Shown here: positions 1-64,000 of the stretch, piece by piece
Layout of the letters: every line of letters begins with the position of its first letter
How positions within the stretch are numbered: position 1 is the stretch's first letter
Assembly (NCBI GenBank): GCA_030704615.1
Contig: CM060732.1
Location: forward strand, 4,836,001 to 4,900,000
Origin: Takakia lepidozioides
Lineage: Eukaryota > Plantae > Bryophyta
Reading direction: 5' to 3'
Length of the DNA stretch: 64,000 nt
Notes under the pieces: model-generated
The model's database searches: none
Seen by the model: the letters and a program-made list of their open reading frames with translations, nothing else
Told to the model about the DNA's origin: nothing
Position numbers and translations under genes: made by a program

Positions 1-389
1 CAGAAAAATACAGAAATACAGAAAAGGGGTTCCACTCCCCCACACTTCGTGGGCATAGATAGAGGTAGCTGCATCAAACAATGAAATACAGAGATGTGAC
101 ATACAAAGATGTAAGACCATGGGATGACCCCCCCCTTTATGTACCAATTGAACGTAGTTCTCAGAATTCGTCGCTAGTAGTGCGGAGCAACACGAAGCCC
201 TAGTATTAAAATTATGAGGGACTGCTGAAAAGTGGTGGGTAGCTTGGTGGTTGGATGCATCAACCATTAACATAGGGGTTCCAGGTTCAAACCATGGCCA
301 TGGCACGATGGAAATTGTATATGTTCAAGGATTTGAATAAAGTACCATTAAATTTTTGTATCTCCAAGAAAATTCTAAGTCCCTCAAGC

Positions 390-612
390 GGATCTCCGCT
401 CCCCTACTCCCAATCGCTGCTCCCCTGTTCTCACATATGTACCGCTCCCCTGTGTTACCGCTCCCCTGTTATTACTGCCCGCTCCCTTGTGCTATTGCTC
501 CCCTGTTATACTGCTTTGCTGCTCCAATTACTGGGGAGCAGAGGAGCGGGGAGCAATAACAGGGGAGCGGAGGAACGGGGAACAGAAGAGCGGGGCAGCA
601 GGAACAGGGGAA
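390..612. repeat. Short GCTCCCCTGTT motif array followed by its reverse complement (imperfect foldback)
   Basis: Repeated (g)ctcccctgtt at about 398-505, then aacaggggagc/ggggagc motifs at about 530-612. Confidence 0.6.
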
Positions 613-687
613 TGCCACAATGGGAACAAAAGAGCAAGAGCTGGAAAGGGGGGAGCCTGGGGGCGTGAAGCATACAAGAGGGAAGCC

Positions 688-868
688 GGGTGGGAATTTG
701 ACCACGGGCCCTCGAGGGGCCCTCCGGTTAGCTCCGGGGATCGTACCGGCAAGCCCCTCGAGGTTGGGTGGGAATTTGACCAGGGGCCCTCGAGGGGCCC
801 TCCGGTTAGCTCCGGGGATCGTACCGGCAAGCCCCTCGAGGTTAGCTCCGGGGATCGTACCGGCAAGC
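688..868. repeat. 78-bp GC-rich tandem repeat, about 2.4 copies
   Basis: gggtgggaatttgacc...ggttagctccggggatcgtaccggcaagcccctcgaggtt starts at 688 and 766; a partial third copy lies at about 841-868. Confidence 0.9.
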
Positions 869-1275
869 CTCGCACGCGCGCATTAAACTCCCATCCTATG
901 TCTCCCATCCTATATCTCATTAAACTCCCATCCTATGTCTCGTGTAAAACCAAAATAATCCCCCCAGGGTTTTAATTTTTTTCCCTCTAATAAGTCTAAA
1001 TAAAATTCATCCCAGGGCCACTGTCCCCTGTTCTCTGTATATATATATTAAAAAAAATTCCATAAATCTGCAAAAAACTTGAACAGTGTTCCATTCTCTT
1101 TCCAGATTAATTCAACATCCTACAGGCACTTGAAGAATCTCTGGACCTCATTCCTGTCAAAACGAGACAGGGCTCCATTACATGCAGGATCCATCACTCA
1201 TTCTTCCTCCTCCATAGACTGTCACCACATTACTTACATTGGAAATACAGGGACGAAAAAACATCCCACAAAGTT

Positions 1276-5053
<3,778 letters not shown>

Positions 5054-6266
5054 CTCTCCTTTGAGTTGTTTCTCCTGTCTCCCTAACCTCAAAATACAGG
5101 TCGCTTTCACTCTATCCCTTTCTTGGCTCACTTGGGTTGCCCCTCCGTTCTCACGAGGATGGTGGTTTGATACCTCTGTGCACACTTTGTTCCCACTGTG
5201 TTCCCTACCACAGATACGTTCCAAAGAACATGATATCGAATCTGCCACGACACACACATGACGCAATGCTCCCGCAGATCCTTTACTTGATTCTCCTAGA
5301 TATGCCACGTCAGCAAGTCACTATGCGGATAGTGGCGAGTGGTAATTGCCAATCAGAAGAGCGTTAAGAGCCGGGTTCCAGGGAAGCTGCAAGCGCCCCT
5401 CATTGAATCGCCCCCAGGATTAAACTTGGCGCTATTGGCTTAGATAGAATAACCTGTAAGGGGCGCCCCCACGGATGCCCTTGCTAGGAGCATCTCCACC
5501 AGTGCACCCAAAATGCCCCGCCAAATGCCCTCTACCGGCCCGCTTGGCGAGGCTGATTCCCAAGATGGAGGAGGAGTAGTAGAAAAACCCATGCCGTGCA
5601 AGCCTGGTGCCTCGCTACCTTGGCCTTGCTAGCAGGGGCAGGACGTACTTTGGCTATAGAGAGCATGGCAAAGTGGGGCATTAATGAGGGTTGCAAACAC
5701 GTGTACAGTCCGCCCTCCATATGTGTTAATCTTTGGGAGTAAGAAAAATTGTAACACAAAGGATTGTAACACTTTAAATATACAAATTTAGGATCAATGA
5801 AAAGTAACATTTATAAAGTTCACTTTTACATGGGGAGCCCTAAAAAAAGTTCACGCTTAATAGAACTACGAGAAGGGAAAAATCGCCATCATGGCTGATG
5901 ATCTACAGGCAGTGAAGGTTGGAAGAAAGATTCTATGAGGGTATAATGTGAATGTGACATTCTCAATATCTCTACACCCTTTGCAAATTTCTCTAACTTG
6001 TCTACCAAGTGCATAACATCTGTTGACCTCTGCTGCAAGGAAGTAAGGCTGCAGCCCGTTGTAAGGAAAGACAAAGGTGTCAGTTAGGAGCGTACAGTCT
6101 GCCCTGGATAAATGTTAACAGTCGGGAGTAGAAAAAAATGATCATTTAGACAAGGTTAACACATTAACAGTTTATGAAGGGGTTAGTTGTAGCACATTAA
6201 CATTTACAGAATGTGACATTTAACAAATATAAAAATTATAAAATTAACACATATGAAATAAAGTGT

Positions 6267-6286
6267 TATATATATATATATATATA
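6267..6286. repeat. (TA)10 microsatellite
   Basis: Read directly from the sequence. Confidence 0.95.
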
Positions 6287-6859
6287 GGTGAACGGGACGG
6301 TGGCCCTGGATTAAGTTATTAAGATTATTTGAAGGGAAAATAAAACCCTTGAAGGCCCAAACGCCCGTTGAACCGTGACGGATATCCTGAAGAAGTATAA
6401 CCGTTAGTATATTCTATTCTCTCTTTGTTTGTGAGTCGTCTTTCATCTTTATTAATCACCTAATATCTAATTAGTACAACACATCTATCTAATCATATGT
6501 GGGTGGGCCTAACTATCAACAACCAAAAATCCGAAAACTGCATAGGTATTTCAAGAATATTTTAACTACACTCACTAAAAGACCAATCGATACCATCTAC
6601 TTGCAAAAGAGCTAACGCATGTACAAGTACCACATATGTGATCTCGTCCCTCGAAAACATCTTGCATGTTAAGTCTCAAAATGCCGAACATACATTCGTT
6701 ATATCTCCGAAATAACCTCCATATTAAGTCTTCAAATGTTGTACATAAGTAATACCAAAAGTATTACCTCACACTTACTTTCTGGTCTTCTGATTGGTTA
6801 TGTTTTAAGATGGAATCTTATCATAATCTAATTGGAACTTATACTACTTATGGAGCATA

Positions 6860-8352
6860 TCAATATATGAATCGAGACGTTTGTTTGTTTGTTTGTTTGT
6901 TTTGTTTTGTTTTGTAGCGTTGAGATGTCCCAAACCACAAGGCCCTAGCCCCCTGGTGCTTGGTACCGTTTGAAAGCCCTCGACGAGGAGGGGTGTACCG
7001 GCTTGGTCTCATGATTTTTGGACATGCAGTGTGGGAGATACGGAATTCCAAGTACTTTTGGTCACTGGAAATTCACAAAAAATAGCAAAAATCGCAAAGT
7101 GGGCATTCTTGGGAGAATGGTTGGAGCCTTGACGGGAGAGATATCAAGGGAAAGGTCTCCGGTTCAAATCTAGTCGTAGGCTCTGTGGAAAAAAACTTAC
7201 TTAGATGACATTGGACACTTGGGCCTCTACATGGGAGATGCACTTGGAGATATGAATAGAAGATTGCACTTGGGCTTAGATGGTCCTCAACACATGAGAC
7301 GCACTTGGAGATATGAATAGAAGATTGCACTTTGGCTTAGATGGTCCTCGACATAGGAGACGCACTTAGATACAAAGGAAATTGCACTTGGGCTTAGATG
7401 GGCCTCGACATAGGAGACGCACTTGGATACATAGGAAATTGCACTTGTGCTTAGATGGGCCTCAACATATGAGACGCACTTGGATACATAGGGAATTCCA
7501 CTTGGTCTTAGATTTCAATTCTTCACACATGGGCCACCGGCATAGGCTACACTAGAGGTCGCACTTGGGCCTCGATATAGGAGACGCATTAGGATACATA
7601 GAAGATCTTACACTTGGGCTTAGATGACATTGGACACTTGGGCCAACGGCACAATCTACCCAGATCAGGTCGCATTTGGGCCTTGACATAAGAGACGCAC
7701 TTGGATACATCGGGGATTGCACTTATACTAATTAGATGACCCTGGACACTTGGGCCAACGGCACAGGCTACCCTAAGGTAGCCTGTGCCGTTGGCCCAAG
7801 TGTCCACTATCATCTAAGTCCAAGTGCATCAATATATGAAGCACGCCATATCCAATCATTTTTTTTCCACAGAACCTACAACCAGATTTAAACCGGAGAC
7901 CTTTTCCTTGATACCTCCAAGTGTTATCCCCTATATTCAAGTGTATCTCCTATTTTGAGGCTCAAATGCCACCTTTAGGGTAGCTTGTGCCATTGGCCCA
8001 AATGCCCAGTGTCATCTAAGCCCAAGTGCAAGATCTCATATGTATCCTAGTGCGTCTCCTAGATGAGGCCCAAGTGCGACCTCTAGGGTAGCTTGTGCAT
8101 TGGCCCAAGTGTCCACTGTCATCTAAGTCCAAGTGCAATCCCCTATGTATCAAAGTGCGTCTCCTATGTCGAGGCCCAAATGCAACCTCTAGGGTCACCT
8201 GTGCTGTTGGCCCAAGTATCCAGTGTCATCTAAGTCCATGTGCAATCCCCTATGTATCTAGAGACCCTCCTGTTTGGGAGATCTAGGCCTAGGGTAGCCT
8301 GCGCCATTGGCCCATGGGTTAAGAATGAAATCTAAGTCCAAGTGCAATCCCC
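6860..8352. mobile_element. Foldback repeat insertion (possibly Helitron-like) flanked by a 63-bp direct repeat
   Basis: Begins A|TCAATATATGA followed by (GTTT)n at 6879-6913. gcacttgggcttagatg units at about 7200-7770 are mirrored by catctaagcccaagtgc units at about 7780-8350. The 63-bp direct repeat lies at 6799-6861 and 8353-8415. Confidence 0.55.
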
Positions 8353-8656
8353 TATGTTTTAAGATGGAATCTTATCATAATCTAATTGGAACTTATACTA
8401 CTCATGGAGCATATCTCCTCTTAAAATGAAGCCTTTATGGTGGAGTTAACATTTATGGAGGGCAAATTAACAAAGAGGGGAGTAAAAAATTGTTAACAAA
8501 TAACACTTAACATTTGCTAGGGTGCACAAGTAGGGGAGTAAAATTTTCTTAACATTTATGGTAGTTTAACGTTTATATAGGTAACATTTATCCAGGGCAG
8601 TCTCTAGCAAAATTGGATCGTCCCTTGTGAAAGGGACATCTTTTCTGCGCCCCTTA

Positions 8657-9500
8657 GAGCATCTCCTGCAACACGGTAAAACCACCCAGCCGGCACCAAT
8701 CTAGTCCCGCCGCAAAGGGCGGGGTCCAAAATAAACCCCAACGGTGCAATAACGCCAAATTATTTCCGGCGGGGCCGCTCAAATTTGTCTTTGCTCCAGA
8801 TGTTTCAATCCCTTACCTAACTACACGTGTCTTCAACCCTCATTAATCTGCTGGCCCGCCACATGTTTGAATGCCTTTCCTAACTACAGTCGGCCCTCCA
8901 TATCTGTGACCTCCATAAGCGTTAAAAAACTATATGTGTTAGCATAGTTCTTACTCCCTACTTGGGTAAACTAAGCAAGCGTTAAGTGTTTAACTATTAA
9001 ACACTGGTTACTCCCCTCTTTGTATAATGACCATGTGTATGTGTTAAAGTGCTCTTATCCACTCAAGTTAAGTCTATGATCAACTCAAGTGGGCATATAT
9101 AAAGGAGCTTAATAATAAAAGAACTGCATAGTTTCTGATCAAAGTGTAATCCCAATAGGTTTTAAAGATGCACAAGTTGCGCTTGAAACATTGCATAATG
9201 CTATTGATTTCCATCCAAAGTAAGTTAGATTTTAGGAGAGGGAATGATTTTTGACATCTTCATCCAAAACTTATATTAATTATCATTTACTATGTCATGG
9301 GCCCACATGGCAATTGGTGCCAAGATTTCTAGAGGGGTAAATGAAAAGGTGTCCATAGAACCACCATTTTTCATTTTTAAGAGGCGATTCCCACCTGGGG
9401 CGCTTGCTTGGGGGGGGCGATTGGGAGTGCCCATGGAACCCGGCTCTAACCCTTAACTGCCGGCGCGACCCAAAACGGGTCGCACCATATATCATCCAGA
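8657..9500. mobile_element. MITE patchwork: PIF/Harbinger-like end (TTA|GAGCATCTCC) with a pogo-like end (TA|CAGTCGGCCCTCCATATC); related ends at about 5488 and 5706
   Basis: Terminal motifs at about 8657 and 8888. attaatgagggttg..acacgtgta at about 5680 recurs reverse-complemented at about 8822-8847. Partner ends were not resolved. Confidence 0.4.
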
Positions 9501-10322
9501 TTTGTAACTTTTGCAGATGTGCATGGAATTAATCCATCCCTAAAGCGAAATTATAGCCTGCGACCTGACTCAGCCTGTCCAACAAAAAAAATAGAAAAGT
9601 TTTAAGAGCTCCAGCATGTAGGATTTTTAGAAAATGGCGGGGTCCCAGATTTGGGCCCCCACCACCGAGTTGATTGTCAATGTGGCAGGCAGCATACCCC
9701 CTCCAAGGTAAAGTCGGCGGCGGGGCCGTGCTGGGCGTGTGGCAATCCACCCCATGGGCTGCGAGGCCACCACCCTTGCATGGCCACGTGGCCGCCCTTC
9801 CATCATTCTGCCCTAAAGTCTTGCCGGAGGTGGCAAAGTTTCAGGCCAGATTTACTTTGAATATAAATGATAAAATACACCTATTTTTTCCTTGAATTTC
9901 TAAATTTTTGTGGCACATGGCTGTCAATGCTACATTGCAATGGTTTCACCAAAGGAATCTCAAAAATTTACACAATTTATGTGTTTTGTGTGCAGGGTTG
10001 ATTCCATTTTCAAGCTTTTGGTTATGGAGGAGTTTCCAACCCCTCTCAATTCAGCTACAAAGGAACCACCTTGCAGATAGCTTAGTCTTGATTGAAATTT
10101 GGAGTGTTTATGGATTATCTACCAAAGAATAGGAATACTAAGGTTTGACACAAAGAAAAAATCATAATGCTTGCTCCATTGCATGGTCAAAGCAAAAAAC
10201 TATGGTTTAGTTTTTTGTGGAATAGATTTTGTCCCAACAAGATCATTATAATCTTCTATGATCCAAGGTGGATTCCTCCCACATTTGGTATGGAGGTGCA
10301 GGTGCTAGGTATACATCTATAT

Positions 10323-12527
10323 TGTCATGGTTTTAGTCATGGTTAACTAAAATTACCTACTTCTAGTTAACTATGACATTTTGGATATTTATATTTGTAT
10401 TTTGTGTGTTGGGACTTCATTTTGTCTCATATGCCAAGTGAGGTGTCAAGCCTCACTTGAGACATGGGGATAGGTTTTCCCCTTGTGAGGGTTGAGGAGG
10501 CTCATCTTCCTGTAGTTGAGCCTCCATGAGCCTCTCCCACCTCCATAGCTCTAGGTATTGAGAAGGAGTGTGGTGAGGGCTTTGTAGGGTGGATTCCTTT
10601 AGCAAAGGTGCCCTTGGCTTGACTTAGTTTATGTTGGATTCATGAGTGGAGTGTTTTCATTGTGCTCACTTTCATTATCACTACAAGAAGATGATTTATG
10701 CTTGTGAGTGCGGAGTGTAAGGATTAGTTTAGCATTTGTGTTGGTGTATACCAAAGAGTGAAAGATCAAGGAAAAGCTCAAGTATCTCACAAGGCTTGCA
10801 AAGTGTTGCAAGGGAAAGTGTTTTTGCATTGCATCAAGGAGGTGGAGAACTCAAGGAGAGAGCTCTCGAGTTACAAGACTTTGCAAGTATTGCAAGGGGA
10901 AAGTCTTGTGTGTGTGAAAGCAAAAGGTTTGAAAGTTTGAGAAGAGAGCCAGAAGAATGAGCGCCATCTCTTGTATCTCAAGTGTTGTGACAACCATTTG
11001 CCAAGGAAGTGGCTTGTATGGTGAGAAGAATGTATTGAGGGTTTGAGAAGCATTGTTTTGTTCTACAGAGGTGGAGAGCTTAGTTGCGAAAGGAGGTAAA
11101 AAGCTTTGTTCTTGAGTTCCAAAGAGAGGTGAAGCTTGTTGTGTGGCAAATGCATTGCTAGGGGAGTTGGAACCAAAGCTTGGTTGCACCTTGAGGTGAA
11201 GAAGATCAAGAGAGCATGTCTTGGTATCACATGGAACTCATGAAGGCTTGAGAAGATCAAGCAGGAAGTTGAAGGAAGCACAAACCCCAGCATGGGATGC
11301 ACAAACCCTAGCATGAGATGCATATGAAACCCTAGGTTCATGGGAACGGTCACTATATCATGGGAACGGTTACTATAGGTTAGGAACTGTCACTATAGAT
11401 TGGGAACAGTAACTATATCCGATAGAAACGGTCATTATAGGCTGGGAACATAGTGACATATAAAGACAATATAGGGATTTTGGAGGATTTTCAAGGGCCT
11501 TTGGAGGATTGTTTGGGGGATCTTTAGGGTCCTTTGAGGCGCTTTTGGAAGACACTTTGAGGAGCTCTTGAAGGGATGTTTGGATGACTGTTTGGAGGAC
11601 TATTTGGGATCATTGAAGGTCAATATTTGGCAGATTTTTGGAGCCTTTGGAGGGCTATGTGGAGGACTATTTGGGGTCCTTGAAGGCCAATATTTGGCAA
11701 GTTTTTGGAGCCTTTGGAGGGCTGTTTGGAGGGCTGTTTGGGGTCCTTGGAGGCCAATATTTGGCGAGCTTAAGGAGTCTTTGGCGACTTGTTTGAGGGA
11801 CTATTTGGGTTCCTTGAGGGCCAAGATTTGGCAGGCTCTTGGGGCCTTAGTGTACTGTTTGGAGTCCCACTATGCAAGCTTTGGGAGGCTTAGTGTGATT
11901 GTTTGAGAAACATCTTAAGGGCTCATGGAGAGTTATTTGAGAAACCCTTGAAAGGTAGTCTTGTCTATTGCTTAAGCAAGGTAAGATAATGGGATAAGAG
12001 CATGCTGGGATTAGGAATTGCTTTAGTCTCTCTTCCTTGTAGTCTCTCACTCTCTCTGTAGGCCAAAACCTTTCCGTAGGTGGAGGCAAGAGTCAGTACG
12101 GGTTTGGGCTGGGATGTCCTTGCAGGAGCGACACTGTGGAGTATTTTTGGTGTGGGGGAGTTGTTGTTTTGATTTTCTTGTGTTTGGATCCCCTCCACAC
12201 CTGCATGCTTGACTGTGCGTCATGTTAACTTTGTTTGGGCGCTTGTTTTCATAGGAGGTTGGTCCGGATTTGATCACCGGCCAATCCTAGAGCGTGCTGT
12301 CGGTGGTGAGGTTGGGGTGATGACCAGTCATACCATCATTGTTTATCTTATGGTGAGGCTGGGTTGATGACTAGCAGACCATAGGAGTGCTTGCGGTGGA
12401 TGCAGGTACTGCAGGTTTATGTTATGAACCTAGTTTTCCAAACCATAAGCCGCAACAAGTTCTCTACCCGGTTATCTTGTGGAAAGTGGGGATTAGAGAG
12501 ATGTTCACAACCGGTTGGGTTGTGACA
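10323..12527 (+). mobile_element. LTR family A, solo-LTR-like copy (TGTCATGG...GGTTGTGACA)
   Basis: TGTCA...TGACA termini; homologous to 38672-41700, 35880-37688 (reverse) and 48200-48566; internal ggaggac/gtcctt tandem repeats. No matching TSD; the right end overlaps a CACTA terminus. Confidence 0.75.
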
Positions 12528-13800
12528 CTACTGCAAATAGGGGGGGTTAGCGACGCCAACCGCGCCCCCACGCGTAGCGCAGCACTGGCTCCGTGCGACG
12601 CCAGCCCCACGGCCCCGTTTTGTGATGCCCTGGAGTCGTCATCCGCCACGGCGTGCCATCTTGCCCGTGCGTCGCCAGGTAGGTTGGACCCAGCGCCGGG
12701 GCCAGGTTGCGACGCCCGGACGTCGCAAGGTGCAATGAAGGGCAAAAAAACAGCCCACCCTTGTGACGGGTTTTTTTCTTGCGACGGATGGGGGTCGCTA
12801 GTCAACGTTGCCTTTTTGTTTGAGTTAAAGGGCCAGCGCCGTTGCCAATCTACGACGCTCGGGCTTCACAAAGTACAATGAAGGGCAAGAAGGCAGCCTA
12901 CCCTTGTGACAGGTTTTTTTCCTGGCGACGGATGGGGGTCGCTAGTCAACGTTGTATTTTTGTTTGAACTTTAAAAGGTAGGGAGAGGGGGTGGGGATGG
13001 GGGATAGGACACTGGGGGGTTTCCCACATTTTATTTTATTTTTATTTTTTTTGTGGCCCCTCTTTCTCTTTGTCCCTCTGTCCCTCTCCCTCTTGTTCAT
13101 CTGGCCCTCTCCCGCTGTTCCTCTCTCTCTCCCTTTCTCTCCCCCTCTCTCCCTTCCCGGTGGGGGCGTTAGGCCATCGAGCTTTGAAAAACCATGTTTA
13201 GGAAGAAATGAGACTCCTTCTTCAATATGCCCACATCCATTGTTTTCTTAATCAACTCTTGTAGATAGCTCGTGTTGCTCAAAACTGCTGGAAACATTCG
13301 TTGGGAATGACTTCATCCTGTTAGTTACATTGTGTGGAACATTAGTATCTGGCTTCGACAGTGTTTTCAGGCCGGATTCAATCTCCACTGTGTATTTGCG
13401 CTTTGGCAAGCTTTTGGCCCGAATCCTACGGAGCCATAAATCCACCCCAGTATGGTTCCAAGGATACTCCCTAGGTGATGGAGTTGCTTGCCTTCGTTTG
13501 CCAAACTTGTCAAACACTCGAACGGTAAAACGAGAGTGTGAAACGAGAGTGAATACAAGCTGGTCTCCGATTTTGAAGTCGTTGTCAAATGCAAACTCCC
13601 TCCAGCCTAGAACCGCGAAACAACATTCGCTCTCACGTCAGATAACTTCCATAGAACCTCGGTGAGTCTTATCGGTGAGTCTTATCGTCGGTGGGGCTGT
13701 CGGCGACGCCCAGCCGTCGCAAGGTGGCATGGAGGGGAAGATGGAGGCCCCAAGGGAGCCGGGACATGCGACGGCGGGGCGTCGCAGCGGGGGGGTTGCA
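12526..13800 (+). mobile_element. CACTA (En/Spm) left end with GCGACG subterminal repeats and a captured gene fragment
   Basis: CACTACTGCAAATAGGGGGGG at 12526. Many gcgacg/cgtcgc motifs at 12549-12950 and 13690-13790, with an internal tandem duplication (about 12732-12810 and 12876-12954). No right TIR found. Confidence 0.7.
13190..13665 (-). pseudogene. B3 DNA-binding domain (REM/VRN1-like) gene fragment
   Basis: The minus frame reads ..CFAVLGWREFAFDNDFKIGDQLVFTLVSHSRFTVRVFDKFG.., matching the C-terminal half of the B3 consensus (GWxxF..DN.L..GD.LVF..F.V..FD); stops flank it. Confidence 0.8.
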
Positions 13801-13827
13801 AGTTGGACAAAAGAATCACCTTGAATC

Positions 13828-14215
13828 CACTACAACAGATGAGCGTTTTTATGACTGCACATATGACTATTTTTTCAGTCCTATATGCGTTCATGACTAT
13901 ATCACTCTGCAGTGAAAAAAGCCCTGTCATAGCGTTTTGCAAGTCATAGCCGTGACTGCGTACGTGGCACCTGGAGTCATGCTGTAGAGAGGATGTAGTC
14001 ACAACTATATGATTTATATAGACTAACTATATGACTACATGTCTACAAAGTATAACTCCATTGGAGAGGCGTCAAAGAGACATATGTAGCACTCCGGATG
14101 TGACACGTGTCCACATGGACAACATATATGACCCACACGTGGGAAAGAATATCGTATCATATAATGCCACGTTGCCATGATGTAGTCATGAATATATAAC
14201 TTCATGACTAAAGAG
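13828..14215 (+). mobile_element. Second CACTA left end
   Basis: CACTACAACAGATGAGCGTTTTTATGAC at 13828 followed by repeated atgacta/tagtca motifs. Confidence 0.75.
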
Positions 14216-14474
14216 GTTTTTTAATAATATTTTATTTTAATAAGTTAAATCATACATAATATTTAGATTATTAATTGATTTAAATTCTCATTAGGTATCT
14301 AGGAAAATAGAATGGAAGCCATTGTTGTCTTTTTTTATTATTTTTATTTTTGTTAACAAAGAGGGACAGTGGGGACATTGGCCTCTAGAACTTTATAGGT
14401 AATGGACATAAAATGTCCTTGGATACAAAGAGGAAAAATAACCTCTGGATAGAGTGTCATAGAGGCTGAAAGAG

Positions 14475-15215
14475 GACCATCACATCCACCCAAATGCCGA
14501 ATATCAAAAGCCAAAAAAACAAAAAAAACAAAAAAAAAACACGGAGAGTGGTGATCGGTAACTGAAGTGATGGTCGACATCGATCATCACATCCACCCAA
14601 ATGCCGAATGTCAAAAAAAAAAAAAAAAAAAAAAAAACGAAAAGTTATGATCTGCGGCACCGAAAGAAGTGATTGTCGGCACCGACCATCGCATCCACCC
14701 AAATGCCGAATGTCCAAATATATATATATATATATATATGATCGGCGGCACTGGCAGAAGTGATGGTCGGCACCGACCATTGCATCCGGCAAAATGCCGA
14801 ATGTCAAAAGCCAATTTAAATTTAAATTTCATTTAATAATAATAATAATAATAACAGAAAGTGATGATCAGCGGCACCGACAGAAGTGATGGTCGGTGCT
14901 GACCATCACATCCACCCAAATGCCGAATGTCCCAAAAAAAAAAAAAAAAAAAACGGAGAGTGATGATCGGCGGCACCGACAGATGTGATGGTCGGCACCC
15001 AAATGCCGAATGAAAGAAAAGTATTTAAAAATAAATAAATAAAAAAGGATCGGCGGCACCGACAAAAGTGATGGCCGGCACCGATCATCACATCCACCCA
15101 AATGCCAAATATCAAAAGCAAAAATAAAAATAAAAATAAATAAAAATAAATAAATAAATAACTAGAAGTAATGATCGGCACTGATCTTTCATCCACCCAA
15201 ATGCCGAATGTCAAA
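14475..15215 (+). repeat. About 8 conserved GC-rich units separated by variable poly-A/AT tracts
   Basis: Recurrent gatcggcggcaccgacagaagtgatggtcggcaccgaccatcacatccacccaaatgccgaatgtcaaaa with a period of about 90-125 bp. Confidence 0.9.
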
Positions 15216-15465
15216 TGCGAAAAAAAAAAAAAAAACAAAAAAAAAACAGTCTACGACTACCAATTCCGCGGCTACAGGCCCCTTTCTCCCTGTTCTGTCC
15301 GCGGTCATAGGTACGCCCGTGGAAATGACATGGCGAGGCGTAACGTGGCGTCAACCACGCTGGCGAAGACTGCTGACGTGGCGTCGGACCCTTGAGCCAA
15401 TGTGGCGAGAACCGGTGACGTGGCGTAAGCTTGGCCGCGCTCACAGGCTCACGCGGAGGCATCCC

Positions 15466-15712
15466 CCCCAAAACAACAAGTCTCCAGGGATGGATGGTAT
15501 CTCTGGCAATGCCCTCCTCTCTCTCACAAGGTGTCATTACCTTAATCTACAAGAAAGGAGACAGATCAAATGTGTCTAACTACAGACCCATTACCCTTTT
15601 AAATGTGGCCTACAGGATCATTGCGAAAGCATTGGCTCTTAGACTCCAACCACTATTACCATCCATCATAAGACCCAATCAGACTGGTTTTATTAAGGGC
15701 AGATATATCCTA
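15466..15712 (+). mobile_element. L1-clade LINE reverse transcriptase fragment
   Basis: NNKSPGMDG, then GVITLIYKKGDRSNVSNYRPITLLNVAYRIIAKALALRLQPLLPSIIRPNQTGFIKGRYI. Confidence 0.9.
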
Positions 15713-17266
15713 AAAGGAAAATGGCCTTCTGGGGCTCCAAGCACCTTTCTATTACTGGGCATGTCTTTCTTTTTTTGCGGCCTCTCCCTCATTAGGGCAT
15801 GAATGGTCAAAACCAAATGTCGTGCCAGAGCCACAATCAGATCTTGCATGAGTACTACTAACTTTGTGGAATATACTTTATATGCATGGAGAGGATTTAA
15901 AAAAAAAAAATTCCATGCGAGGGGGGAATGACGCTTATACCTTGCGTGGTACTTTTTTCCCTTAGGTGTTGTATTATGTGTACTAATGGGTGGAAGATTT
16001 CACCTTCTGTGTCGTTCGCGGGCGGAGCGCCGCCCCCCTCCTCGTTCCCTCCACGATCGTTAGCCAGGATTTTAGCCATGACTATCTTCTAGGGTTCCGC
16101 AAGATTTCCCGACTCTCCTGTCTCTTCATGTATTCTTTTTTAGCCTTCCTGTCATTTTAGCCCTCTCTATTTTTAGCTATGCTCGCCGCTCTTCCCCTCA
16201 CGCTGCTGCGCAGCGCAAACATCATTCACAGGCTAGACATTGGTATACCATCTATGGCTTGTTCACGACGCTGTTGTTAAGTATCATTTTACAGGATTCC
16301 GTGAAAATTTTCATACCAAGGCACAACACGTCCCTCCTCAACACCTGCCACTCTGCTTCAAGATCGGAGTGCGGAGACACTCTCTCGGGCGCCCCCAACC
16401 ACTGGCTCTACTACTCTAATGCGGGCTCCATCTATACTGGCCCACCAAAGCTCTCCGCACACACGAGGTTCAGTACAAAGACACCGGCAGGGAAACAACG
16501 CTACAACAGGGACACTCACTGGTGGCCCCAGCCATGGCGCATAGCACCTCCGCCATGCCTCATTTGCACCCGCTACGGCATGAAGGTGGCGGCTACTCCC
16601 ACTTGTACAATCTATGGATACAGACATTAATCTTTACCCATGCAAGCATGCCCTCTGCGACAAGGTTGTTGCTCAGTCGTGATGACTGCTTTTTTATAAG
16701 GCCCAGACAGGACCTCCCCACACTACATACACCAACCAAGCTATAATGAAGAAGAAAGACGCTGTGGGCTATGCATCTTCTCATTTGCAGGCTCTACTCG
16801 GCGACAACATGTACATTATATGTCTGCTGGAACAGAAGATCAATCTCCTTTCCCAGAGAGTTGCTCTCCAGCTTCAAAGTCTACTTGCCAGGGACCAGAG
16901 GCGGCAGGTTGTCGACGTGCTCACTCTAGGTATTCATTGACTAAGAAAGCGTCTCATCATTCTTCTACGCGATACAATGTGTCACTCACTTAGTCGAACT
17001 TCTGCATTTGAACACAAAGCCAGGCCCCCGACCTTGGTCTGCTGAAGAAGCTCGACCCGACGATCTTGACGATTTCCAACCTGATTCAATGTACAAATTT
17101 CCACTGCTTACTGTTTGTGGAGGAGTGGAAGTGCACATCTCATCAGCTTCTTTCCTCAAGTGTCCATGGGCTTACTGCTGCCTACCCCCCCCCCCCCCCC
17201 CCGCACAAAGCGACGAGATGCTGCTGGTGTGTGCCCAACTCGGCAGTCTGGAAAATGCAACCTGAA

Positions 17267-17812
17267 AGGCCCCCTTTGCATCCTCGATGCACCCGCATTT
17301 TGACGTACATGTCCACCAGGTATTGTTCAGAGTGACAATTGGTACAATTTCAGCTCTGAAGATGTCACCATGGACCTCTTTTCCCTTTCCCAGATCTGCC
17401 AGGGCAGGGTGTTGAATGACATTTGGTACAACTACAGCAAAATCTTTAAGCATCGCATTCCACGATACCATATCTCGTTCAGCCATAGTGTCAAACACTC
17501 CCTTTGCATCCTCAATGCACCCGCATTTTGCATACATGTCCTGCCAGGGTATTGTTCAGAGTGACAGTTGGTACAATTCCAGCTCTGTAGATGTCGCCAT
17601 GGGCCTCATTGCCCTTGTCCAAATCTGCCAGGGTAGTGTGTAGAATGACATTTGGTACAACTGCAGCAGAATCTTCGAGCCTCGCATTCCACGACACCGT
17701 ATCTCGTTCAGCCATAGTGTCAAACATTCCCTTTGCATCCTCGATGCACCCACATTTTGCATACAAGTCCACCAGGGTATTGTTCAGAATGAAAGTTGGT
17801 ACAATTCCAGCG
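17267..17812 (-). pseudogene. PLS-class PPR fragments, tandem unit of about 231 bp, frameshifted
   Basis: [34 protein letters not shown] and similar repeats in ORFs 17172-17537 and 17512-17973. Confidence 0.9.
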
Positions 17813-18429
17813 TTCCTGGTATTTAGGGGTCGTTTATAAGTAGGGGAGCTCCTGGGATCAAGCAAGACGACAGTGAGGGGGGGTGTCACATCAGTGGGTG
17901 AAGGATGGGGGCTTAGAAAGAGAGAGAAGGACGAAGTAAACACTGATTGGTGGGAGGGGGTAGAGGGCTTCATGTGTATAAGTGGGTGCCGTGATGATAG
18001 AAATTCGAGCAGAGGCTACTTCTGCAGCTTCATCCCGGGCACTGGGCCTGTACCATGAACGTCGGGGGTGCAGAGCTTGCAGAGGACATCCTGGTCGCGG
18101 AGCCAGCCAGTCCCGAGAAACCAGCCAGATCGCATCTTCCGGGGTGGGGAACTAGCCCCACCAGATCCTGCCCTCCTCTTAAGCAGGCCTGGCATGGGAG
18201 CCAGATACGAACGCCGCCAGTGGTAACCACATGCGGGCGTAACTTCAATGAAATCACACCCTTCATACCAGAGCTGCATGCAATTACCCAGGCTAGAACT
18301 AAACGTGTGAATCTCCATAAAATGTAGGTTGGTGTCGTTCACTGCTGATACCTTGAAGAGAGGTCCCGCCGGGCAAGCCATCTTATAATAAGCCGGGAAG
18401 GGGTCTCTGCACTCCTCGTGTGCTGACCA

Positions 18430-18560
18430 GCTAACATTTGTGTTGAACACTTGGAGCGCATCCACGATGCTTCCGCATTTTACAGACATGTTGACAATGG
18501 TGTTGTGTAGAAAAACATTCAGCTTGAATCCACTTTGGATAATGTGAGCATGCACCTGCA
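18430..18560 (-). pseudogene. PPR fragment
   Basis: QVHAHIIQSGFKLNVFLHNTIVNMSVKCGSIVDALQVF. Confidence 0.8.
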
Positions 18561-18591
18561 TTCTTGCTGCCACTCTACACACTGCTTTCTT

Positions 18592-19726
18592 GCTGTCACT
18601 CTACACACTGCCCTGGCCGATCTGGGAAAGGGCAAAGAGGCCCATGGCGACATCTTCAGAGCTGAAATTGTGCCAACTGTCACTCTGAACAATACCCTAC
18701 TGGACATGTATACAAAATGTGGGTGCATCGAGGATGGCAAGGGAGTGTTTGACACTATGGCTGAACGTGATTTAGTGTCGTGGAATGCGATGCCTGCAAG
18801 TGGTGCTGTAGTTGTTCCAAATGTCACTCTACACACTGCCCTAGCAGATCTGGGAAAGGGCAAAGTGGTCCATGGCGACATCTTCAGAGCTGGAATTGTA
18901 CCAACTGTCACTCTGAACAATACCATGGTGGACATGTATGCAAAATGTGTGTGCATCGAGGAGGCAAAGGGAGTGTATGACACTATGGCTGAACGAGATA
19001 TGGTGTCATGGAATGCGATGCTTGCAGGTTCTGTTGTAGCTGTACCTAATATCATTCTGCACACTGCCCTGGCACATCTGGAAAAGGGCAAAGAGGCCCA
19101 AGGCGACATCTCCAGAGCTGGAACCGTACCAACTATCATCCTAAACAATATCCTGGTGGACATGTATGCAAAAGGCCCAAGGCGACATCTCCAGAGCTGG
19201 AACCGTACCAACTATCATCCTAAACAATATCCTGGTGGACATGTATGCAAAATGTTTTGATGTAGCTGTACCAAATGCCATTCTGCACACTGCCCCCGCA
19301 GATCTGGATAAGGGCAACGAGGTCCATGGCGACATCTTCAGAGCTGGAATTGTACCAGCTATCACTCTGAACAATACCCTGGTGGATATGTATGCAAAAT
19401 GTAGGTGCATCGAGGATGCAAAGGAAGTGTTTGACACTATGGTTGAACGAGACTTGGTGTCGTGGAATGCGCTGCCTGCGGCGTTGCTGTAGTTGTACCA
19501 AATGGCACTGTGCACATTGCCTTGGCAGATCTAGAAAAGGGCAAAGCGGTCCATGGCGACTTCTTCAGAGCTAGAATTGTATCAACTGTCATTCTGAACA
19601 ATGCCCTGGTGGACATGTCTGCAAAATGTGAGTGCATCGAGGATGCAAAGGGAGTGTTTGACACCCTGGCTAAACGAGATGGGGTGTCGTGGAATGCGAT
19701 GCTTGCAGGTTTTGATGGAGGCTTTG
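18592..19726 (+). pseudogene. Tandem array (about 4.5 copies) of a 77-codon deleted PLS-PPR unit
   Basis: Repeated [62 protein letters not shown], with frameshifts near 19170 and 19490. Confidence 0.9.
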
Positions 19727-19893
19727 CCCAGTGCCGCTCCTACCTACCCCACCACCTTGGCGTCCTCCCATAAACAACAAATGAATTTCCCACTACCCCA
19801 ACATCCTCCGACTTACAGGAAACCCTCTCACCTCATATCATCTCTGTGGTTGCTCACCCCATCAGGGACGCATGTCAAGTGCTTCAGGAAACA

Positions 19894-20028
19894 TGGGCAC
19901 GTCTGCCACCACTTAACTTTCTCGCGTGCTTTTCCACGTTGTACGTTTAAGCGAACTTTTGGGGCACGTCTGCCACCACTTAACTTTCTCGCGTGCTTTT
20001 CCACGTTGTACGTTTAAGCGAACTTTTG
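19894..20028. repeat. Tandem duplication of about 68 bp
   Basis: gggcacgtctgccaccacttaactttctcgcgtgctttccacgttgtacgtttaagcgaactttt occurs twice. Confidence 0.9.
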
Positions 20029-21619
20029 CAGTGTTTATATTCACGTGTACCTGTGGTGCTCCTCCCTGCCCAGTGTACGGTGCGAAAGAGCATCTGATAT
20101 TTAGACACTTATACTCAGTAACTTCGCCAACAACAGAACATCGAGGCGCAGGCAGCTGAACACTATCATGAACAAAATACCTCCGGAAGACAACCTAGAA
20201 TACGCATAGCAAGGCTCGGCGGAACTCAAGAAACGTCTTGGATGGCTAGGAAAATAGATTGTGCGGTGGCAGCCACACCCGATCGTCCGCCAATCAAAAC
20301 TCTTGCACTCACCTTACACTCTTCAAGCAGCACACCTAACCTCTCCCAAACATTGGGCTATCTCTTCACTGCCTACACACGACTATATGATCAATTCCAA
20401 CTACATCGCATGGCATACAATATAGTCTCACTCCGTACGCTACACATCAGCAGTGGGGACTCTGTTCCCAATGTTGCAAGGTCTCCATAGCTCACTGCCC
20501 CAAAAAAACTGAATGTCATTGACTCTAACGCGCAATAAATGTGCATTGGCTGAGCATACAATACTTATTGTGCATTCCACTCTCTAGTTCCACAGGTGTA
20601 CAGTTGTTATGTCCCACACAAACTCCCGCAAGACAGCAGCTGATCAGCACTACAAAAGAAGAACATCCATTGCACTCGTTGCATCACAGTCAGACTCTCC
20701 ACGGAAGTCAACTGCCACCCATGGTAACACAATTTACTTATCCAGGTACAAGACCTCTCAATTTATACCTGCTTGAGCTTAGTCTCAGCATAGGTCACCA
20801 ACTCGACTTATCTATTTCTCCCTTACTAGTGCTGCCTTATTGTACCCCGCTCTAGAATGTAGCCCCCCATATTTGCTCCGCACTGACTGTACACCAATCT
20901 AACCGTCATCTCTGTTTTACATGCTCTCTCCCAAACACGGACTATCAAACATCTCCGTCCTCCTCTCAGCAAGCAATGTGGGCAAAGTGGCCATCTCTCG
21001 TTCTATCAATTTCAAGCATGCACTACTCTCCTTAAACAATTTTACACAAATACTTTTATTCCATGATCTACTCCATGACTTTACTCCATGACTATCACAT
21101 TTACCATGACAATTACCATTATCACATCGTTACTCACCACATCGTATATACTTATCTCCCATTTTCTACTCACTTCATCTCACACAAATCATCATATCAC
21201 AGACTATGGGTCAAGAAAATAACACTATTTCTATACTCTTGCTACCTCATCCCCAAACTCCTATCTAGCGCACCTCATATCGTCAGGCACTCCCCCGCAC
21301 CCCTACGCTCCTTTGTGCTGCCCAAAGCCCCCTCCCTACATAACCCACCGCAGGCGCTATTACAATCCCACCCCGAACCTCAGGGATGCCTCGGCGTGAG
21401 CCTGGTCACGTGAGCGGGTGAGCGCAACTGCACTCACGCCACGTCACCTTGCGCCAATGCCACATCACGGGGCTCACTCCACGTCATCACACTTGAAGAC
21501 CGCGTCACCACGCGCCCAGGAAGAAGTGGAGTGTATTCCCGCGGATTGGCACCCTTTACCGCGGAAACAAGCTGGACGACATAATAAAAGGCAGTGGTCA
21601 TTCCCACCTGAAAGCAACA

Positions 21620-22005
21620 GATGAATAAAGGATGGATGAATGTACAGTTGGATGATAAACAGATAGATGAGTGTGAAAAATGAATGTAGATGGATGAATG
21701 AGGGATGGATAAGAGTCAAATGGATGAATGTATAATGGATGTTGAGCAATGAAAAACATTCATGACAGGAAGATGCATGACTAAAATGAATGGAGCACGC
21801 GAATACACTGTAGATGAATGGAAGCACAATGGATTATGACAATGAGTGAGGGACGGTTTGTGAGATGGATTCATAAATATGCAATTTAATGGATGTGAAT
21901 GGAGCACGCGAATACACTGTAGATGAATGGAAGCACAATGGATTATGACAATGAGTGAGGGACGGTTTGTGAGATGGATTCATAAATATGCAATTTAATG
22001 GATGG
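21620..22005. repeat. GGATGAAT-rich low-complexity tract with a tandem duplication of about 110 bp
   Basis: tgaatggagcacgcgaatacactg...tttaatggatg at about 21787 and 21896. Confidence 0.85.
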
Positions 22006-23299
22006 TAGTTGATTCTTTGATTTTTTTTCTTCCAAAGGAACAACTACGGTGGAGGAGGGGATTCAACGTTTTCCAAAGATGATGAAACAGAAGAATATTA
22101 AAAGGAACATAGTTCAGTCCTGACTCAAGAGTCAGTACAAGTATCCCCACTTCATCTGCATCTAAGTCTAAGTATTTAAGAACTCCACGATCTACGCTGG
22201 CTACACCTAGTCCGGCAGTAAAAAGTAAAAAGTAAAAATTCAGGGGATAGGAATCGGGCGCGTGAAGTGCCATTGCTTCGGCATAATCAGGAAGCAGAAA
22301 TTGGAAAGGGGGCTGTCGAAAACAGACTCGCCACAAATGATTGTATCACCTGAAGACCACCGCTGCCTTTCTTGAAAGACAGCCTGAAAAAGTTATTATT
22401 GAACTTTGACGTTATTGAGAAATGAGTATGACTCCCAAAGTGGGTTTAGCACTTACTCACATGAAAAGTCGTTGTCGACCTGCTTATCTTCGGGATCGTC
22501 ATCATTTCGAATTTGAATCCGATCAGTCTGTGCCTGAAGTGGAGCCAGACAAAGGGGGAGGAGCACTGTGTGTAGAGGTCAGAATCACCCTCCATGCCAA
22601 AAAGGCTTCTTCGTCTGCCTTGCATTGCATGGTAAGTTGCTCCTGGCACCAGACAGGAGGATGAACAGCTACCATGAATCCGGAAAATTAGGGGAGCATT
22701 GGTCAAACATTGCTGACCATGATGACAAGGATGGTTTTTGACTAGTGTGATATGTTTGACTAGACGTGGACGACGTTTCATGGAATCTTGTGACTCATGA
22801 CTGAAGATGGTTTAAAGCTCTATTTATACGACTACATCCACGTGTCATTTGAAAGCACATACATGAATGTATTCATCCATTGGATGAGTTTATCCATCGA
22901 TGACATGGCATGTAAAACTTATGAGTCCCTTACTGCAAATTGTTTCATAACTCTATATATATGGACTACATCACTAACATGTCATTTAAAAGACATATAC
23001 ATTAATGAATTCATTCAATGGTGGGTTCATCATCCGCCTATACGGTTTGTGTCGATTTGATATATGTTCAATAAATTGGACCTGGATGGACGTGGCTTAA
23101 CAAGGATCGCAAAGATATATGAGATTAAAATACGTGGTTGTACAAGGTTACATCATGGTGATGGAAAATTATTTTGAATCGTTAGATTTTACAGGATCTA
23201 ACGGTCTAGATTGTTTAAGATCTAACGGTTTAAGATTACACCGCCGAACTTTACACCGGGCTGGGACTTAGGCTTTTTTGTCTCCTGCGTTTCACCATC

Positions 23300-23368
23300 T
23301 ATTTGATGTTGTGTCATGGAACGCGATGATCGTAGGATATGCAGGGGCGTGGGATGGAGGCTTTGCAG
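23300..23368 (+). pseudogene. Short PPR fragment
   Basis: FDVVSWNAMIVGYA followed by gatggaggctttgc, a tail shared with the PPR array end at about 19714. Confidence 0.6.
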
Positions 23369-25997
23369 AACTTCCTACTCTTGAGCAAATGATGCAGGAA
23401 GGAGAAGAGGAGGAGGAGAGGAGACGAGGAGAAGATCCCAACATTCTTGTGAGCTCGCCGTTTTTGGGAGAGTGGTGGAGACGCTCGCCGTTCTTGGAGA
23501 GTCAGCTTGGTCTTAGCAGGCCGTGTTTCAATCTCTGCCTGCTCAGCTGCACCGTGGTGGTTCGATCTCACATACCAATCCAACATTACCTGACTACAGA
23601 TACAAGCAGCACAACAAGGGGTCCTTTTGGGCTGATGGTCGGTCAAATCCTCTATGGGTCATGATACAAGGGTAAAGGACAAGTGTGGGAGGATACCTTC
23701 TTCTTTGACCTATTTCAGCCTGTTTTGCTCTATTTGGCAGCATGAAAGTATCCAAAAACAGGTAATAGAGATGAAGAGAAGCTTTGGAATGAACACTTTT
23801 CCGACCCCACTCAATGGCGAGACAATGGAGACAAAAAGGTGAATGCATGTTGGACTACACTAGAGAGAAGTAGATGCAATTTAGAATTAGAACTACTGTA
23901 ATAATTAGGGTTGGGGTTTGTTGGAAGAACTTCACGCCGTCAGTGTCAGCTGCTAGCAGCAAGTATTCATGATTTGTACACAGACAGGGGTAGCTAAAGG
24001 ACCAGGGATAGAGGTCCAGGTTCATCCAGAGGGTTTTTAAGGTTTCATCCATACTTAATGAAATTTCTGTTATAACATAACTGGATGATTACAGGCAGAT
24101 ATGCATTTCAATGCATTTTAGGTTTATGCTCCTTTGATTTAAACCTATTGAATGCCCATTTTTCATCCTGGTCTGATACCATCCATACTGGATGGTGGAT
24201 GAAATCGCGGGTGGTTTTCCTTTAAGTGTCTCTCTGCCCTAGACACAGCACGATATCGTGCGTGTTTTTTTCTCTGGAAGAGGGCGATGGCGGACGAATG
24301 CTCGATGGCGGCTGAATGCCCGAGCAGCAAGATCTGAACGGGTGTGTTCTTGTTTTTTGAACGCACGATGACGGCAGACACTTTCATCTCCCGTGATGGC
24401 AAATGACATACTGTTATGTTTGCCTACGTTTTTTCCTCATTGATGAAGCAACGGCGGTTATGGAGGTAGGGAAGCGGCCTGTATTACAAAGATACAACCT
24501 GTCCTCGACTCTCCTCCCGTTGCATTCTGTTGTGCTCGTTCAAATTCAGATGATGAACACTGCAGCGTCCTACTCCACAAAAGATTGAGGTTCTTTGTGG
24601 TGTCACATCTATGCTTTCTTCTGCTGGTTCTGTGATCTTTGCATGCTTTATGGCTCATACCTGACATGGATAGCAACTGTGAAATCCTGTAATTCACCTC
24701 GCGCATCCTCACTAACGCACAAAACATTTTTTTGTGTTGTTTTTGGGACGGACGCAGGTGAGGGATTTCACTTGGCATGAACTCTTTGGCTTGCAGATGA
24801 TCTGGTTACTACATGAGGGATAAGATATGCTGCAAGCTGCCGTTGTTGCAATTTCTGCTTCAAAGCTGCTTCAAGGGGGATATGCCTTAAACCTTTACTT
24901 GATTTCTGGTTCTTGGTAACCAAATCTGTTAAGTCAGGGAAGTAAATGGGCTGGGCCTCCTAGAAATCAGACCTTATTGTGAATGTTCGGGCTGGTTGTG
25001 ATGACAAGGGTTTGGTGATGCAAGTGTGACATTGGATGCATTTTTCCAGACCTGTTTCTGGCCTTTTGGAGAGTCAGACAGTGCTGTTTATGCCTCACCA
25101 GTTTAGAATGTATTAAGTAAGGCATTGGGTAAGCCTTTTTAAGAACACATACATTCTTTCAGGCTCCCCCCATGGAGATTATAACCTGATTACAGACTGG
25201 TATTTTTGAGGATCTCTCTAAAACTTGGCAGAGTGACTGGATAAGGCCCTGGGATACATACCATAGCCCTGCATCTACTTATGGAAGTACAATCAGTTCA
25301 GCTTGTGCTTTTAGGAACATACAAGTCCTTTAAAGCTGTAATAGGGAATTGTTTTCATCAAAGCTCTCACTCTTAGGCCTGCTGGTTTTCTCAAAGACCA
25401 TAGAGCTTACAACATACTTGTTTAAGCTATTTGAACCCAAGAATTATCAAGCCAGTATTTTAAAGGGCTTTTTTGATTACGAACTGTATTCTTAAGCTCC
25501 CCCAGAGATTGGGAATGTGACATGGTAATGACTCTCTCTCTCTCTCTCTCCTCCTCTGATACATGATACATATATACATGATTTGTGCAGAGGCATGGAT
25601 AGCTGAAGGAGCAGGGATAGAGTGCATGGGTCCAGATTCATCCAAGAGGGCCGGATTTCAATCTCCAGATTACATATGATTCCCTGTGGAAGGATAGCTA
25701 CAAGAAACCTGCATGGATAGATGATCAATTGGTTGGTCTTGAGCTGAAGAGCACGACCCCTGCAGGGATGTGTCTCCATCTGTAGATCTTTTAGGAAGTG
25801 GAAGACTAGGCCTAGGGCCTAGCTTTCTTATGACATTGTTAGCTGATTTTCAGTTCTTCTCCTTAGCTCGGTGCCTTTCTGTTCCAAGTTATGGCAGTAG
25901 TTTCTGGCTGCAGTCTCTTTTCCTGCTAGGTCTATGCAGACCCCCTTCTTTGCTTGCCTTCCTTCTTACTACTCTTTCTTGTCTTGGTACGCGAAGC

Positions 25998-26240
25998 TGT
26001 GTCGACCATCACTTCTGTCAGTGCCGCTTTTATTTTTATTTTTATTTTTTTTGGCTTTTGATACTCGGCATTTGGGTGGATGTGATGGTCGGCACCGACA
26101 ATCACTTCTGTCGGTGCCACCGATCATCACTTTTCGATTTTATTTATTTATTTATAAATCAATTTAAGGTGACTTTTGACATTTGGTATTGGGGTGGATG
26201 CGATGGTCGGTGCCGACCATCACTTCTATCGGTGCCGCCC
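25998..26240 (-). repeat. Reverse-complement copy of the 14475-15215 repeat array (about 2.5 units)
   Basis: ggcatttgggtggatgtgatggtcggcaccgacaatcacttctgtcggtgcc units with T-rich spacers. Confidence 0.9.
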
Positions 26241-28024
26241 GATTTTGTTGTATGCCCAGGAACGCCACTTGTTTTCTAAGATTCCACATCTTTGAAGGTA
26301 TGAGAGATTCGCCTCCTCTAAGATGAAATTGAACACCCCACCTGGCTCGGATTCCGATTCGCATATGGCATACCGTGATCCTTCTCGAAACCTCGTGTTC
26401 CCCTGCATAACAGATCGATGTCCGGAACCTCCATTCTGGAAGAACCTCCGACGCGACGGCAGGCTCCAGCATCAAACAGTGCCACTGAAATGATACATGA
26501 GAGAAACTACCCCCTTGATATGCTGGAGTCCACATGCCCCGACCACGTTTGACACATAGAACGCACAAGTGCAGGGTCTCGTGTGAAATGTACAAGCGAT
26601 CAGGGCAACTTTTTGAAAAGTGCACTTCATCTATATCCAGAGGTGGTGCCCGGACTCCTACTCCGACTTTCACGGGTGTGATGTGTCTATACGGCCAACC
26701 AGAAGCCAAAAACCACAAGTTCTGGTTCTGTGTAGACAATTGTAGTAGATGTGTGCATGGAACTGTGCGTCCTTCCGTGGTAATGAAGCCAGCTTCTCCA
26801 ACCGTTTGGCCCGTCAAGGTGGGAATACATCTCACGAGTCAGGAGATTGCAATGCTGGAGGAGGCAGACTTTTCCCTTGCGAGATAACCCCAACTGCATG
26901 CATGTGCTTCTAATTCTGCATCCTCTCGGGTCCCTCCGGCAAATCCTCACTTGTGGCCAACCAAACGAGATGGAAAGCTGGTTCGGCATTTCCCTCCAAC
27001 CGCTGAACACTTCGGCAAAGTGGAGTCCGTAAGAATGCTCCCAAGCTCGTGTTTGCAAGCACCACGGAAGTGCCCGATCCAGGATATGGTCGGGTGTACA
27101 CAATGATCACTTCGACATCTGCTGTTCATGACAGAGCCTACGACATCACGGTTCCAATTTTCCCAATTGCACATGTCCTGATTTTGTGAATATGCTATCA
27201 ACCAGTTTGGGCAAGAAAGGTAAATTCATACCCAGCAAACATTTGTATTTCATATTTTTGAAGATGATGGTTTGCGATCCTAAACGTGACAACTTCGTTC
27301 ACCAGGCCACTCTGAGTTTCAACGAGGTCGATACTCTATTGCAGCGGGATACAACACATAGGTAGCATCTGCTATGCAATGTGGTATGTGGACGACTATG
27401 TTATGAAATGTGCTTTGCAAACATTGTCATGGAAATTCAATTCAAATCAATTCGTTTGCAACATCGTCGGCGGTGCAATGATATGACGTTCCTTATCCCT
27501 CCATTTGCTTCCAACTATACTGAGTGAGCTCTGAGTGACAACTTTAAAAGCACATGCATCATGCACTTTTCGAAGTCTACATGTTTTCCTGTCGCTATGC
27601 ACTGCAATCATCTTTTGAAGATGATCCTAACTCTCATTGTTATTTGGGGAGGGAGCAAGGTCTTCCCATGGCAGCCTCTATGGCGCATACTTTGTGAGGA
27701 TATTTTCTCGTCCTTGTAAATGAAACAAACATTTGTAATTGCACAATGTTGGATGCTACAATTGTAGGCCCCATGGTATTCTTCATTGTATTCAGCCAAG
27801 GATTCCCTGCATTAATCCCACGGTCATAGGACCATCCTCGGTTATAGGCGGCGCATGTTCATGCTGACGTGGCAGATAACGGCGCAGTGCCACATCAGCA
27901 TTGTCGCCATTCAGCCTGCTGAAATCATGCTCACGCCACGTCACTCCTGTGTGAACGTACATTCGCGCATTCACGCGCAAGGCTTACGCCATTGCGTCGT
28001 TGTTGTTTTGGAGCCTACCGAGAG

Positions 28025-29545
28025 CTTCTTCTAGCTCCATATCAGAGAGATCTCCTTCCAGAGAAGCTGCATTCAGGGCGTGAGCATCCTAGGGGTATCC
28101 TCTAAACAAGCCTTTTGAGCAGGGGATGGTTGAAGGCCAGTTTGATCACTGTGAAAAATGTGCCTGAAATGGTTTGACGCCATCTTCGCCATAGATTTTG
28201 GAGTATCGACCAGCATCCCCGAGGTGTGGTCTATTAGCTCCATAATGGATTGTGAGGCTCTTCTAAGTTTGGCATTGTCAAAGAAGTACTTTGACATTTT
28301 CTCACATTTAGAAGACCAATTGGGTGATTGCAGCCTACAGTGTCCATTTTTTGCTGTCACAGCACTGTTTTTTCCAAACATAGAATAATGGTAAATTATC
28401 ATACTCCTACATGACAATGCCATCAATAAAAATGGACTAATATATAGAGGCTCATCTACATATACTTTCACACTTTTAAATCTCATTATCAAAAACCAGA
28501 ATCTCTAGATGCTATGGACTTTTAAAAAGTCCATAAGGAATTGTCAGAGTCCATAAAAAAAGACATTATGGACTTTTTTAATACAGGAGTTAGAACAAAG
28601 TCAAGAAAATGGACTCTCTCAACCTTGCTTTGGAGAATGAGGAATCTGGAATGAAAACTGTCATTCAAAAATATGAAGTTAAAAAAAAGTTATGTACTAT
28701 ATTGAGCCTAAAAAATGGCTATTTCCATAAAGTCCTTTATGACTAAATTCTTTAGAAATAACATTTTTTTTTCATTAGACGCATTCATTCACCATAAATG
28801 CAGAGTTGATTATGATCAAATTTCAAAAAAAAAATTGTGAATTGATGTTATCTCAATTTGAAAATCTTGGTTTTTACAGTCAATAATAGACGGTCAAGAT
28901 TGTCAGTTGAAGCAAATCCGATGTTTGAGGATTCGCCACATCCTCCTTTATGTATTTTATGTACTCATGATCTGCCGTTTTTGGTCTACTCTAGTTTGCA
29001 ATCACCCAATTTATCCCAGCCTGAAGCTTCCATTTTCGTTCCTGAGTTTTGAAATGGATATCTAAGTTGTTTCTTGCCTCCATGTAAGTGCTGAAGGTGA
29101 ATTCATCGCAACGGTTGGATTCAACTCTGGCTTGGCAGACTTTGAGACATTTTGTCAAGGCTGCAATTTTTTTTTTACGGATCAACGCTGAGGCCTGGCT
29201 CATCTTTTGGCTTTCGATGTTAACTGCTTTCAGTTTTGCCATAAATCTGTCCGTGGGATTTTGATCGATTGTTCCTGCTGTGGACCAGGCCTGGACCAGA
29301 CCAAGTTTGAAGGATGGAACCATGAGCAGGAGGTTATTTATTTTGAATAGCCCTCTGCCTCTGAGTTTTGACTCCTGAATGGAAATAAGGACTGCTATGG
29401 GTGCATGGTCAAATCCCAGCAGGATAGGATTTTGGGGAAGCCTTTTTGAACATTGTACTATACCGAGAGAGACATAGGCTCCGTCCAAGCGAGCCATACT
29501 AAGGTCAGCTAGGGATCGGTTAGTCCACACGTACCATCTCACAGG
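28025..29545 (-). mobile_element. L1-clade LINE ORF2 remnant (end of the APE domain plus linker), split by an AT-rich insertion at about 28335-28990
   Basis: YVWTNRS..ARLDGAYV..FDHAPI..LFKINNLLL (28991-29542) and SKYFF..IMELID..NHFRHIF (about 28070-28300). Confidence 0.75.
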
Positions 29546-30460
29546 TCCCAGAGTAACATGAGATCAATCAAAATTTGTTCAATGGGCCAATGAGGCGTTC
29601 ACCTGTGAGAAATTTTTTGTTCATTGCAAAAAAGAAATCCTGCAATGCGTGCACGGCTATTGCACCCATTGAACGGATGTGATTGAAGCCCAACTTCTGC
29701 CCGCATGTGCTTGGACATGTGCGGAGACACAGCATAAGAACAAATCATTTGCCTCCCAATCGATGCGGTCACCCTCAACCCATTCGAGAATTTAATTAAA
29801 TTTAAATGAATTTGAAGCCAATAATTAGGTTTACACCAGAGGCGGCTTCGCTCTACCACCACCGGAAGACATACTCCCCCTCAACATACCAAGGCGAGCT
29901 ACACGCATACTACGAGACTCGACCACCCGAACGTTCCCACCATCGGCCTACTCCGCTCGACAGACACAACAATCAGGAGGTGGTCTCGACCACTTCGGCT
30001 CGTCCTCAACCCAAGCAGCTCACAAGGCCCTGCTCTTCCAATGGACACCCCGCCACACACAGCAAATACGCATGCCCAGCTTCTCCGCCCTCTAGGTGGC
30101 CCAGTTGTATGCCCGTTGTTCTCTCCACACGCCGCTTTATTGACTGCAAAGCAGAGCATGGCTACTCTGCCTTCAGGCGCGGCCTGGTTTCCTCTTCGTC
30201 GTTGCTTTCACAACAATATGGGGCTCTTTGCACCGGACAGCATGTCCATATTCTCACAGACTGCACGAAGGTCTTTATGCTTCACTACCACCTCGAGTGC
30301 GAAGTGCTTCTTGTCATTACGATCTGCACAACCCCCGCCCCCGATCCAGGACTAGCGCTGCCCCCCGGTGTAAGCATGCAGTCAACGCTTCAGGGTTCCA
30401 ATCCGTGTCCAAGTACCTAAGCGCGCGATCAATATTTGCGAGTCTGGTGTTACCTACTTT

Positions 30461-32044
30461 TTGGCTCACGACACCATCTTGGAGAGCTTGGGGGCTTCAC
30501 CCCCACCTCTGGCGCCCGCCAGACTATCAACAGGCGAGTCTGACATCAGAGGCTGCCTGCAAAAGGCGATGGAGCTGGACCGCCCCAACTCCTCTCAACC
30601 CATGCATCCAACTCCAACTCGCTACATGCTCGAATACCACGATCTCATCCCAACAGATGGTCTTCACTCTTCATTTCGTTTGGGCCCATTACAGACGCAC
30701 CAATGCTACACTTCTACTCTTCCTCTTTGCTTGATCAAGTATCCACAAGGGCAATCAGAGCTCCCTGATAATCTGAAGGCTCTGTTCAGGCCATGCGCTA
30801 TGATGGCCCATGATTATGGCATTCTCAATGTGTGTGGCAGCCTAGGAATCCCAGAAAAGGGCAACGGGGCTCATGCCTGCATCCTGAAAGCTGGAATTGC
30901 TCGAGATGTCATCCATGAGAGGAACGAACAGCATGAGGACATGACCTCAACCGTTTCTGCAGCAAGAGACCCCCTTTTCTTTGCACATCACGCCAATTTG
31001 GACCGTTTGTGGGACCTCTGGAAGACCCTGCCAGGAGGTCAACGTGGCAACCTTACTGACCCGGACTGGCTCAATTTGGAGCTTGTGTTCTATGATGAAA
31101 ACGCTGATCTTGTTCGTGTAATGGTAGCAGACTCTCTGGATATTGAAACATTTCGCTACAAGTACGAAGAGGTAGAGATTAACTGGCTATGGCTCAATTC
31201 TACCCGTCTGAGCACCAAGCCAGCTCCAGTTTCAGTGTCTCCAGATCGTGCTCCAGAGTTCTTGGAGCAACTCATGAGGGGCATAGCCAAGCTTGCAAGG
31301 TTCATCGTACCTTCATGGCAGATAGAGCGAACAAGCAAGAGTTGTGATTTGATGGAGACCGCCATCGCTGACATGTATGTGAAGTATGGAAGAATGAAGG
31401 CTGCACATCAGGGGTTTGTTAAGATGGCTCACACAAATGTGATCTCATGGTGTGCTATGATCGCAGGATATGCTCAGCATGGGCAAGCTGGTCCAGGGCA
31501 AACAACAATTATGAAAGAAGGTTTTGCTGCAGGGATAGAGTACACCATCAGCCAGCGTAATGTAGGGGCTGGCCCTTGGAGAAAGGAGTCTGAGCAGGCA
31601 TATATCACCAGAAAGTGCCAAGCTGATGCTATGGACATCAATATGAGGGATGTTTGTGCTATCAAAATCTGCTCCCACCCCCCTGGGGCCCCCTCTCCCC
31701 AGCAGGGCAGAAGTGTGCAAGGTACTCTCTTCAGCATCTGGCCACTCAACCATTCATGCCCACTCCACCCTCCCCCCCTTCACATGTCCCCCCACAACCA
31801 GAAGGCTCCAACCTATGTCCCCAAGCAGGCCCACAACATCAAATCTGGATCTGAATCAGCCGTTCGAGTGGGAAATGCTTTGGTTGACATGTATGCCAAG
31901 TGCGGGAAACTCGGGGATGCACGCAAAATGTTTGATAAAATGATTGAACAAGATGTGGTACTGTCATGGACTGCTATGATTCATTGGCTACACCATGATG
32001 TCTTCTCTACACCAAAACTTGGGAGAAGGCTCCTGGTCGAATGA
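30461..32044 (+). other. Intronless chimeric ORF: dynein heavy chain, PPR, polyphenol oxidase and PPR fragments
   Basis: GQSELPDNLKALFRPCAMM (dynein, about 30749-30820); AARDPLFFAHHANLDRLWDLWK..DPDWL..FYDENA (PPO CuB/DWL, about 30930-31195); PPR motifs at about 30821-30915, 31345-31490 and 31830-31985. Confidence 0.8.
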
Positions 32045-32109
32045 ACCTGGGCAGATTTACATGATAGCATGCCATACTGGTGTAAAGAACAGCGACATGA
32101 GTGGTGATC

Positions 32110-33266
32110 GGTATATCCTCAAAGCTGAAATTGTTCCAGGAATCTTCAACCTGGAGACTGCCCTTTCCGACATGAATGCCAAATGCGGGAGCGTAAGCCA
32201 ATTGTTTGTCGAAATGATTAAACGAGCATCACCCAGGGCCCAGAGTAAGATCTCCATCTGTTGCAGCCGCTTAACTGAGCCCAACCCCGAGCTCGAATAT
32301 ATGCTACCAGGTTTTCAGAATTCTGTTCCTAATCTGACCTGCATGCCAGAAGTGCAAATGCAAGGACAGGCCATGCTCCTACTTCCAAATGCGGTACTCT
32401 CTTCCATGGACAGCCCGCCGGTCTCCCCAACAGTGACACCCTCTCCAAGTGTAGACTGTGCAGCATCAGTTGCACACACTAATGTCTCAGGTGCCAGGTA
32501 TACCAACAGCAGGAGCATGAAGGATGCATGCCAAAGGTCTGGCGATAGGAACGAACGAGTAATGACCTCATGGAGTACAGTGATAGCTGGAGATGCCGAA
32601 CATGGAGGCGTTTCTGTGGCTCTCAAGAAACCATGTCTTTGGAGAACCCTGATTGCACACTTTACTTTTACTGGAACTGCTCTCAGCAGGTTGCTGGCGA
32701 AGCTACTTGTTCAAGGGAATGCTAACTGTAGTCTTCAGATCACCCACCATTCTCACATTTTGCGGCAGGAAGAAAAAGTTGCCCATGAGGAAGAATCGAC
32801 ACATAATAAGATCCATGGACAGTCTGCAGGCCAGGCGAGAGGACATTGTAGAGAAGTTAATGCCTACGAAGGAAAGTGCTACTGTTTTGGCTGATTCACA
32901 TGCACCCAGTGTAGACCATGACAACTCCGAAACATCAGACCTAGCTGTATCAACAGCTTTGGCAGGAAAAGAGATTTTTCTTAACGGAATGACGGAGGTG
33001 GTGGTTGATGGTTCTCCAAGCGATTTTGGGGAAATCTGCAATCCTGGATATGCCCAGCATGGTTGTGGTAGGGAGGCTTTTGAGATGTCTGTACAAATGC
33101 AATGGGAAGGGGTGCAGCCCGGCAGTGTAACATTCATTTGTGTTCTCAGTACGTGTGCCACTCTTGCAACCCTGGGAAAGGACAAAGGTGTCCATGCTGA
33201 CATCATCAAAGCTGGAATCTCACCTGATATCATTCTGAAGACTGCCCTTGCTGATATATATGCCAT
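32110..33266 (+). pseudogene. Further PPR fragments interleaved with unidentified sequence
   Basis: ETALSDMNAKCGSV, TSWSTVIAGDAEHG and GYAQHGCGREAFEM..EGVQPGSVTFICVLSTCA..VHADIIKAG. Confidence 0.75.
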
Positions 33267-35370
33267 GGTTCACCAATTCCACCCTGAGGCTCAACTTTTT
33301 GTCAATGATTCTCCTTATGGCCTTCTAAGCAGCGATCTGGCATCCAGTCTCTGTCAAGGTAACTACCCCAACGTCTATCTCTTCCAAGTATTTGAAGTGC
33401 TCATATTGCCCCCATGTATATCACAGACCCTCTCTCCAAGACAGTGGCCCCCTGTTCCCACCATTGCATGTGCTAACCAGCAGGATTGTTTTTGTAAATC
33501 ACACCCCCAAGGACTGGTCCCTCGACTCTTTCCGACTCGGATCACCTCTCCCTTGTTACAATGATCTTTTACATTAACACCTTTTTTTTCCATAGCTGTA
33601 CCTGCTGGTACACCAGAATTCCAAATTATCTACTCTGCATGTGTTCCTCCTCTCAAATAATTGATAAGGCCTCTATCCATGATGCCACTCCTTCTATTTA
33701 CCTGCTGCTTCCTGATCATCACTCTAATCTTCATCCGTTTCTTCCAGGTTCAATCTCGAGGAAGGACTATGCTGCATTTTCGATTCTCTCTCCCCAAGCT
33801 ACTTGGGCATATGTACTCTCTCCATGTCAAACAATTCCGCACCAATGCTACTCTATATGCATGATTTTACTCCAAAAATTTTACTCCATGTTACCACTCA
33901 ATGACATCAAAAAACATCGCACTATCATCAGAATGCTCGCCATCCCCAAGGCGTATCTCATCCATCTACGATTCGTCATTATGTTCCTAACGTCTTTCAT
34001 CCACCTCCCATTCGTCCTGGTCTTCCAGACGTTTATCACCCATCCGCTATTCATCACACTGCACAGCCCACATATCAGGACATATGCAAAAACATCTATG
34101 CTTATGGGCCCTGTACATCTCTCCCCCAAACTCCCATGCAATGAATCGATTTTGCATTCCACTCACTACGTTTCACGTACCCACTACTCATCCCTATCCT
34201 CTAATATAATCCACCTGCACATCAAACCTCACAAACTACGGCTCAAACAATACCAGTACCTTCCCAGATTGTGGTTGTGGCACTCCATTTTACGTCATTT
34301 CACATCCACACCTATCCATTAACACATATATACCAATTTAACAACATAAGTTATGATAAATTTCCTCCATTACTTGGACTTCCCATGTACACTTAGCTAC
34401 TTGCTCCACTATTACCGATGACACCCCATACACTCTTATAATAGCTACCTCCCATGCACCCCTACTCCTCGGTCCCTCCAAATCCACCTCATAACCCACT
34501 GCCGGCATGGAAGATACCACCAAAAACCTCTGGTATCCAAACACTCATCTCACCATCCACCGTCCCACTTTAAATCCTATAAACTTGCCTGTGAAACACT
34601 TATCCTCCTTCGTTGCGGCGACATTCACCCAAACCCAGGCCCCTCTACCATCACCAGCATCATCCACAAACTTCCCAAGGACCATCAAGAAAGATATGAA
34701 TTATATTTCCAAAAAGACACCGTCTCGTACCTGCATATCAACACCTAAGCGACCACTTCTCCCCCTTTCTTCCCAACCCATCCACCAATATCCACAAACC
34801 CACACACCCAATCGCCACCTTTGGGCTTCCAGCCTGTCAAAAACCCTTCCCTAGTCAATGTCACCAGGAACTTAACACATACCCTATACAACACCTCATT
34901 TTCTCACTAATCATCGTCATCTCCCCAATACCCTCAATATGTGACGACTATTTTAGAAGCCAACCAGACTTAGACATATGCTCACTACTACAACAATTAC
35001 ATAACTTACCTCCGTTACCTCACAAATATCTAGCACCCCTACACTATCTGCATAACCTCCACGAATCTCTCAACCTGATGCAAGCCAAGCCCGGAGAAGT
35101 CCATATAAAATTAGGTGAACACCTGGCACACCCAACTGAAGCCACACAAGAGTTCAACACCATTGCCAACAAATTCCCATTTCTCTCCGAACAAATTCTC
35201 ACTGCCACCCTCCAAGCCAAGGAAGGCATACCTAGATATCAACCCCCACCCATGACAACACCACCTACCCCCTCACCTTGCCCACATAACCCACCAGAAC
35301 ATTACCTCCAGAACCTACTAGATCCTCCAGCCCCTCACACACCCCTCCCTCACAGAGTGCACACTCACTC

Positions 35371-35755
35371 AACATAATAACTTGGAATGTAGGATCACTT
35401 GCCACAAGCATTCAAAGCCTAATCTATCTCACAGACCACATACCCCCGCATATTCTCCTACTACAAGAAACTAAACTTAACACACACAACCCCAATAGGT
35501 CCTATATTAACAAACTCCTCACAGCCTACTATATGCAGTATGGCAACTCGTTCACAGCTGCACAATACCTCACCAGACGTTCAGTGCCATACTATCCAGC
35601 CCGCGGAGGGGTGGCTTTCGGTATCCTACGCACACATCACTCCCCCAGTACCACGGTTAAAATATCTGTCGCCCTCCCCCTCCGTTCACACCTTCAAATC
35701 ATCAAAATACACCTCCCCGCCCCCCCCCCCCCATTATCCTTATGCATTTATACAT
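35371..35755 (+). mobile_element. LINE APE endonuclease N-terminal fragment within a C/A-rich degenerate non-LTR region (about 33270-35755)
   Basis: From 35371 the frame reads NIITWNVGSL..PHILLLQETKL, with RGGVAF further on. Confidence 0.8.
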
Positions 35756-35879
35756 GACAGAGACGACTTCATCCAAGCGCCCTCGGATGGAAATTCGGCG
35801 CTCCAAGACGACTTCATCCCAGCCCACTCGGATGGAAATTCGGCGCGTTTTTCCATCCGGGGGATGATCTCTGGCAGCT

Positions 35880-37688
35880 ACACCAAGGCCCCAAGAGCCT
35901 GCCAAAACTTGGCCCTCGAGGACCCCAAATAGTCCCTCACACAAGTCGCCAAAGACTCCTCAAGCTCGCCAAATAGTGGCCTCCAAAGACCCCCAATAGT
36001 CCTCCAAACAGTCATCCAATGATCCAAATAGTCCTCCAAATAGTCCTCCAAGGACTCACTATGTTCCCAATGCGTTCCCAAATTCCCAATGGGTTCTCAA
36101 TAAGTTCCCAAAGTTCCCTAAGAATATTCTTGAAAATATGCCATACCCCAGTATTCCCTTGGGCCTATATGTATTTTCCTTGTATTTCCCTTGTATTCTC
36201 CTTAGGAATAACGATTTCCCCCTTGGAATAGCCGTTTCCTCCTGGCAATAGCCATTTCCCCCTCATAGAGTAGTTCATTTCCCCCTAAGCTTTAGCCACT
36301 TCCCCCTCTATTTCCTTGAGGCTTAGCCTTACCAAGCTAGGGTTTGTGCTCCTTGGAGCTCTATGCCTAATCCCCTCAAACATCCATGAATTCTATGGGA
36401 TTCTAAGGCAAATTCCCTTGATCTTCTTCATCTCAAGCTACTCAAGCTCACTTAGCAATGATTTTGCCACACAACAAGCTTCATCACTCATTGGAACTCA
36501 AAACCAAGCTTGTACCTCCTTTGGCAAGCCACCAAGCCTTGTCTCCTCTCAAGCCTTGATCATTCAAGCTCCCTTCACTTGCTAGCTCAAGAGCCACTCC
36601 TCTCAAGCTTGAAAGGGCAAAGCTCAAGCCAAAAGCATGCTCCACACATGCATCACCTCATACATAAGGGAATCAACTTGCTCCCTTCATCTTTTAGCTC
36701 TCCTCAAGCTTGAAGTTGGAAGCCAGCACTTGGGAAGCATGTTTGAATGATGATCTCTCTTCAAGGACTTCCCACAATTTGTTCTCCAATTAGCTCTTCC
36801 AATGCCCTAAGCTTGGCTCCACACCACCATGATTGGAAGATTCCTCCACATGCTCCCCTTCTAACCTCTTGAGCTTCCTAATGCTCCCTAAGTGCTTGCC
36901 CTTATTGTCTTCAAGCCCAAGCCTATGTAGCTCATTGGCTTCTCTTCCACAACATCCACATTTGAGCTTGCTTAACCCTAGATTGCTAGTGAAATGAGCA
37001 CCAACAATCATTTAGTCGCTCTCCACAAGTCATGGCATATACCATTGATTCCATAATGCATAGAGTTGATTCTCAAACCTTAAACTCCATGCTTCCACCA
37101 ACCACCTCTTTGGCAACCCTTGTCAAATCTTGTAGCAAACAAGCTCCTTCTTGAGCTCTCCAACACCTTGGTGTAACACCACAAGTACATTTCCTTGCAA
37201 TCCTTGCAAGCCTTGTGATACAGGAGCTAAATTCTCCTAGCTCTCAACCTCTCTTTAATATACAAGTGCAAAACTAATCCTTACACTCCGCACTCACAAG
37301 CATAAGGTTGACATCTTATTGTAGTGAAAATGAAAGTGAACACAATGGAAACACTCCACTCATAAATCCACTCAATCACATAAACTAAGTCAAGCCAAGG
37401 GCACATTTTCTAAGGGAATCCACCCTACAAAGCCCTCACCACACTCCCTCTCAATATCTAGAGCTATAGAGGTGGGAGAGGCTCATGGAGGCTAAACTAC
37501 AAGAAGATGAGCCCTCCTCAACCCTCACAAGGGGAAAACCCATCCCCATGTCCCAAGTGAGGCTTGACACCTCACTTGGCATGAGACCAAATGAAGTCCC
37601 AACACACAAAATATAAATATAAATATCCAAAATGTCCTGATTAACTAGAAGTAGGTAATTCTAGTTAACCATGACTAAAACCATGACA
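35880..37688 (-). mobile_element. LTR family A, inverted truncated copy
   Basis: Ends ...gttaaccatgactaaaaccatgaca at 37688, the reverse complement of the family A start; collinear with 38672-40600. Confidence 0.85.
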
Positions 37689-38671
37689 GGATCATTGGAA
37701 CAATGTACCGCCCTCATCAGCATCTCCTGCCCGTCTGGTCCAAATTTCCATTGTTTTCCTCCTCGATACTGATAGTAAGTAGATTGTTGCATGATGGCCC
37801 TCATAATGTCTTCTGTTGTTGTGGTCAGGATGTCAACGAAATGTGCCGCCGACAAAACTCAAAACCCATTTCTCCTCTTGTGAACCTGACCATGGTACCT
37901 GCGGGTTTGCAATGCATGTTGCGTAGTTTACCACAGTGGCAGCCACCTTGCTGGTGCGTGATCGATGCTTAAGAGGATAGCACATGGGATGCTTTATACT
38001 ACCTCTTGGTTTATGACGGGGATTGGTTGTGTCCACAATGCACTGCATAGTCGTATGGACACAACCATGGAAGGTCAAGAATAAACATGAGACCAAGGTA
38101 TTAGGATACCAATACACGAGATACCTAGCTCAAGTTCACAGATTACAAGAAGACGACTAATGATGGGGCTACCTTTGTACCTAGCCTCTTGATCTATCGA
38201 ATTTGAATACAATAAGAAGAGTTGTAGATGACTTATTAAGCTATTATTATGGCTATTATTACCTTATTATAGTTATCTGGAGCTTGGGGGGGTCACTCCC
38301 CGTATTTTCAAAACCACGTGAGAACAAATATAGGGTGTAGTTTATTTTTTTGAGGTAAATTTTAGAAAAGTTTTACTTCAAAAATATGGTAGGACAATAT
38401 CCTTTCATCCAGTTTTTTTTTTTTTTTTTAAATCACAAAAAATCCAGAGTTTTATCTAAAAAATTAATGTAATAAAGGGTTTTATCTAGAGTATAATATA
38501 TCCATCATTGTGAAGTTTCTCATATTTCATCCAACTCTAATCCATCATGATGAAATCTTCTCAAAACTTCATTAATTCATCAGGCTTATTTGATGAATAA
38601 GCCTGCTCTACCAAAATCTGGGGTCCTTCGATTATGATGTTTTTGAATTGGTTCTCCAAAGGTAGAGGTCA

Positions 38672-41600
38672 TGTCATGGTTTTAGTCATGGTTAACTAGA
38701 ACTACCTACTTCTAGTTAACTAGGATATTTTGGATATTTATATTTGTATTTTGTGTGTTGGGACTTCATTTGGTCTCATATGCCAAGTGAGGTGTCAAAC
38801 CTCACTTGGGACATGAAGATGGGTTTTCCCCTTGTGAGTGTTGAGGAGGGCTCATCTTCTTATAGTTGAGCCTCTATGAGCCTCTCCCACCTCCACAGCT
38901 CTAGGTATTGAGAAGGAGTGTGGTGAGGGCTTTGTAGGATGGATTCCTTTAGCAAAGGTGCCCTTGGCTTGACTTAGTTTATGTGATTGAGTGGATTCAT
39001 GAGTGGAATATTTCCATTGTGTTCACTTTCATTATCACTACAAGAAGATCACCTTATGCTTGTGAGTGTGGAATGCAAGGATTAGTTTAGCACTTGTGTT
39101 GGTATACACCAAAGAGTGAGAGAGCTAGGAAAAGCTCATGTATTTCACAAGGCTTGCAAGGTGTTGCAAGGAAAGGTGCTTGGTGAAGTTGCATGCACCA
39201 AAGAATTGGAGAGCTAGGAGAATTTAGCTCTTGTATCACAAGGTTTGCAAGGAAAGGTACTTGTGGTGTTACACCAAGGTGTTGGGGAGCTCAAGAAAGA
39301 GCTTGTTTGCCACAATATTTGCAAGGATTGCAAGAGGGAAGTCTTGTGTGTGTGGAAGCATGGATTCTAGGGATTGAGAATCATTTCTATGCATTATGGA
39401 GTCAATGGTGTGTACCATGGCTTGTGGAGAGCAACTAAATGATTGTTAGTACTCAATTCACTATCAATCTAGGGTTAAGCAAGCTCAAGTGTGGATGTTG
39501 TGGAAGAGAAGCCAAGGAGCTACATAGGCTTGGGCTTGAAGACAACAAGAGCAAGCACTTGGAGAGCATTAGGAAGCTCAAAAGGTTTGAAGGGGAGCAT
39601 GTGAAGAAATCTTCCAATCATGGTGGTGTAAAGCCAAGCTTAGGGCATTGGAAAGGCTTGGAGAACAACTTGTGGAAAGTCCTTGAAGAAAAGAGATTGT
39701 GGCTCAAGGCATGCATAGCAACTTCAACCATACATTAGCGTGTGACAAGACAAGGAAGGGGAAGGTGAAGCTCATGTATTCATTCCCTTTTGGCTTAAGT
39801 TTTGTGGTGGATGGTTGATCAAACAAGTGATGCTTATGTGGAGCATGCTTCCCAAGTGTGGCTTCCAATTTTAAGCTTGAGGAGAGCTAGAAGATAAAAG
39901 GAGCAAGTTGATTCCCTTGTGTATGAAGTGATGCATGTGTGAAGCATGCTTTTGGCTTGAGCTTTGCCCTTTCAAGCTTGAGAGGAGTGACTCTTGAGCT
40001 AGCAAGTGAAGGGAGCTTGAATGACCAAGGCTTGAGAGGAGACAAGGCTTGGTGGCTTGCCAAATGAGGTACAAGCTTGATTTTGAGTTCCAATGAGAAA
40101 TTGAGCTTGTTGTGTGGCCAATGCATTGCTAGTTGAGTTGGAGACAAACTTGAGTAGCTTAAGGTAAAGAAGATCAAGGGAATTTGCCTTGGTACCCCAT
40201 AGAATTCATGGATGCTTGAGGGGATTAAGCATAGAGCCCCAAGGAGCACAAACCCTAGCTTGGTAAGGCTAAACCTCAAGGAAATAGAGGGGGAAGAGGC
40301 TAAAGCCTAGGGGGAAATGGCTAAACCCTGGGGGGGAAATGAACTACTCTATGAGGGGGAATTGGCTATTCCTAAGGAGAATACAAAGGGAATACAAGGG
40401 GAATACGTATAGGCCCAGGGGAATACTGGGAGAATACTATGGTATATTCTTAGGAATATTCTTAGGGAACCCATTGGGAACACATTGGGAACATGGTGAC
40501 ATAAGAAGAGTCCTTGGAGGACTGTTTGGGGTCCTTGGAGGACCATTTGGAGGACCATTGGGAGTCCTTGGAGGACTATTTGGGGTCCTTGGAGGACCAT
40601 TTGGAAGACCTTTGGGAGTTCTTGGAGGACTGTTTTGGAGTCTTTGGAGGACCATTGGGAGTCCTTGGAGGACTGTTTGGAGGACCATTGGGAGTCCTTG
40701 GAGGACTACTTGGAAGACCATTGGGAGCCGACCCCCCCTTCCCTACCACTACCATCCAGCCCCCCCCAAGAGCCTGCCAAAACTTAGCCCTCGAGGACCC
40801 CAAATAGTCCCTCACACAAGTCGCCAAAGACTCCTCAAGCTCGCCAAATATTGGCCTTCAAGGACCCCAAATAGTCCTCCAAAGAACTCCAAATGGTCCT
40901 CCAAATGGTCCTCTAAGGACCCCAAACAGTTGGGTTCGATCCCCATCCGAGTCTAGGCTGTAGGGGGATACCTTTACTTGTGAGAGAAACATCTAGTATC
41001 ACTAAGTTCAACACTTGGTGTACTGTTTTGGAGTCCCATTGTGCAAGGATTGGGAACCTTAGTGAGATTGTTTGAGAGACATATTCTTGAGGGCTCATAG
41101 AGAGTTATTTGAGAGACCCTTGAAATGTAGTCTTGTCTATTATTCAAGCAAGAGAGTGTGGAGATAGGGTAGTGGGATGAGGGCATGCTGGGATTAGGAA
41201 TTGCTTTAGTCTCTCTTCCTTGTAGTCTTTCACCTTCTCTGTAGGCCAAAACATTTCCGTAGGTGGAGGCAAGAATCAGTCCGGGTTTGGGCTGGGGTGT
41301 CATTGCAAGAGCGACACTGTGAGTGTTTTTGGTGTGGGGGAGTTGTTGTCTTGATTTTCTTGTGTTTGGATCCCCTCCACACCTGCATGCTTGACTGTGC
41401 ACCATGTTAGCTTTGTGTGGGCGCTTGTTTTCATAGGAGGTTGGTCCGGATTTGATCACCGGTCAATCCTAGAGCGTGCTGTCGGTGAGGCTGTGGTAAT
41501 GACTAGTCAAACCATCATTGTTTCTCTTATGGTGAGGCTGGGTTGATGACCAGCAGACAATCGGAGTACTTGCGGTGGATACAGGTGCAGGTTTATGTTA

Positions 41601-41700
41601 CGAACCTAGTAGTCTAAGCCATAAGCCGCAACAGGTTCTCTACCCGGTTACCTTGTGGAAAGGGAGATTATAGACAAGTTTACAACAGGTGTGGTTGTGA
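38672..41700 (+). mobile_element. LTR family A copy directly upstream of gag, with an internal inversion
   Basis: TGTCATGGTTTTAGTCATGG at 38672; ends ggttgtga at 41700 (terminal CA missing). 40764-40925 is inverted relative to 11740-11845. Confidence 0.8.
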
Positions 41701-43440
41701 GTTTTCATCACGGAGGTGCCACCAGTTGCTGAAGAGAGTGCCGGTACGAGCACCAACGATACTAGTGGGTATACAAGACGAGGTGTGCGGTTTAGGCCAC
41801 CTTCACCTTCAGTGTCTTCTGAGGAAGGTTCAGACTCAGAGTTAGGAGGATTCTCGTCGAGGGTGCAAGCCATTTCCATGCCATTCTTGTGGGATACGAT
41901 GGAGGAAATATATGGAGCTACCAAGGGGCCACGTCGGTACTCTGGAGAGATGGGCACCATCGAGCTTGATGATTTCATACAGGAGTTTGATAGTTGGTGT
42001 GATTTGCAGCAGATGCGCAATCCACAACTATTTACGTCTTTTATGGTGTGGAAGGGGCTGTTTCAGCACCTTGAGGGGCCGCCCATGGATGACTACCATG
42101 AGTTTAGGCGGGGACATGAGGTGGAGATTGAGGAATGGCGGGTGTATTGGTCACCTGACTATGTCTCCATCACTAGAGACACAAGGGCAGTGGTGACACC
42201 GACAGCTACACCGACAGCCTCTACAAGCAGCAGTGGGATGTCAAGTGGAACAGGAGCTCGAAAGTCCACCCAAGCCCCTGCTACAGCACCAACACCCGTG
42301 CCTGCCTTTAAGCCAGTTGTGGAGTTCTTCGAGGAGTTAAGGAGAAACTACCAGGAAATAAGGACGGAGAAATTGCGGAGCTTGCAAGAGTTCCAACGAA
42401 AGCCTACCGAGAGTTTAATGGAGGCTTACACGCGCATGAGGCGATTGATAAATGTAACCCAAGGGGTTACGGAATCTCAAGAAGTCCAATTCTGATATGG
42501 GATATTGGACAAAGAGCTGATGAGAAGGGTGCGGGATGCAACTCTCCTACAAGTGGCCCAACCCACCTTAGCAAACGTGTTTTTGCTGGCAGAGCGGATA
42601 GAGCTCAATATGGTGGAGGAGCGAGTGGTCATGGTGGGTTTTGGTAAGGAGACACAACGAAGTGGGGTTCCTAGCCAACAACAACCACTACCCCAACGTG
42701 CTCAAGGCAACAAAGAGGCTTAGGCGAAGCCCAGGGAAGGACAGAGAGGATCTCAATTGCAGAGGTCACTTCCTTCATTCTCAGGCCAACAACAGTCGGG
42801 AGTGACATGTTGGGATTGTGGAAGACCCCACGTTAAGAGAGATTGCCCGAAGAGAGGCAAAGGGCCGGCACAGGCACAGCCTACACAACCACAATGTAGG
42901 CATTGTGGCAAGTATGGGCATGAAGAGACCCATTGTTATGACTTGCATCCTGAGCTACGGCCAGGCCAGTTCCAAGGGAACAATGGTGGCCGAGGACGAG
43001 GCAATGTATTCCAGAGAGGTAGAGGAGGCAGAGGTCGTGGTGGACGTCGTAACCAAAACCAAGGAGCACAGGGTCAAGGTCAAGGTCATGACCAAGGCAT
43101 GGTGGATAGGCTTGCCCAGCTAGAGCAATGTCTTCTACCATGGCCACTACTCATGTTGCGTCAGCTCCAAGGCCTGAGGTTCAAGCCCCACCTGCACAAC
43201 CTCCTATGCCTAGGGAAGACCAGATTGGTATGGGCTTCATGTGTGGAGCCGCACTTGCAGGACCATTGCATGTGGACTTTGCAGCTGCTATCACTCGAGC
43301 AGCAATGCGTGCTCCTGAGCCAAGAGGAGCGGATATGGATTTTGATCCACAAAGAGGGAAACAAGTCGGAAGACAAGACTTCCATAGTCTTTCACATTGG
43401 CTGAGACAGTGCCAACTATGCCATCGATGACACCCGCTCA
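41701..43440 (+). pseudogene. gag: Ty3/Gypsy gag (capsid, two zinc knuckles, RGG tract), disrupted
   Basis: PRRYSG..LDDFIQEFDSWC and FQRKPTESLMEAYTRM; knuckles CWDCGRPHVKRDC and CRHCGKYGHEETHC; stops at 42493 and 42721. Confidence 0.85.
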
Positions 43441-43779
43441 CCAAATGTGTCAGAGGTAGAGCCACGAGTGCCATTGAGGAGAGTTGGTATGGCTCGGGAA
43501 ATGCCAATGGGTGGTAGTGCAAAGCAAGGTGCAGCCAGTATATTGTTGGGGGCGGCTACGGCAATTTGCCAAGCTCCATTGTTTTCTGCCACGACAATTG
43601 CAATGCCGGGGATGCGGCCAGCTGCAGTGTTTAGATTGGCAGCTGCACTCTGTGAGAGTGGTGATGCATCGGCACTATCTACGGGGATAACGGATCAAGT
43701 GCAGTGCATGGATGCCCTGGATTCAAGGGTGAAGACAGTCACAGCTGCGCCATGGCAAGCGGCAGCTGCAAGGTTGCAG

Positions 43780-44230
43780 CAGTTGTCAACTAGACCAGCC
43801 ATTGAGCGTAGTATGGTGACTCCTGGGGTAGTCCTGGTGGACAATCAGGATGGGATGTTTCAGTTGGGTGGCCCAGCCGGGAGGAGGTATATGCCACTGC
43901 GGGTCTTGTTGGATTCGGGAGCACAGCCATTGATGTTGGGGAGAGCAGCAATTGCACGCTTGGGCCTTACAGAGGCGGATTTGGAGCCTTGTCCTTTCCA
44001 AATTCAAACATCTTTGGGCGGTTCAGAGAAGGCACGAGGGATTACACACCATGAGCTCTTCATTCGATTGCAGCCATATCATCCTACAGATGGCTCTGTC
44101 ATGAGAGCTAAAGCCATTGTTACGGACGCGATGTTTTATGATGTGTTTGTTGGTGGGGCTGTGTTATACCCAATGGGCTTTACTTTGGACTTTTGGGAGG
44201 AAACGACATCCTACAGGCCGGAATGACAGT
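43780..44230 (+). pseudogene. Retrotransposon aspartic protease
   Basis: VLLDSGAQPLMLG active site at about 43903, with YDVFVGG downstream. Confidence 0.85.
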
Positions 44231-44599
44231 CAGGGGATGGTCGACGTGCACTGCTCCTAGTGCGGTTTATTGGGAATGTACCGGTGGATCATATAAACAT
44301 GATGCCCACATTGGCTGCATTCTCAGGGGTGGTGGCTTGGGGTGGTGAGCTCTTGGAGGGCAATAGCCATGCAGATGATAGGCCACCACCTGATGAGGAC
44401 AAACAATTGGCATACAAGGCTGATTTGCTTTCTCATGTGCATGTTCATATTCCACTGTGGGGTACAGTTAGGAATTTGCATCGAGTAGCAGGCGAGTGTG
44501 TGCACCAAATATGGTAGGAGGCCTATCCATTGGTGAGTGAGGGGAGTTCAGTGACATCACCTGGACCTCCTCAGTTAGCTCCTTTGGACACAGTGCCCA

Positions 44600-45500
44600 T
44601 TATCTGGCAACCACCTGACTCAGGGATTTGTTTGCTAGACATGTTTGGAGGTATGAGCACTGGGCTTGCAGGAGTGTTGCAAGCAAGGATTAAAGTACAC
44701 AAGTACTTGTATTTGGAGAAGGATGAGATAGCTCGGCATATTTCTATGCGCCACATCGCCTTGCTCACACACCGGTATCCTGAGTTGTTGCCTCTCTCAG
44801 TAATTTAAGGGTATCAAAAGGCCTTGCCAACAGACATTACCTTGCTGGGGGCGAATGATTTGGACCGGCATGGTGCCATTGACTTGGTAATAGCTGGATG
44901 ACCTTGCCAAGGACACTCTCCTGCAGGTCATGGGAATGGCTTGCATGATGCATGATCGCATTTGTTTTGGGAGATGTTGAGAGTGTTGCATGACTTGCAG
45001 ACGTGACAAGTGCAACCTCTAGCATATATCTTGGAGAATGTTCCTCTTATGGGGGACTCTCGGGCCAGGGTTATGGCCAGTGTGCATCAGGTGCGGTCTT
45101 GGATTGGATCGGCGGTGCTATTGGATGCAGCAGCGGTGGGATCACGAGCGCATCGACCTCGATTGTGGTGGACCAATCTTGCACCACCAGAGCTGCTCAA
45201 GAGAGCATCGATTCCATTCAATGGCCACCCAATCGCACAGTTGAGGGCATTTTCGAGTGGGGCAGCCACATGTAGCCTTGCCTACGCTCATGGGCTTTCC
45301 CCTGTCTCATGTTTTTTGAGACAATGGTCCTAGGTTGATTTGGGACAGTGTGCTATAGCAATTGGTAGAGCCCAATGCGGATGAGCGAGAGCGGGCAATG
45401 GGATTTGTCATGGGCACTACAGCTGTGTCAGCTGTGTTAGAGGCATCACGCCGACAAATGTTGGGTCAAGCAATGGATCTAAATTGCTTGACATGGGTCA
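44600..45500 (+). pseudogene. C5 cytosine DNA methyltransferase domain inside pol
   Basis: Motif I LLDMFGGM; II YLEKD; IV DLVIAG*PCQGHS (Cys at 44905-44907); VI YILENV; VIII AHRPRLWWTN; IX ERERAMGF; X RQMLGQAMD. Motifs I-VIII share the protease frame. Confidence 0.92.
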
Positions 45501-45999
45501 TTGCATTGGCTTGTGCATGGCTGAACAACAGAGGTTGCAGACAGTGGTGGTTACTTCTGCACTCCCATTGGGTATTGCATCCTCTCTGCCTACCGGGACG
45601 GTTGAGGTAGTGAGTGGGGGCGAGTACATGATCATGGGGTGCAAACATCCATGGCAGATGTAGGATGAGATGCGGAAAGATAGAGTCCTTGGATCTCTCA
45701 AGTAGCAATATGAGGAGTGGGGAGAGCCATACACTGAGGATCAGTTGGAGGCCAAGGTGGCCAATGTTTTTGAAGAGGTTGAGAATGTTTCTTCCCTAGA
45801 GGATGTTCTCAAGGTAGCTATGGCGGAGCAAGTGGAGGCTACGCCACGGTCAGGGTGGGCAGATAGGGCCCAAGAGGTTGTTATCTAGCAACCAAATGAT
45901 GCGTCTCCTACCTCCAAGCCTGGTGTACCCAAGGTTGCAGTCACTGAGGACAACTGGGAACCAGATGTTGGACCTACAGTCACCGGAGGAGAGAGTCGA

Positions 46000-46495
46000 A
46001 AGATCCAGCGATTTCTAAGGGCTTATAGAAATTGCTTTGCCTTTGGTTTGAAGGATTTGGGGAGTTTGAAGGGCCAGGAGATTCATAATGATTTGGCAAG
46101 TGACACGCCAATTTTTTGAAGGCCCTACCGGTATAGTGACATGGAGAGGTCATTGATCCAGTCACGGACTATGGAGCTGTTCGAAGCTGGATTGGTGGAG
46201 TTGTCAGGCGGGGAGTATGCCTCGGCAACGGTGATGTTAGCTAAGAAAGATATCTATGGCAATTAGATAGAAAGAAGGATGTATGGGAACTATCGTCTTG
46301 TGAATTGTCAGACTAAGTCCGATAGATATGTCATGCCAACTCCAGAGAAGATCTTTGATGCCATTGGGCATGCAAAGGTGTTTAACACATTGGACTTGCG
46401 ATCCGGTTGCCAATCAAAGAGGCTGACAAGTAAAAGACGGCATTCTGGGGGATTGACCAACATGGGAAGGATTGCTTGTACTAATGGCGGTTCCT
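46000..46495 (+). pseudogene. Ty3/Gypsy reverse transcriptase N-terminal part; YxDD region and RNase H deleted
   Basis: PIF*RPYRYS..EAGLVELS..YASATV..KKD..RRMYGNYRLVN..DRYVMPTPEKIFDAIGHAKVFNTLDLRSG..KTAFW, then a jump to pre-integrase sequence. Confidence 0.88.
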
Positions 46496-46559
46496 ACAAC
46501 GAGCCAAGAGGTTCAAGTGGGAGGGGACTCACCTACTCCGAGTATGGGAGGATGGACGA

Positions 46560-47665
46560 GTGAGGATTGTGCCTCATCCAACACAACGAGCGCGATTGGT
46601 ACGCCATGCTCATGAGGAGTTGGGACATTTTGGGGTGTGACGCACTCATAGTTTGTTGCAAGGACAGTACTGGTGGTGGGGCATGCACACGGATGTGCAA
46701 TAGTTAGTGGCAAGGTGTGGTGTGTGATAGAGTGCGGGCTTCTTTCAATGCACCTACTCCACAATTGCATCATTTACCCATTATGGGTTTGGGATATCGT
46801 TGGAGTCTTGACTTCGCAGGCCCATTGCCACTAACGATTCGCCATAACAAGTATGTGCTGGTGATGGTGAAACATTTCTCCAAGTGGATAGAACTGGTGG
46901 CATTGCCTGAGAAGGCAAGTGATGGGGCTGCGTATGCATTCTTAGATCGAGTGCTTCGCCAATTTGGTGCTCCAGCCGAGGTACTCACGGACCAGGGGAG
47001 AGAATTCTTGGGGGAGTTTCAGGCTTTGTGTGAGCAAGCCTTGATAGACCACCACACTACTTCTCGGGATCATCCCGAGACTGATGGCCTGACAGAGAGG
47101 GTTGTACAAACAGTCAAGCGAGGCTTGCGCAAGTATGGCTTGCAGAAGGGACACTTGGGAGATTGGGACCTTCAACTACTTGGTTGGTCATGGGCAACAG
47201 GTTTAGCAAGCAAGCATTATTTGCCTCGTTCTCGCCTTATTTCCTTCTCTTTGGCCGAGAGCCAGATTTGTCTGCATCTATTTACAGAGAGACTGCAGTA
47301 GTCCTCAATCTTGATGATCCGGACATATGTGGACACAAGCATGTGCCCAGCGGGCAGAATTGTTCAAGAGAGTCATGCCTATGGCTTTTGATAACCTTGC
47401 TATTGCCCAACACCGAGACACATTGAGGTACGTCACTATACATGGAGGGGGATATCGGCCAGGTATTCAGCGTTTCCACCCTGGGGACTATGTGTATCTG
47501 CAGCAGACAACGCCTACGACTTTGGATGTCACAGCAGGACGTGTGATTCTAAAGGTCCGGGAGGTATTGCCTTCAGGAGTGTTGATTTTGGAGGGTCGAG
47601 ATGGCATGGTGTGGAAGGACCATGTGTGCAATTGTGCACCATGTCACCTTCCACATGTGGATGGA
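46560..47665 (+). pseudogene. Integrase (HHCC, DDE core, C-terminal module)
   Basis: HEELGHFG..YWW.GM..C..CD; WSLDFAGPLP; VLTDQGREF; HPETDGLTERVVQTVK; FSPYFLLFGREP; FHPGDYVYL. Confidence 0.92.
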
Positions 47666-47706
47666 TGATAGATCCCAACCTTGCAGTGGTACCTGCAGGA
47701 TTGCGT

Positions 47707-47839
47707 TGCATGCTATGTGGGCATGCTCGTGGTGCCGCAACCATGCTGGTGTGTGACAAATGCTCAAGGGGGTGGCACATGGGATGCTTAACACCGCCAC
47801 TTGGAGGTTCCTAGTGGAGAATGGTTGTGTCCACGATGC
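47707..47839 (+). pseudogene. PHD finger C-terminal to integrase
   Basis: CMLCGHARGAATMLVCDKCSRGWHMGCLTPPL, a 1-nt frameshift, then EVPSGEWLCPRC: a C4HC3 pattern with the conserved W. Confidence 0.9.
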
Positions 47840-48100
47840 CTTGGACATAGGTAGTGGGCATGACAATGGTGGAGTTGACAAGTGATCCAAGGTCTAGCTG
47901 GTGGGAGCTCAACGCCATGGATACTCAATTGAAAATCATGAATTGCAAGCAGGCGATTAACGATGGGGCTCTCGTTGCACCTGGCCTCTTGATCCATATA
48001 CTTTAGAGAATTTGGACATGTGCGATTGAAGACCAAGCGATGATCTTATTGAGATGGATGCTTGTTAGCTATCCGGTGTTAGAGGGACCTAATTACTAGC

Positions 48101-48653
48101 TAGGGGGGCGATTGTGGCATAGCTTTCTAGGATTGTGTGCTTAGAATGTATGGTGGACAGCGATGTATATTGTGGCACGATGCTTAGGTGCACGACAGCT
48201 GTCATGGTTTTAGTCATGGTTAACTAGAATTACCTACTTCTAGTTAACTAGGATATTTTGGATATTTATATTTATATTTTGTGTGTTGGGACTTCATTTG
48301 GTCTCATATGCCAAGTAAGGTGTCAAACCTCACTTGGGATATGAGGATGGATTTTCCCCTTTTGAGTGTTGAGGAGGACTCATCTTCTTGTAGTTGAGCC
48401 TCCATGAGCCTCTCCCACCTCCATAGCTCTAGGTATTGAGAAGGAGTGCGGTGAGGGCTTTGTATGGTGGATTCCTTTAACAAAGGTGCCTTTGGCTTTA
48501 CTTAGTTTATGTGATTGAGTGGATTCATGAGTGGAGTGTTTCCATTGTGTTCACTTTCATTATCATTGTGGCATAGTTTTCTAGGATTGTTTGCTTAGAA
48601 TGTATGGTGGACAGCGATGTATGTTGCGGCACGATGCTTAGATGCACGACAGT
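48101..48653 (+). mobile_element. 3' end of the retroelement: PPT, duplicated 86-bp TGTGG..CGACA segment and a family A LTR fragment
   Basis: aggggggcga, then TGTGGCATAG at 48113-48198, repeated at 48568-48653; the family A start occupies 48200-48566 between them. Confidence 0.65.
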
Positions 48654-49134
48654 CACCTGAAGTTCAAATATGATTCTAGTTATACATAGTGGATTGATGT
48701 TGGGACCATAATCTCAACAGTGACTATGACATTTGAACCATCTCAGAACTTGTACTCTTTAGATCCAAGTGATGCTGTGGCTTTGAATGAGTTCGTGGCT
48801 AATGAAAATTACTATTCTCTAGGTCCAGCATTTGACTTATGTATGGAATGTTGTTTGTGTACATGATTTGAAATTTTGTAATTATTTAAAAAGATGATTT
48901 AAAATAAGATCTAATTAATTGTTGAAAAAAAAATTATAAAGAAAAATAGGGTATTACGAAACAAAGGGTTTTACAATATTACCTAAAGATAGGATGGAAA
49001 AAAATGCAAAATTTAAAAAATATAGCATAGTATAAATATACATTTGTACGCACGTGATATGGAAAAAATACATATAGTGACCTCCCCCGTGATCTGGAGT
49101 TAGGGTGACCTAACAGCCACCAGTTAGGGGTCCA

Positions 49135-50860
49135 TTGTGGCAGACTAGTTGTGTGTGTATGCACTGTACGGTTTGGACAATGATGTAATTGTGTAGCGAT
49201 ATGTATGCGCATGACAACTATCAAGTGATTTTTCATGTAGTGTAAAACTAACTATAGTATATCTAGTTATCTATATTTTAATACTTGAAAGTAGCTTAAG
49301 TGTTAAGTAAGGTGTCAAGATCAATTTGACACCTAAAATGTCTTATCCTTACGTTTGTGGTCGTGAGGCTCATCCCTCTCGAATTGAGCCTGCACGACCG
49401 AGAGCTCTTTGTGTGCATATGAGTAGTTGAGTGTGCTTATACAGAGTAGGTTGTTATGGGGTGGATTCCTCGTAGCGCCGGGCTTAACTAATACATTTGA
49501 GTGATTTTTGAGTGATTTATTATGGTGGCAAACTACTTAAGTGTGTGCATGCGTTGTATCGTTTGGATAACAATGTAGTTGTGTAACGATTGGTATGCGC
49601 ACGACAACTATCAACTGATTTTTACTTCAATGTGAAGCTAATTACAATATATATATAGTTATTTATATTTCAACACTTGGAATTAGTTCAAGTGTTAACT
49701 AAGGTGTCAAGATAAATTTGATACCAGAAACGTCTTATCCTCACATGGTCGTGAGGCTAGTCTCTCTTGAGTTGAGCCTACATGACAGACATCTCTTTTT
49801 GTGCATATGAGTATGTGAGTATGCTTATGGGAGAGTAGGTTGTTGTGGGGTGGATTCTCCGTACCGTCCCTTGACAACGGATTAGGCATTTTTGCGCCTA
49901 AATCCAAAATCAATCAATCAGAAAATTAGGCATGTTTTGAAAACAAGTTCTCAAATTAGGAATTGCATGCTACAATTTTTTAGAATTAGGCACATGAGAA
50001 GAGAAAACATCTATTTTCTTAAGAATAAAATTACAAAAATAGACACCCAATGCCCATGGGTCCTTCCTAGCTCTAGCTACCTTTCATTTCCTTTGAAACC
50101 CTAAAAATGCCCCTCTTTGTTGTACGCGGTGCTCCAAGGGATTTTACGGGCTTTCGAGCATACTTTCCAGGGAGAAGCTATGCGAGCAAATTTTGTAACC
50201 AATTTGTTTGCAGTGAATGATGATTTGGTGGACGGGAATGCTCAAGTCATTGAGGGTATCCCTGATATCTACCTTGACCTTAGTGTAAAGGAAACTATGT
50301 ATAGATGTCTTGCAAATCTACACATTGAAAATGAGGATATCCCCGATCTCAATGTGGTGGACGAAGTAGATGGAGAGATGATGACGATTAGCGAGGATGA
50401 TGAGTATGATGACATTGTCGAGTCGATGCAAAGGCTTTTCGAAGTTACATGGAGCTAGCTCTCGCAAATAGATTGCGATTTGTAGGAAGTTATTTCCGCA
50501 CACATATATTTGTATTGATTTTTGTTCAAAGAAATTTTGATCTTATTATAAACAACATGAGAAGAGGCTTGCAAGTTTTTTGGTGGAATTTTTGGACATT
50601 AGGCACTTTGGTCCCATATTTTCCTGAAATTAGGCTTAAATCTGAAAAAATCACAGAATTCGTTAGGCACTTTCATTTTGAATTAATTATCGCCTAATCC
50701 ATTGTCCAGGGACGGTAGCACGGTATCATGGGGTGCCCCGGACTTAACTAATATATTTGAGTGATTTATTATTGTGGTAGACTAGTTTGTGTGTATGTAT
50801 GCGTTCTATGATTTGGACAACAATGTAGTTATGTAGTGATGTGTATGCGCAAGACAAAGA
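49135..50860. repeat. Degenerate tandem repeat of about 390 bp (2 copies plus a partial third), interrupted by a MITE
   Basis: gtggcagactag..gtatgcgca.gacaa recurs at about 49137, 49525 and 50774. Confidence 0.75.
49864..50715. mobile_element. Non-autonomous TIR element with TA target duplication
   Basis: TA|CCGTCCCTTGACAACGGATTAGGC pairs with GCCTAATCCATTGTCCAGGGACGG|TA (22/24). ATTAGGC subterminal repeats are present, and an acidic ORF remnant lies at 50117-50458. Confidence 0.8.
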
Positions 50861-52178
50861 GTTTATGATCACCTACTACTTACTACCCATACCCTACAAT
50901 GGAAAGGTTGAGTCGACCAAAGGTGTGGGGACAATGTTGACAAAACTTCATAATGCATGGAATGGACCATTGTTGTGCAAAGGTTTGATTTGGCCTTAGT
51001 TCCCCCGGCGGGTCCCAACCCATGTATATATATATATATGAAAAGATGGGATAACCGGATTTGGTTGAGAACTAGCGGCGGTGTTGTTGTTGTTGATGTT
51101 GTTTTTCTTTTTCCTTTTTTCTTTTTTTTGATCGGGTACTAGTGGCCCGAAAGAGGCAGGTTATGAACCTTTAGACCCTTGGGCTTGTTTGAGAACCCCA
51201 TAGTGAACCCTCATAAACTCCATTTGTCCATAACCACATAGGCTTTAAGATTTTATTTGTTGCCAAACGGCAGGATATTAGATAAAGATAAAGTTTCTTT
51301 AACATCCAGTGAATTTACAGAGCCTACTGCTCAACACACAGGCCGTGGAGGGCCCAATGGACGGTCTGAAGGCACATGTTGAAGGATTGAAAGGAGAGAG
51401 CTCCAAAACCCTGGCACCCGGAGGATGTGAACACAAAGTTGAAGTAAATCAAATGACCGCACAACACTGGAAAGGACATGGGGTCTCTGTCCAGGATAGG
51501 CCAACATACCCTAAAGGATTTTATATCCAACAGTTCACTGCATAGGACTACCGCTAGGTAGTATTGCACCACAATTGGTGCTTGGCACTCTGGCATATCT
51601 GGCTAAATCGACACGTGTCTAGGTATGTGGTATTTACCATTAAGAAGAGTGTGCTGGGATAGTGTGAAGGACTTTCACCACAATGTTTGTAGGTAACTAC
51701 CGTTCGTGACTTTCCACGGTCGTGTCCTCTCATCTGTTATCGTAGCTCTCGTAGGCCGTCCCAAGGCCATCCCCAAGTCTCCTTGCATCTCTGCCACTCG
51801 TTCTGCATCTTGATTTCTTTCACGGGCTACTCCTTGCTTATTTGTCTCTTGGACGCAAATCTGCTGGCAACATTTCTGCCATCCTCTACTGTTGACAGAG
51901 TTGTCAAGCTTTCCATATAATGGTTCTCCCTGTGCAAATTCGTGTCTTTCGAATTTGCTCGCAGAAAGAGGACTTTTAACTGAAGGCCATTCCAACGTGG
52001 TTGCATAACATGGAGTAGTTCTATCAATCTAACTATGCACTATATGTTTCCCTTGGTTTGCATCTCCATCTTGTTCGTCTGTTCTCTATGTCTCTTCAGT
52101 CTCTTTCACGACATGAAGCTTTATGAGTAAAGGATTCTATATTTTGGTGTAGAAGTCGGGTTTTTTTGTTAATGCGAT

Positions 52179-55100
52179 ATGGCTGCATCAAGAGAACCGG
52201 AGGATGTGATTATATCAAGAGGCGGCTCAGTGCTTGGCAAGAAGACGATTTTGAAGAGTGATCACTTTCCCGGATGCCAGAATAAGCGACTGTTGCCTCA
52301 TGTGGATGGAGCTCCTAACTATCGACAGGTTGCATGCGTGTCCCCATTTTTACCAACAATGAATCTCATGCGTGGTTGATGTTGTAATGTCCGGTGCTTA
52401 CGTCGAGTCGAGAAAGTATTCTACTTCTGAGTAACCCCGCCTCATGATGGAATCCTTATTTAATGCTGTGAGGGAAAAACCAATTTTGTGGCCAATCCCT
52501 TACATGTTCCTACTTCTGCAGTTTGTTTCTCATTGGCTTATAATTAGCACGCCTTGGTCAACGACCGTCTGTGTCTTTCCGATCTACTGACGCCTCCCTT
52601 TTCCAAATAGCTCGTTACCATGAATCCCATGCCTCTAGTCTGTTGGGGCGGCTCTTTTAAAACCGATATGTGGTGCAGGGGTGTTGTTACGTGTGAAATA
52701 TGCCTGAATGGGGAGATAGCATCGATTCATGATTGAGGTCCTTCATGAAACCGAGCGCTTGGTACAAGATTGGGAATGGCTGTCTGGACAACTAGTTTCA
52801 CAACTAAATTACAGTTCAATTCTTGTCCATCTCAGTTGTGAGGCATACTAGATGTAGGAGAACGACTTGTTCGTACGCTTTAGTGAGAAAGGGCGAGCAG
52901 ATGTTGAGTTTCGAGGGAGGAAATGCAGGTGGGGTCAATGCCAGTGTACGGAGTAGCCATCCCCACTGTTGACGGGATACGAAGAGTGTTGGAGCTAGTA
53001 GCAGCAAGTAGGTACGGTGGCCACCGTGTCCTGTGGCACAACCTGCGAGAAGAACCGGTATATGCCTCTGCTCTACTCTGTGACATAGTCCTGCTGGTTT
53101 GGAGTATTCACAAATCTCAACTTCATTACAGCAGGTGAAAGCCTTTCTAGGCCAAGGTTCAGCTACCTACACTGCTGGCTTAGCTGTGAGAGTTGGGTTC
53201 TCAGTGATATTTGCGTGTCGAAAGGTGGCTGTGAGTCTGAATGGATGACCTGTGTGTTTAACTCGGACAGGTTGTATATGTCAATGGACGCCCATTTGTT
53301 TTGCGGGAGGTGGAACGACCCTTCACAAATTTGGAGTACACAGTAAGCTCTCTTTATTCCTTCAGTATCTTTCTCCAACGTCTACCATCTGCATATTGTA
53401 TGCGTATCTCTTTTGATAGTGGCATGTCTCTCCATATGGTGCTTGCAAGGTGGGCCACAGGCACTGAGATTTGACATGCTTAATAGATTTTAGGTCTGAA
53501 AACAAGGTGTCAGTAAGGGCATGATACCTCAGTGGGGTTAGATTTGTGGGATGGACGATGATCATTGCATGGGATAGCCAATCGATCCTCATACTACCTT
53601 TTCAAAAGGTGGTGGCACCCTTCTTTAGTTGAGTAGTCAGTTTGGGAGTGGTGCTTTGTCTTTGTACCCCTCTTCTGGTGGTGCTTCTTGTTGGGCATTC
53701 ACACATAGTAAGTGCCCAGTTGCCTGGATTGACCTGCAGTCTGTTTGTTTTACGCCATGTCATGTTCTCAAGTATACAGAGGGGGTTGCTTGCAGTTTGC
53801 ACGAGATTTCTTGTGTGTTTCTCCCAAAAAATCAGAAAAACATACTCCAACGTGCATTCACCTCCAGCTTTGAATGGATCCCTCATGAGTTGTGGGCAAA
53901 TGGAGAGTTGGACGGAGCTTACCTCTCCTGTCACAACTGGTATCCAGTAGTGAAGTGGACAATGGACTTGATTTCTGCTTCAAGTACAGAGAAGCAGCCT
54001 GATACGTACTTGTTGAACCTGAGAAGTTATGTAGTAGGTTTGGAAATCAGTGTTTAACATTCTCTAGCAGAATGTGATACGGCAGAGGCACAAGCCAATA
54101 AAAATCGGCAGACAGTAGGTTTATACGAGGGGTGTAGGGTGAAAAAAACTGCATTTTGCATAAAGAAGGTGGCATTTTGGAGTACGGATGACAACATAGT
54201 AGTAAAATGGTGGATGTATGTCATGTCCTAACCAATTATCCTGACAAAGTGTCTGTGGATTGGGCATTGCTGCAGGCCTCCCAGGTACGTGAACGCCTGG
54301 GGGCTTACTGCAAGTGTCCAATTTGCGGAGACTCCGAGGAGATGCAAAGTTTATGGTAACAACAAAAGTTTTAAATGCATCAGCAGGCTAGTGTGGAAGC
54401 CAGTGTCAGGTACAATGAAGGGCAAAGACACACACAAGCCTGGCATTGTTGTTGTGGAAGAGCCCCATGGACCATTACTGTCCTAGTATTACTTCCTAAG
54501 GGGCTTCTTAGCGAGTTCTTGTGTGTCATTCTATTGTCATTGAATGTGCGTCTCTTAGGGTTTTCTGTAAACCTTCCCTCCATGTTGAGATGCAAGGGTT
54601 ATGCTTCCTGTTTGAAAAGGGCAAGGTGCCCTTGCTCTTCAATGCACTCAGTGGCCGAAACCTGTCCATGTGTGCCTCCACTCCTGTGCCTTGTGCCGTT
54701 GGAACTGAAGTAAAAGCAAACTTAGACAGGGTTGACTACATTGGAGAGGGTTGGGCTATGTCATGTGTGCCAACAGGGAATCAATAGGCAAAGGGTGGAG
54801 CAGATGGAAGCTCGATTGAAGGAAGATGTTTTGAGGGAAGCTGCACGGTATGTTTTGTTAACTCTGCCATGTTTTCCTTTTATTACAGCAGGTGGATACA
54901 GCAGGTGGATTCTCTACTCCTGAGGGTGGCCAGGTTTTGATTAAAGATATGTGTTTGAACAAGCTGTTGGAATTTTGCACAGGTATGTGAACAAGGTGAT
55001 GGTCAGTGATGAGCTGCCTGATGGTCAAATGGTAGACCAATGGGAGCCCATTGGTCAAGACTCTGTTCAAACTCCTCTTGAGGTAAAGTGCTGTACGTTT

Positions 55101-58100
55101 TGTGGGCTAAGTTGACAGCCTTGCAGTGGGTTGGTGGACATTGCTAGGTATATGAAGATATATGGGCATGGAGTCACATTTTCTGTCTGGTATGGTGCAC
55201 AGGTGTATGAGAGTTTACAGGCGGAAGGCTACTTGGTTGATTATGAGCGGATACCGATCACTGACGAAAAATCACCCAAGGAACGGGACTTTGATCTTCT
55301 GGTCAGCCCTTCCCTCAACAAATTTGTTGCTTCAGGGTAACTCTTTTTCAGGGTTTTTAAAGTGGAGAAATGGTCTGTTGAGATGGAGTAGGTTTAGGTG
55401 GGTGTACTGATATAGTTTGGGGTGCAGGTACAGCGGCTCTCCCAAGCTGATGTGGGCACAAAGCTGGTGTTCAACTGTCAGATGGGGCGAGGCCGCACGA
55501 CTACAGGCATGGTTGTTGCTACCCTTATCCACCTGCGTCGTACAGGGGTCACAGGTACTTGATTGCTACCCAAATCACATTGCCCTGATTGTCCATTGCT
55601 TTTTACAATCGAGGGCTACCCATGTGTTCTGTGAAGTAGGTGTTTTTGTTCAAAGCAATATGCAGTGGACCATCCGGTAGTTTGCCTCACTTAGACCTCA
55701 AGATTACACTTGAAGAGGAGTTCGTAGAGGCTGCATATCCCAGACCAGCATTGCTGCAGTTTCAAGATAGGCCTCACAGAGCCTGGGAACAAGGCCTGAG
55801 CCCAATTTTGAGTCCTTGGTTTCAAACCTCTTGCCTCTTTCAGGATTCAGTGAGGAGTACAAAAGTCACCAATGTCTAAGTCCCATGAAGACAAGAGAAA
55901 GAGGTTGCATCTGGGCATGTTGCAGGGCTGCCAAGGTCAAGCTCAATGGGGCAGATTCATGAATCGGTAGAAGAAGTGATGTACGACGTGCCAGACTCTG
56001 ATGAGGCACTTAGGAGAGGTGAATACACTGTGATTCGTAGCCTCATCCGTGTGTTGGAGGTAAGCCTCGTATGTAGGATGAGGCCTCTCTCTGTCTTTCT
56101 CAGGAATCTTTCTTCTCTGCTGTAAGCTGGCCTCCTTACTACATGAAGAATGATCGTCTGTGTAGTCTCTGGACCTAACCCTTGGAAAAACTTGCCATGG
56201 CAGGGTGGTGTGGAGAGCAAACGACAGGTTGATAAAGTCATTGACAAGTGCTCTGCAATGCAGGTACCTGCTCACACTTATGGCTGCAATTAATGTTCAC
56301 TGTCATGTTCCCCAACCAGGAATGACATACTTGTAATTTGTGGTTTTGACCAAGCTTCTTGGAGTGCAGGGCTGGCAGGTTCTCAATTTAGGCTTTGTCT
56401 ATGACAGGGTGTGAGCCAATGTATTCTGTGACTTTCTCGGCATGCGTTTTGCAGAATCTGCGGGAGGCAATTGCAGGGTATCGTAACAGCATTCAAAGAC
56501 AGGCAGATGAAAAGAAGCGAGAAGCGGGACTGTCCCTATTTGTGGAGTACTTGGAGCGCTATTATTTTCTCATCTGCTTTGCAGTGTACATTCATACTGA
56601 TAAATCCTCTTCAGGAAGTCGCCGCCAACCAGGCCAGGGTGGCTTTCAACAGTGGATGCGTGCACGGCCTGAGCTCTACAGTATCCTCCGCAGGTCTTTT
56701 CTCTTCCTAAATTTTTTTACCACGGTTGCTCTGATGGACTCTTTTATCTTCTGTGGTTACTTTGTGCTGTGACATCTTCTGTGTTGATTCACAGGTTGCT
56801 GAGGCGGGATCCAATGGGTGCCCTTGGGTATGGAAATAACCCTCCAGGCTTTATCAAGAAGTCAACGGCGGTTGGGAATGGGCGTCCCAGTAATATGGAG
56901 ACTGTAGTGGCCTCCAGAAATGGAGAAGTGTTAGGAAGGCAGACGGTGTTGAAGAGTGACCACTGTCCTGGTTGTCAAAGCATGTACCTCCCAGAGCGAG
57001 TAGAAGGGGCACCCAACTTCAGGGAGGTGGGAGGTTTTCCTGTGTATGGGGTAGCCAATCCAACCATTGAGGGTATTCGTGCTGTCTTGCATCGGGTTGG
57101 TGATGGAAGCAGTGGACGGCCAGTTTTATGGCACAACATGAGGGAGGAGCCTGTTGTCTACATAAATGGCAAGCCTTTTGTGCTACGTGAAGTAGAGCGC
57201 CCTTACAAGAACATGCTTGAATACACTGTACGCATGAGCCCCTTTATTTTATTGCCGAAACATAGAGGGTGGGTATAACAGATGTATTTGAATCTCTAAA
57301 TCCACAGCCACTTTGCACCTCCTGCATGCTGTGCCTTCCAGAAGTTAAACCTTGCATCACATGTATCAAGGTAATATGGTTGCTTTGTTTTTCTACATTT
57401 CCTGCTTTAGTGGGCCATAAGCTGTAAATGGCAGAATTTGGAAAGTTTTCGGTGTGTAATTGGTGTGACTAGAGCTTGACTTGAAGAAGGGTGCCGCCGC
57501 TGTCCTGCATTGGATCACGTAGGGCATTGACAGAGAGAGGGTGGAGCAAATGGAGGCACGGTTGAAGGAAGACATATTGTGGGAGGCTGAGCGATATGCA
57601 GGTGCCATCATGGTGAATCATGAGACAGATGATGGACAGATTTTTGATGCTTGGGAGCCCGTGAGCCCGGGTGCTGTACAGACACCCTTGGAGGTTTATG
57701 AGTGCTTAGAAGCTGAGGGCTTTTGTGTGGAGTATGCAAGAGTGCCCATCACAGATGGCAAGGCTCCCAAGAGCTCTGATTTTGGCACCCTTGCTTCTCG
57801 CATTGCATCTGCTCCTCGGGACACTGCCTTTGTTTTCAATTGTCAGGCAAGTCCTGAGACACGCTATTAGGGTCACGTCTTGTTTTTGCTCTCACGTCTG
57901 ACATCTCTAGAAGTTGAGGCTCTCTCTTGCCCCCTGATTGACTGTGATTTGGCTGGCCAGATGGGACGTGGGCGCACAACAACTGGGATGGTGATAGCAT
58001 GCCTGGTGCTACTCCGCTGTGAAAAGGGAAGACCACTGAGGATGCCGGGCTTGCTAGCACCAAGTTCAGAGGTGGATAGTGGGTCAAGCAGTGGGGAGGA

Positions 58101-61100
58101 GGCCAGTAGTGATACACCAATGGGCAGTCCCATGAACAAGATAGAGCGCCAGAAGTCCGTGGCAGGGTTTGTGATGGATGATATCCCTATTGTCAGGAAG
58201 ATAACACGCCTGCTTGAAAATGGTGCTGAGTGTCGTGAGGCGTGAGATGCTGTGATTGATCATTGTGCTGCAATGCAGAATCTGCGGAAAGCTGTACTTC
58301 ATTATCGGCGTGCATTCAACCAGCAAAACTTGGAGCACCATGCGAGGCGCGCTGCACTGAATCGTGGTGTAGAATACTTGGAGCGCTACTTGATGCTTAT
58401 TGCTTTTGCAGCATACTTAGGTAGTGATGCTTTTGATGGCTACTGCCAACAGGGCTGCTCTGGGACCTCTTTCAAGGCATGGATCCATCGCCGTCCAGAA
58501 GTGAGGCAGATGAAATGGAGCATGCGCTTGAGACCTACACGTGTGTTCACCATTACTGTAGGTTATTTTCAAGTCCATGCTGTACCTCAGTCTTGTGCTT
58601 GCTCATCTCAAACCCGGGCAAAACTATTGTAGCCAGTCTGAAATAGTTGGAGTTGTTGAGAGTGTAGTGCTTGTATTCTGGTGTTGGGAAGTCTGATCTG
58701 CAGGTGACTTGCGTTTACATTGGTTGTAGGAGGTTGAATACAAATCACCAGGGGAAGGTAATGAGGGAGATGCTGTGATGGAAGCAATTGTGAAGGCACG
58801 CAATGGAGGGTCCCTTGGGAGCGTTGCTATTCTGAAGATGTACTTTTTCCCTGGTCAAAAGACAACCTCTGACCATGTACCCGTTTCTGGTGCACCCCAT
58901 GTCTGCAAGGTATGCTTACCACTTTTTTGCTTGTAGAGTTGGATATAAGGTTCCCACGTCACTGATTTCGCTGGTCTTTAAGCATAACCTTGTAGTTGTG
59001 GGATGCAAGGGCACAGCCTCTTGAAATTGTGTGCTGCTTATTGCTTTGAAAGTTGATGCTTCTTTCTGCAAGTGTCAGGTTCAGATATGTGGGCTGGTCT
59101 GTTGCTAGTGTCCTGTTTCAATGATCAAGGGTAATTGCAGGATCATGTGGAGATTGTTTGAGTATGGTAAAAATGACCGGGTTGCGGGGGCTACTATGCT
59201 TGAGTGGTTGGAACAGGTGGAGGGTTTTCCGGTGCACAGCATGGCCACACCTACCATAGATGGGGCTAAAGCAGTGCTTTCCCATTTGAATGCTGAGCCA
59301 TCGTTTGTAGAACCTGGCCATAAAGCAATTGTGACAGACTTGCGGGAAGAGGCAGTGGTGTACATGCACGGTAATCCCTTCGTCCTCCGCGAGCTGGATC
59401 AGCCTGTCAGCACCTTGAAGCATGTTGGCAATTAAGGGCCTGTGGTAAGTGTTCGTGTATCTTCTCCTGGAGGCTAACCTCCCATTGCCTGCACATATCG
59501 TGTCATGTTGCATGTTATCTAGGTATCTCCTGGAAAAGATTCAGTTTTGGCAAGTTTCTCGAACACTCTCATACAGATTGGAAATTAGGCTGCACGTCTT
59601 TGAAAGGTGGGCGAGCACCCAAAAGTGCACAATTGCTGTAGGTGGAACAAATGGAGAGCAGGTTGAAGGAGGACATATTGGCAGAGGCTGCCCGATCAGG
59701 TGGTCGCATGCTGCTCCACAGGGAAGAGTTTAACCCTGTGACCCAGCAGTCAGACATAATTGGCTAAGGGGAGTCCATCACACGTGACGATGTACGAACT
59801 CCTTCTGAGGTTTATACTGTGTTGAAGGTGGAAGGTTATAACATAGACTACAAGCGCATCCCCCTGACAAGGGAGCGGGCTGCATTGGCCACTGACGTTG
59901 ATGCATGCACGGCGCGCTTGGATGAGTAAGTTTCCTCTGTTCAGGTTGTGGGATAATTTCTTATGCCTGTGACAAGGCTAGAATAAAATTGCTTTCTTCT
60001 ACTGTATATGTTATTATTAGAGTTGGTTATCTCTTTTTTCCTTGGTTACCCTCTCAAATTGGAGTCCAGGGCTAGTAGGCTCTTGACATATTAAAGAAGT
60101 AGTATAGCACACATTGTTTCTTTACATGTTTACTGTGATTGCTGGTCTGCGGGTAAGGACGGAATGCTCAGATATGTGGATATGTAGGTAGACAGCTGTC
60201 AGTACTTGGCTGTTGCTATGTGCAGGGGCCTAGGTGGCCTGGATCTCTTGGTGATGTGGTGCCAATGTAGTCAGTATATAGTGTGTTGATGCATGGCCAG
60301 TTATCTGAGGCAAGCGAAGGGGAAGCCGACCTGTTAAAACTTTGACATGAAGTCTAACTGGTGGTAATCACATATTGACAGGGCCGGAAAAGGGGGTGGA
60401 GTATTGCTTCATATCGCACACGGGTTTTGGGGGCGTCGCTTATGCCATGGCCAGCACTTGCCTTAGGCTACAGGCTGAAGCCCAGCTGGCCAGCTTGTCG
60501 GCCTCATCATCTAGAGTAACCGACATGCTTAGTCCCATCCTGTTGGCAGGAAATGAAGTGGTGGTTACTCGGCCTGTGGATGAAACCCAGGCTTTTCAGC
60601 AGGGTGATTACCGGGACATCTTGAGACTCACTCGTGTTCTAACCAGTGGCCCTGCCAGCAAAGCTGAGGTTGACATCGTCATTGACCGGTACGTACCTCT
60701 CATTACCTGTTTGGTTCAACGGCGACCTGTTGTATTTGATGGCGACCTGTTGGTTTAGGAAGCCATCCCCACCTTGTTTACACTTTAAGGAAGCTCACTG
60801 TCCGGATTGTCTGATCAATGTTGTGAGAAGGGAGGCTGGGCCTCTAGATGTTTCTAAGTCAAAGCTAGTCTCATACTGGTACAAGCTGCATACACTGGAC
60901 TAATGATTCTCCTGCGAAAGATTAAGACTGGGATATCATCTGTATCCTCTGCGTAGAAGCTTTATGCAGGAAGATAGCAGGGGGAAAGTCCAGTAGGGTC
61001 GTGCCAGGGGGACAATCAACATTTTACATACTCAGGGATAATATTATCTGGGCACTGTTGTTGTGGTGGTGAAGGTGTGGAGGAGCTGGCAACTTAAGTG

Positions 61101-62179
61101 ATGATATTTTTTACTACAAGCAACAGGTGGATGGCTGTGGCAGTGATGAAGAACGCAGATCCTTTCTTCTTGATGTGGGCATTAAGGCTCTTAGGTCTGC
61201 CTTCTCTGCACCCTTCATTATTTTTTACTACAAGCAACATGTGGATGGCTGTGGCAGGGATGAAGAACGCAGATCCTTTCTTCTTGATATGGGCATTAAG
61301 GCTCTTAGGTCTGCCTACTCTGCACTCTTCATTTTAGTTCTCACTTACTTTCGAAGAAGGATGTGCATATGGCTTCCAGGTTAAGGCCCTGTCTTTAGTC
61401 AACATCGCCATCATCATTTGGTTAAAAAGAGTTTGCTATTCAGGCATGATGCTGTGCTGTTACTTCAATGGTGGTTGGCTTTCTAGTTTGCTTCATAACA
61501 AAATCTGCCTTAGACGCCTGTACACAAAGATCCAAGGCGCTTACTAGGGTTGGTTGCTCTTTCAATTCACTAGCCTATTTCAAATAGGTTATGTTCAGAG
61601 CCCCTTGTGCTATACATCCAACCAGTGTTTGGGTTTGTGTTTCACATGCTGCAGTAATAGTTATCTTTTTCCGAAATGCAATCAAAGGAGGATTTAGACC
61701 ACGGCCTGTGCGGCCAAGAGTCGATAGCTGCACAGGCCCCTTGAAAAACCATAGAAGGTCTCGAGAGATGACAAGGTCAAACAAAGATAAAATAGTTTTT
61801 AGCGCTTGGCTTGCAGGAGTAGCTTGCAGATGTGTTTGTAATTAGATGCATTACGTCTAGTCACTTATGTCGAGCTTATTTTCTATGGGCAGTTGACAAT
61901 AGCAGTTGTTGCTGTGTTGAAGTGCACAAACTTGCTTTGATTTCGTTACTCAGGTCAGTCCTGGAAGAGAAATTTGAAAGCATGAAATTGTACAAAATTG
62001 ACTCTCATCTGGGAGTTGGGATTGGCAGGAGGTACTTCTATCTCATAGCCTTCAGGTCATATCTCTATAGTCGCGTGGCACTGCATGGCAGCACATTTGC
62101 AGGGGAGGCAGCATTTGCAGCTTGGATGCAGGCCCGACCAGAGCTTGGTCACCTTTGTGATAACCTCAAGCTTCAATGA
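52179..62179 (+). pseudogene. PALD1: Paladin-like protein (three PTP-like repeats), about 19 exons, three in-frame stops
   Basis: RGGSVLGKKTILKSDHFPGC..GAPNYRQ, WHNLREEP and FNCQMGRGRTT (twice); C-terminal YFYLIAFRSYLY..ARPELGHLCDNL. Exons include 52179-52328, 52929-53057, 53271-53342, 57523-57846, 57961-58557 and 62029-62179. Stops: TGA at 58243, TAA at 59433, TAA at 59765. Confidence 0.9.
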
Positions 62180-64000
62180 TCACTACGTGAGTTCCCCTCA
62201 ATTGCTTATTCCTGTCTGAACCTTGTGACCAACTTTCAGGGTCTTCTTAGGATATTATATTCATGTCTGTGTATGAGGCTCATCAGTCCCTGGTAAGCCA
62301 TATTTGGTAAGGAAGAGGATGGATAAGTTTGGAATTTCTTCTGATCTATGTTTGAGCTGAGTTAGGGCAGATAGAATCTTACTACAGGACACCAAGCCAA
62401 AGACGGTTACTTCAAGCAGTCTCCTGGTTCTATTAGAGTTAGGGATCTATTCCAGTTGATTGAAGTACCTGAAGTTGTATAACAACCGCTTCTGATGCCT
62501 GATGCCCACATGTATGCATAAGCTCTCATATAAGAGGTAGCTGCCTTTACTGTTTCTCGAAGGCTTAAGAACGGAAGCCAACAAACCTCTACTTGCAACA
62601 GACATTCATTGTAGAGCTCTACAAATAGAGTTGCCTGCCTGAGTGAGTCAGAGATGGTTAGAAATGGAACCAAATGACCTAGAATCTCAAAATCTGTTGG
62701 GAGGTTCTGCTGACTTTATATAGAATTTGCAATTTGATGGGGTGGGTGCCTGATTGGACCATCCACACATATTTGTTTTGACCTCGCCATTTTTTTATCA
62801 TTGTGGGAGGGAGTTTAATGGACAGGCCTGATTGTTGTGGATGCAGGGTGTTGGGTGTGGTTGTGCACGAACAGTTTCTGATGTTCGCTAGAGGGCTGTG
62901 TGTTTAGCTACCAAATTACAGCATTTGTGTAAGGCTAAGGTACAGAGACAAGGCAATTCTGTATATAACATCTGTAGGGATGAGGCTTAAATCAGCCTTT
63001 TTCATCATAACTTGCCCAGATATTTTGATGAGAAGGGGAGGCTTTGGTAGAAGTATCTAAGTTTACAGGCTTTTAGTATTGTTCATGTGCACTCAGTTCA
63101 ATATGAGACGCGTGGGGGCAGCGTCACAAACAGGGCCTGCTCTTGAGGCCCTTGCAAGGGCTCCTTGTGGTTAAACCCTTTATTGCCTATATAGGTTTGA
63201 TGGAAGCCCATACTTTATGAGCCCATAGTTCTAGTACAGTAGGTGCCAGTTTGTTAACTTCTCTACCTACCGGCATCGAGTTTTCTCTTGCAGATGTCTC
63301 ACAGTCGTCTCCTGTACTATTCAAGGTCAAGTGTAGAAGGATGTTTGGAGATGGAAATTCGATGGAACATTGTCTGATAGGCTTTAAGGACTCTGGTTTT
63401 CTCTTTTGCTTTTTGCTTTTTTTTAAATAAAGGGAAATACCTGGGAGTGACAGATCACAAATCAGGCCCCTTAATTTTGCTTTACATGTTAAGATGAAAA
63501 TAATAATTGTCTGACATTTTTGTTCCACTTTAGGGCTGTGCTTGGTCACTGCAGGGACCACTTTGCAAGGATTTTTTTTTTTTTTTTTTCTTCATTCTGT
63601 TTACCCATTCACAGGAGATGTAGGCCCTCTTTGGCATACCAGAACCCAAGAGAATAAGTATTTCATTTTTGGTTTCAATGCGGAACATCAGAGATATACA
63701 ATACAAAAACTTTTATGGTATGGCAATCTGGTGATACTTCAAAGGTAATTAAATGTTACTAAAGGTAATGGCCACACTTGGAGGTAAGAGCAGTGTGGTG
63801 GTAGGGTGTTTGAAAAACAGTGGCAGTCCACACGTCCACACCAATAAGATGCCAGGCAGTGGAGTTAACTTGGTGTTAAGTTACTTGGTGCACACGTTGC
63901 TGACGTGAATTTGTATTAAATCGGAGATTTCAAGAGATAACATTGCTGTTGTGTAAAATGTCAAAAAAAGAAGGATTAAGTCGATGTTAACCCTTAAGTA

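What the first reader, a model, noticed from the sequence alone, without database searches (positions are those of the whole stretch)
30461..32044. 527-codon open frame stitched from dynein, polyphenol oxidase and PPR pieces
Seen: at least five recognisable fragments from three unrelated gene families, all sense, in frame, intronless and stop-free, in a region where almost everything else is decayed. Inference: either cDNA template-switch or filler capture of several mRNAs, or transposon exon shuffling. Keeping one frame across so many joints suggests recent formation or selection, making it a candidate new chimeric gene.
Basis: partly seen in the sequence, partly recalled or inferred. Interest (0 to 1): 0.7.

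Follow-up and report, generated by a model that had tools for sequence, protein, structure and literature searches.

The report
Transcribed patchwork of copied gene pieces
A plant genome holds a transcribed patchwork of short, same-direction copies of dynein, polyphenol oxidase and PPR genes that stay in one reading frame more often than chance predicts, but it is likely a decaying by-product of gene-fragment capture rather than a working new gene.

Summary
The frame is open from 30374 to 32044 (556 codons; first ATG 30569, 491 aa). It carries, in order and in frame, a 26-codon axonemal dynein piece, a PPR piece, a ~145-codon polyphenol oxidase (PPO) piece and two more PPR pieces. It is no assembly artefact: contigs from DNA and from a second study carry the joints. 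It is half of a ~3.5 kb patchwork (six PPR pieces, all sense) that is transcribed and spliced (GT-AG intron 33359-33747). A second copy, about 4-5% diverged, shares the dynein-PPR and PPR-PPO joints but has single-base gaps. Amino acids show no purifying selection (6 of 21 listed differences silent; 28% expected if neutral). The PPO piece lacks the first copper site. Eight upstream ATGs and an intron 1.3 kb behind the stop argue against a protein. No transposon ends, LTR, poly(A) tail or target duplication were found. Best reading: a PPR backbone repeatedly invaded by sense pieces of other mRNAs, probably by reverse-transcriptase template switching, now drifting. The frame-keeping (about 1% by block shuffling) is the unexplained part. 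A variant of known capture chimeras (Bs1, Helitrons, Pack-MULEs).

The parts
29577..29800 (.). Very high-copy repeat with internal inverted arms, ending about 100 bp before the first RNA contig; possible promoter donor (inferred, untested)
   Evidence: Summed DNA depth thousands of times the single-copy level and zero in X5; inverted arms 29577-29602/29649-29674; no Rfam match; no partner end in the window
29898..33840 (+). Span covered by contigs of run X5 (RNA, judged by its spliced contig); one transcript is inferred, not shown
   Evidence: Contigs with 0-1 differences at 29898-30647, 30755-30848, 30940-31045, 31453-31834, 31946-33075 (depth 13-15) and the spliced contig (depth 30); no X5 cover from 27903 to 29708 or beyond 33922
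29843..30158 (+). Block shared with another genomic locus; upstream open frames and ATGs, donor unknown
   Evidence: Variant contig 29843-30100 with 9 differences and 3 gap letters in X3, and a second letter at 30121 in X1 and X3; 8 ATGs between 29898 and 30568
30374..32044 (+). The open frame: 556 codons stop to stop; first ATG 30569 gives 491 aa
30618..30745 (+). Unassigned block shared with the second patchwork copy; the shared stretch starts sharply at about 30618
   Evidence: Variant contig with 8 differences and 1 gap letter in X5, same letters in X1 and X3 at full single-copy depth beside the window's own letters
30746..30820 (+). Axonemal dynein heavy chain piece (AAA_6 region, about 26 codons)
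   Evidence: Pfam E 2e-6; PDB E 7.7e-7; 4 of 4 hits carry PF12774
30819..30913 (+). PPR piece 1 (L motif to start of S motif), worn
   Evidence: Profile positions 75-105, 8 bits; PPR-family contigs begin to match at 30819
30914..31348 (+). Polyphenol oxidase piece: end of the CuB region, DWL domain and probably the linker; 435 nt, between two PPR pieces that continue each other
   Evidence: Pfam; 86 of 86 hits carry PF00264, best 71% identity; pairwise matches reach aa ~294 weakly; insert is a multiple of three
31349..31489 (+). PPR piece 2 (S motif and first half of P); starts at the profile position where piece 1 ends
   Evidence: Profile positions 4-50, 46 bits
31490..31828 (+). Unassigned stop-free spacer, single-copy
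   Evidence: No credible match; unbroken single-copy contig 31453-31891
31829..31985 (+). PPR piece 3 (end of L, S, start of P) with a one-codon in-frame insertion
   Evidence: Pfam PPR E 3e-8; one-residue gap against 9kfx; 52 bits
31980..32894 (+). Second overlapping open frame (304 codons) with worn PPR pieces 4 (32151-32219) and 5 (32499-32627)
   Evidence: 10-11 bits each, weak
32653..33358 (+). Third overlapping frame with PPR piece 6 (33046 to about 33265); runs 426 codons when spliced; 32896-33119 is shared with another locus
   Evidence: variant contig with 6 differences
33266..33310 (+). Short piece of a further donor gene, sense and in frame with PPR piece 6; looks like a GH10 xylanase (label recalled, not confirmed)
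   Evidence: 30 letters shared with a 2,246-nt contig of X6 whose flanks differ; no Pfam or xylanase PDB hit
33359..33747 (+). GT-AG intron, 389 nt, 1.3 kb behind the stop of the main frame
   Evidence: Joint 33356>33746 (cut +2) in X5, none in DNA run X3; ends read
34600..35757 (+). Right flank: LINE-like endonuclease region; the C-rich stretch from about 33500 is probably its 5' part (inferred)
   Evidence: Exo_endo_phos E 1e-4; GC skew
28073..29563 (-). Left flank: LINE-like remnant (label by eye, no significant profile hit), interrupted by a ~690 bp inverted-repeat element

Best explanation
This is a transcribed, spliced patchwork of same-strand gene pieces with at least one related copy elsewhere in the genome, likely built when a reverse transcriptase copying a PPR mRNA switched onto other mRNAs and back, and it is probably decaying without making a useful protein. 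Shown: the pieces, their strand and frames, the joints in reads, the spliced RNA contig, the related copy, and the neutral-looking changes. Inferred: (1) the six PPR pieces come from one PLS-PPR backbone, because PPR and non-PPR blocks alternate and piece 2 resumes where piece 1 stops; (2) capture took place at the RNA level, because all pieces are sense and no intron is spliced inside the patchwork; (3) patchworks served as templates for each other, because blocks with joints inside are shared among loci; (4) the 3 kb from 30374 to 33358 was once one frame and has since taken two frameshifts; (5) some filter on translatability, past or present, kept the frame while residues drifted.
For: Pieces and frames. 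Colinear PPR pieces 1 and 2 around a 435-nt insert. No antisense piece: 0 credible hits in three antisense frames against the PDB (best E 0.11), none among the minus-strand segments in Pfam, none with the PPR profile. RNA: X5 has the GT-AG joint that DNA run X3 lacks, and lacks the high-copy flanking repeats; this is the only GT-AG joint among the 5 listed at 97%. Related copy: variant contigs over 30618-30748, 30746-30897 and 30868-30969. At 30658-30718 both versions stand at full single-copy depth in X1 (31 and 37), so they are paralogues, not alleles. Drift: 6 of 21 listed differences silent against 28% expected; 5 of 6 changes that set the window apart from most PPO family contigs alter a residue. 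Against protein output: 8 upstream ATGs, intron 1,314 nt behind the stop, single-base gaps in the related copy. Mechanism in print: repeated template switching gives chimeric retrocopies of several transcripts (PMC5470649, passages).
Against: No LTR, poly(A) tail or convincing target-site duplication flanks it, so no retroelement is tied to it. No lost intron can be shown without donor loci, and no genome is held. Helitrons also favour sense capture (78.6% in maize, 10.1101/777037, passage). If the PPR pieces share one backbone, the strand evidence shrinks to 3 of 3 inserts (p = 0.125), one of them with an unconfirmed label. A purely neutral history leaves the frame unexplained: P about 0.01 for the joints times 0.16 to under 0.001 for surviving later drift. 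The variant tables were cut (40 of 209 rows), so the silent/non-silent count is a small, mixed sample; weak purifying selection is not excluded.
Confidence: 0.45

Rival explanations
1. A non-autonomous Helitron or Pack-type DNA transposon that captured gene pieces step by step at the DNA level; its ends have been lost or masked by the flanking LINE insertions.
For: Blocks shared among related loci with sharp edges resemble stepwise Helitron capture (PMC3288121, passages). Sense bias is known for Helitrons (10.1101/777037, passage). A very high-copy repeat sits just upstream of the RNA, as TIRs drive Pack-MULE expression (PMC5861414, passages).
Against: No hairpin-plus-CTRR end above chance (4 sites, none ending CTAG; 0-6 in 10 shuffles), no inverted partner for the upstream repeat, no convincing target duplication. 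No intron is spliced inside the patchwork in the listed RNA joints, although DNA capture should bring some. Does not explain the frames.
Confidence: 0.25
2. A young, working chimeric gene: the 491-aa frame is translated and kept open by selection on a new function, with residues free to change because the donors' functions no longer matter.
For: Frame open over 556 codons with four known-to-known relations in frame; P about 0.01 by block shuffle; an in-frame one-codon insertion in PPR piece 3; transcribed. Precedent: maize Bs1 (PMC13317346, main text read).
Against: Silent share equals neutral. PPO piece has no CuA site and no first CuB histidine (site layout from own knowledge). Every piece is a part of a fold. 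8 upstream ATGs and a downstream intron are nonsense-decay features (own knowledge). The related copy has single-base gaps and the downstream half has two frame switches. No protein with this make-up among the 120 listed hits or the 86.
Confidence: 0.12
3. A dead PPR gene that collected filler DNA at repeated double-strand breaks, copied from other loci during end-joining repair.
For: PPR pieces 1 and 2 continue each other exactly around the PPO insert. Complex filler from several sites is known (PMC2686159, passages). The window has other broken PPR remnants.
Against: Filler described there is 1-131 bp and comes from sites near the break. Here one insert is 435 nt and no donor lies in the window. 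Filler has no reason to be sense or in frame, and it does not explain shared multi-joint blocks without extra duplications.
Confidence: 0.1
4. An assembly artefact that joins unrelated repeats.
For: X1-X4 may be the source sample; no listed contig spans the whole stretch; two joints have under 31 letters on one side.
Against: X5, from another study and differing at 30121 and 31683, carries the same joints; a diverged second copy holds two of them; single-copy contigs run through three joints.
Confidence: 0.02

Closest known systems
Maize Bs1 chimeric gene in an LTR retrotransposon (PMC13317346, main text read; the primary papers were not held)
   Same: Pieces of three unrelated host genes joined in one transcribed open frame
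   Different: Bs1 lies in an LTR element and is translated; here no LTR was found, translation is untested, pieces are more numerous and shorter, and PPR pieces alternate with the others
Chimeric retrocopies from repeated template switching (PMC5470649, passages)
   Same: Partial, same-strand copies of several transcripts in one locus
   Different: Those are flanked by LTR sequence; none seen here, and intron loss could not be tested
Gene-fragment-bearing Helitrons (PMC3288121 and 10.1101/777037, passages)
   Same: Up to nine pieces per element, stepwise capture with blocks shared among elements, sense bias, some transcribed
   Different: No Helitron 3' end found; frames kept across most joints; no spliced donor intron inside
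Pack-MULEs and Pack-TYPE elements (PMC5861414, passages; PMC13317346)
   Same: GC-rich captured pieces, transcribed from beside a high-copy repeat
   Different: No TIR pair or target duplication; maize Pack-MULEs show no strand bias (10.1101/777037)

Membership tests
LTR-type chimeric retrocopy (Bs1-like) | Pieces of several host genes in one frame | tested here: met
LTR-type chimeric retrocopy (Bs1-like) | Flanking LTRs | tested here: not met
   No long direct repeat flanks 29.5-34 kb
LTR-type chimeric retrocopy (Bs1-like) | Donor introns lost | not testable with these tools
   No genome held; donor loci not available
LTR-type chimeric retrocopy (Bs1-like) | Transcribed | tested here: met
   Spliced contig in X5
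LTR-type chimeric retrocopy (Bs1-like) | Translated | not testable with these tools
   No ribosome or peptide data; exact protein not on record
LINE-made processed copy | Poly(A) tail and target-site duplication | tested here: not met
   No A run of 8 or more in 29-36 kb; no shared flanking word of 10 or more letters, only chance-level 8-9-mers
Helitron with captured fragments | 3' hairpin followed by CTRR in an AT site | tested here: not met
   4 weak sites in 27.7-37 kb against 0-6 in shuffles; ends may have been lost to LINE insertions
Helitron with captured fragments | Sense-biased, stepwise capture with blocks shared among copies | tested here: met
Pack-MULE / Pack-CACTA | Terminal inverted repeats with target duplication | tested here: not met
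   No inverted match over 14 letters between the left flank and the rest of the window
Functional polyphenol oxidase | CuA and CuB sites with six histidines | tested here: not met
   Only the end of the tyrosinase domain is present (profile 182-213 of 214; alignment)
PLS-class PPR editing factor | Unbroken array of P-L-S motifs | tested here: not met
   Six separated pieces in three frames
Functional new chimeric gene | Purifying selection on the protein | tested here: inconclusive
   6 of 21 silent, neutral expectation 28%; small, cut sample

The most novel reading that the evidence does not exclude
This plant runs a standing factory of chimeric open frames: its very large PPR family supplies backbones into which sense pieces of other mRNAs are copied, the patchworks re-template each other, and they are filtered for staying translatable (RNA survival or translation-coupled copying) rather than for what the protein does. 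That would give a genome-wide family of element-less patchworks with open frames but neutral residues.
Probability: 0.15. Interest if true: 0.75.

Novelty: new variant of a known kind. Interest (0 to 1): 0.45.

Why it matters
Captured-fragment chimeras are well known in grasses and a few other flowering plants, mostly inside recognisable transposons. Here the patchwork has no visible carrier, alternates PPR with foreign pieces, and keeps its frame while residues drift, in a plant with axonemal dynein (so a flagellated-sperm lineage; inferred). If the pattern holds across the family, it would separate selection for an open frame from selection for protein function, a step that is hard to observe in gene birth. 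If it is one lucky copy among many broken ones, it is an ordinary capture scar. Searches for such a case in seed-free plants found nothing to the point (titles and abstract starts only); the library lacks most subscription papers.

Tried and rejected
No genome is held, so donors, copy number and empty sites could not be read. No run is on record as RNA; X5 is taken as RNA only from its spliced contig and its lack of flanking repeats. X5 does not hold the window's own letters at 30648-30754 or about 31280-31450: contigs drop variants, so this is no evidence either way, but RNA continuity over the whole frame is not shown. X6 has one contig of this copy (32032-32336, depth 3.2), too little to weigh. 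Donors of the unassigned blocks: 1 of 108 six-frame segments hit Pfam below E 0.01, a PPR; 2 of 93 short windows hit at E 0.017 and 0.044, rejected; the third sense frame read through gave 0 PDB hits. The 2 hits of the full HMMER search with the spacer are sums of weak repeats in an abalone obscurin-like and a collagen-like protein, rejected. The N-terminal search found only dyneins at E 0.2-3.5. Atlas gave PPR clusters under 0.8 and nothing for the second frame. The xylanase label was not confirmed. A single-sequence fold was uninformative (pLDDT 34). No Rfam match in the window. No earlier finding for this genome or sequence. Bits per residue of the PPR pieces against the training motifs were not used, since the training set inflates the comparison. 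Summed contig depth was used only as a rough sign of repeat families, not as copy number. Four papers asked for by id were not held; no supplements were read.

Full report
Observation. The stated stretch translates to 527 residues and a stop. The frame is open from 30374 (556 codons); the first ATG is at 30569, giving 491 aa. The other five frames have 16-33 stops, and base shuffles never exceed 226 codons (500 trials). Pfam finds a dynein AAA_6 piece (aa 96-121), the end of a tyrosinase domain with the PPO DWL domain (aa 156-243) and a PPR. The PDB confirms dynein (E 7.7e-7) and 86 of 86 region hits are PPOs.

It is larger than the finding. Two further overlapping frames (31980-32894, 32653-33564) carry the downstream PPR pieces, so 30374-33358 has an open path with two frame switches. 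A short piece at 33266-33310 shares 30 letters with a 2,246-nt contig of run X6 whose flanks differ; it looks like a GH10 xylanase, a recalled label that two searches did not confirm. Counting it, 9 of 9 recognised pieces are sense and 6 of 8 successive pairs are in frame (p = 0.004 and 0.02, post hoc). Antisense frames gave no credible hit. PPR and non-PPR blocks alternate. PPR piece 1 ends at profile position 105 and piece 2 starts at the equivalent position 4, with exactly 435 nt of PPO between them. This suggests one PPR backbone with inserts; in that case only 3 inserts test the strand bias. About 240 codons of the main frame remain unassigned.

It is real and transcribed. Nine runs were listed, six holding the stretch, from three studies; four were laid. 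DNA contigs of X1 and X3 bridge three joints with 35 or more letters a side; X5 bridges two of them. X1 and X3 may be the source sample, but X5 is another study and differs at two places. X5 holds a contig that skips 33359-33747 at GT..AG, which DNA run X3 lacks, and X5 has no cover on the high-copy repeats on either side. I therefore take it as RNA from the + strand. Its contigs cover most of 29898-33840 at similar depth; a single transcript is inferred, since two parts of the frame lack the window's own letters in X5.

It has relatives. Variant contigs cover 30618-30748 (8 differences, 1 gap letter), 30746-30897 (7, 1) and 30868-30969 (3, 0), so a second copy shares the dynein|PPR and PPR|PPO joints. 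Both versions stand at full single-copy depth in X1, which rules out alleles, and the sharing starts sharply near 30618. Blocks at 29843-30158 and 32896-33119 are shared too. Over the five listed pieces the difference is 33 of 867 bases. Whether these are one or several loci cannot be told.

Selection. Of 21 listed differences inside the frame, 6 are silent; the neutral expectation is 28%. I left out one X5-only change (31683, non-silent); the tables were cut (40 of 209 rows) and mix paralogue and family differences. Five of six changes that set the window apart from most PPO contigs alter a residue. The PPO piece lacks CuA and the first CuB histidine. The RNA span has 8 ATGs before 30569 and an intron 1,314 nt behind the stop, features of nonsense-decay targets (own knowledge). 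Yet the frame is more open than drift predicts. With 19 blocks given random frames on the sense strand, 556 codons are reached in 1.0% of 3,000 trials (0.03% with random strand). Later drift at 1.5-5% leaves such a frame intact in 16% to under 0.1% of runs, by assumed indel rate. The number of patchworks from which this one was picked is unknown, so luck is not excluded if there are hundreds.

Carrier. No LTR, TIR pair, Helitron end, poly(A) tail or target duplication was found. A very high-copy repeat lies just upstream (29577-29800), a LINE-like remnant to the left and a LINE endonuclease region to the right; the last exon seen reads into the C-rich stretch before it.

Mechanism. I favour RNA-level template switching from a PPR mRNA onto other mRNAs and back (0.45): all pieces are sense, none brings a spliced intron, and the copy returns to the backbone. 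Repeated switching is described as giving chimeric retrocopies (PMC5470649, passages). Helitron or Pack capture is the main rival (0.25): stepwise block sharing (PMC3288121, passages) and 78.6% sense capture (10.1101/777037, passage) fit, but ends are missing. A working chimeric gene like maize Bs1 (PMC13317346, main text) gets 0.12, filler DNA (PMC2686159, passages) 0.10, artefact 0.02.

Novelty. Capture chimeras are a known kind. This one fails the membership tests for each carrier and shows an open frame with neutral residues. Searches found no such case in seed-free plants (listings only). Two unchecked notes of this scan describe co-oriented patchworks without carriers in fungi; they are leads only. 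Verdict: new variant of a known kind, interest 0.45.

Noticed in passing
window 41701-47814 (+): Broken LTR retrotransposon with gag, protease, a C5 cytosine methyltransferase (PF00145, E 1e-11, about 44830-45080), integrase and a PHD finger. Methyltransferase-bearing retrotransposons are described from dinoflagellates and a charophyte alga (PMC5890265, passages); those passages name no land-plant case. Worth its own look.
   Followed up: partly
window 18594-19714 (+) and 17272-17811 (-): Tandem array of a 228-bp unit made from a PPR L-S-P stretch, about five copies, with an inverted block of 2.4 copies next to it.
   Followed up: partly
window 18016-18600 (-): 194-codon open frame with a PPR piece followed by unassigned sequence; may be another patchwork.
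   Followed up: no
window 56392-62179 (+): Multi-exon gene with repeated PTPlike_phytase domains, paladin-like (name recalled).
   Followed up: partly
window 28318-29011: About 690-bp AT-rich element with 24-nt inverted ends inside the minus-strand LINE-like remnant.
   Followed up: no
window 14475-15245 and 25999-26239: Inverted pair of subterminal-type repeat arrays about 11 kb apart, enclosing the PPR array region; the second is followed by a high-copy repeat.
   Followed up: no
window 34590-34645 (+): A 2A-like peptide motif (label recalled) ahead of the LINE endonuclease region.
   Followed up: no
window 13248-13637 (-) and 1453-1788 (-): A B3 domain piece and a flavin oxidoreductase exon.
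   Followed up: no

Follow-up and report, generated by a model that had tools for sequence, protein, structure and literature searches.

Within the window, the whole 64,000-nt stretch of DNA analysed here, lies a Ty3-type retrotransposon whose limits, split end repeats and coding domains are listed in Table 1. An earlier note on this DNA had assigned the interval 41,701..48,200 to the element; this interval is inside the element but too small, the true span being 38,672-48,651. Sequencing contigs from runs X1, X2 and X5 connect 38,667 to 48,652 directly and represent the empty site, and the read-derived contigs of the unique flanks show zero differences on either side of the element. A spliced moss gene is located 3.5 kb from the element in the window, and this neighbour, together with the placement from a quick host tree, identifies the host as a moss, a land plant. 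The target duplication, the empty site, the matching flanks on both sides and the nearby moss gene give a negative result for a chimeric contig. Among eight loci with both ends (L056 and L078 taken as one insertion), the target duplication is an exact 4 bp in five; three of four bases match in two others, and the left end is eroded in the remaining one. We discarded a model in which 38,672-41,700 was an LTR of 3 kb and 10,323-12,525 its solo counterpart, since A is the sole part found again at the 3′ end and the supposed solo LTR is a copy without target duplication.

Table 1. Coordinates of the element, its flanking target duplication, its end repeats and its coding features in the window
Feature	Position	Strand	Basis or remark
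GTCA, left copy of target-site duplication	38668..38671	+	end comparison
Whole element	38,672-48,651	+	TG...CA ends, 4-bp target duplication
Repeat A1, 366 bp, starts TGTCATG, left end of element	38672..39037	+	19 substitutions vs A2
Long 5′ non-coding region	39038..41898	+	contains 21/12-nt tandem repeat array (about 40,470-40,750)
Gag, two zinc-knuckle-like motifs (42,808-42,846; 42,895-42,936)	41899..43460	+	54% identical to residues 1-357 of Marchantia P0007
Aspartic protease, LLDSGAQ at 43,906-43,926	43822..44211	+	weak profile match, motif
Putative DNMT3-like C5 cytosine MTase	44623..45508	+	motifs I, II, IV, VI, VIII, IX, X, unpermuted order
Family-wide stop TAG, then CAACCA	45886..45894	+	predicted readthrough site into RT; ends ORF1 Gag-PR-MTase
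Pre-RT linker and N-terminal half of RT	45940..46496	+	tblastn with relatives
Integrase: HHCC zinc finger 46,551-46,718; DDE core 46,786-47,151	46551..47151	+	Pfam, motifs
C-terminal PHD finger, frameshift near 47,803	47707..47839	+	Pfam
Polypurine tract AGGGGGGCGA, directly 5′ of B1	48102..48111	+	same tract in seven loci with B1
Repeat B1, 85 bp, TG...CACGACA	48113..48197	+	repeat comparison
Palindromic B1/A2 junction GACAGCTGTC: right end, GC, left end	48194..48203	.	resembles LTR-LTR circle junction
Repeat A2	48200..48565	+	copy of A1
Repeat B2, ends CACGACA, right end of element	48567..48651	+	copy of B1
GTCA, right copy of target-site duplication	48652..48655	+	end comparison

Searches with Pfam profiles against frames translated with X at stops gave the domain order gag-protease-C5 MTase-RT(-RNase H)-integrase-PHD. 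Specifically, rve (E=1e-12), Integrase_H2C2 (1.5e-13) and PHD (4.3e-7) match the window frames, and Retrotrans_gag (0.0018) and Asp_protease_2 (0.0015) give weak matches below the cut-off. Two point stops interrupt gag, which is set apart from the protease by frameshifts in the interval from about 43,130 to 43,460. Pfam returned no RVT_1 match in the window frames; RT is detectable solely by tblastn with Marchantia relatives (46,216-46,496). A deletion of about 1.18 kb at about 46,497 has removed the YxDD half of RT and RNase H; YxDD is absent from every plus-strand frame, and the distance from RT to integrase is 570 nt in this copy versus 1,742-1,751 nt in four relatives. The reported loss of RNase H is correct, but the catalytic half of RT is deleted as well. 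With stops, frameshifts and about 1.2 kb of RT/RNase H deleted, the copy is dead, as claimed; its Ty3-type character also stands, with protease, RT and a DDE integrase after RT in place and RNase H kept in relatives. No tyrosine recombinase match was obtained in the three plus-strand frames, and no Chromo match follows the integrase in the Pfam search of the element frames, the PHD finger being found instead. The best PDB sequence matches of the PHD finger are DPF2/DPF3, ATXR5, PHF21A and KDM5, and its closest solved relatives are readers of the H3 tail.

The MTase matches Pfam DNA_methylase with E=1.9e-12 (47.7 bits, cut-off 22) in frames with X at stops, so its identity as a C5 MTase passes the profile test. 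Motifs I (44,638), II (44,710), IV (PCQ, 44,902), VI (ENV, in 45,031-45,042), VIII (45,145), IX (45,383) and X (45,461) are in the canonical order described before, and motifs I-VIII indeed share the reading frame of the protease; six point stops occur from the protease to motif VIII and four within motifs I-VIII. Motifs IX and X are in the next frame, downstream of a ~65-nt deletion with frameshift (about 45,207-45,257). The best PDB sequence matches are to DNMT3A (E 3e-13), and the predicted structure of a relative, P0003 (pLDDT 79.6), best matches DNMT3A/B (E 5e-19, TM 0.82 by target). By these comparisons the MTase is predicted to be DNMT3-like, a type assignment that rests on PDB sequence and fold matches because host DNMT3, DRM and REXdb references are not part of the domain trees described below; these trees leave the RT lineage unplaced. 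In a feature search, two of the three top clusters are viral C5 MTases, which reflects the fold only.

Across loci, the catalytic Cys is retained in 74/77 and the residues of ENV in 73/78, 75/78 and 72/77, and the motif VIII arginines in merely 47/78, 47/76 and 49/76. Between the window and the loci, where synonymous sites are near saturation (pS 0.75), MTase dN is 0.26-0.28, comparable to RT (0.21) and below the protease (0.41). Among dead loci, the estimates of selection on the DNMT are dN/dS 0.65 and 0.42; the value of 0.65, for motifs I-VIII, is above those of RT (0.34) and integrase (0.33), and decay after insertion may explain both this high ratio and the lost arginines. A deep comparison gives dN/dS of about 0.11, with dS estimable in just 20/79 and 31/68 pairs.

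The element belongs to a family. We found 25 homologues (15 from Marchantia polymorpha, 2 from Calypogeia fissa, 2 from Sphagnum and 6 others), and some of those from Marchantia polymorpha are Gag-PR-MTase chains of 1,250-1,280 residues with all motifs. MTase sequence is present in all 80 metagenome loci, the order is gag-PR-MT-RT-RH-IN-PHD where neighbouring domains exist, and the MTase is in the protease frame in 39/57. Family copies thus hold the MTase at the same slot, upholding the proposal that it is integral to the element and no later insertion. All 80 loci are dead: none has an ORF of at least 500 residues with element motifs, the two ORFs of such length being motif-free. In run X1, depth is about 0.9-1.5e5 for the MTase and 1.3-2.2e5 for the protease and RT, versus 55-59 for the unique flank contigs; read roughly, this points to about a thousand copies or more, a value from summed contig depth and not a copy number. 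In the MTase (96), RT-RH (89) and integrase (91) trees (FastTree local support), bryophyte elements join those of Closterium, and P0265, on a long branch, is outside the supported groups. The family in mosses and liverworts, judged from these sequences, is predicted to carry its own DNMT3-type MTase. A profile search with 150 matches also covered RT and integrase; it includes MTase-less Ty3 proteins and is no census of MTases, and the four named MTase-less Ty3 proteins in it are arachnid.

Downstream of the MTase, the context of the window stop fits the readthrough motif UAG-CAR-YYA (PMC3542737). All 30 loci with an in-frame MT-RT linker of normal length have a stop at the same codon, and the stop is followed by CAAC in 54/57. 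No sequence variant at 8% or more is listed for 45,886-45,896 in four sequencing runs, and CARYYA follows none of 582 other in-frame stops. In addition, the proteins P0007, P0008 and P0009 of Marchantia and P0005 of Calypogeia terminate 83-85 residues past the MTase. The stop therefore ends the Gag-protease-MTase ORF, and RT and integrase likely need readthrough. The context in the loci, CAA CCC, is one base off CARYYA, and most loci have an in-frame ATG two codons past the stop; instead of readthrough, reinitiation may give access to the downstream part. The earlier description of the MTase as part of the polyprotein is correct as to the protease frame, but with this conserved stop the MTase of bryophyte copies is not in one open frame with RT and integrase. 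In the algal same-slot elements P0212, P0354, P0357 and P0358, MTase and RT are in one chain, so dosage at Gag level is not universal.

Split direct repeats form the ends of the element: the layout is A-coding-B-A-B, and the B/A junction is palindromic. The layout is whole in L028, L056/L078 and L066, and B-A-B is present in L006, L040 and L071; of 24 loci checked, 14 carry just one B without a following A. Integration of a one-junction circle as the source of the single B was weakened as a candidate: L014 (single B) and L071 (B-A-B) have a right flank in common at 95%, so recombination or a collapsed assembly can turn the long form into the short one. The polypurine tract adjoins B rather than the left-end repeat, a departure from the canonical two-LTR layout. 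No tRNA primer-binding site was recognised by eye after A1 in the window element, no TGG primer site follows A1 in the six elements compared, and the 64,000-nt window has no tRNA gene. Foamy-virus integrase is described as cutting palindromic LTR-LTR junctions (PMC1180852). The split repeats imply an undescribed reverse-transcription route, in an integrase-bearing element whose ends LTR finders would likely mis-delimit.

The algal precedent for a DNMT-bearing retrotransposon, cited in the earlier note, is confirmed in PMC5890265 (de Mendoza et al. 2018), which describes KnitGypsy-Dnmt3 of Klebsormidium nitens, a Gypsy element with DNMT3. Compared by this description rather than by K. nitens sequence, both elements have the Gypsy domain set, carry within their coding region a DNMT3-like domain that is intronless and unpermuted, and share the DIRS-like layout A-coding-B-A-B; the authors report purifying selection on the algal DNMT. 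KnitGypsy-Dnmt3 resides in an alga, whereas the moss element has a moss host, liverwort relatives and apparently far more copies. Its DNMT, RT and RNase H are in one ORF according to the authors, an arrangement found in the algal-type P0212, P0354 and P0358 but not in the bryophyte copies, with their conserved stop between MTase and RT. The available text of PMC5890265 names no PHD (0 matches) and mentions neither a target duplication nor a palindromic junction, whereas the moss element has all three. Given the MTase/RT stop, the moss element appears to be a variant, not a member, of KnitGypsy-Dnmt3. SymbioDIRS-Dnmt3 of Symbiodinium likewise has a DNMT3-type domain in a retrotransposon polyprotein and A-coding-B-A-B repeats, but a dinoflagellate host and a tyrosine recombinase in place of the DDE integrase; dinoflagellate retrotransposon DNMT3s methylate CG de novo in yeast (PMC5890265).

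The EpiLTRs of Cymbomonas and Euglena (bioRxiv 10.64898/2026.05.21.726589) are also LTR retrotransposons that encode a cytosine DNMT together with a domain reading chromatin, but their DNMT is sister to DNMT4 and accompanied by DAM and a chromodomain, and in the part of the preprint available their authors separate them from streptophyte Gypsy-DNMT3. Plant Ty3 lineages in REXdb (chromoviruses, Phygy, Selgy, OTA; PMC6317226) share gag-PR-RT-RH-IN, the polypurine tract and a 4-bp target duplication with the moss element; they have canonical LTRs, the available text mentions neither MTase nor PHD for them, and the moss element has a PHD in place of the chromodomain. TG...CA ends and a 4-5 bp target duplication are common to canonical Ty3/Gypsy and the moss element, but the latter lacks the two complete LTRs of the former, and no tRNA primer site was recognised in it. 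According to a review (PMC6338049), in the part available, land plants such as tracheophytes have no methylase-encoding transposons, and the 2018 species table, as available, includes Physcomitrella and Selaginella but not Marchantia. Our literature search, thin on subscription papers, found no published land-plant retrotransposon with a DNMT, and such DNMT3-bearing elements do not seem to have been reported from land plants before.

With moderate confidence, we favour the reading that this moss Ty3-type family, with a DNMT3-like MTase at the end of the Gag-protease ORF, methylates its own new cDNA in the particle before integration. ORF1 (Gag-PR-MTase) would be the main product, and RT-RNase H-integrase-PHD would be made at a low rate via UAG CAA CC- readthrough; with the latter part made rarely, the MTase would be present at Gag-like numbers. 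The protease would free the MTase inside the particle, where cDNA would be the sole DNA, and the MTase would methylate it, most likely at CG by analogy with SymbioDIRS-Dnmt3. The internal palindromic B/A junction would serve to rebuild both element ends; the integrase likely cuts it, producing CA-3′ ends, before insertion with a 4-bp duplication, and the PHD likely reads histone H3 tails. A new copy would arrive pre-methylated, and would resemble resident DNA or damp its own expression. What the element would gain is not obvious, because self-methylation should promote silencing in a plant. Also against self-methylation are the high MTase dN/dS in dead loci and the Klebsormidium Gypsy enzyme, which showed no de novo methylation in yeast, a result that its authors call inconclusive (PMC5890265).

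An active MTase could instead act on host chromatin, travelling with the integration complex and methylating the insertion site or host DNA under guidance by the PHD, much as the ADD domain guides animal DNMT3; we consider this unlikely. A PHD with H3-tail readers as nearest solved relatives follows the integrase in bryophyte loci and in 40 proteins with the order RT-RH-MT-IN-PHD, and the MTase immediately precedes the integrase in chlorophyte-type elements. However, MTase and PHD are in separate ORFs in bryophytes, the Closterium proteins, of which some are truncated, gave no PHD match, and the K. nitens methylome is described as plant-like (PMC5890265).

As to origin, horizontal transfer from algae, or a DNMT3 capture independent of Klebsormidium, rather than streptophyte-algal inheritance, is compatible with any of the mechanisms and seems improbable. 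In its favour, the named distribution is patchy, with no fern, lycophyte, hornwort, seed plant, Physcomitrium or Klebsormidium among the named homology-search matches, and moss and liverwort MTases are 63-72% identical. Against this, all three domain trees set the bryophytes beside Closterium, which belongs to the algae that are sister to land plants, synonymous sites between window and loci are near saturation, and the rare split-repeat layout is common to the moss element and, by its description, that of K. nitens.

Less probable still is retention of the domain for a function that is not catalytic or not directed at DNA, for example to bind nucleic acid in the particle, to methylate RNA or to act as decoy for host silencing factors. 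The inactivity of the Klebsormidium enzyme in yeast is consistent with such a role, as is the replacement of Pro by Glu in the PC motif of Closterium and of 47/78 post-RNase H elements. However, the catalytic Cys is retained in 77/78 and 19/21 across proteins merely about 30% identical, Glu-Asn of motif VI, the motif VIII arginines and the SAM-binding motif I are conserved at that divergence, and the predicted fold matches DNA-bound DNMT3. A passenger or artefactual origin (entry of a host or bacterial MTase into a single copy, contig chimerism, or a domesticated host gene), which the viral clusters favour in fold only, is already refuted by the constant slot and spacing of the MTase across loci and named genomes and by the target duplication, empty site, flank contigs and moss gene described above.

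Beyond self-methylation of cDNA, a wider picture is possible, which we put forward tentatively: an ancient green-plant Ty3 clade, from chlorophytes through Closterium to mosses and liverworts, with an active DNMT3 and a PHD. It would replicate in a hybrid manner, with DIRS-like split repeats, no tRNA primer and ends from a palindromic junction cut by a DDE integrase; the bryophyte MTase would be held at Gag level by readthrough control, and its thousands of copies would be a transposon-encoded source of de novo methylation dissectable in Marchantia. It has been a question since 2018 why retrotransposons encode an enzyme by which they are silenced, and the known hosts are hard to handle; with at least 15 such proteins in Marchantia polymorpha, the question becomes testable in a genetic model. 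In bryophyte annotations, DNMT numbers can also come out too high through such retrotransposon proteins.

Profile searches of the three forward frames of positions 41,701-48,000, with stops read as X, match DNA_methylase, rve, Integrase_H2C2 and PHD domains, and give weak matches only to gag and protease, in accordance with the domain set, including a C5 cytosine methyltransferase (MTase), that the earlier note had proposed for this Ty3-type retrotransposon copy. Likewise, MTase motifs I, II, IV, VI and VIII are positioned in the protease frame as it had described, and motifs IX and X are shifted to the next frame past a ~65-nt deletion. RNase H, which it had called lost, is indeed missing, but the loss is larger: relative to four relatives, ~1.18 kb is absent, including the YxDD half of the reverse transcriptase (RT), of which only the N-terminal half is left. 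With these stops and deletions the copy is dead, as the note had concluded. The MTase stops at 44,806 and 45,004 are private to it, since another base is found there in >99% of the summed depth of X1, a sequencing run of the same organism. Differences between runs of the organism and the copy are mostly transitions (in X1, A>G at 229 places and T>C at 164 places), as would be expected if the copy decayed through deamination of methylated cytosines.

Features of the window, in window positions
Feature	Position	Strand	Remark
Left end, TGTCATG	38,672	+	after GTCA copy
Right end, CACGACA	48,651	+	before second GTCA copy
TAG CAA CCA	45,886-45,894	+	stop past MTase
Family fragment	10,323-12,525	+	begins exactly at A start, stops in 5' region
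Family fragment	37,688-35,879	-	exact A start, stops in 5' region; inverted, ~1 kb from main copy
Paladin-like phosphatase gene, spliced	52,179-62,179	+	in-frame stop at ~58,243-58,245 in a conserved exon (pseudogene, allele or assembly error)
Mosaic open frames	30,374-33,564	+	polyphenol oxidase, PPR and dynein (AAA_6) pieces, as expected of a gene-capturing transposon
Two inverted arrays	17,272-19,720		~228-bp repeats with PPR-like coding pieces
Fragments	1,453-1,788, 13,248-13,665, 15,419-15,802, 35,290-35,757		FMN oxidoreductase, B3 domain, LINE-type RT, endonuclease

The ends of the element differ from ordinary LTRs. A 366-bp repeat A stands at its start, while the PHD is followed by a polypurine tract and then by an 85-bp repeat B; GC separates this B from a second A, which precedes a second B. 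The two A copies (A1 and A2) differ at 19/366 sites, 16 of them transitions. Contigs from runs X1, X2 and X5 connect 38,667 to 48,652 and represent the empty site. The same A-coding-B-A-B layout recurs in metagenome loci L028, L056/L078 and L066 of the family. The first B was examined in 24 loci: in 8 it is followed by two bases and then A (GC in 4/8), in 14 it is single, in one the B/A join carries a deletion, and one locus ends at a contig edge. L014 (single B) and L071 (B-A-B) have a right flank in common (95%), so recombination or assembly collapse can turn the long form into single-B copies. No B match lies directly 5' of an A1, and no B-like sequence is seen by eye in 20 A1 left flanks. 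In the 8 loci with both ends, the 4-bp duplication is exact in 5 (two being one insertion), retains 3/4 bases in 2 and is unreadable in 1. KnitGypsy-Dnmt3, a Gypsy element of Klebsormidium nitens, is alike in that PMC5890265 (Fig. 4c legend) assigns it a DIRS-element repeat structure with Gypsy domains, a structure defined in Fig. 1e as A-coding-B-A-B.

The first B meets the second A in the palindrome GACAGCTGTC, composed of the right end, GC and the left end. A transcript that begins within A1 and stops within the second B would lack both tips of the element, and both would be available in this internal junction. Specifically, if both strands of GACAGCTGTC were cut after CA in a staggered fashion, two processed ends would result, as described for the cutting of LTR-LTR junctions by foamy-virus integrase (PMC1180852). 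We infer that the ends may be regenerated from the internal junction.

Our MTase query matches 25 proteins, including 15 from Marchantia polymorpha, 2 from Calypogeia fissa and 2 from Sphagnum, the closest at 66-70% identity. The Marchantia proteins P0007 and P0009 are Gag-protease-MTase chains carrying PCQ and ENV. A metagenome-contig scan with P0007 revealed 211 relatives, the best 80 of which were used as loci. All 80 are broken; all contain MTase sequence, and the order gag-protease-MTase-RT-RNase H-integrase-PHD is constant as far as contigs reach, verifying that other copies carry the domain at the same position. Independent insertions number fewer than 80, because the flanks shared within L014/L071, L056/L078, L030/L031 and L057/L059 indicate single insertions in different assemblies. 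The catalytic Cys is kept in 74/77 loci and the ENV residues in 73/78, 75/78 and 72/77, and the motif VIII arginines in only ~60-65%. Between the window copy and the loci, MTase dN is 0.26-0.28 (pS 0.75), similar to RT (0.21), with protease higher (0.41). Within the set of dead loci, the dN/dS values are 0.65 for MTase motifs I-VIII, 0.42 for IX-X, 0.34 for RT and 0.33 for integrase. The best PDB sequence matches of the protein P0020 are DNMT3A, and the first structural matches of the predicted model of the relative P0003 (pLDDT 79.6) are DNMT3A/B; by sequence and predicted fold, the domain is DNMT3-like. In X1, summed depth over the MTase, which is no copy number, reaches 0.9-1.5 × 10⁵, against 55-59 in the unique flanks. 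This suggests that the family is very abundant and that its MTase is roughly as frequent as its protease and RT.

A stop lies 85 codons past the MTase in 30/30 loci with an in-frame MTase-RT linker of normal length, and the chains of Marchantia P0007, P0008 and P0009 and of Calypogeia P0005 stop 83-85 residues past it. The bryophyte elements thus have Gag-protease-MTase in ORF1 and RT-RNase H-integrase-PHD in ORF2, so that the earlier placement of the MTase within the polyprotein holds for Gag and protease but not for RT, integrase and PHD. TAG or TAA is followed by CAAC in 54/57 loci. The window stop has no listed variant of at least 8% in the four runs covering it. It fits UAG-CAR-YYA, which in plant viruses serves as the type I signal for readthrough (PMC3542737) and occurs at 0/582 other in-frame stops. 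In the loci the stop precedes CAA CCC and, in most of them, an in-frame ATG, so that reinitiation is possible in these copies. A single chain joins MTase and RT in four algal-type proteins and, according to its authors (peer-review file of PMC5890265), in KnitGypsy-Dnmt3, in contrast to the bryophyte copies.

We consider it somewhat better than an even bet that the MTase would be synthesized together with Gag, packaged in many copies per particle and cut free by the protease, and would then act on cDNA inside the particle. PHD-guided action on the insertion site is improbable, and a non-catalytic role seems less probable still. The sole assay of the nearest described enzyme, from Klebsormidium, was negative and called inconclusive, and dinoflagellate retrotransposon DNMT3s methylated CG, both according to PMC5890265. 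The fingers of DPF, ATXR5, PHF21A and KDM5 are the nearest to the PHD; they mostly bind H3 tails that lack methylation at K4.

DNMT3-bearing retrotransposons are already known as a kind (PMC5890265), which confirms the algal and dinoflagellate precedent cited in the earlier note, and later literature speaks of 'streptophytes'. A review states that land plants such as tracheophytes lack transposons of this type (PMC6338049), Marchantia is absent from the searched supplementary files of PMC5890265, and our literature searches found no land-plant report. The paladin-like gene is closest to Ceratodon (80% identity), followed by Marchantia paleacea (76%) and Physcomitrium (75%), and in a quick tree (24 rows) it falls with mosses (SH-aLRT 99), outside Physcomitrium+Ceratodon. 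This placement identifies the host as a moss, probably one that branched off early, and supports the land-plant host previously claimed. Unique flank contigs are identical on both sides of the element, which speaks against a chimeric contig.

Wider relatives were taken from the best 150 matches of a profile search, among which 40 proteins read RT-RNase H-MTase-integrase-PHD and 30 RT-RNase H-MTase. The named members of these post-RNase H sets are from Scenedesmus and Haematococcus, and elements whose MTase precedes RT are named Closterium. The MTase tree (104 rows) unites bryophyte and Closterium elements (FastTree local support 96), and they also group in RT-RNase H (50 rows; 89) and integrase (56 rows; 91) trees built from near-complete domains only, with a hand-picked subset of post-RNase H proteins. 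The three groupings and two MTase slots fit one old green-plant lineage with a single slot change, inherited into bryophytes. Horizontal transfer instead of inheritance is less probable. No K. nitens sequence was found among the relatives, and no vascular-plant or hornwort name among the named matches. P0146-P0295 and P0345-P0380 form a large, diverse Ty3 set with RT-RNase H-MTase-integrase-PHD, again naming Scenedesmus and Haematococcus. We found no description of such chlorophyte elements in the literature examined; judged from these proteins, Ty3 elements with a DNMT3 seem to be frequent among chlorophytes.

Follow-up and report, generated by a model that had tools for sequence, protein, structure and literature searches.

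A broken PHD finger behind the integrase of a decayed, DNMT3-bearing Ty3/gypsy element in Takakia lepidozioides

Ty3/gypsy retrotransposons carrying a DNMT3-like domain have been described as KnitGypsy-Dnmt3 in Klebsormidium nitens and as 'Gypsy-DNMT3' in streptophytes (PMC5890265), a name used again in bioRxiv 10.64898/2026.05.21.726589. The authors of the 2018 study suggested that such retrotransposon enzymes have a role on the element's own DNA (PMC5890265). The main text and three text supplements of that study contain no mention of a PHD finger, and its Fig. 4c may draw one. PHD fingers on transposons are already known. Gypsy-7a_cRei of Chlamydomonas has a PHD as accessory domain of a gypsy integrase; Gypsy-7a insertions are 2.6-fold enriched between genes and the PHD was proposed to limit harmful insertions (bioRxiv 2022.06.16.496473). 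Other bearers are Ginger1-9_HM (PMC2836005), Chlamys and CR1 (PMC8557442) and elements in a survey (bioRxiv 2021.11.30.470311). In chromoviruses such as Tcn1, Tekay, Reina and Chlamyvir a chromodomain, likewise a histone reader, follows the integrase C-terminal module (REXdb, PMC6317226), and the available portion of the REXdb plant classification text mentions neither PHD nor methyltransferase.

The window analysed here is a stretch of 64,000 nucleotides from Takakia lepidozioides (contig CM060732.1, positions 4,836,001 to 4,900,000). It contains a decayed Ty3/gypsy element (Table 1) with the coding order gag, zinc knuckles, protease, C5 methyltransferase, RT, integrase, C-terminal module and PHD finger. 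Comparison with the published description indicated a family matching KnitGypsy-Dnmt3 (de Mendoza 2018, PMC5890265), with the same gypsy domain set in the order PR-RT-RH-IN, an intronless and unrearranged DNMT3-like domain, and DIRS-like repeats, found here in the window element and at loci L034, L048 and L049. The family is thinly described but known. KnitGypsy-Dnmt3 was reported with the DNMT in its Pol ORF (PMC5890265), whereas here the DNMT precedes a conserved stop, on the side of Gag, and the range over land plants and a chlorophyte found here is absent from the available text of that report. Gypsy-7a differs in that the figure legend lists its PHD before the integrase, with no DNMT mentioned, while in this family the PHD follows the integrase.

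Table 1. Features of the decayed element that carries the PHD finger (positions in the window).
Feature	Position	Strand	Remarks
Whole decayed Ty3/gypsy element	38672..48651	+	TG...CA ends; 4-bp target-site duplication GTCA at 38668-38671 and 48652-48655
Terminal repeat A1 (5' end)	38672..39037	+	95% identity to 48200-48565
Gag-like region	41701..42963	+	two zinc knuckles at about 42808-42936; interrupted by stops; Retrotrans_gag E 8.7e-4, below cut-off
Aspartic protease core	43894..44067	+	Asp_protease_2 E 8.1e-4, below cut-off
DNMT3-like C5 methyltransferase	44596..45517	+	broken by stops and a frameshift; homologous to the intact L016 domain
Conserved in-frame stop TAG CAA CCA	45886..45894	+	between gag-PR-DNMT and RT-RH-IN-PHD
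Reverse transcriptase 5' stub	45931..46496	+	core deleted at about 46488-46496
Integrase zinc-binding domain and catalytic core	46488..47321	+	rve E 3.9e-14; 64-80% to P0028; stops, frameshifts
Integrase C-terminal module (helix and SH3/Tudor-like barrel)	47327..47665	+	up to 83% identity to liverwort relatives
C4HC3 PHD finger	47707..47839	+	split over two frames near 47803; frame ends at 47852-47854
Purine run before repeat B1	48102..48108	+	polypurine-tract-like (inferred from sequence)
3' repeats	48111..48651	+	B1 48111-48197, two-base spacer, A2 48200-48565, B2 48565-48651; B1/A2 junction CA-GC-TG

The window copy is a dead element, because its RT catalytic core and RNase H are deleted, and is ordinary for its family. 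The deletion removed about 376 codons (residues 199 to 576 of the relative P0028); other copies continue through position 46488, where it lies. The gag-to-RT frame is interrupted by 16 in-frame stops, and the Gag-like region matches the Marchantia protein P0137 at 54%. The integrase C-terminal module has MLVIN_C as Atlas neighbour (0.92) and shows a beta-barrel in the predicted model of a relative. The repeats of the window element are split in the arrangement A...B-A-B, which is complete in L034, L048 and L049 as well, and 4-bp duplications were also seen at the relative loci L048 and L049.

Alignment of positions 45600-48700 with other copies (run X1) revealed 282 differing places, at 133 of which the window copy has A/T where the others have G/C, and the CpG observed/expected ratio was 0.45 in the window copy versus 0.57 in the intact L016. 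This A/T bias and low CpG are consistent with decay of methylated cytosines after silencing. The internal B1/A2 junction (window 48196-48201) consists of a right end CA, two bases and a left end TG, often as the palindrome CA-GC-TG, and the same junction was found in L006, L008, L017, L021, L033, L049, L068, L077, L079 and others; the strict pattern occurred at 26 of 66 loci with enough flank versus 5 of 923 control windows. The junction resembles a ready-made integrase cut site, and a purine run precedes B1.

Elsewhere in the window, a second, more decayed remnant of the same family, consisting of a PHD and 3' tail, lies at 37893-38197 (67% identity to 47687-47997), and the 5' repeat and leader of the element recur in truncated form at 10323-12525 and 35889-37691 (inverted), with 82-92% identity. 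A host gene with introns has exons at 56392-58245 that encode PTP-like phytase domains (Pfam E 2.4e-30); we take it to be paladin-like. The regions 17172-19720 and 30374-33564 hold arrays of repeat fragments with a 228-bp period and a further fragment joined to pieces of such repeats; judged by the translations, the repeats are presumably PPR-like and the further fragment polyphenol-oxidase-like.

The first-pass annotation had read a full C4HC3 motif behind the C-terminal module of the integrase. The eight zinc ligands are indeed all present where it placed them (C 47707, C 47716, C 47752, C 47761, H 47776, C 47785, C 47828 and C 47837), with the conserved Trp (W 47822) between the H/C pair and the final cysteines, and the integrase core and SH3-like C-terminal module stand upstream in the order it gave; the motif is whole only across a frameshift. 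The first five cysteines and the His share the frame of the ORF 47395-47814, which closes with a stop at 47812-47814, while the final W-x-C-x2-C is in a different frame, and the length of the motif, 133 nt, is no multiple of three. A second frame change lies near 47663, between the PHD and the C-terminal module. At both frame breaks the contigs of the organism's other copies depart from the window copy, so the breaks represent decay of this copy. The in-frame part matched positions 1-32 of the 47 in the Pfam PHD profile (E 2.2e-7; 31.3 bits, with the cut-off at 24). The window PHD is a genuine PHD finger, but broken. A chance motif was ruled out, as the C4-H-C pattern occurred once in the six frames of the 64-kb window and in 0 of 100 dinucleotide-block shuffles. 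A host PHD gene was also ruled out, the finger having no introns, lying inside the element repeats and being fused to integrase in relatives.

A search with the C-terminal module matched 210 proteins; the 120 matches listed include liverworts, Sphagnum, Klebsormidium and Pleodorina, and the nearest named relatives among them, at about 80% identity, are from Marchantia and Calypogeia. A PHD followed the module in 104 of the 113 listed proteins with a near-complete module, the other nine ending within 55 aa, and under a strict pattern all PHD ligands stood in one frame in 75 of the 120 listed relatives. In a further set the PHD followed the module in 15 of 21 proteins, and the median module-PHD spacer was 17-18 aa. 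An independent query made of RT-RH-integrase, without module or PHD, yielded 150 representatives at 50% clustering. The module was present in 55 of these, of which 50 had the PHD, two ended early and three were scored as having none, one of the three with a PHD overlapping the module boundary and two showing the start of a broken PHD. The intact locus L016 holds a 1369-aa gag-PR-DNMT ORF and a 1047-aa RT-RH-IN-PHD ORF, so that in intact relatives, L016 included, the PHD is present and in frame with the integrase.

The PHD-tipped family, in which the PHD ends the RT-RNase H-integrase ORF, is found in bryophytes, in Klebsormidium and as far as a chlorophyte. In Klebsormidium, P0080 and P0103 share its C-terminal module and PHD, and integrase-PHD matches from there are at 53-55%. 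The family is abundant in bryophyte-like genomes, with 15,574 contigs in one run. Proteins P0154, P0157 and P0158 carry integrase and DNMT without a PHD, and P0239 carries a PHD without DNMT in a protease-to-PHD ORF. The Marchantia proteins P0001, P0005, P0009, P0017, P0024, P0033 and P0042 are retrotransposon fragments annotated as host 'PHD-type domain' proteins, and such annotations would inflate PHD gene counts.

In a chlorophyte-type branch (P0105, P0098, P0100, P0111, P0165, P0252 and about 30 others) the DNMT lies between RNase H and integrase, and a tail of 200-400 aa with a Tudor-like stretch follows the PHD. The motifs of this tail are presumably amino-methyltransferase I and IV. It gave no Pfam match in nine proteins, and its Atlas neighbours were all under 0.9, one set being 26% MTS. 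By analogy with the EpiLTRs of bioRxiv 10.64898/2026.05.21.726589, this branch may represent an epigenetic element of three modules. P0289, P0306 and P0312 are gypsy elements with a PHD between RNase H and integrase, P0289 having also a Dam methyltransferase before RT; elements of this type fall outside the family and adjoin it in some trees.

In phylogenetic trees of RT-RNase H a strongly supported branch divides the family from the other sequences (SH 0.96-0.996 in two trees, 92.7, and 100/97). The group with chromodomain-bearing elements was separate at 94/91 in the tree where the family branch had 100/97, and a forced union of the two was marginally rejected (p-AU 0.0385, the groups having been named after earlier trees were seen). 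The references were database matches rather than a curated set, two of them (one in the 100/97 tree) with a chromodomain, and the trees were thinned to 148, 46 and 29 rows and built from proteins with full RT and RNase H, which excludes the window copy. No chromodomain was present in 28 scanned proteins of the first outgroup set; the chromovirus-like references came from a neighbouring element. A profile search for the Chromo domain gave no match in the window pieces, in 21 long relatives or in L016. By these trees the family is a Ty3/gypsy clade apart from the chromoviruses, and a chromovirus with a swapped reader was rejected on them together with the marginal p-AU value. The proposal that the PHD sits where chromoviruses carry the chromodomain was correct as to position, with the PHD in frame with the integrase in intact relatives, and is not supported in so far as its wording makes the element a chromovirus. 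Chromoviruses combine their chromodomain with two LTRs, whereas this family combines a PHD with split A...B-A-B repeats.

The methyltransferase domain of L016 passes the Pfam DNA_methylase threshold and has DNMT3A/B as best PDB matches; among 103 family DNMT domains the catalytic motifs PC and ENV were found in 95 and 90, respectively. ORF1 of this lineage has the DNMT at its end, separated from the downstream PHD by a conserved stop and about 1,000 residues. The stop after the DNMT reads TAG CAA CCA in the window copy, TAG CAG TTA in L016, and occurs in two further contexts. The pattern stop-CAR-YYN was found in 22 of 32 sequences with enough upstream DNA (five loci were too near a contig end), a decayed form in two and none in eight; many loci are repeat assemblies of related samples, so that the 22 sequences count as four contexts, not 22 events. 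Seven of the 22 have CAR-YYA and 15 CAR-YYC, and 16 are in the RT frame, the other six being offset by later frameshifts. Among 47,061 background stop triplets, CAR-YYA followed 0.2% and CAR-YYN 0.7%. At 45886-45894 no variant was listed among 180 contigs of run X1, while positions 45881 and 45897 vary, and the stops at 45661, 46264, 46638 and 46701 are private to the window copy. Of the DNMT proteins without RT, 22 of 25 extend 73-168 aa beyond the DNMT. The window has another stop followed by CAR-YYA, at 44224; it was attributed to chance, a Trp codon standing there in all four relatives found.

UAG-CAR-YYA is the readthrough context of TMV, about 10% efficient in vivo, and readthrough candidates in rice gypsy elements are cited in the same source (PMC2754532). 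As in TMV-type (type I) readthrough (PMC2754532), a short product lies upstream and the polymerase downstream, and three of the four lineage contexts are identical to it in the 3' context; one family lineage departs from it with CAR-YYC then ATG. In the CAR-YYC lineage an in-frame ATG comes right after the stop where shown, an arrangement that would also allow reinitiation. Some relatives (P0064, P0150 and P0154) are one open ORF without a stop. Downstream of the stop no conserved RNA structure was found in the four contexts (z-scores 0.60, -0.39, -0.12 and 0.59), which fits a context-only signal. The conserved stop is probably a gag-pol readthrough signal, and SIRE1 is, we presume, a comparable case. 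In the published texts that were searched, neither an integrase-terminal PHD in a DNMT3-bearing gypsy element nor readthrough in this family was found; we regard the TMV-type stop context, of which no published description was found, as the most useful addition of the analysis. Older work, a REM1 paper and a 2003 survey of gag-pol recoding, may bear on its novelty.

The residues of the finger were surveyed in 88 distinct family PHDs chosen by their C/H/W pattern. In KDM5A PHD1, D312 binds H3R2, P331/G333/W335 hold H3A1 and L308 contacts K4 (bioRxiv 715474). The equivalent of D312, the Asp after Cys3, is kept in 83 of the 88; within the P-x-G-x-W pocket, which matches P331/G333/W335, 83 keep the Pro and 82 the Gly. 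Recognition of methylated K4 requires a cage with a conserved Trp (PMC3214078). The residue two before the His is Gly in 82, Ala in five and Phe in one, and never Trp. This is presumably the position of the cage Trp, as in ING and BPTF. An H3K4me3-reading PHD was rejected, a Trp being absent there in 88 of 88. In readers of unmodified H3 an acidic residue ahead of Cys1 reads K4me0; in the family the position three before Cys1 is Gly in 32, Asp in 31 and Glu in four (Gly in the window copy), and the close relatives among bryophytes lack an acidic residue there. Only 9 retain the second R2 aspartate, and a Met stands three before Cys3 in 79.

The best 60 of 97 PDB sequence matches included ATXR5, KDM5 PHD1, BAZ2A/B, DPF2/3, BHC80, UHRF1, AIRE and CHD4, and none was ING, BPTF or TAF3. 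A predicted model of the natural relative P0007 superposed on the PHDs of BAZ2A, BHC80 and ATXR5 with 1.0-1.6 A rmsd, indicating a PHD fold (model quality moderate, pLDDT 63 and pTM 0.34 overall, pLDDT 78-87 over the PHD), and most close structural neighbours were solved with unmodified H3, judged by structure titles. dN was below dS in six of six close PHD pairs (0.06-0.07 versus 0.10-0.29), the pairs having been chosen for an intact motif. The readers of unmodified H3 (ATXR5, KDM5A/B PHD1, BAZ2A, BHC80, UHRF1) resemble the family PHDs in fold, in identity of up to 44-45%, in the R2 Asp and in the A1 pocket, whereas the family lacks a conserved K4-site acidic residue and a conserved second R2 aspartate. 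The A1/R2 residues and the PDB neighbours bear out the view of the PHD as a conserved histone-reader module of the type that binds the H3 tail, and the family PHD likely binds the unmodified H3 N-terminus. With a variable residue three before Cys1 and a second R2 Asp in few of the family PHDs, the affinity could be low, or binding may be blind to K4 methylation by analogy with UHRF1, whose PHD binds H3 via A1/R2 irrespective of K4 methylation (PMC3214078).

We consider it rather probable that the window PHD is the decayed integrase PHD of a green-lineage, DNMT3-carrying gypsy element whose working copies would tether integrase to unmethylated H3, with the DNMT as a separate module set apart by a readthrough stop. 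In such copies ORF1 would give Gag, protease and DNMT in bulk, so that the DNMT would be packaged at Gag level, and occasional readthrough of UAG-CAR-YYA would give RT, RNase H and integrase-PHD. The PHD would then likely anchor the integration complex on H3 tails without K4 trimethylation and bias insertion away from H3K4me3-marked promoters, while the DNMT would likely act on the element's own cDNA rather than be guided by the PHD. Against this stand the relatives in which the PHD is dispensable (P0154, P0157, P0158), the eight of 32 sequences without the stop signal and the relatives with one open ORF. A general anchor on the H3 tail or nucleosome, using A1/R2 only and making integration more efficient or aiding retention in the nucleus while selecting no chromatin state, would agree with A1/R2 determinants that are kept while the K4-site acidic residue varies, and with UHRF1, which binds so (PMC3214078) and is among the structure matches. 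We hold it to be unlikely, as most close structural neighbours were solved with unmodified H3 and the equivalent of the K4 contact (L308 of KDM5A) is Met in 79 of 88, which argues for a constrained K4 site. That the PHD binds no histone at all, serving as a structural or protein-interaction module for integrase assembly or as a binder of DNA or RNA ends, appears very improbable: apart from the zinc ligands, what is conserved are the residues with which KDM5A and UHRF1 bind H3 A1/R2 (bioRxiv 715474, PMC3214078), even if a screen of 123 human PHD constructs found H3 binding in only 31 (PMC6979384) and three relatives do without the PHD.

The first-pass annotation had also paired the PHD with the methyltransferase as reader and writer, in analogy to ADD and DNMT3. 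The ADD domain reads H3K4me0, and the PHD is of a type that would suit such reading; DNMT3-like and PHD domains co-occur across a deep clade though the DNMT changes place, and in the chlorophyte-type RT-RH-DNMT-IN-PHD ORF both could share one chain if the junction were uncut. A PHD that guides or switches on the element's methyltransferase at H3K4me0 chromatin is nevertheless improbable, and this part of the annotation is not upheld for the present lineage. RT, RH, IN and the conserved stop lie between a DNMT in ORF1 and a PHD about 1,000 aa away, so that there is no ADD-like adjacency; the two domains uncouple in relatives (DNMT without PHD in P0154, P0157 and P0158, PHD without DNMT in P0239), and the finger is one canonical PHD rather than an ADD. 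In yeast, the KnitGypsy-Dnmt3 domain on its own produced no methylation, a result that its authors call inconclusive (PMC5890265). The ADD-plus-DNMT3 analogy appears weak for this element, and since the DNMT changes place within the family and the PHD remains attached to the integrase, a role of the PHD in integration is favoured over it. The chromatin-targeting idea itself appears plausible for the family PHD.

The probably leaky stop bears on the question raised in 2018 of what purpose a retrotransposon's own DNMT3 serves, and production of the DNMT at the level of Gag would suggest that it acts within the particle on the DNA of the element. Tentatively, this old green-lineage clade may follow a two-tier epigenetic strategy, possible though somewhat doubtful as a whole, in which the leaky UAG would load DNMT3 into the particles at Gag level to pre-methylate the element's own cDNA, and the integrase of the rare readthrough product, its PHD reading unmethylated H3K4, would drop the methylated copy into non-promoter chromatin; if so, no integrase before it would have been shown to find its targets through a PHD reader of H3K4me0. 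Should the 55-residue PHD steer integration, it would represent a second, independent histone-reading route to target choice beside the chromodomain, and one that would avoid active promoters by reading the absence of a mark.
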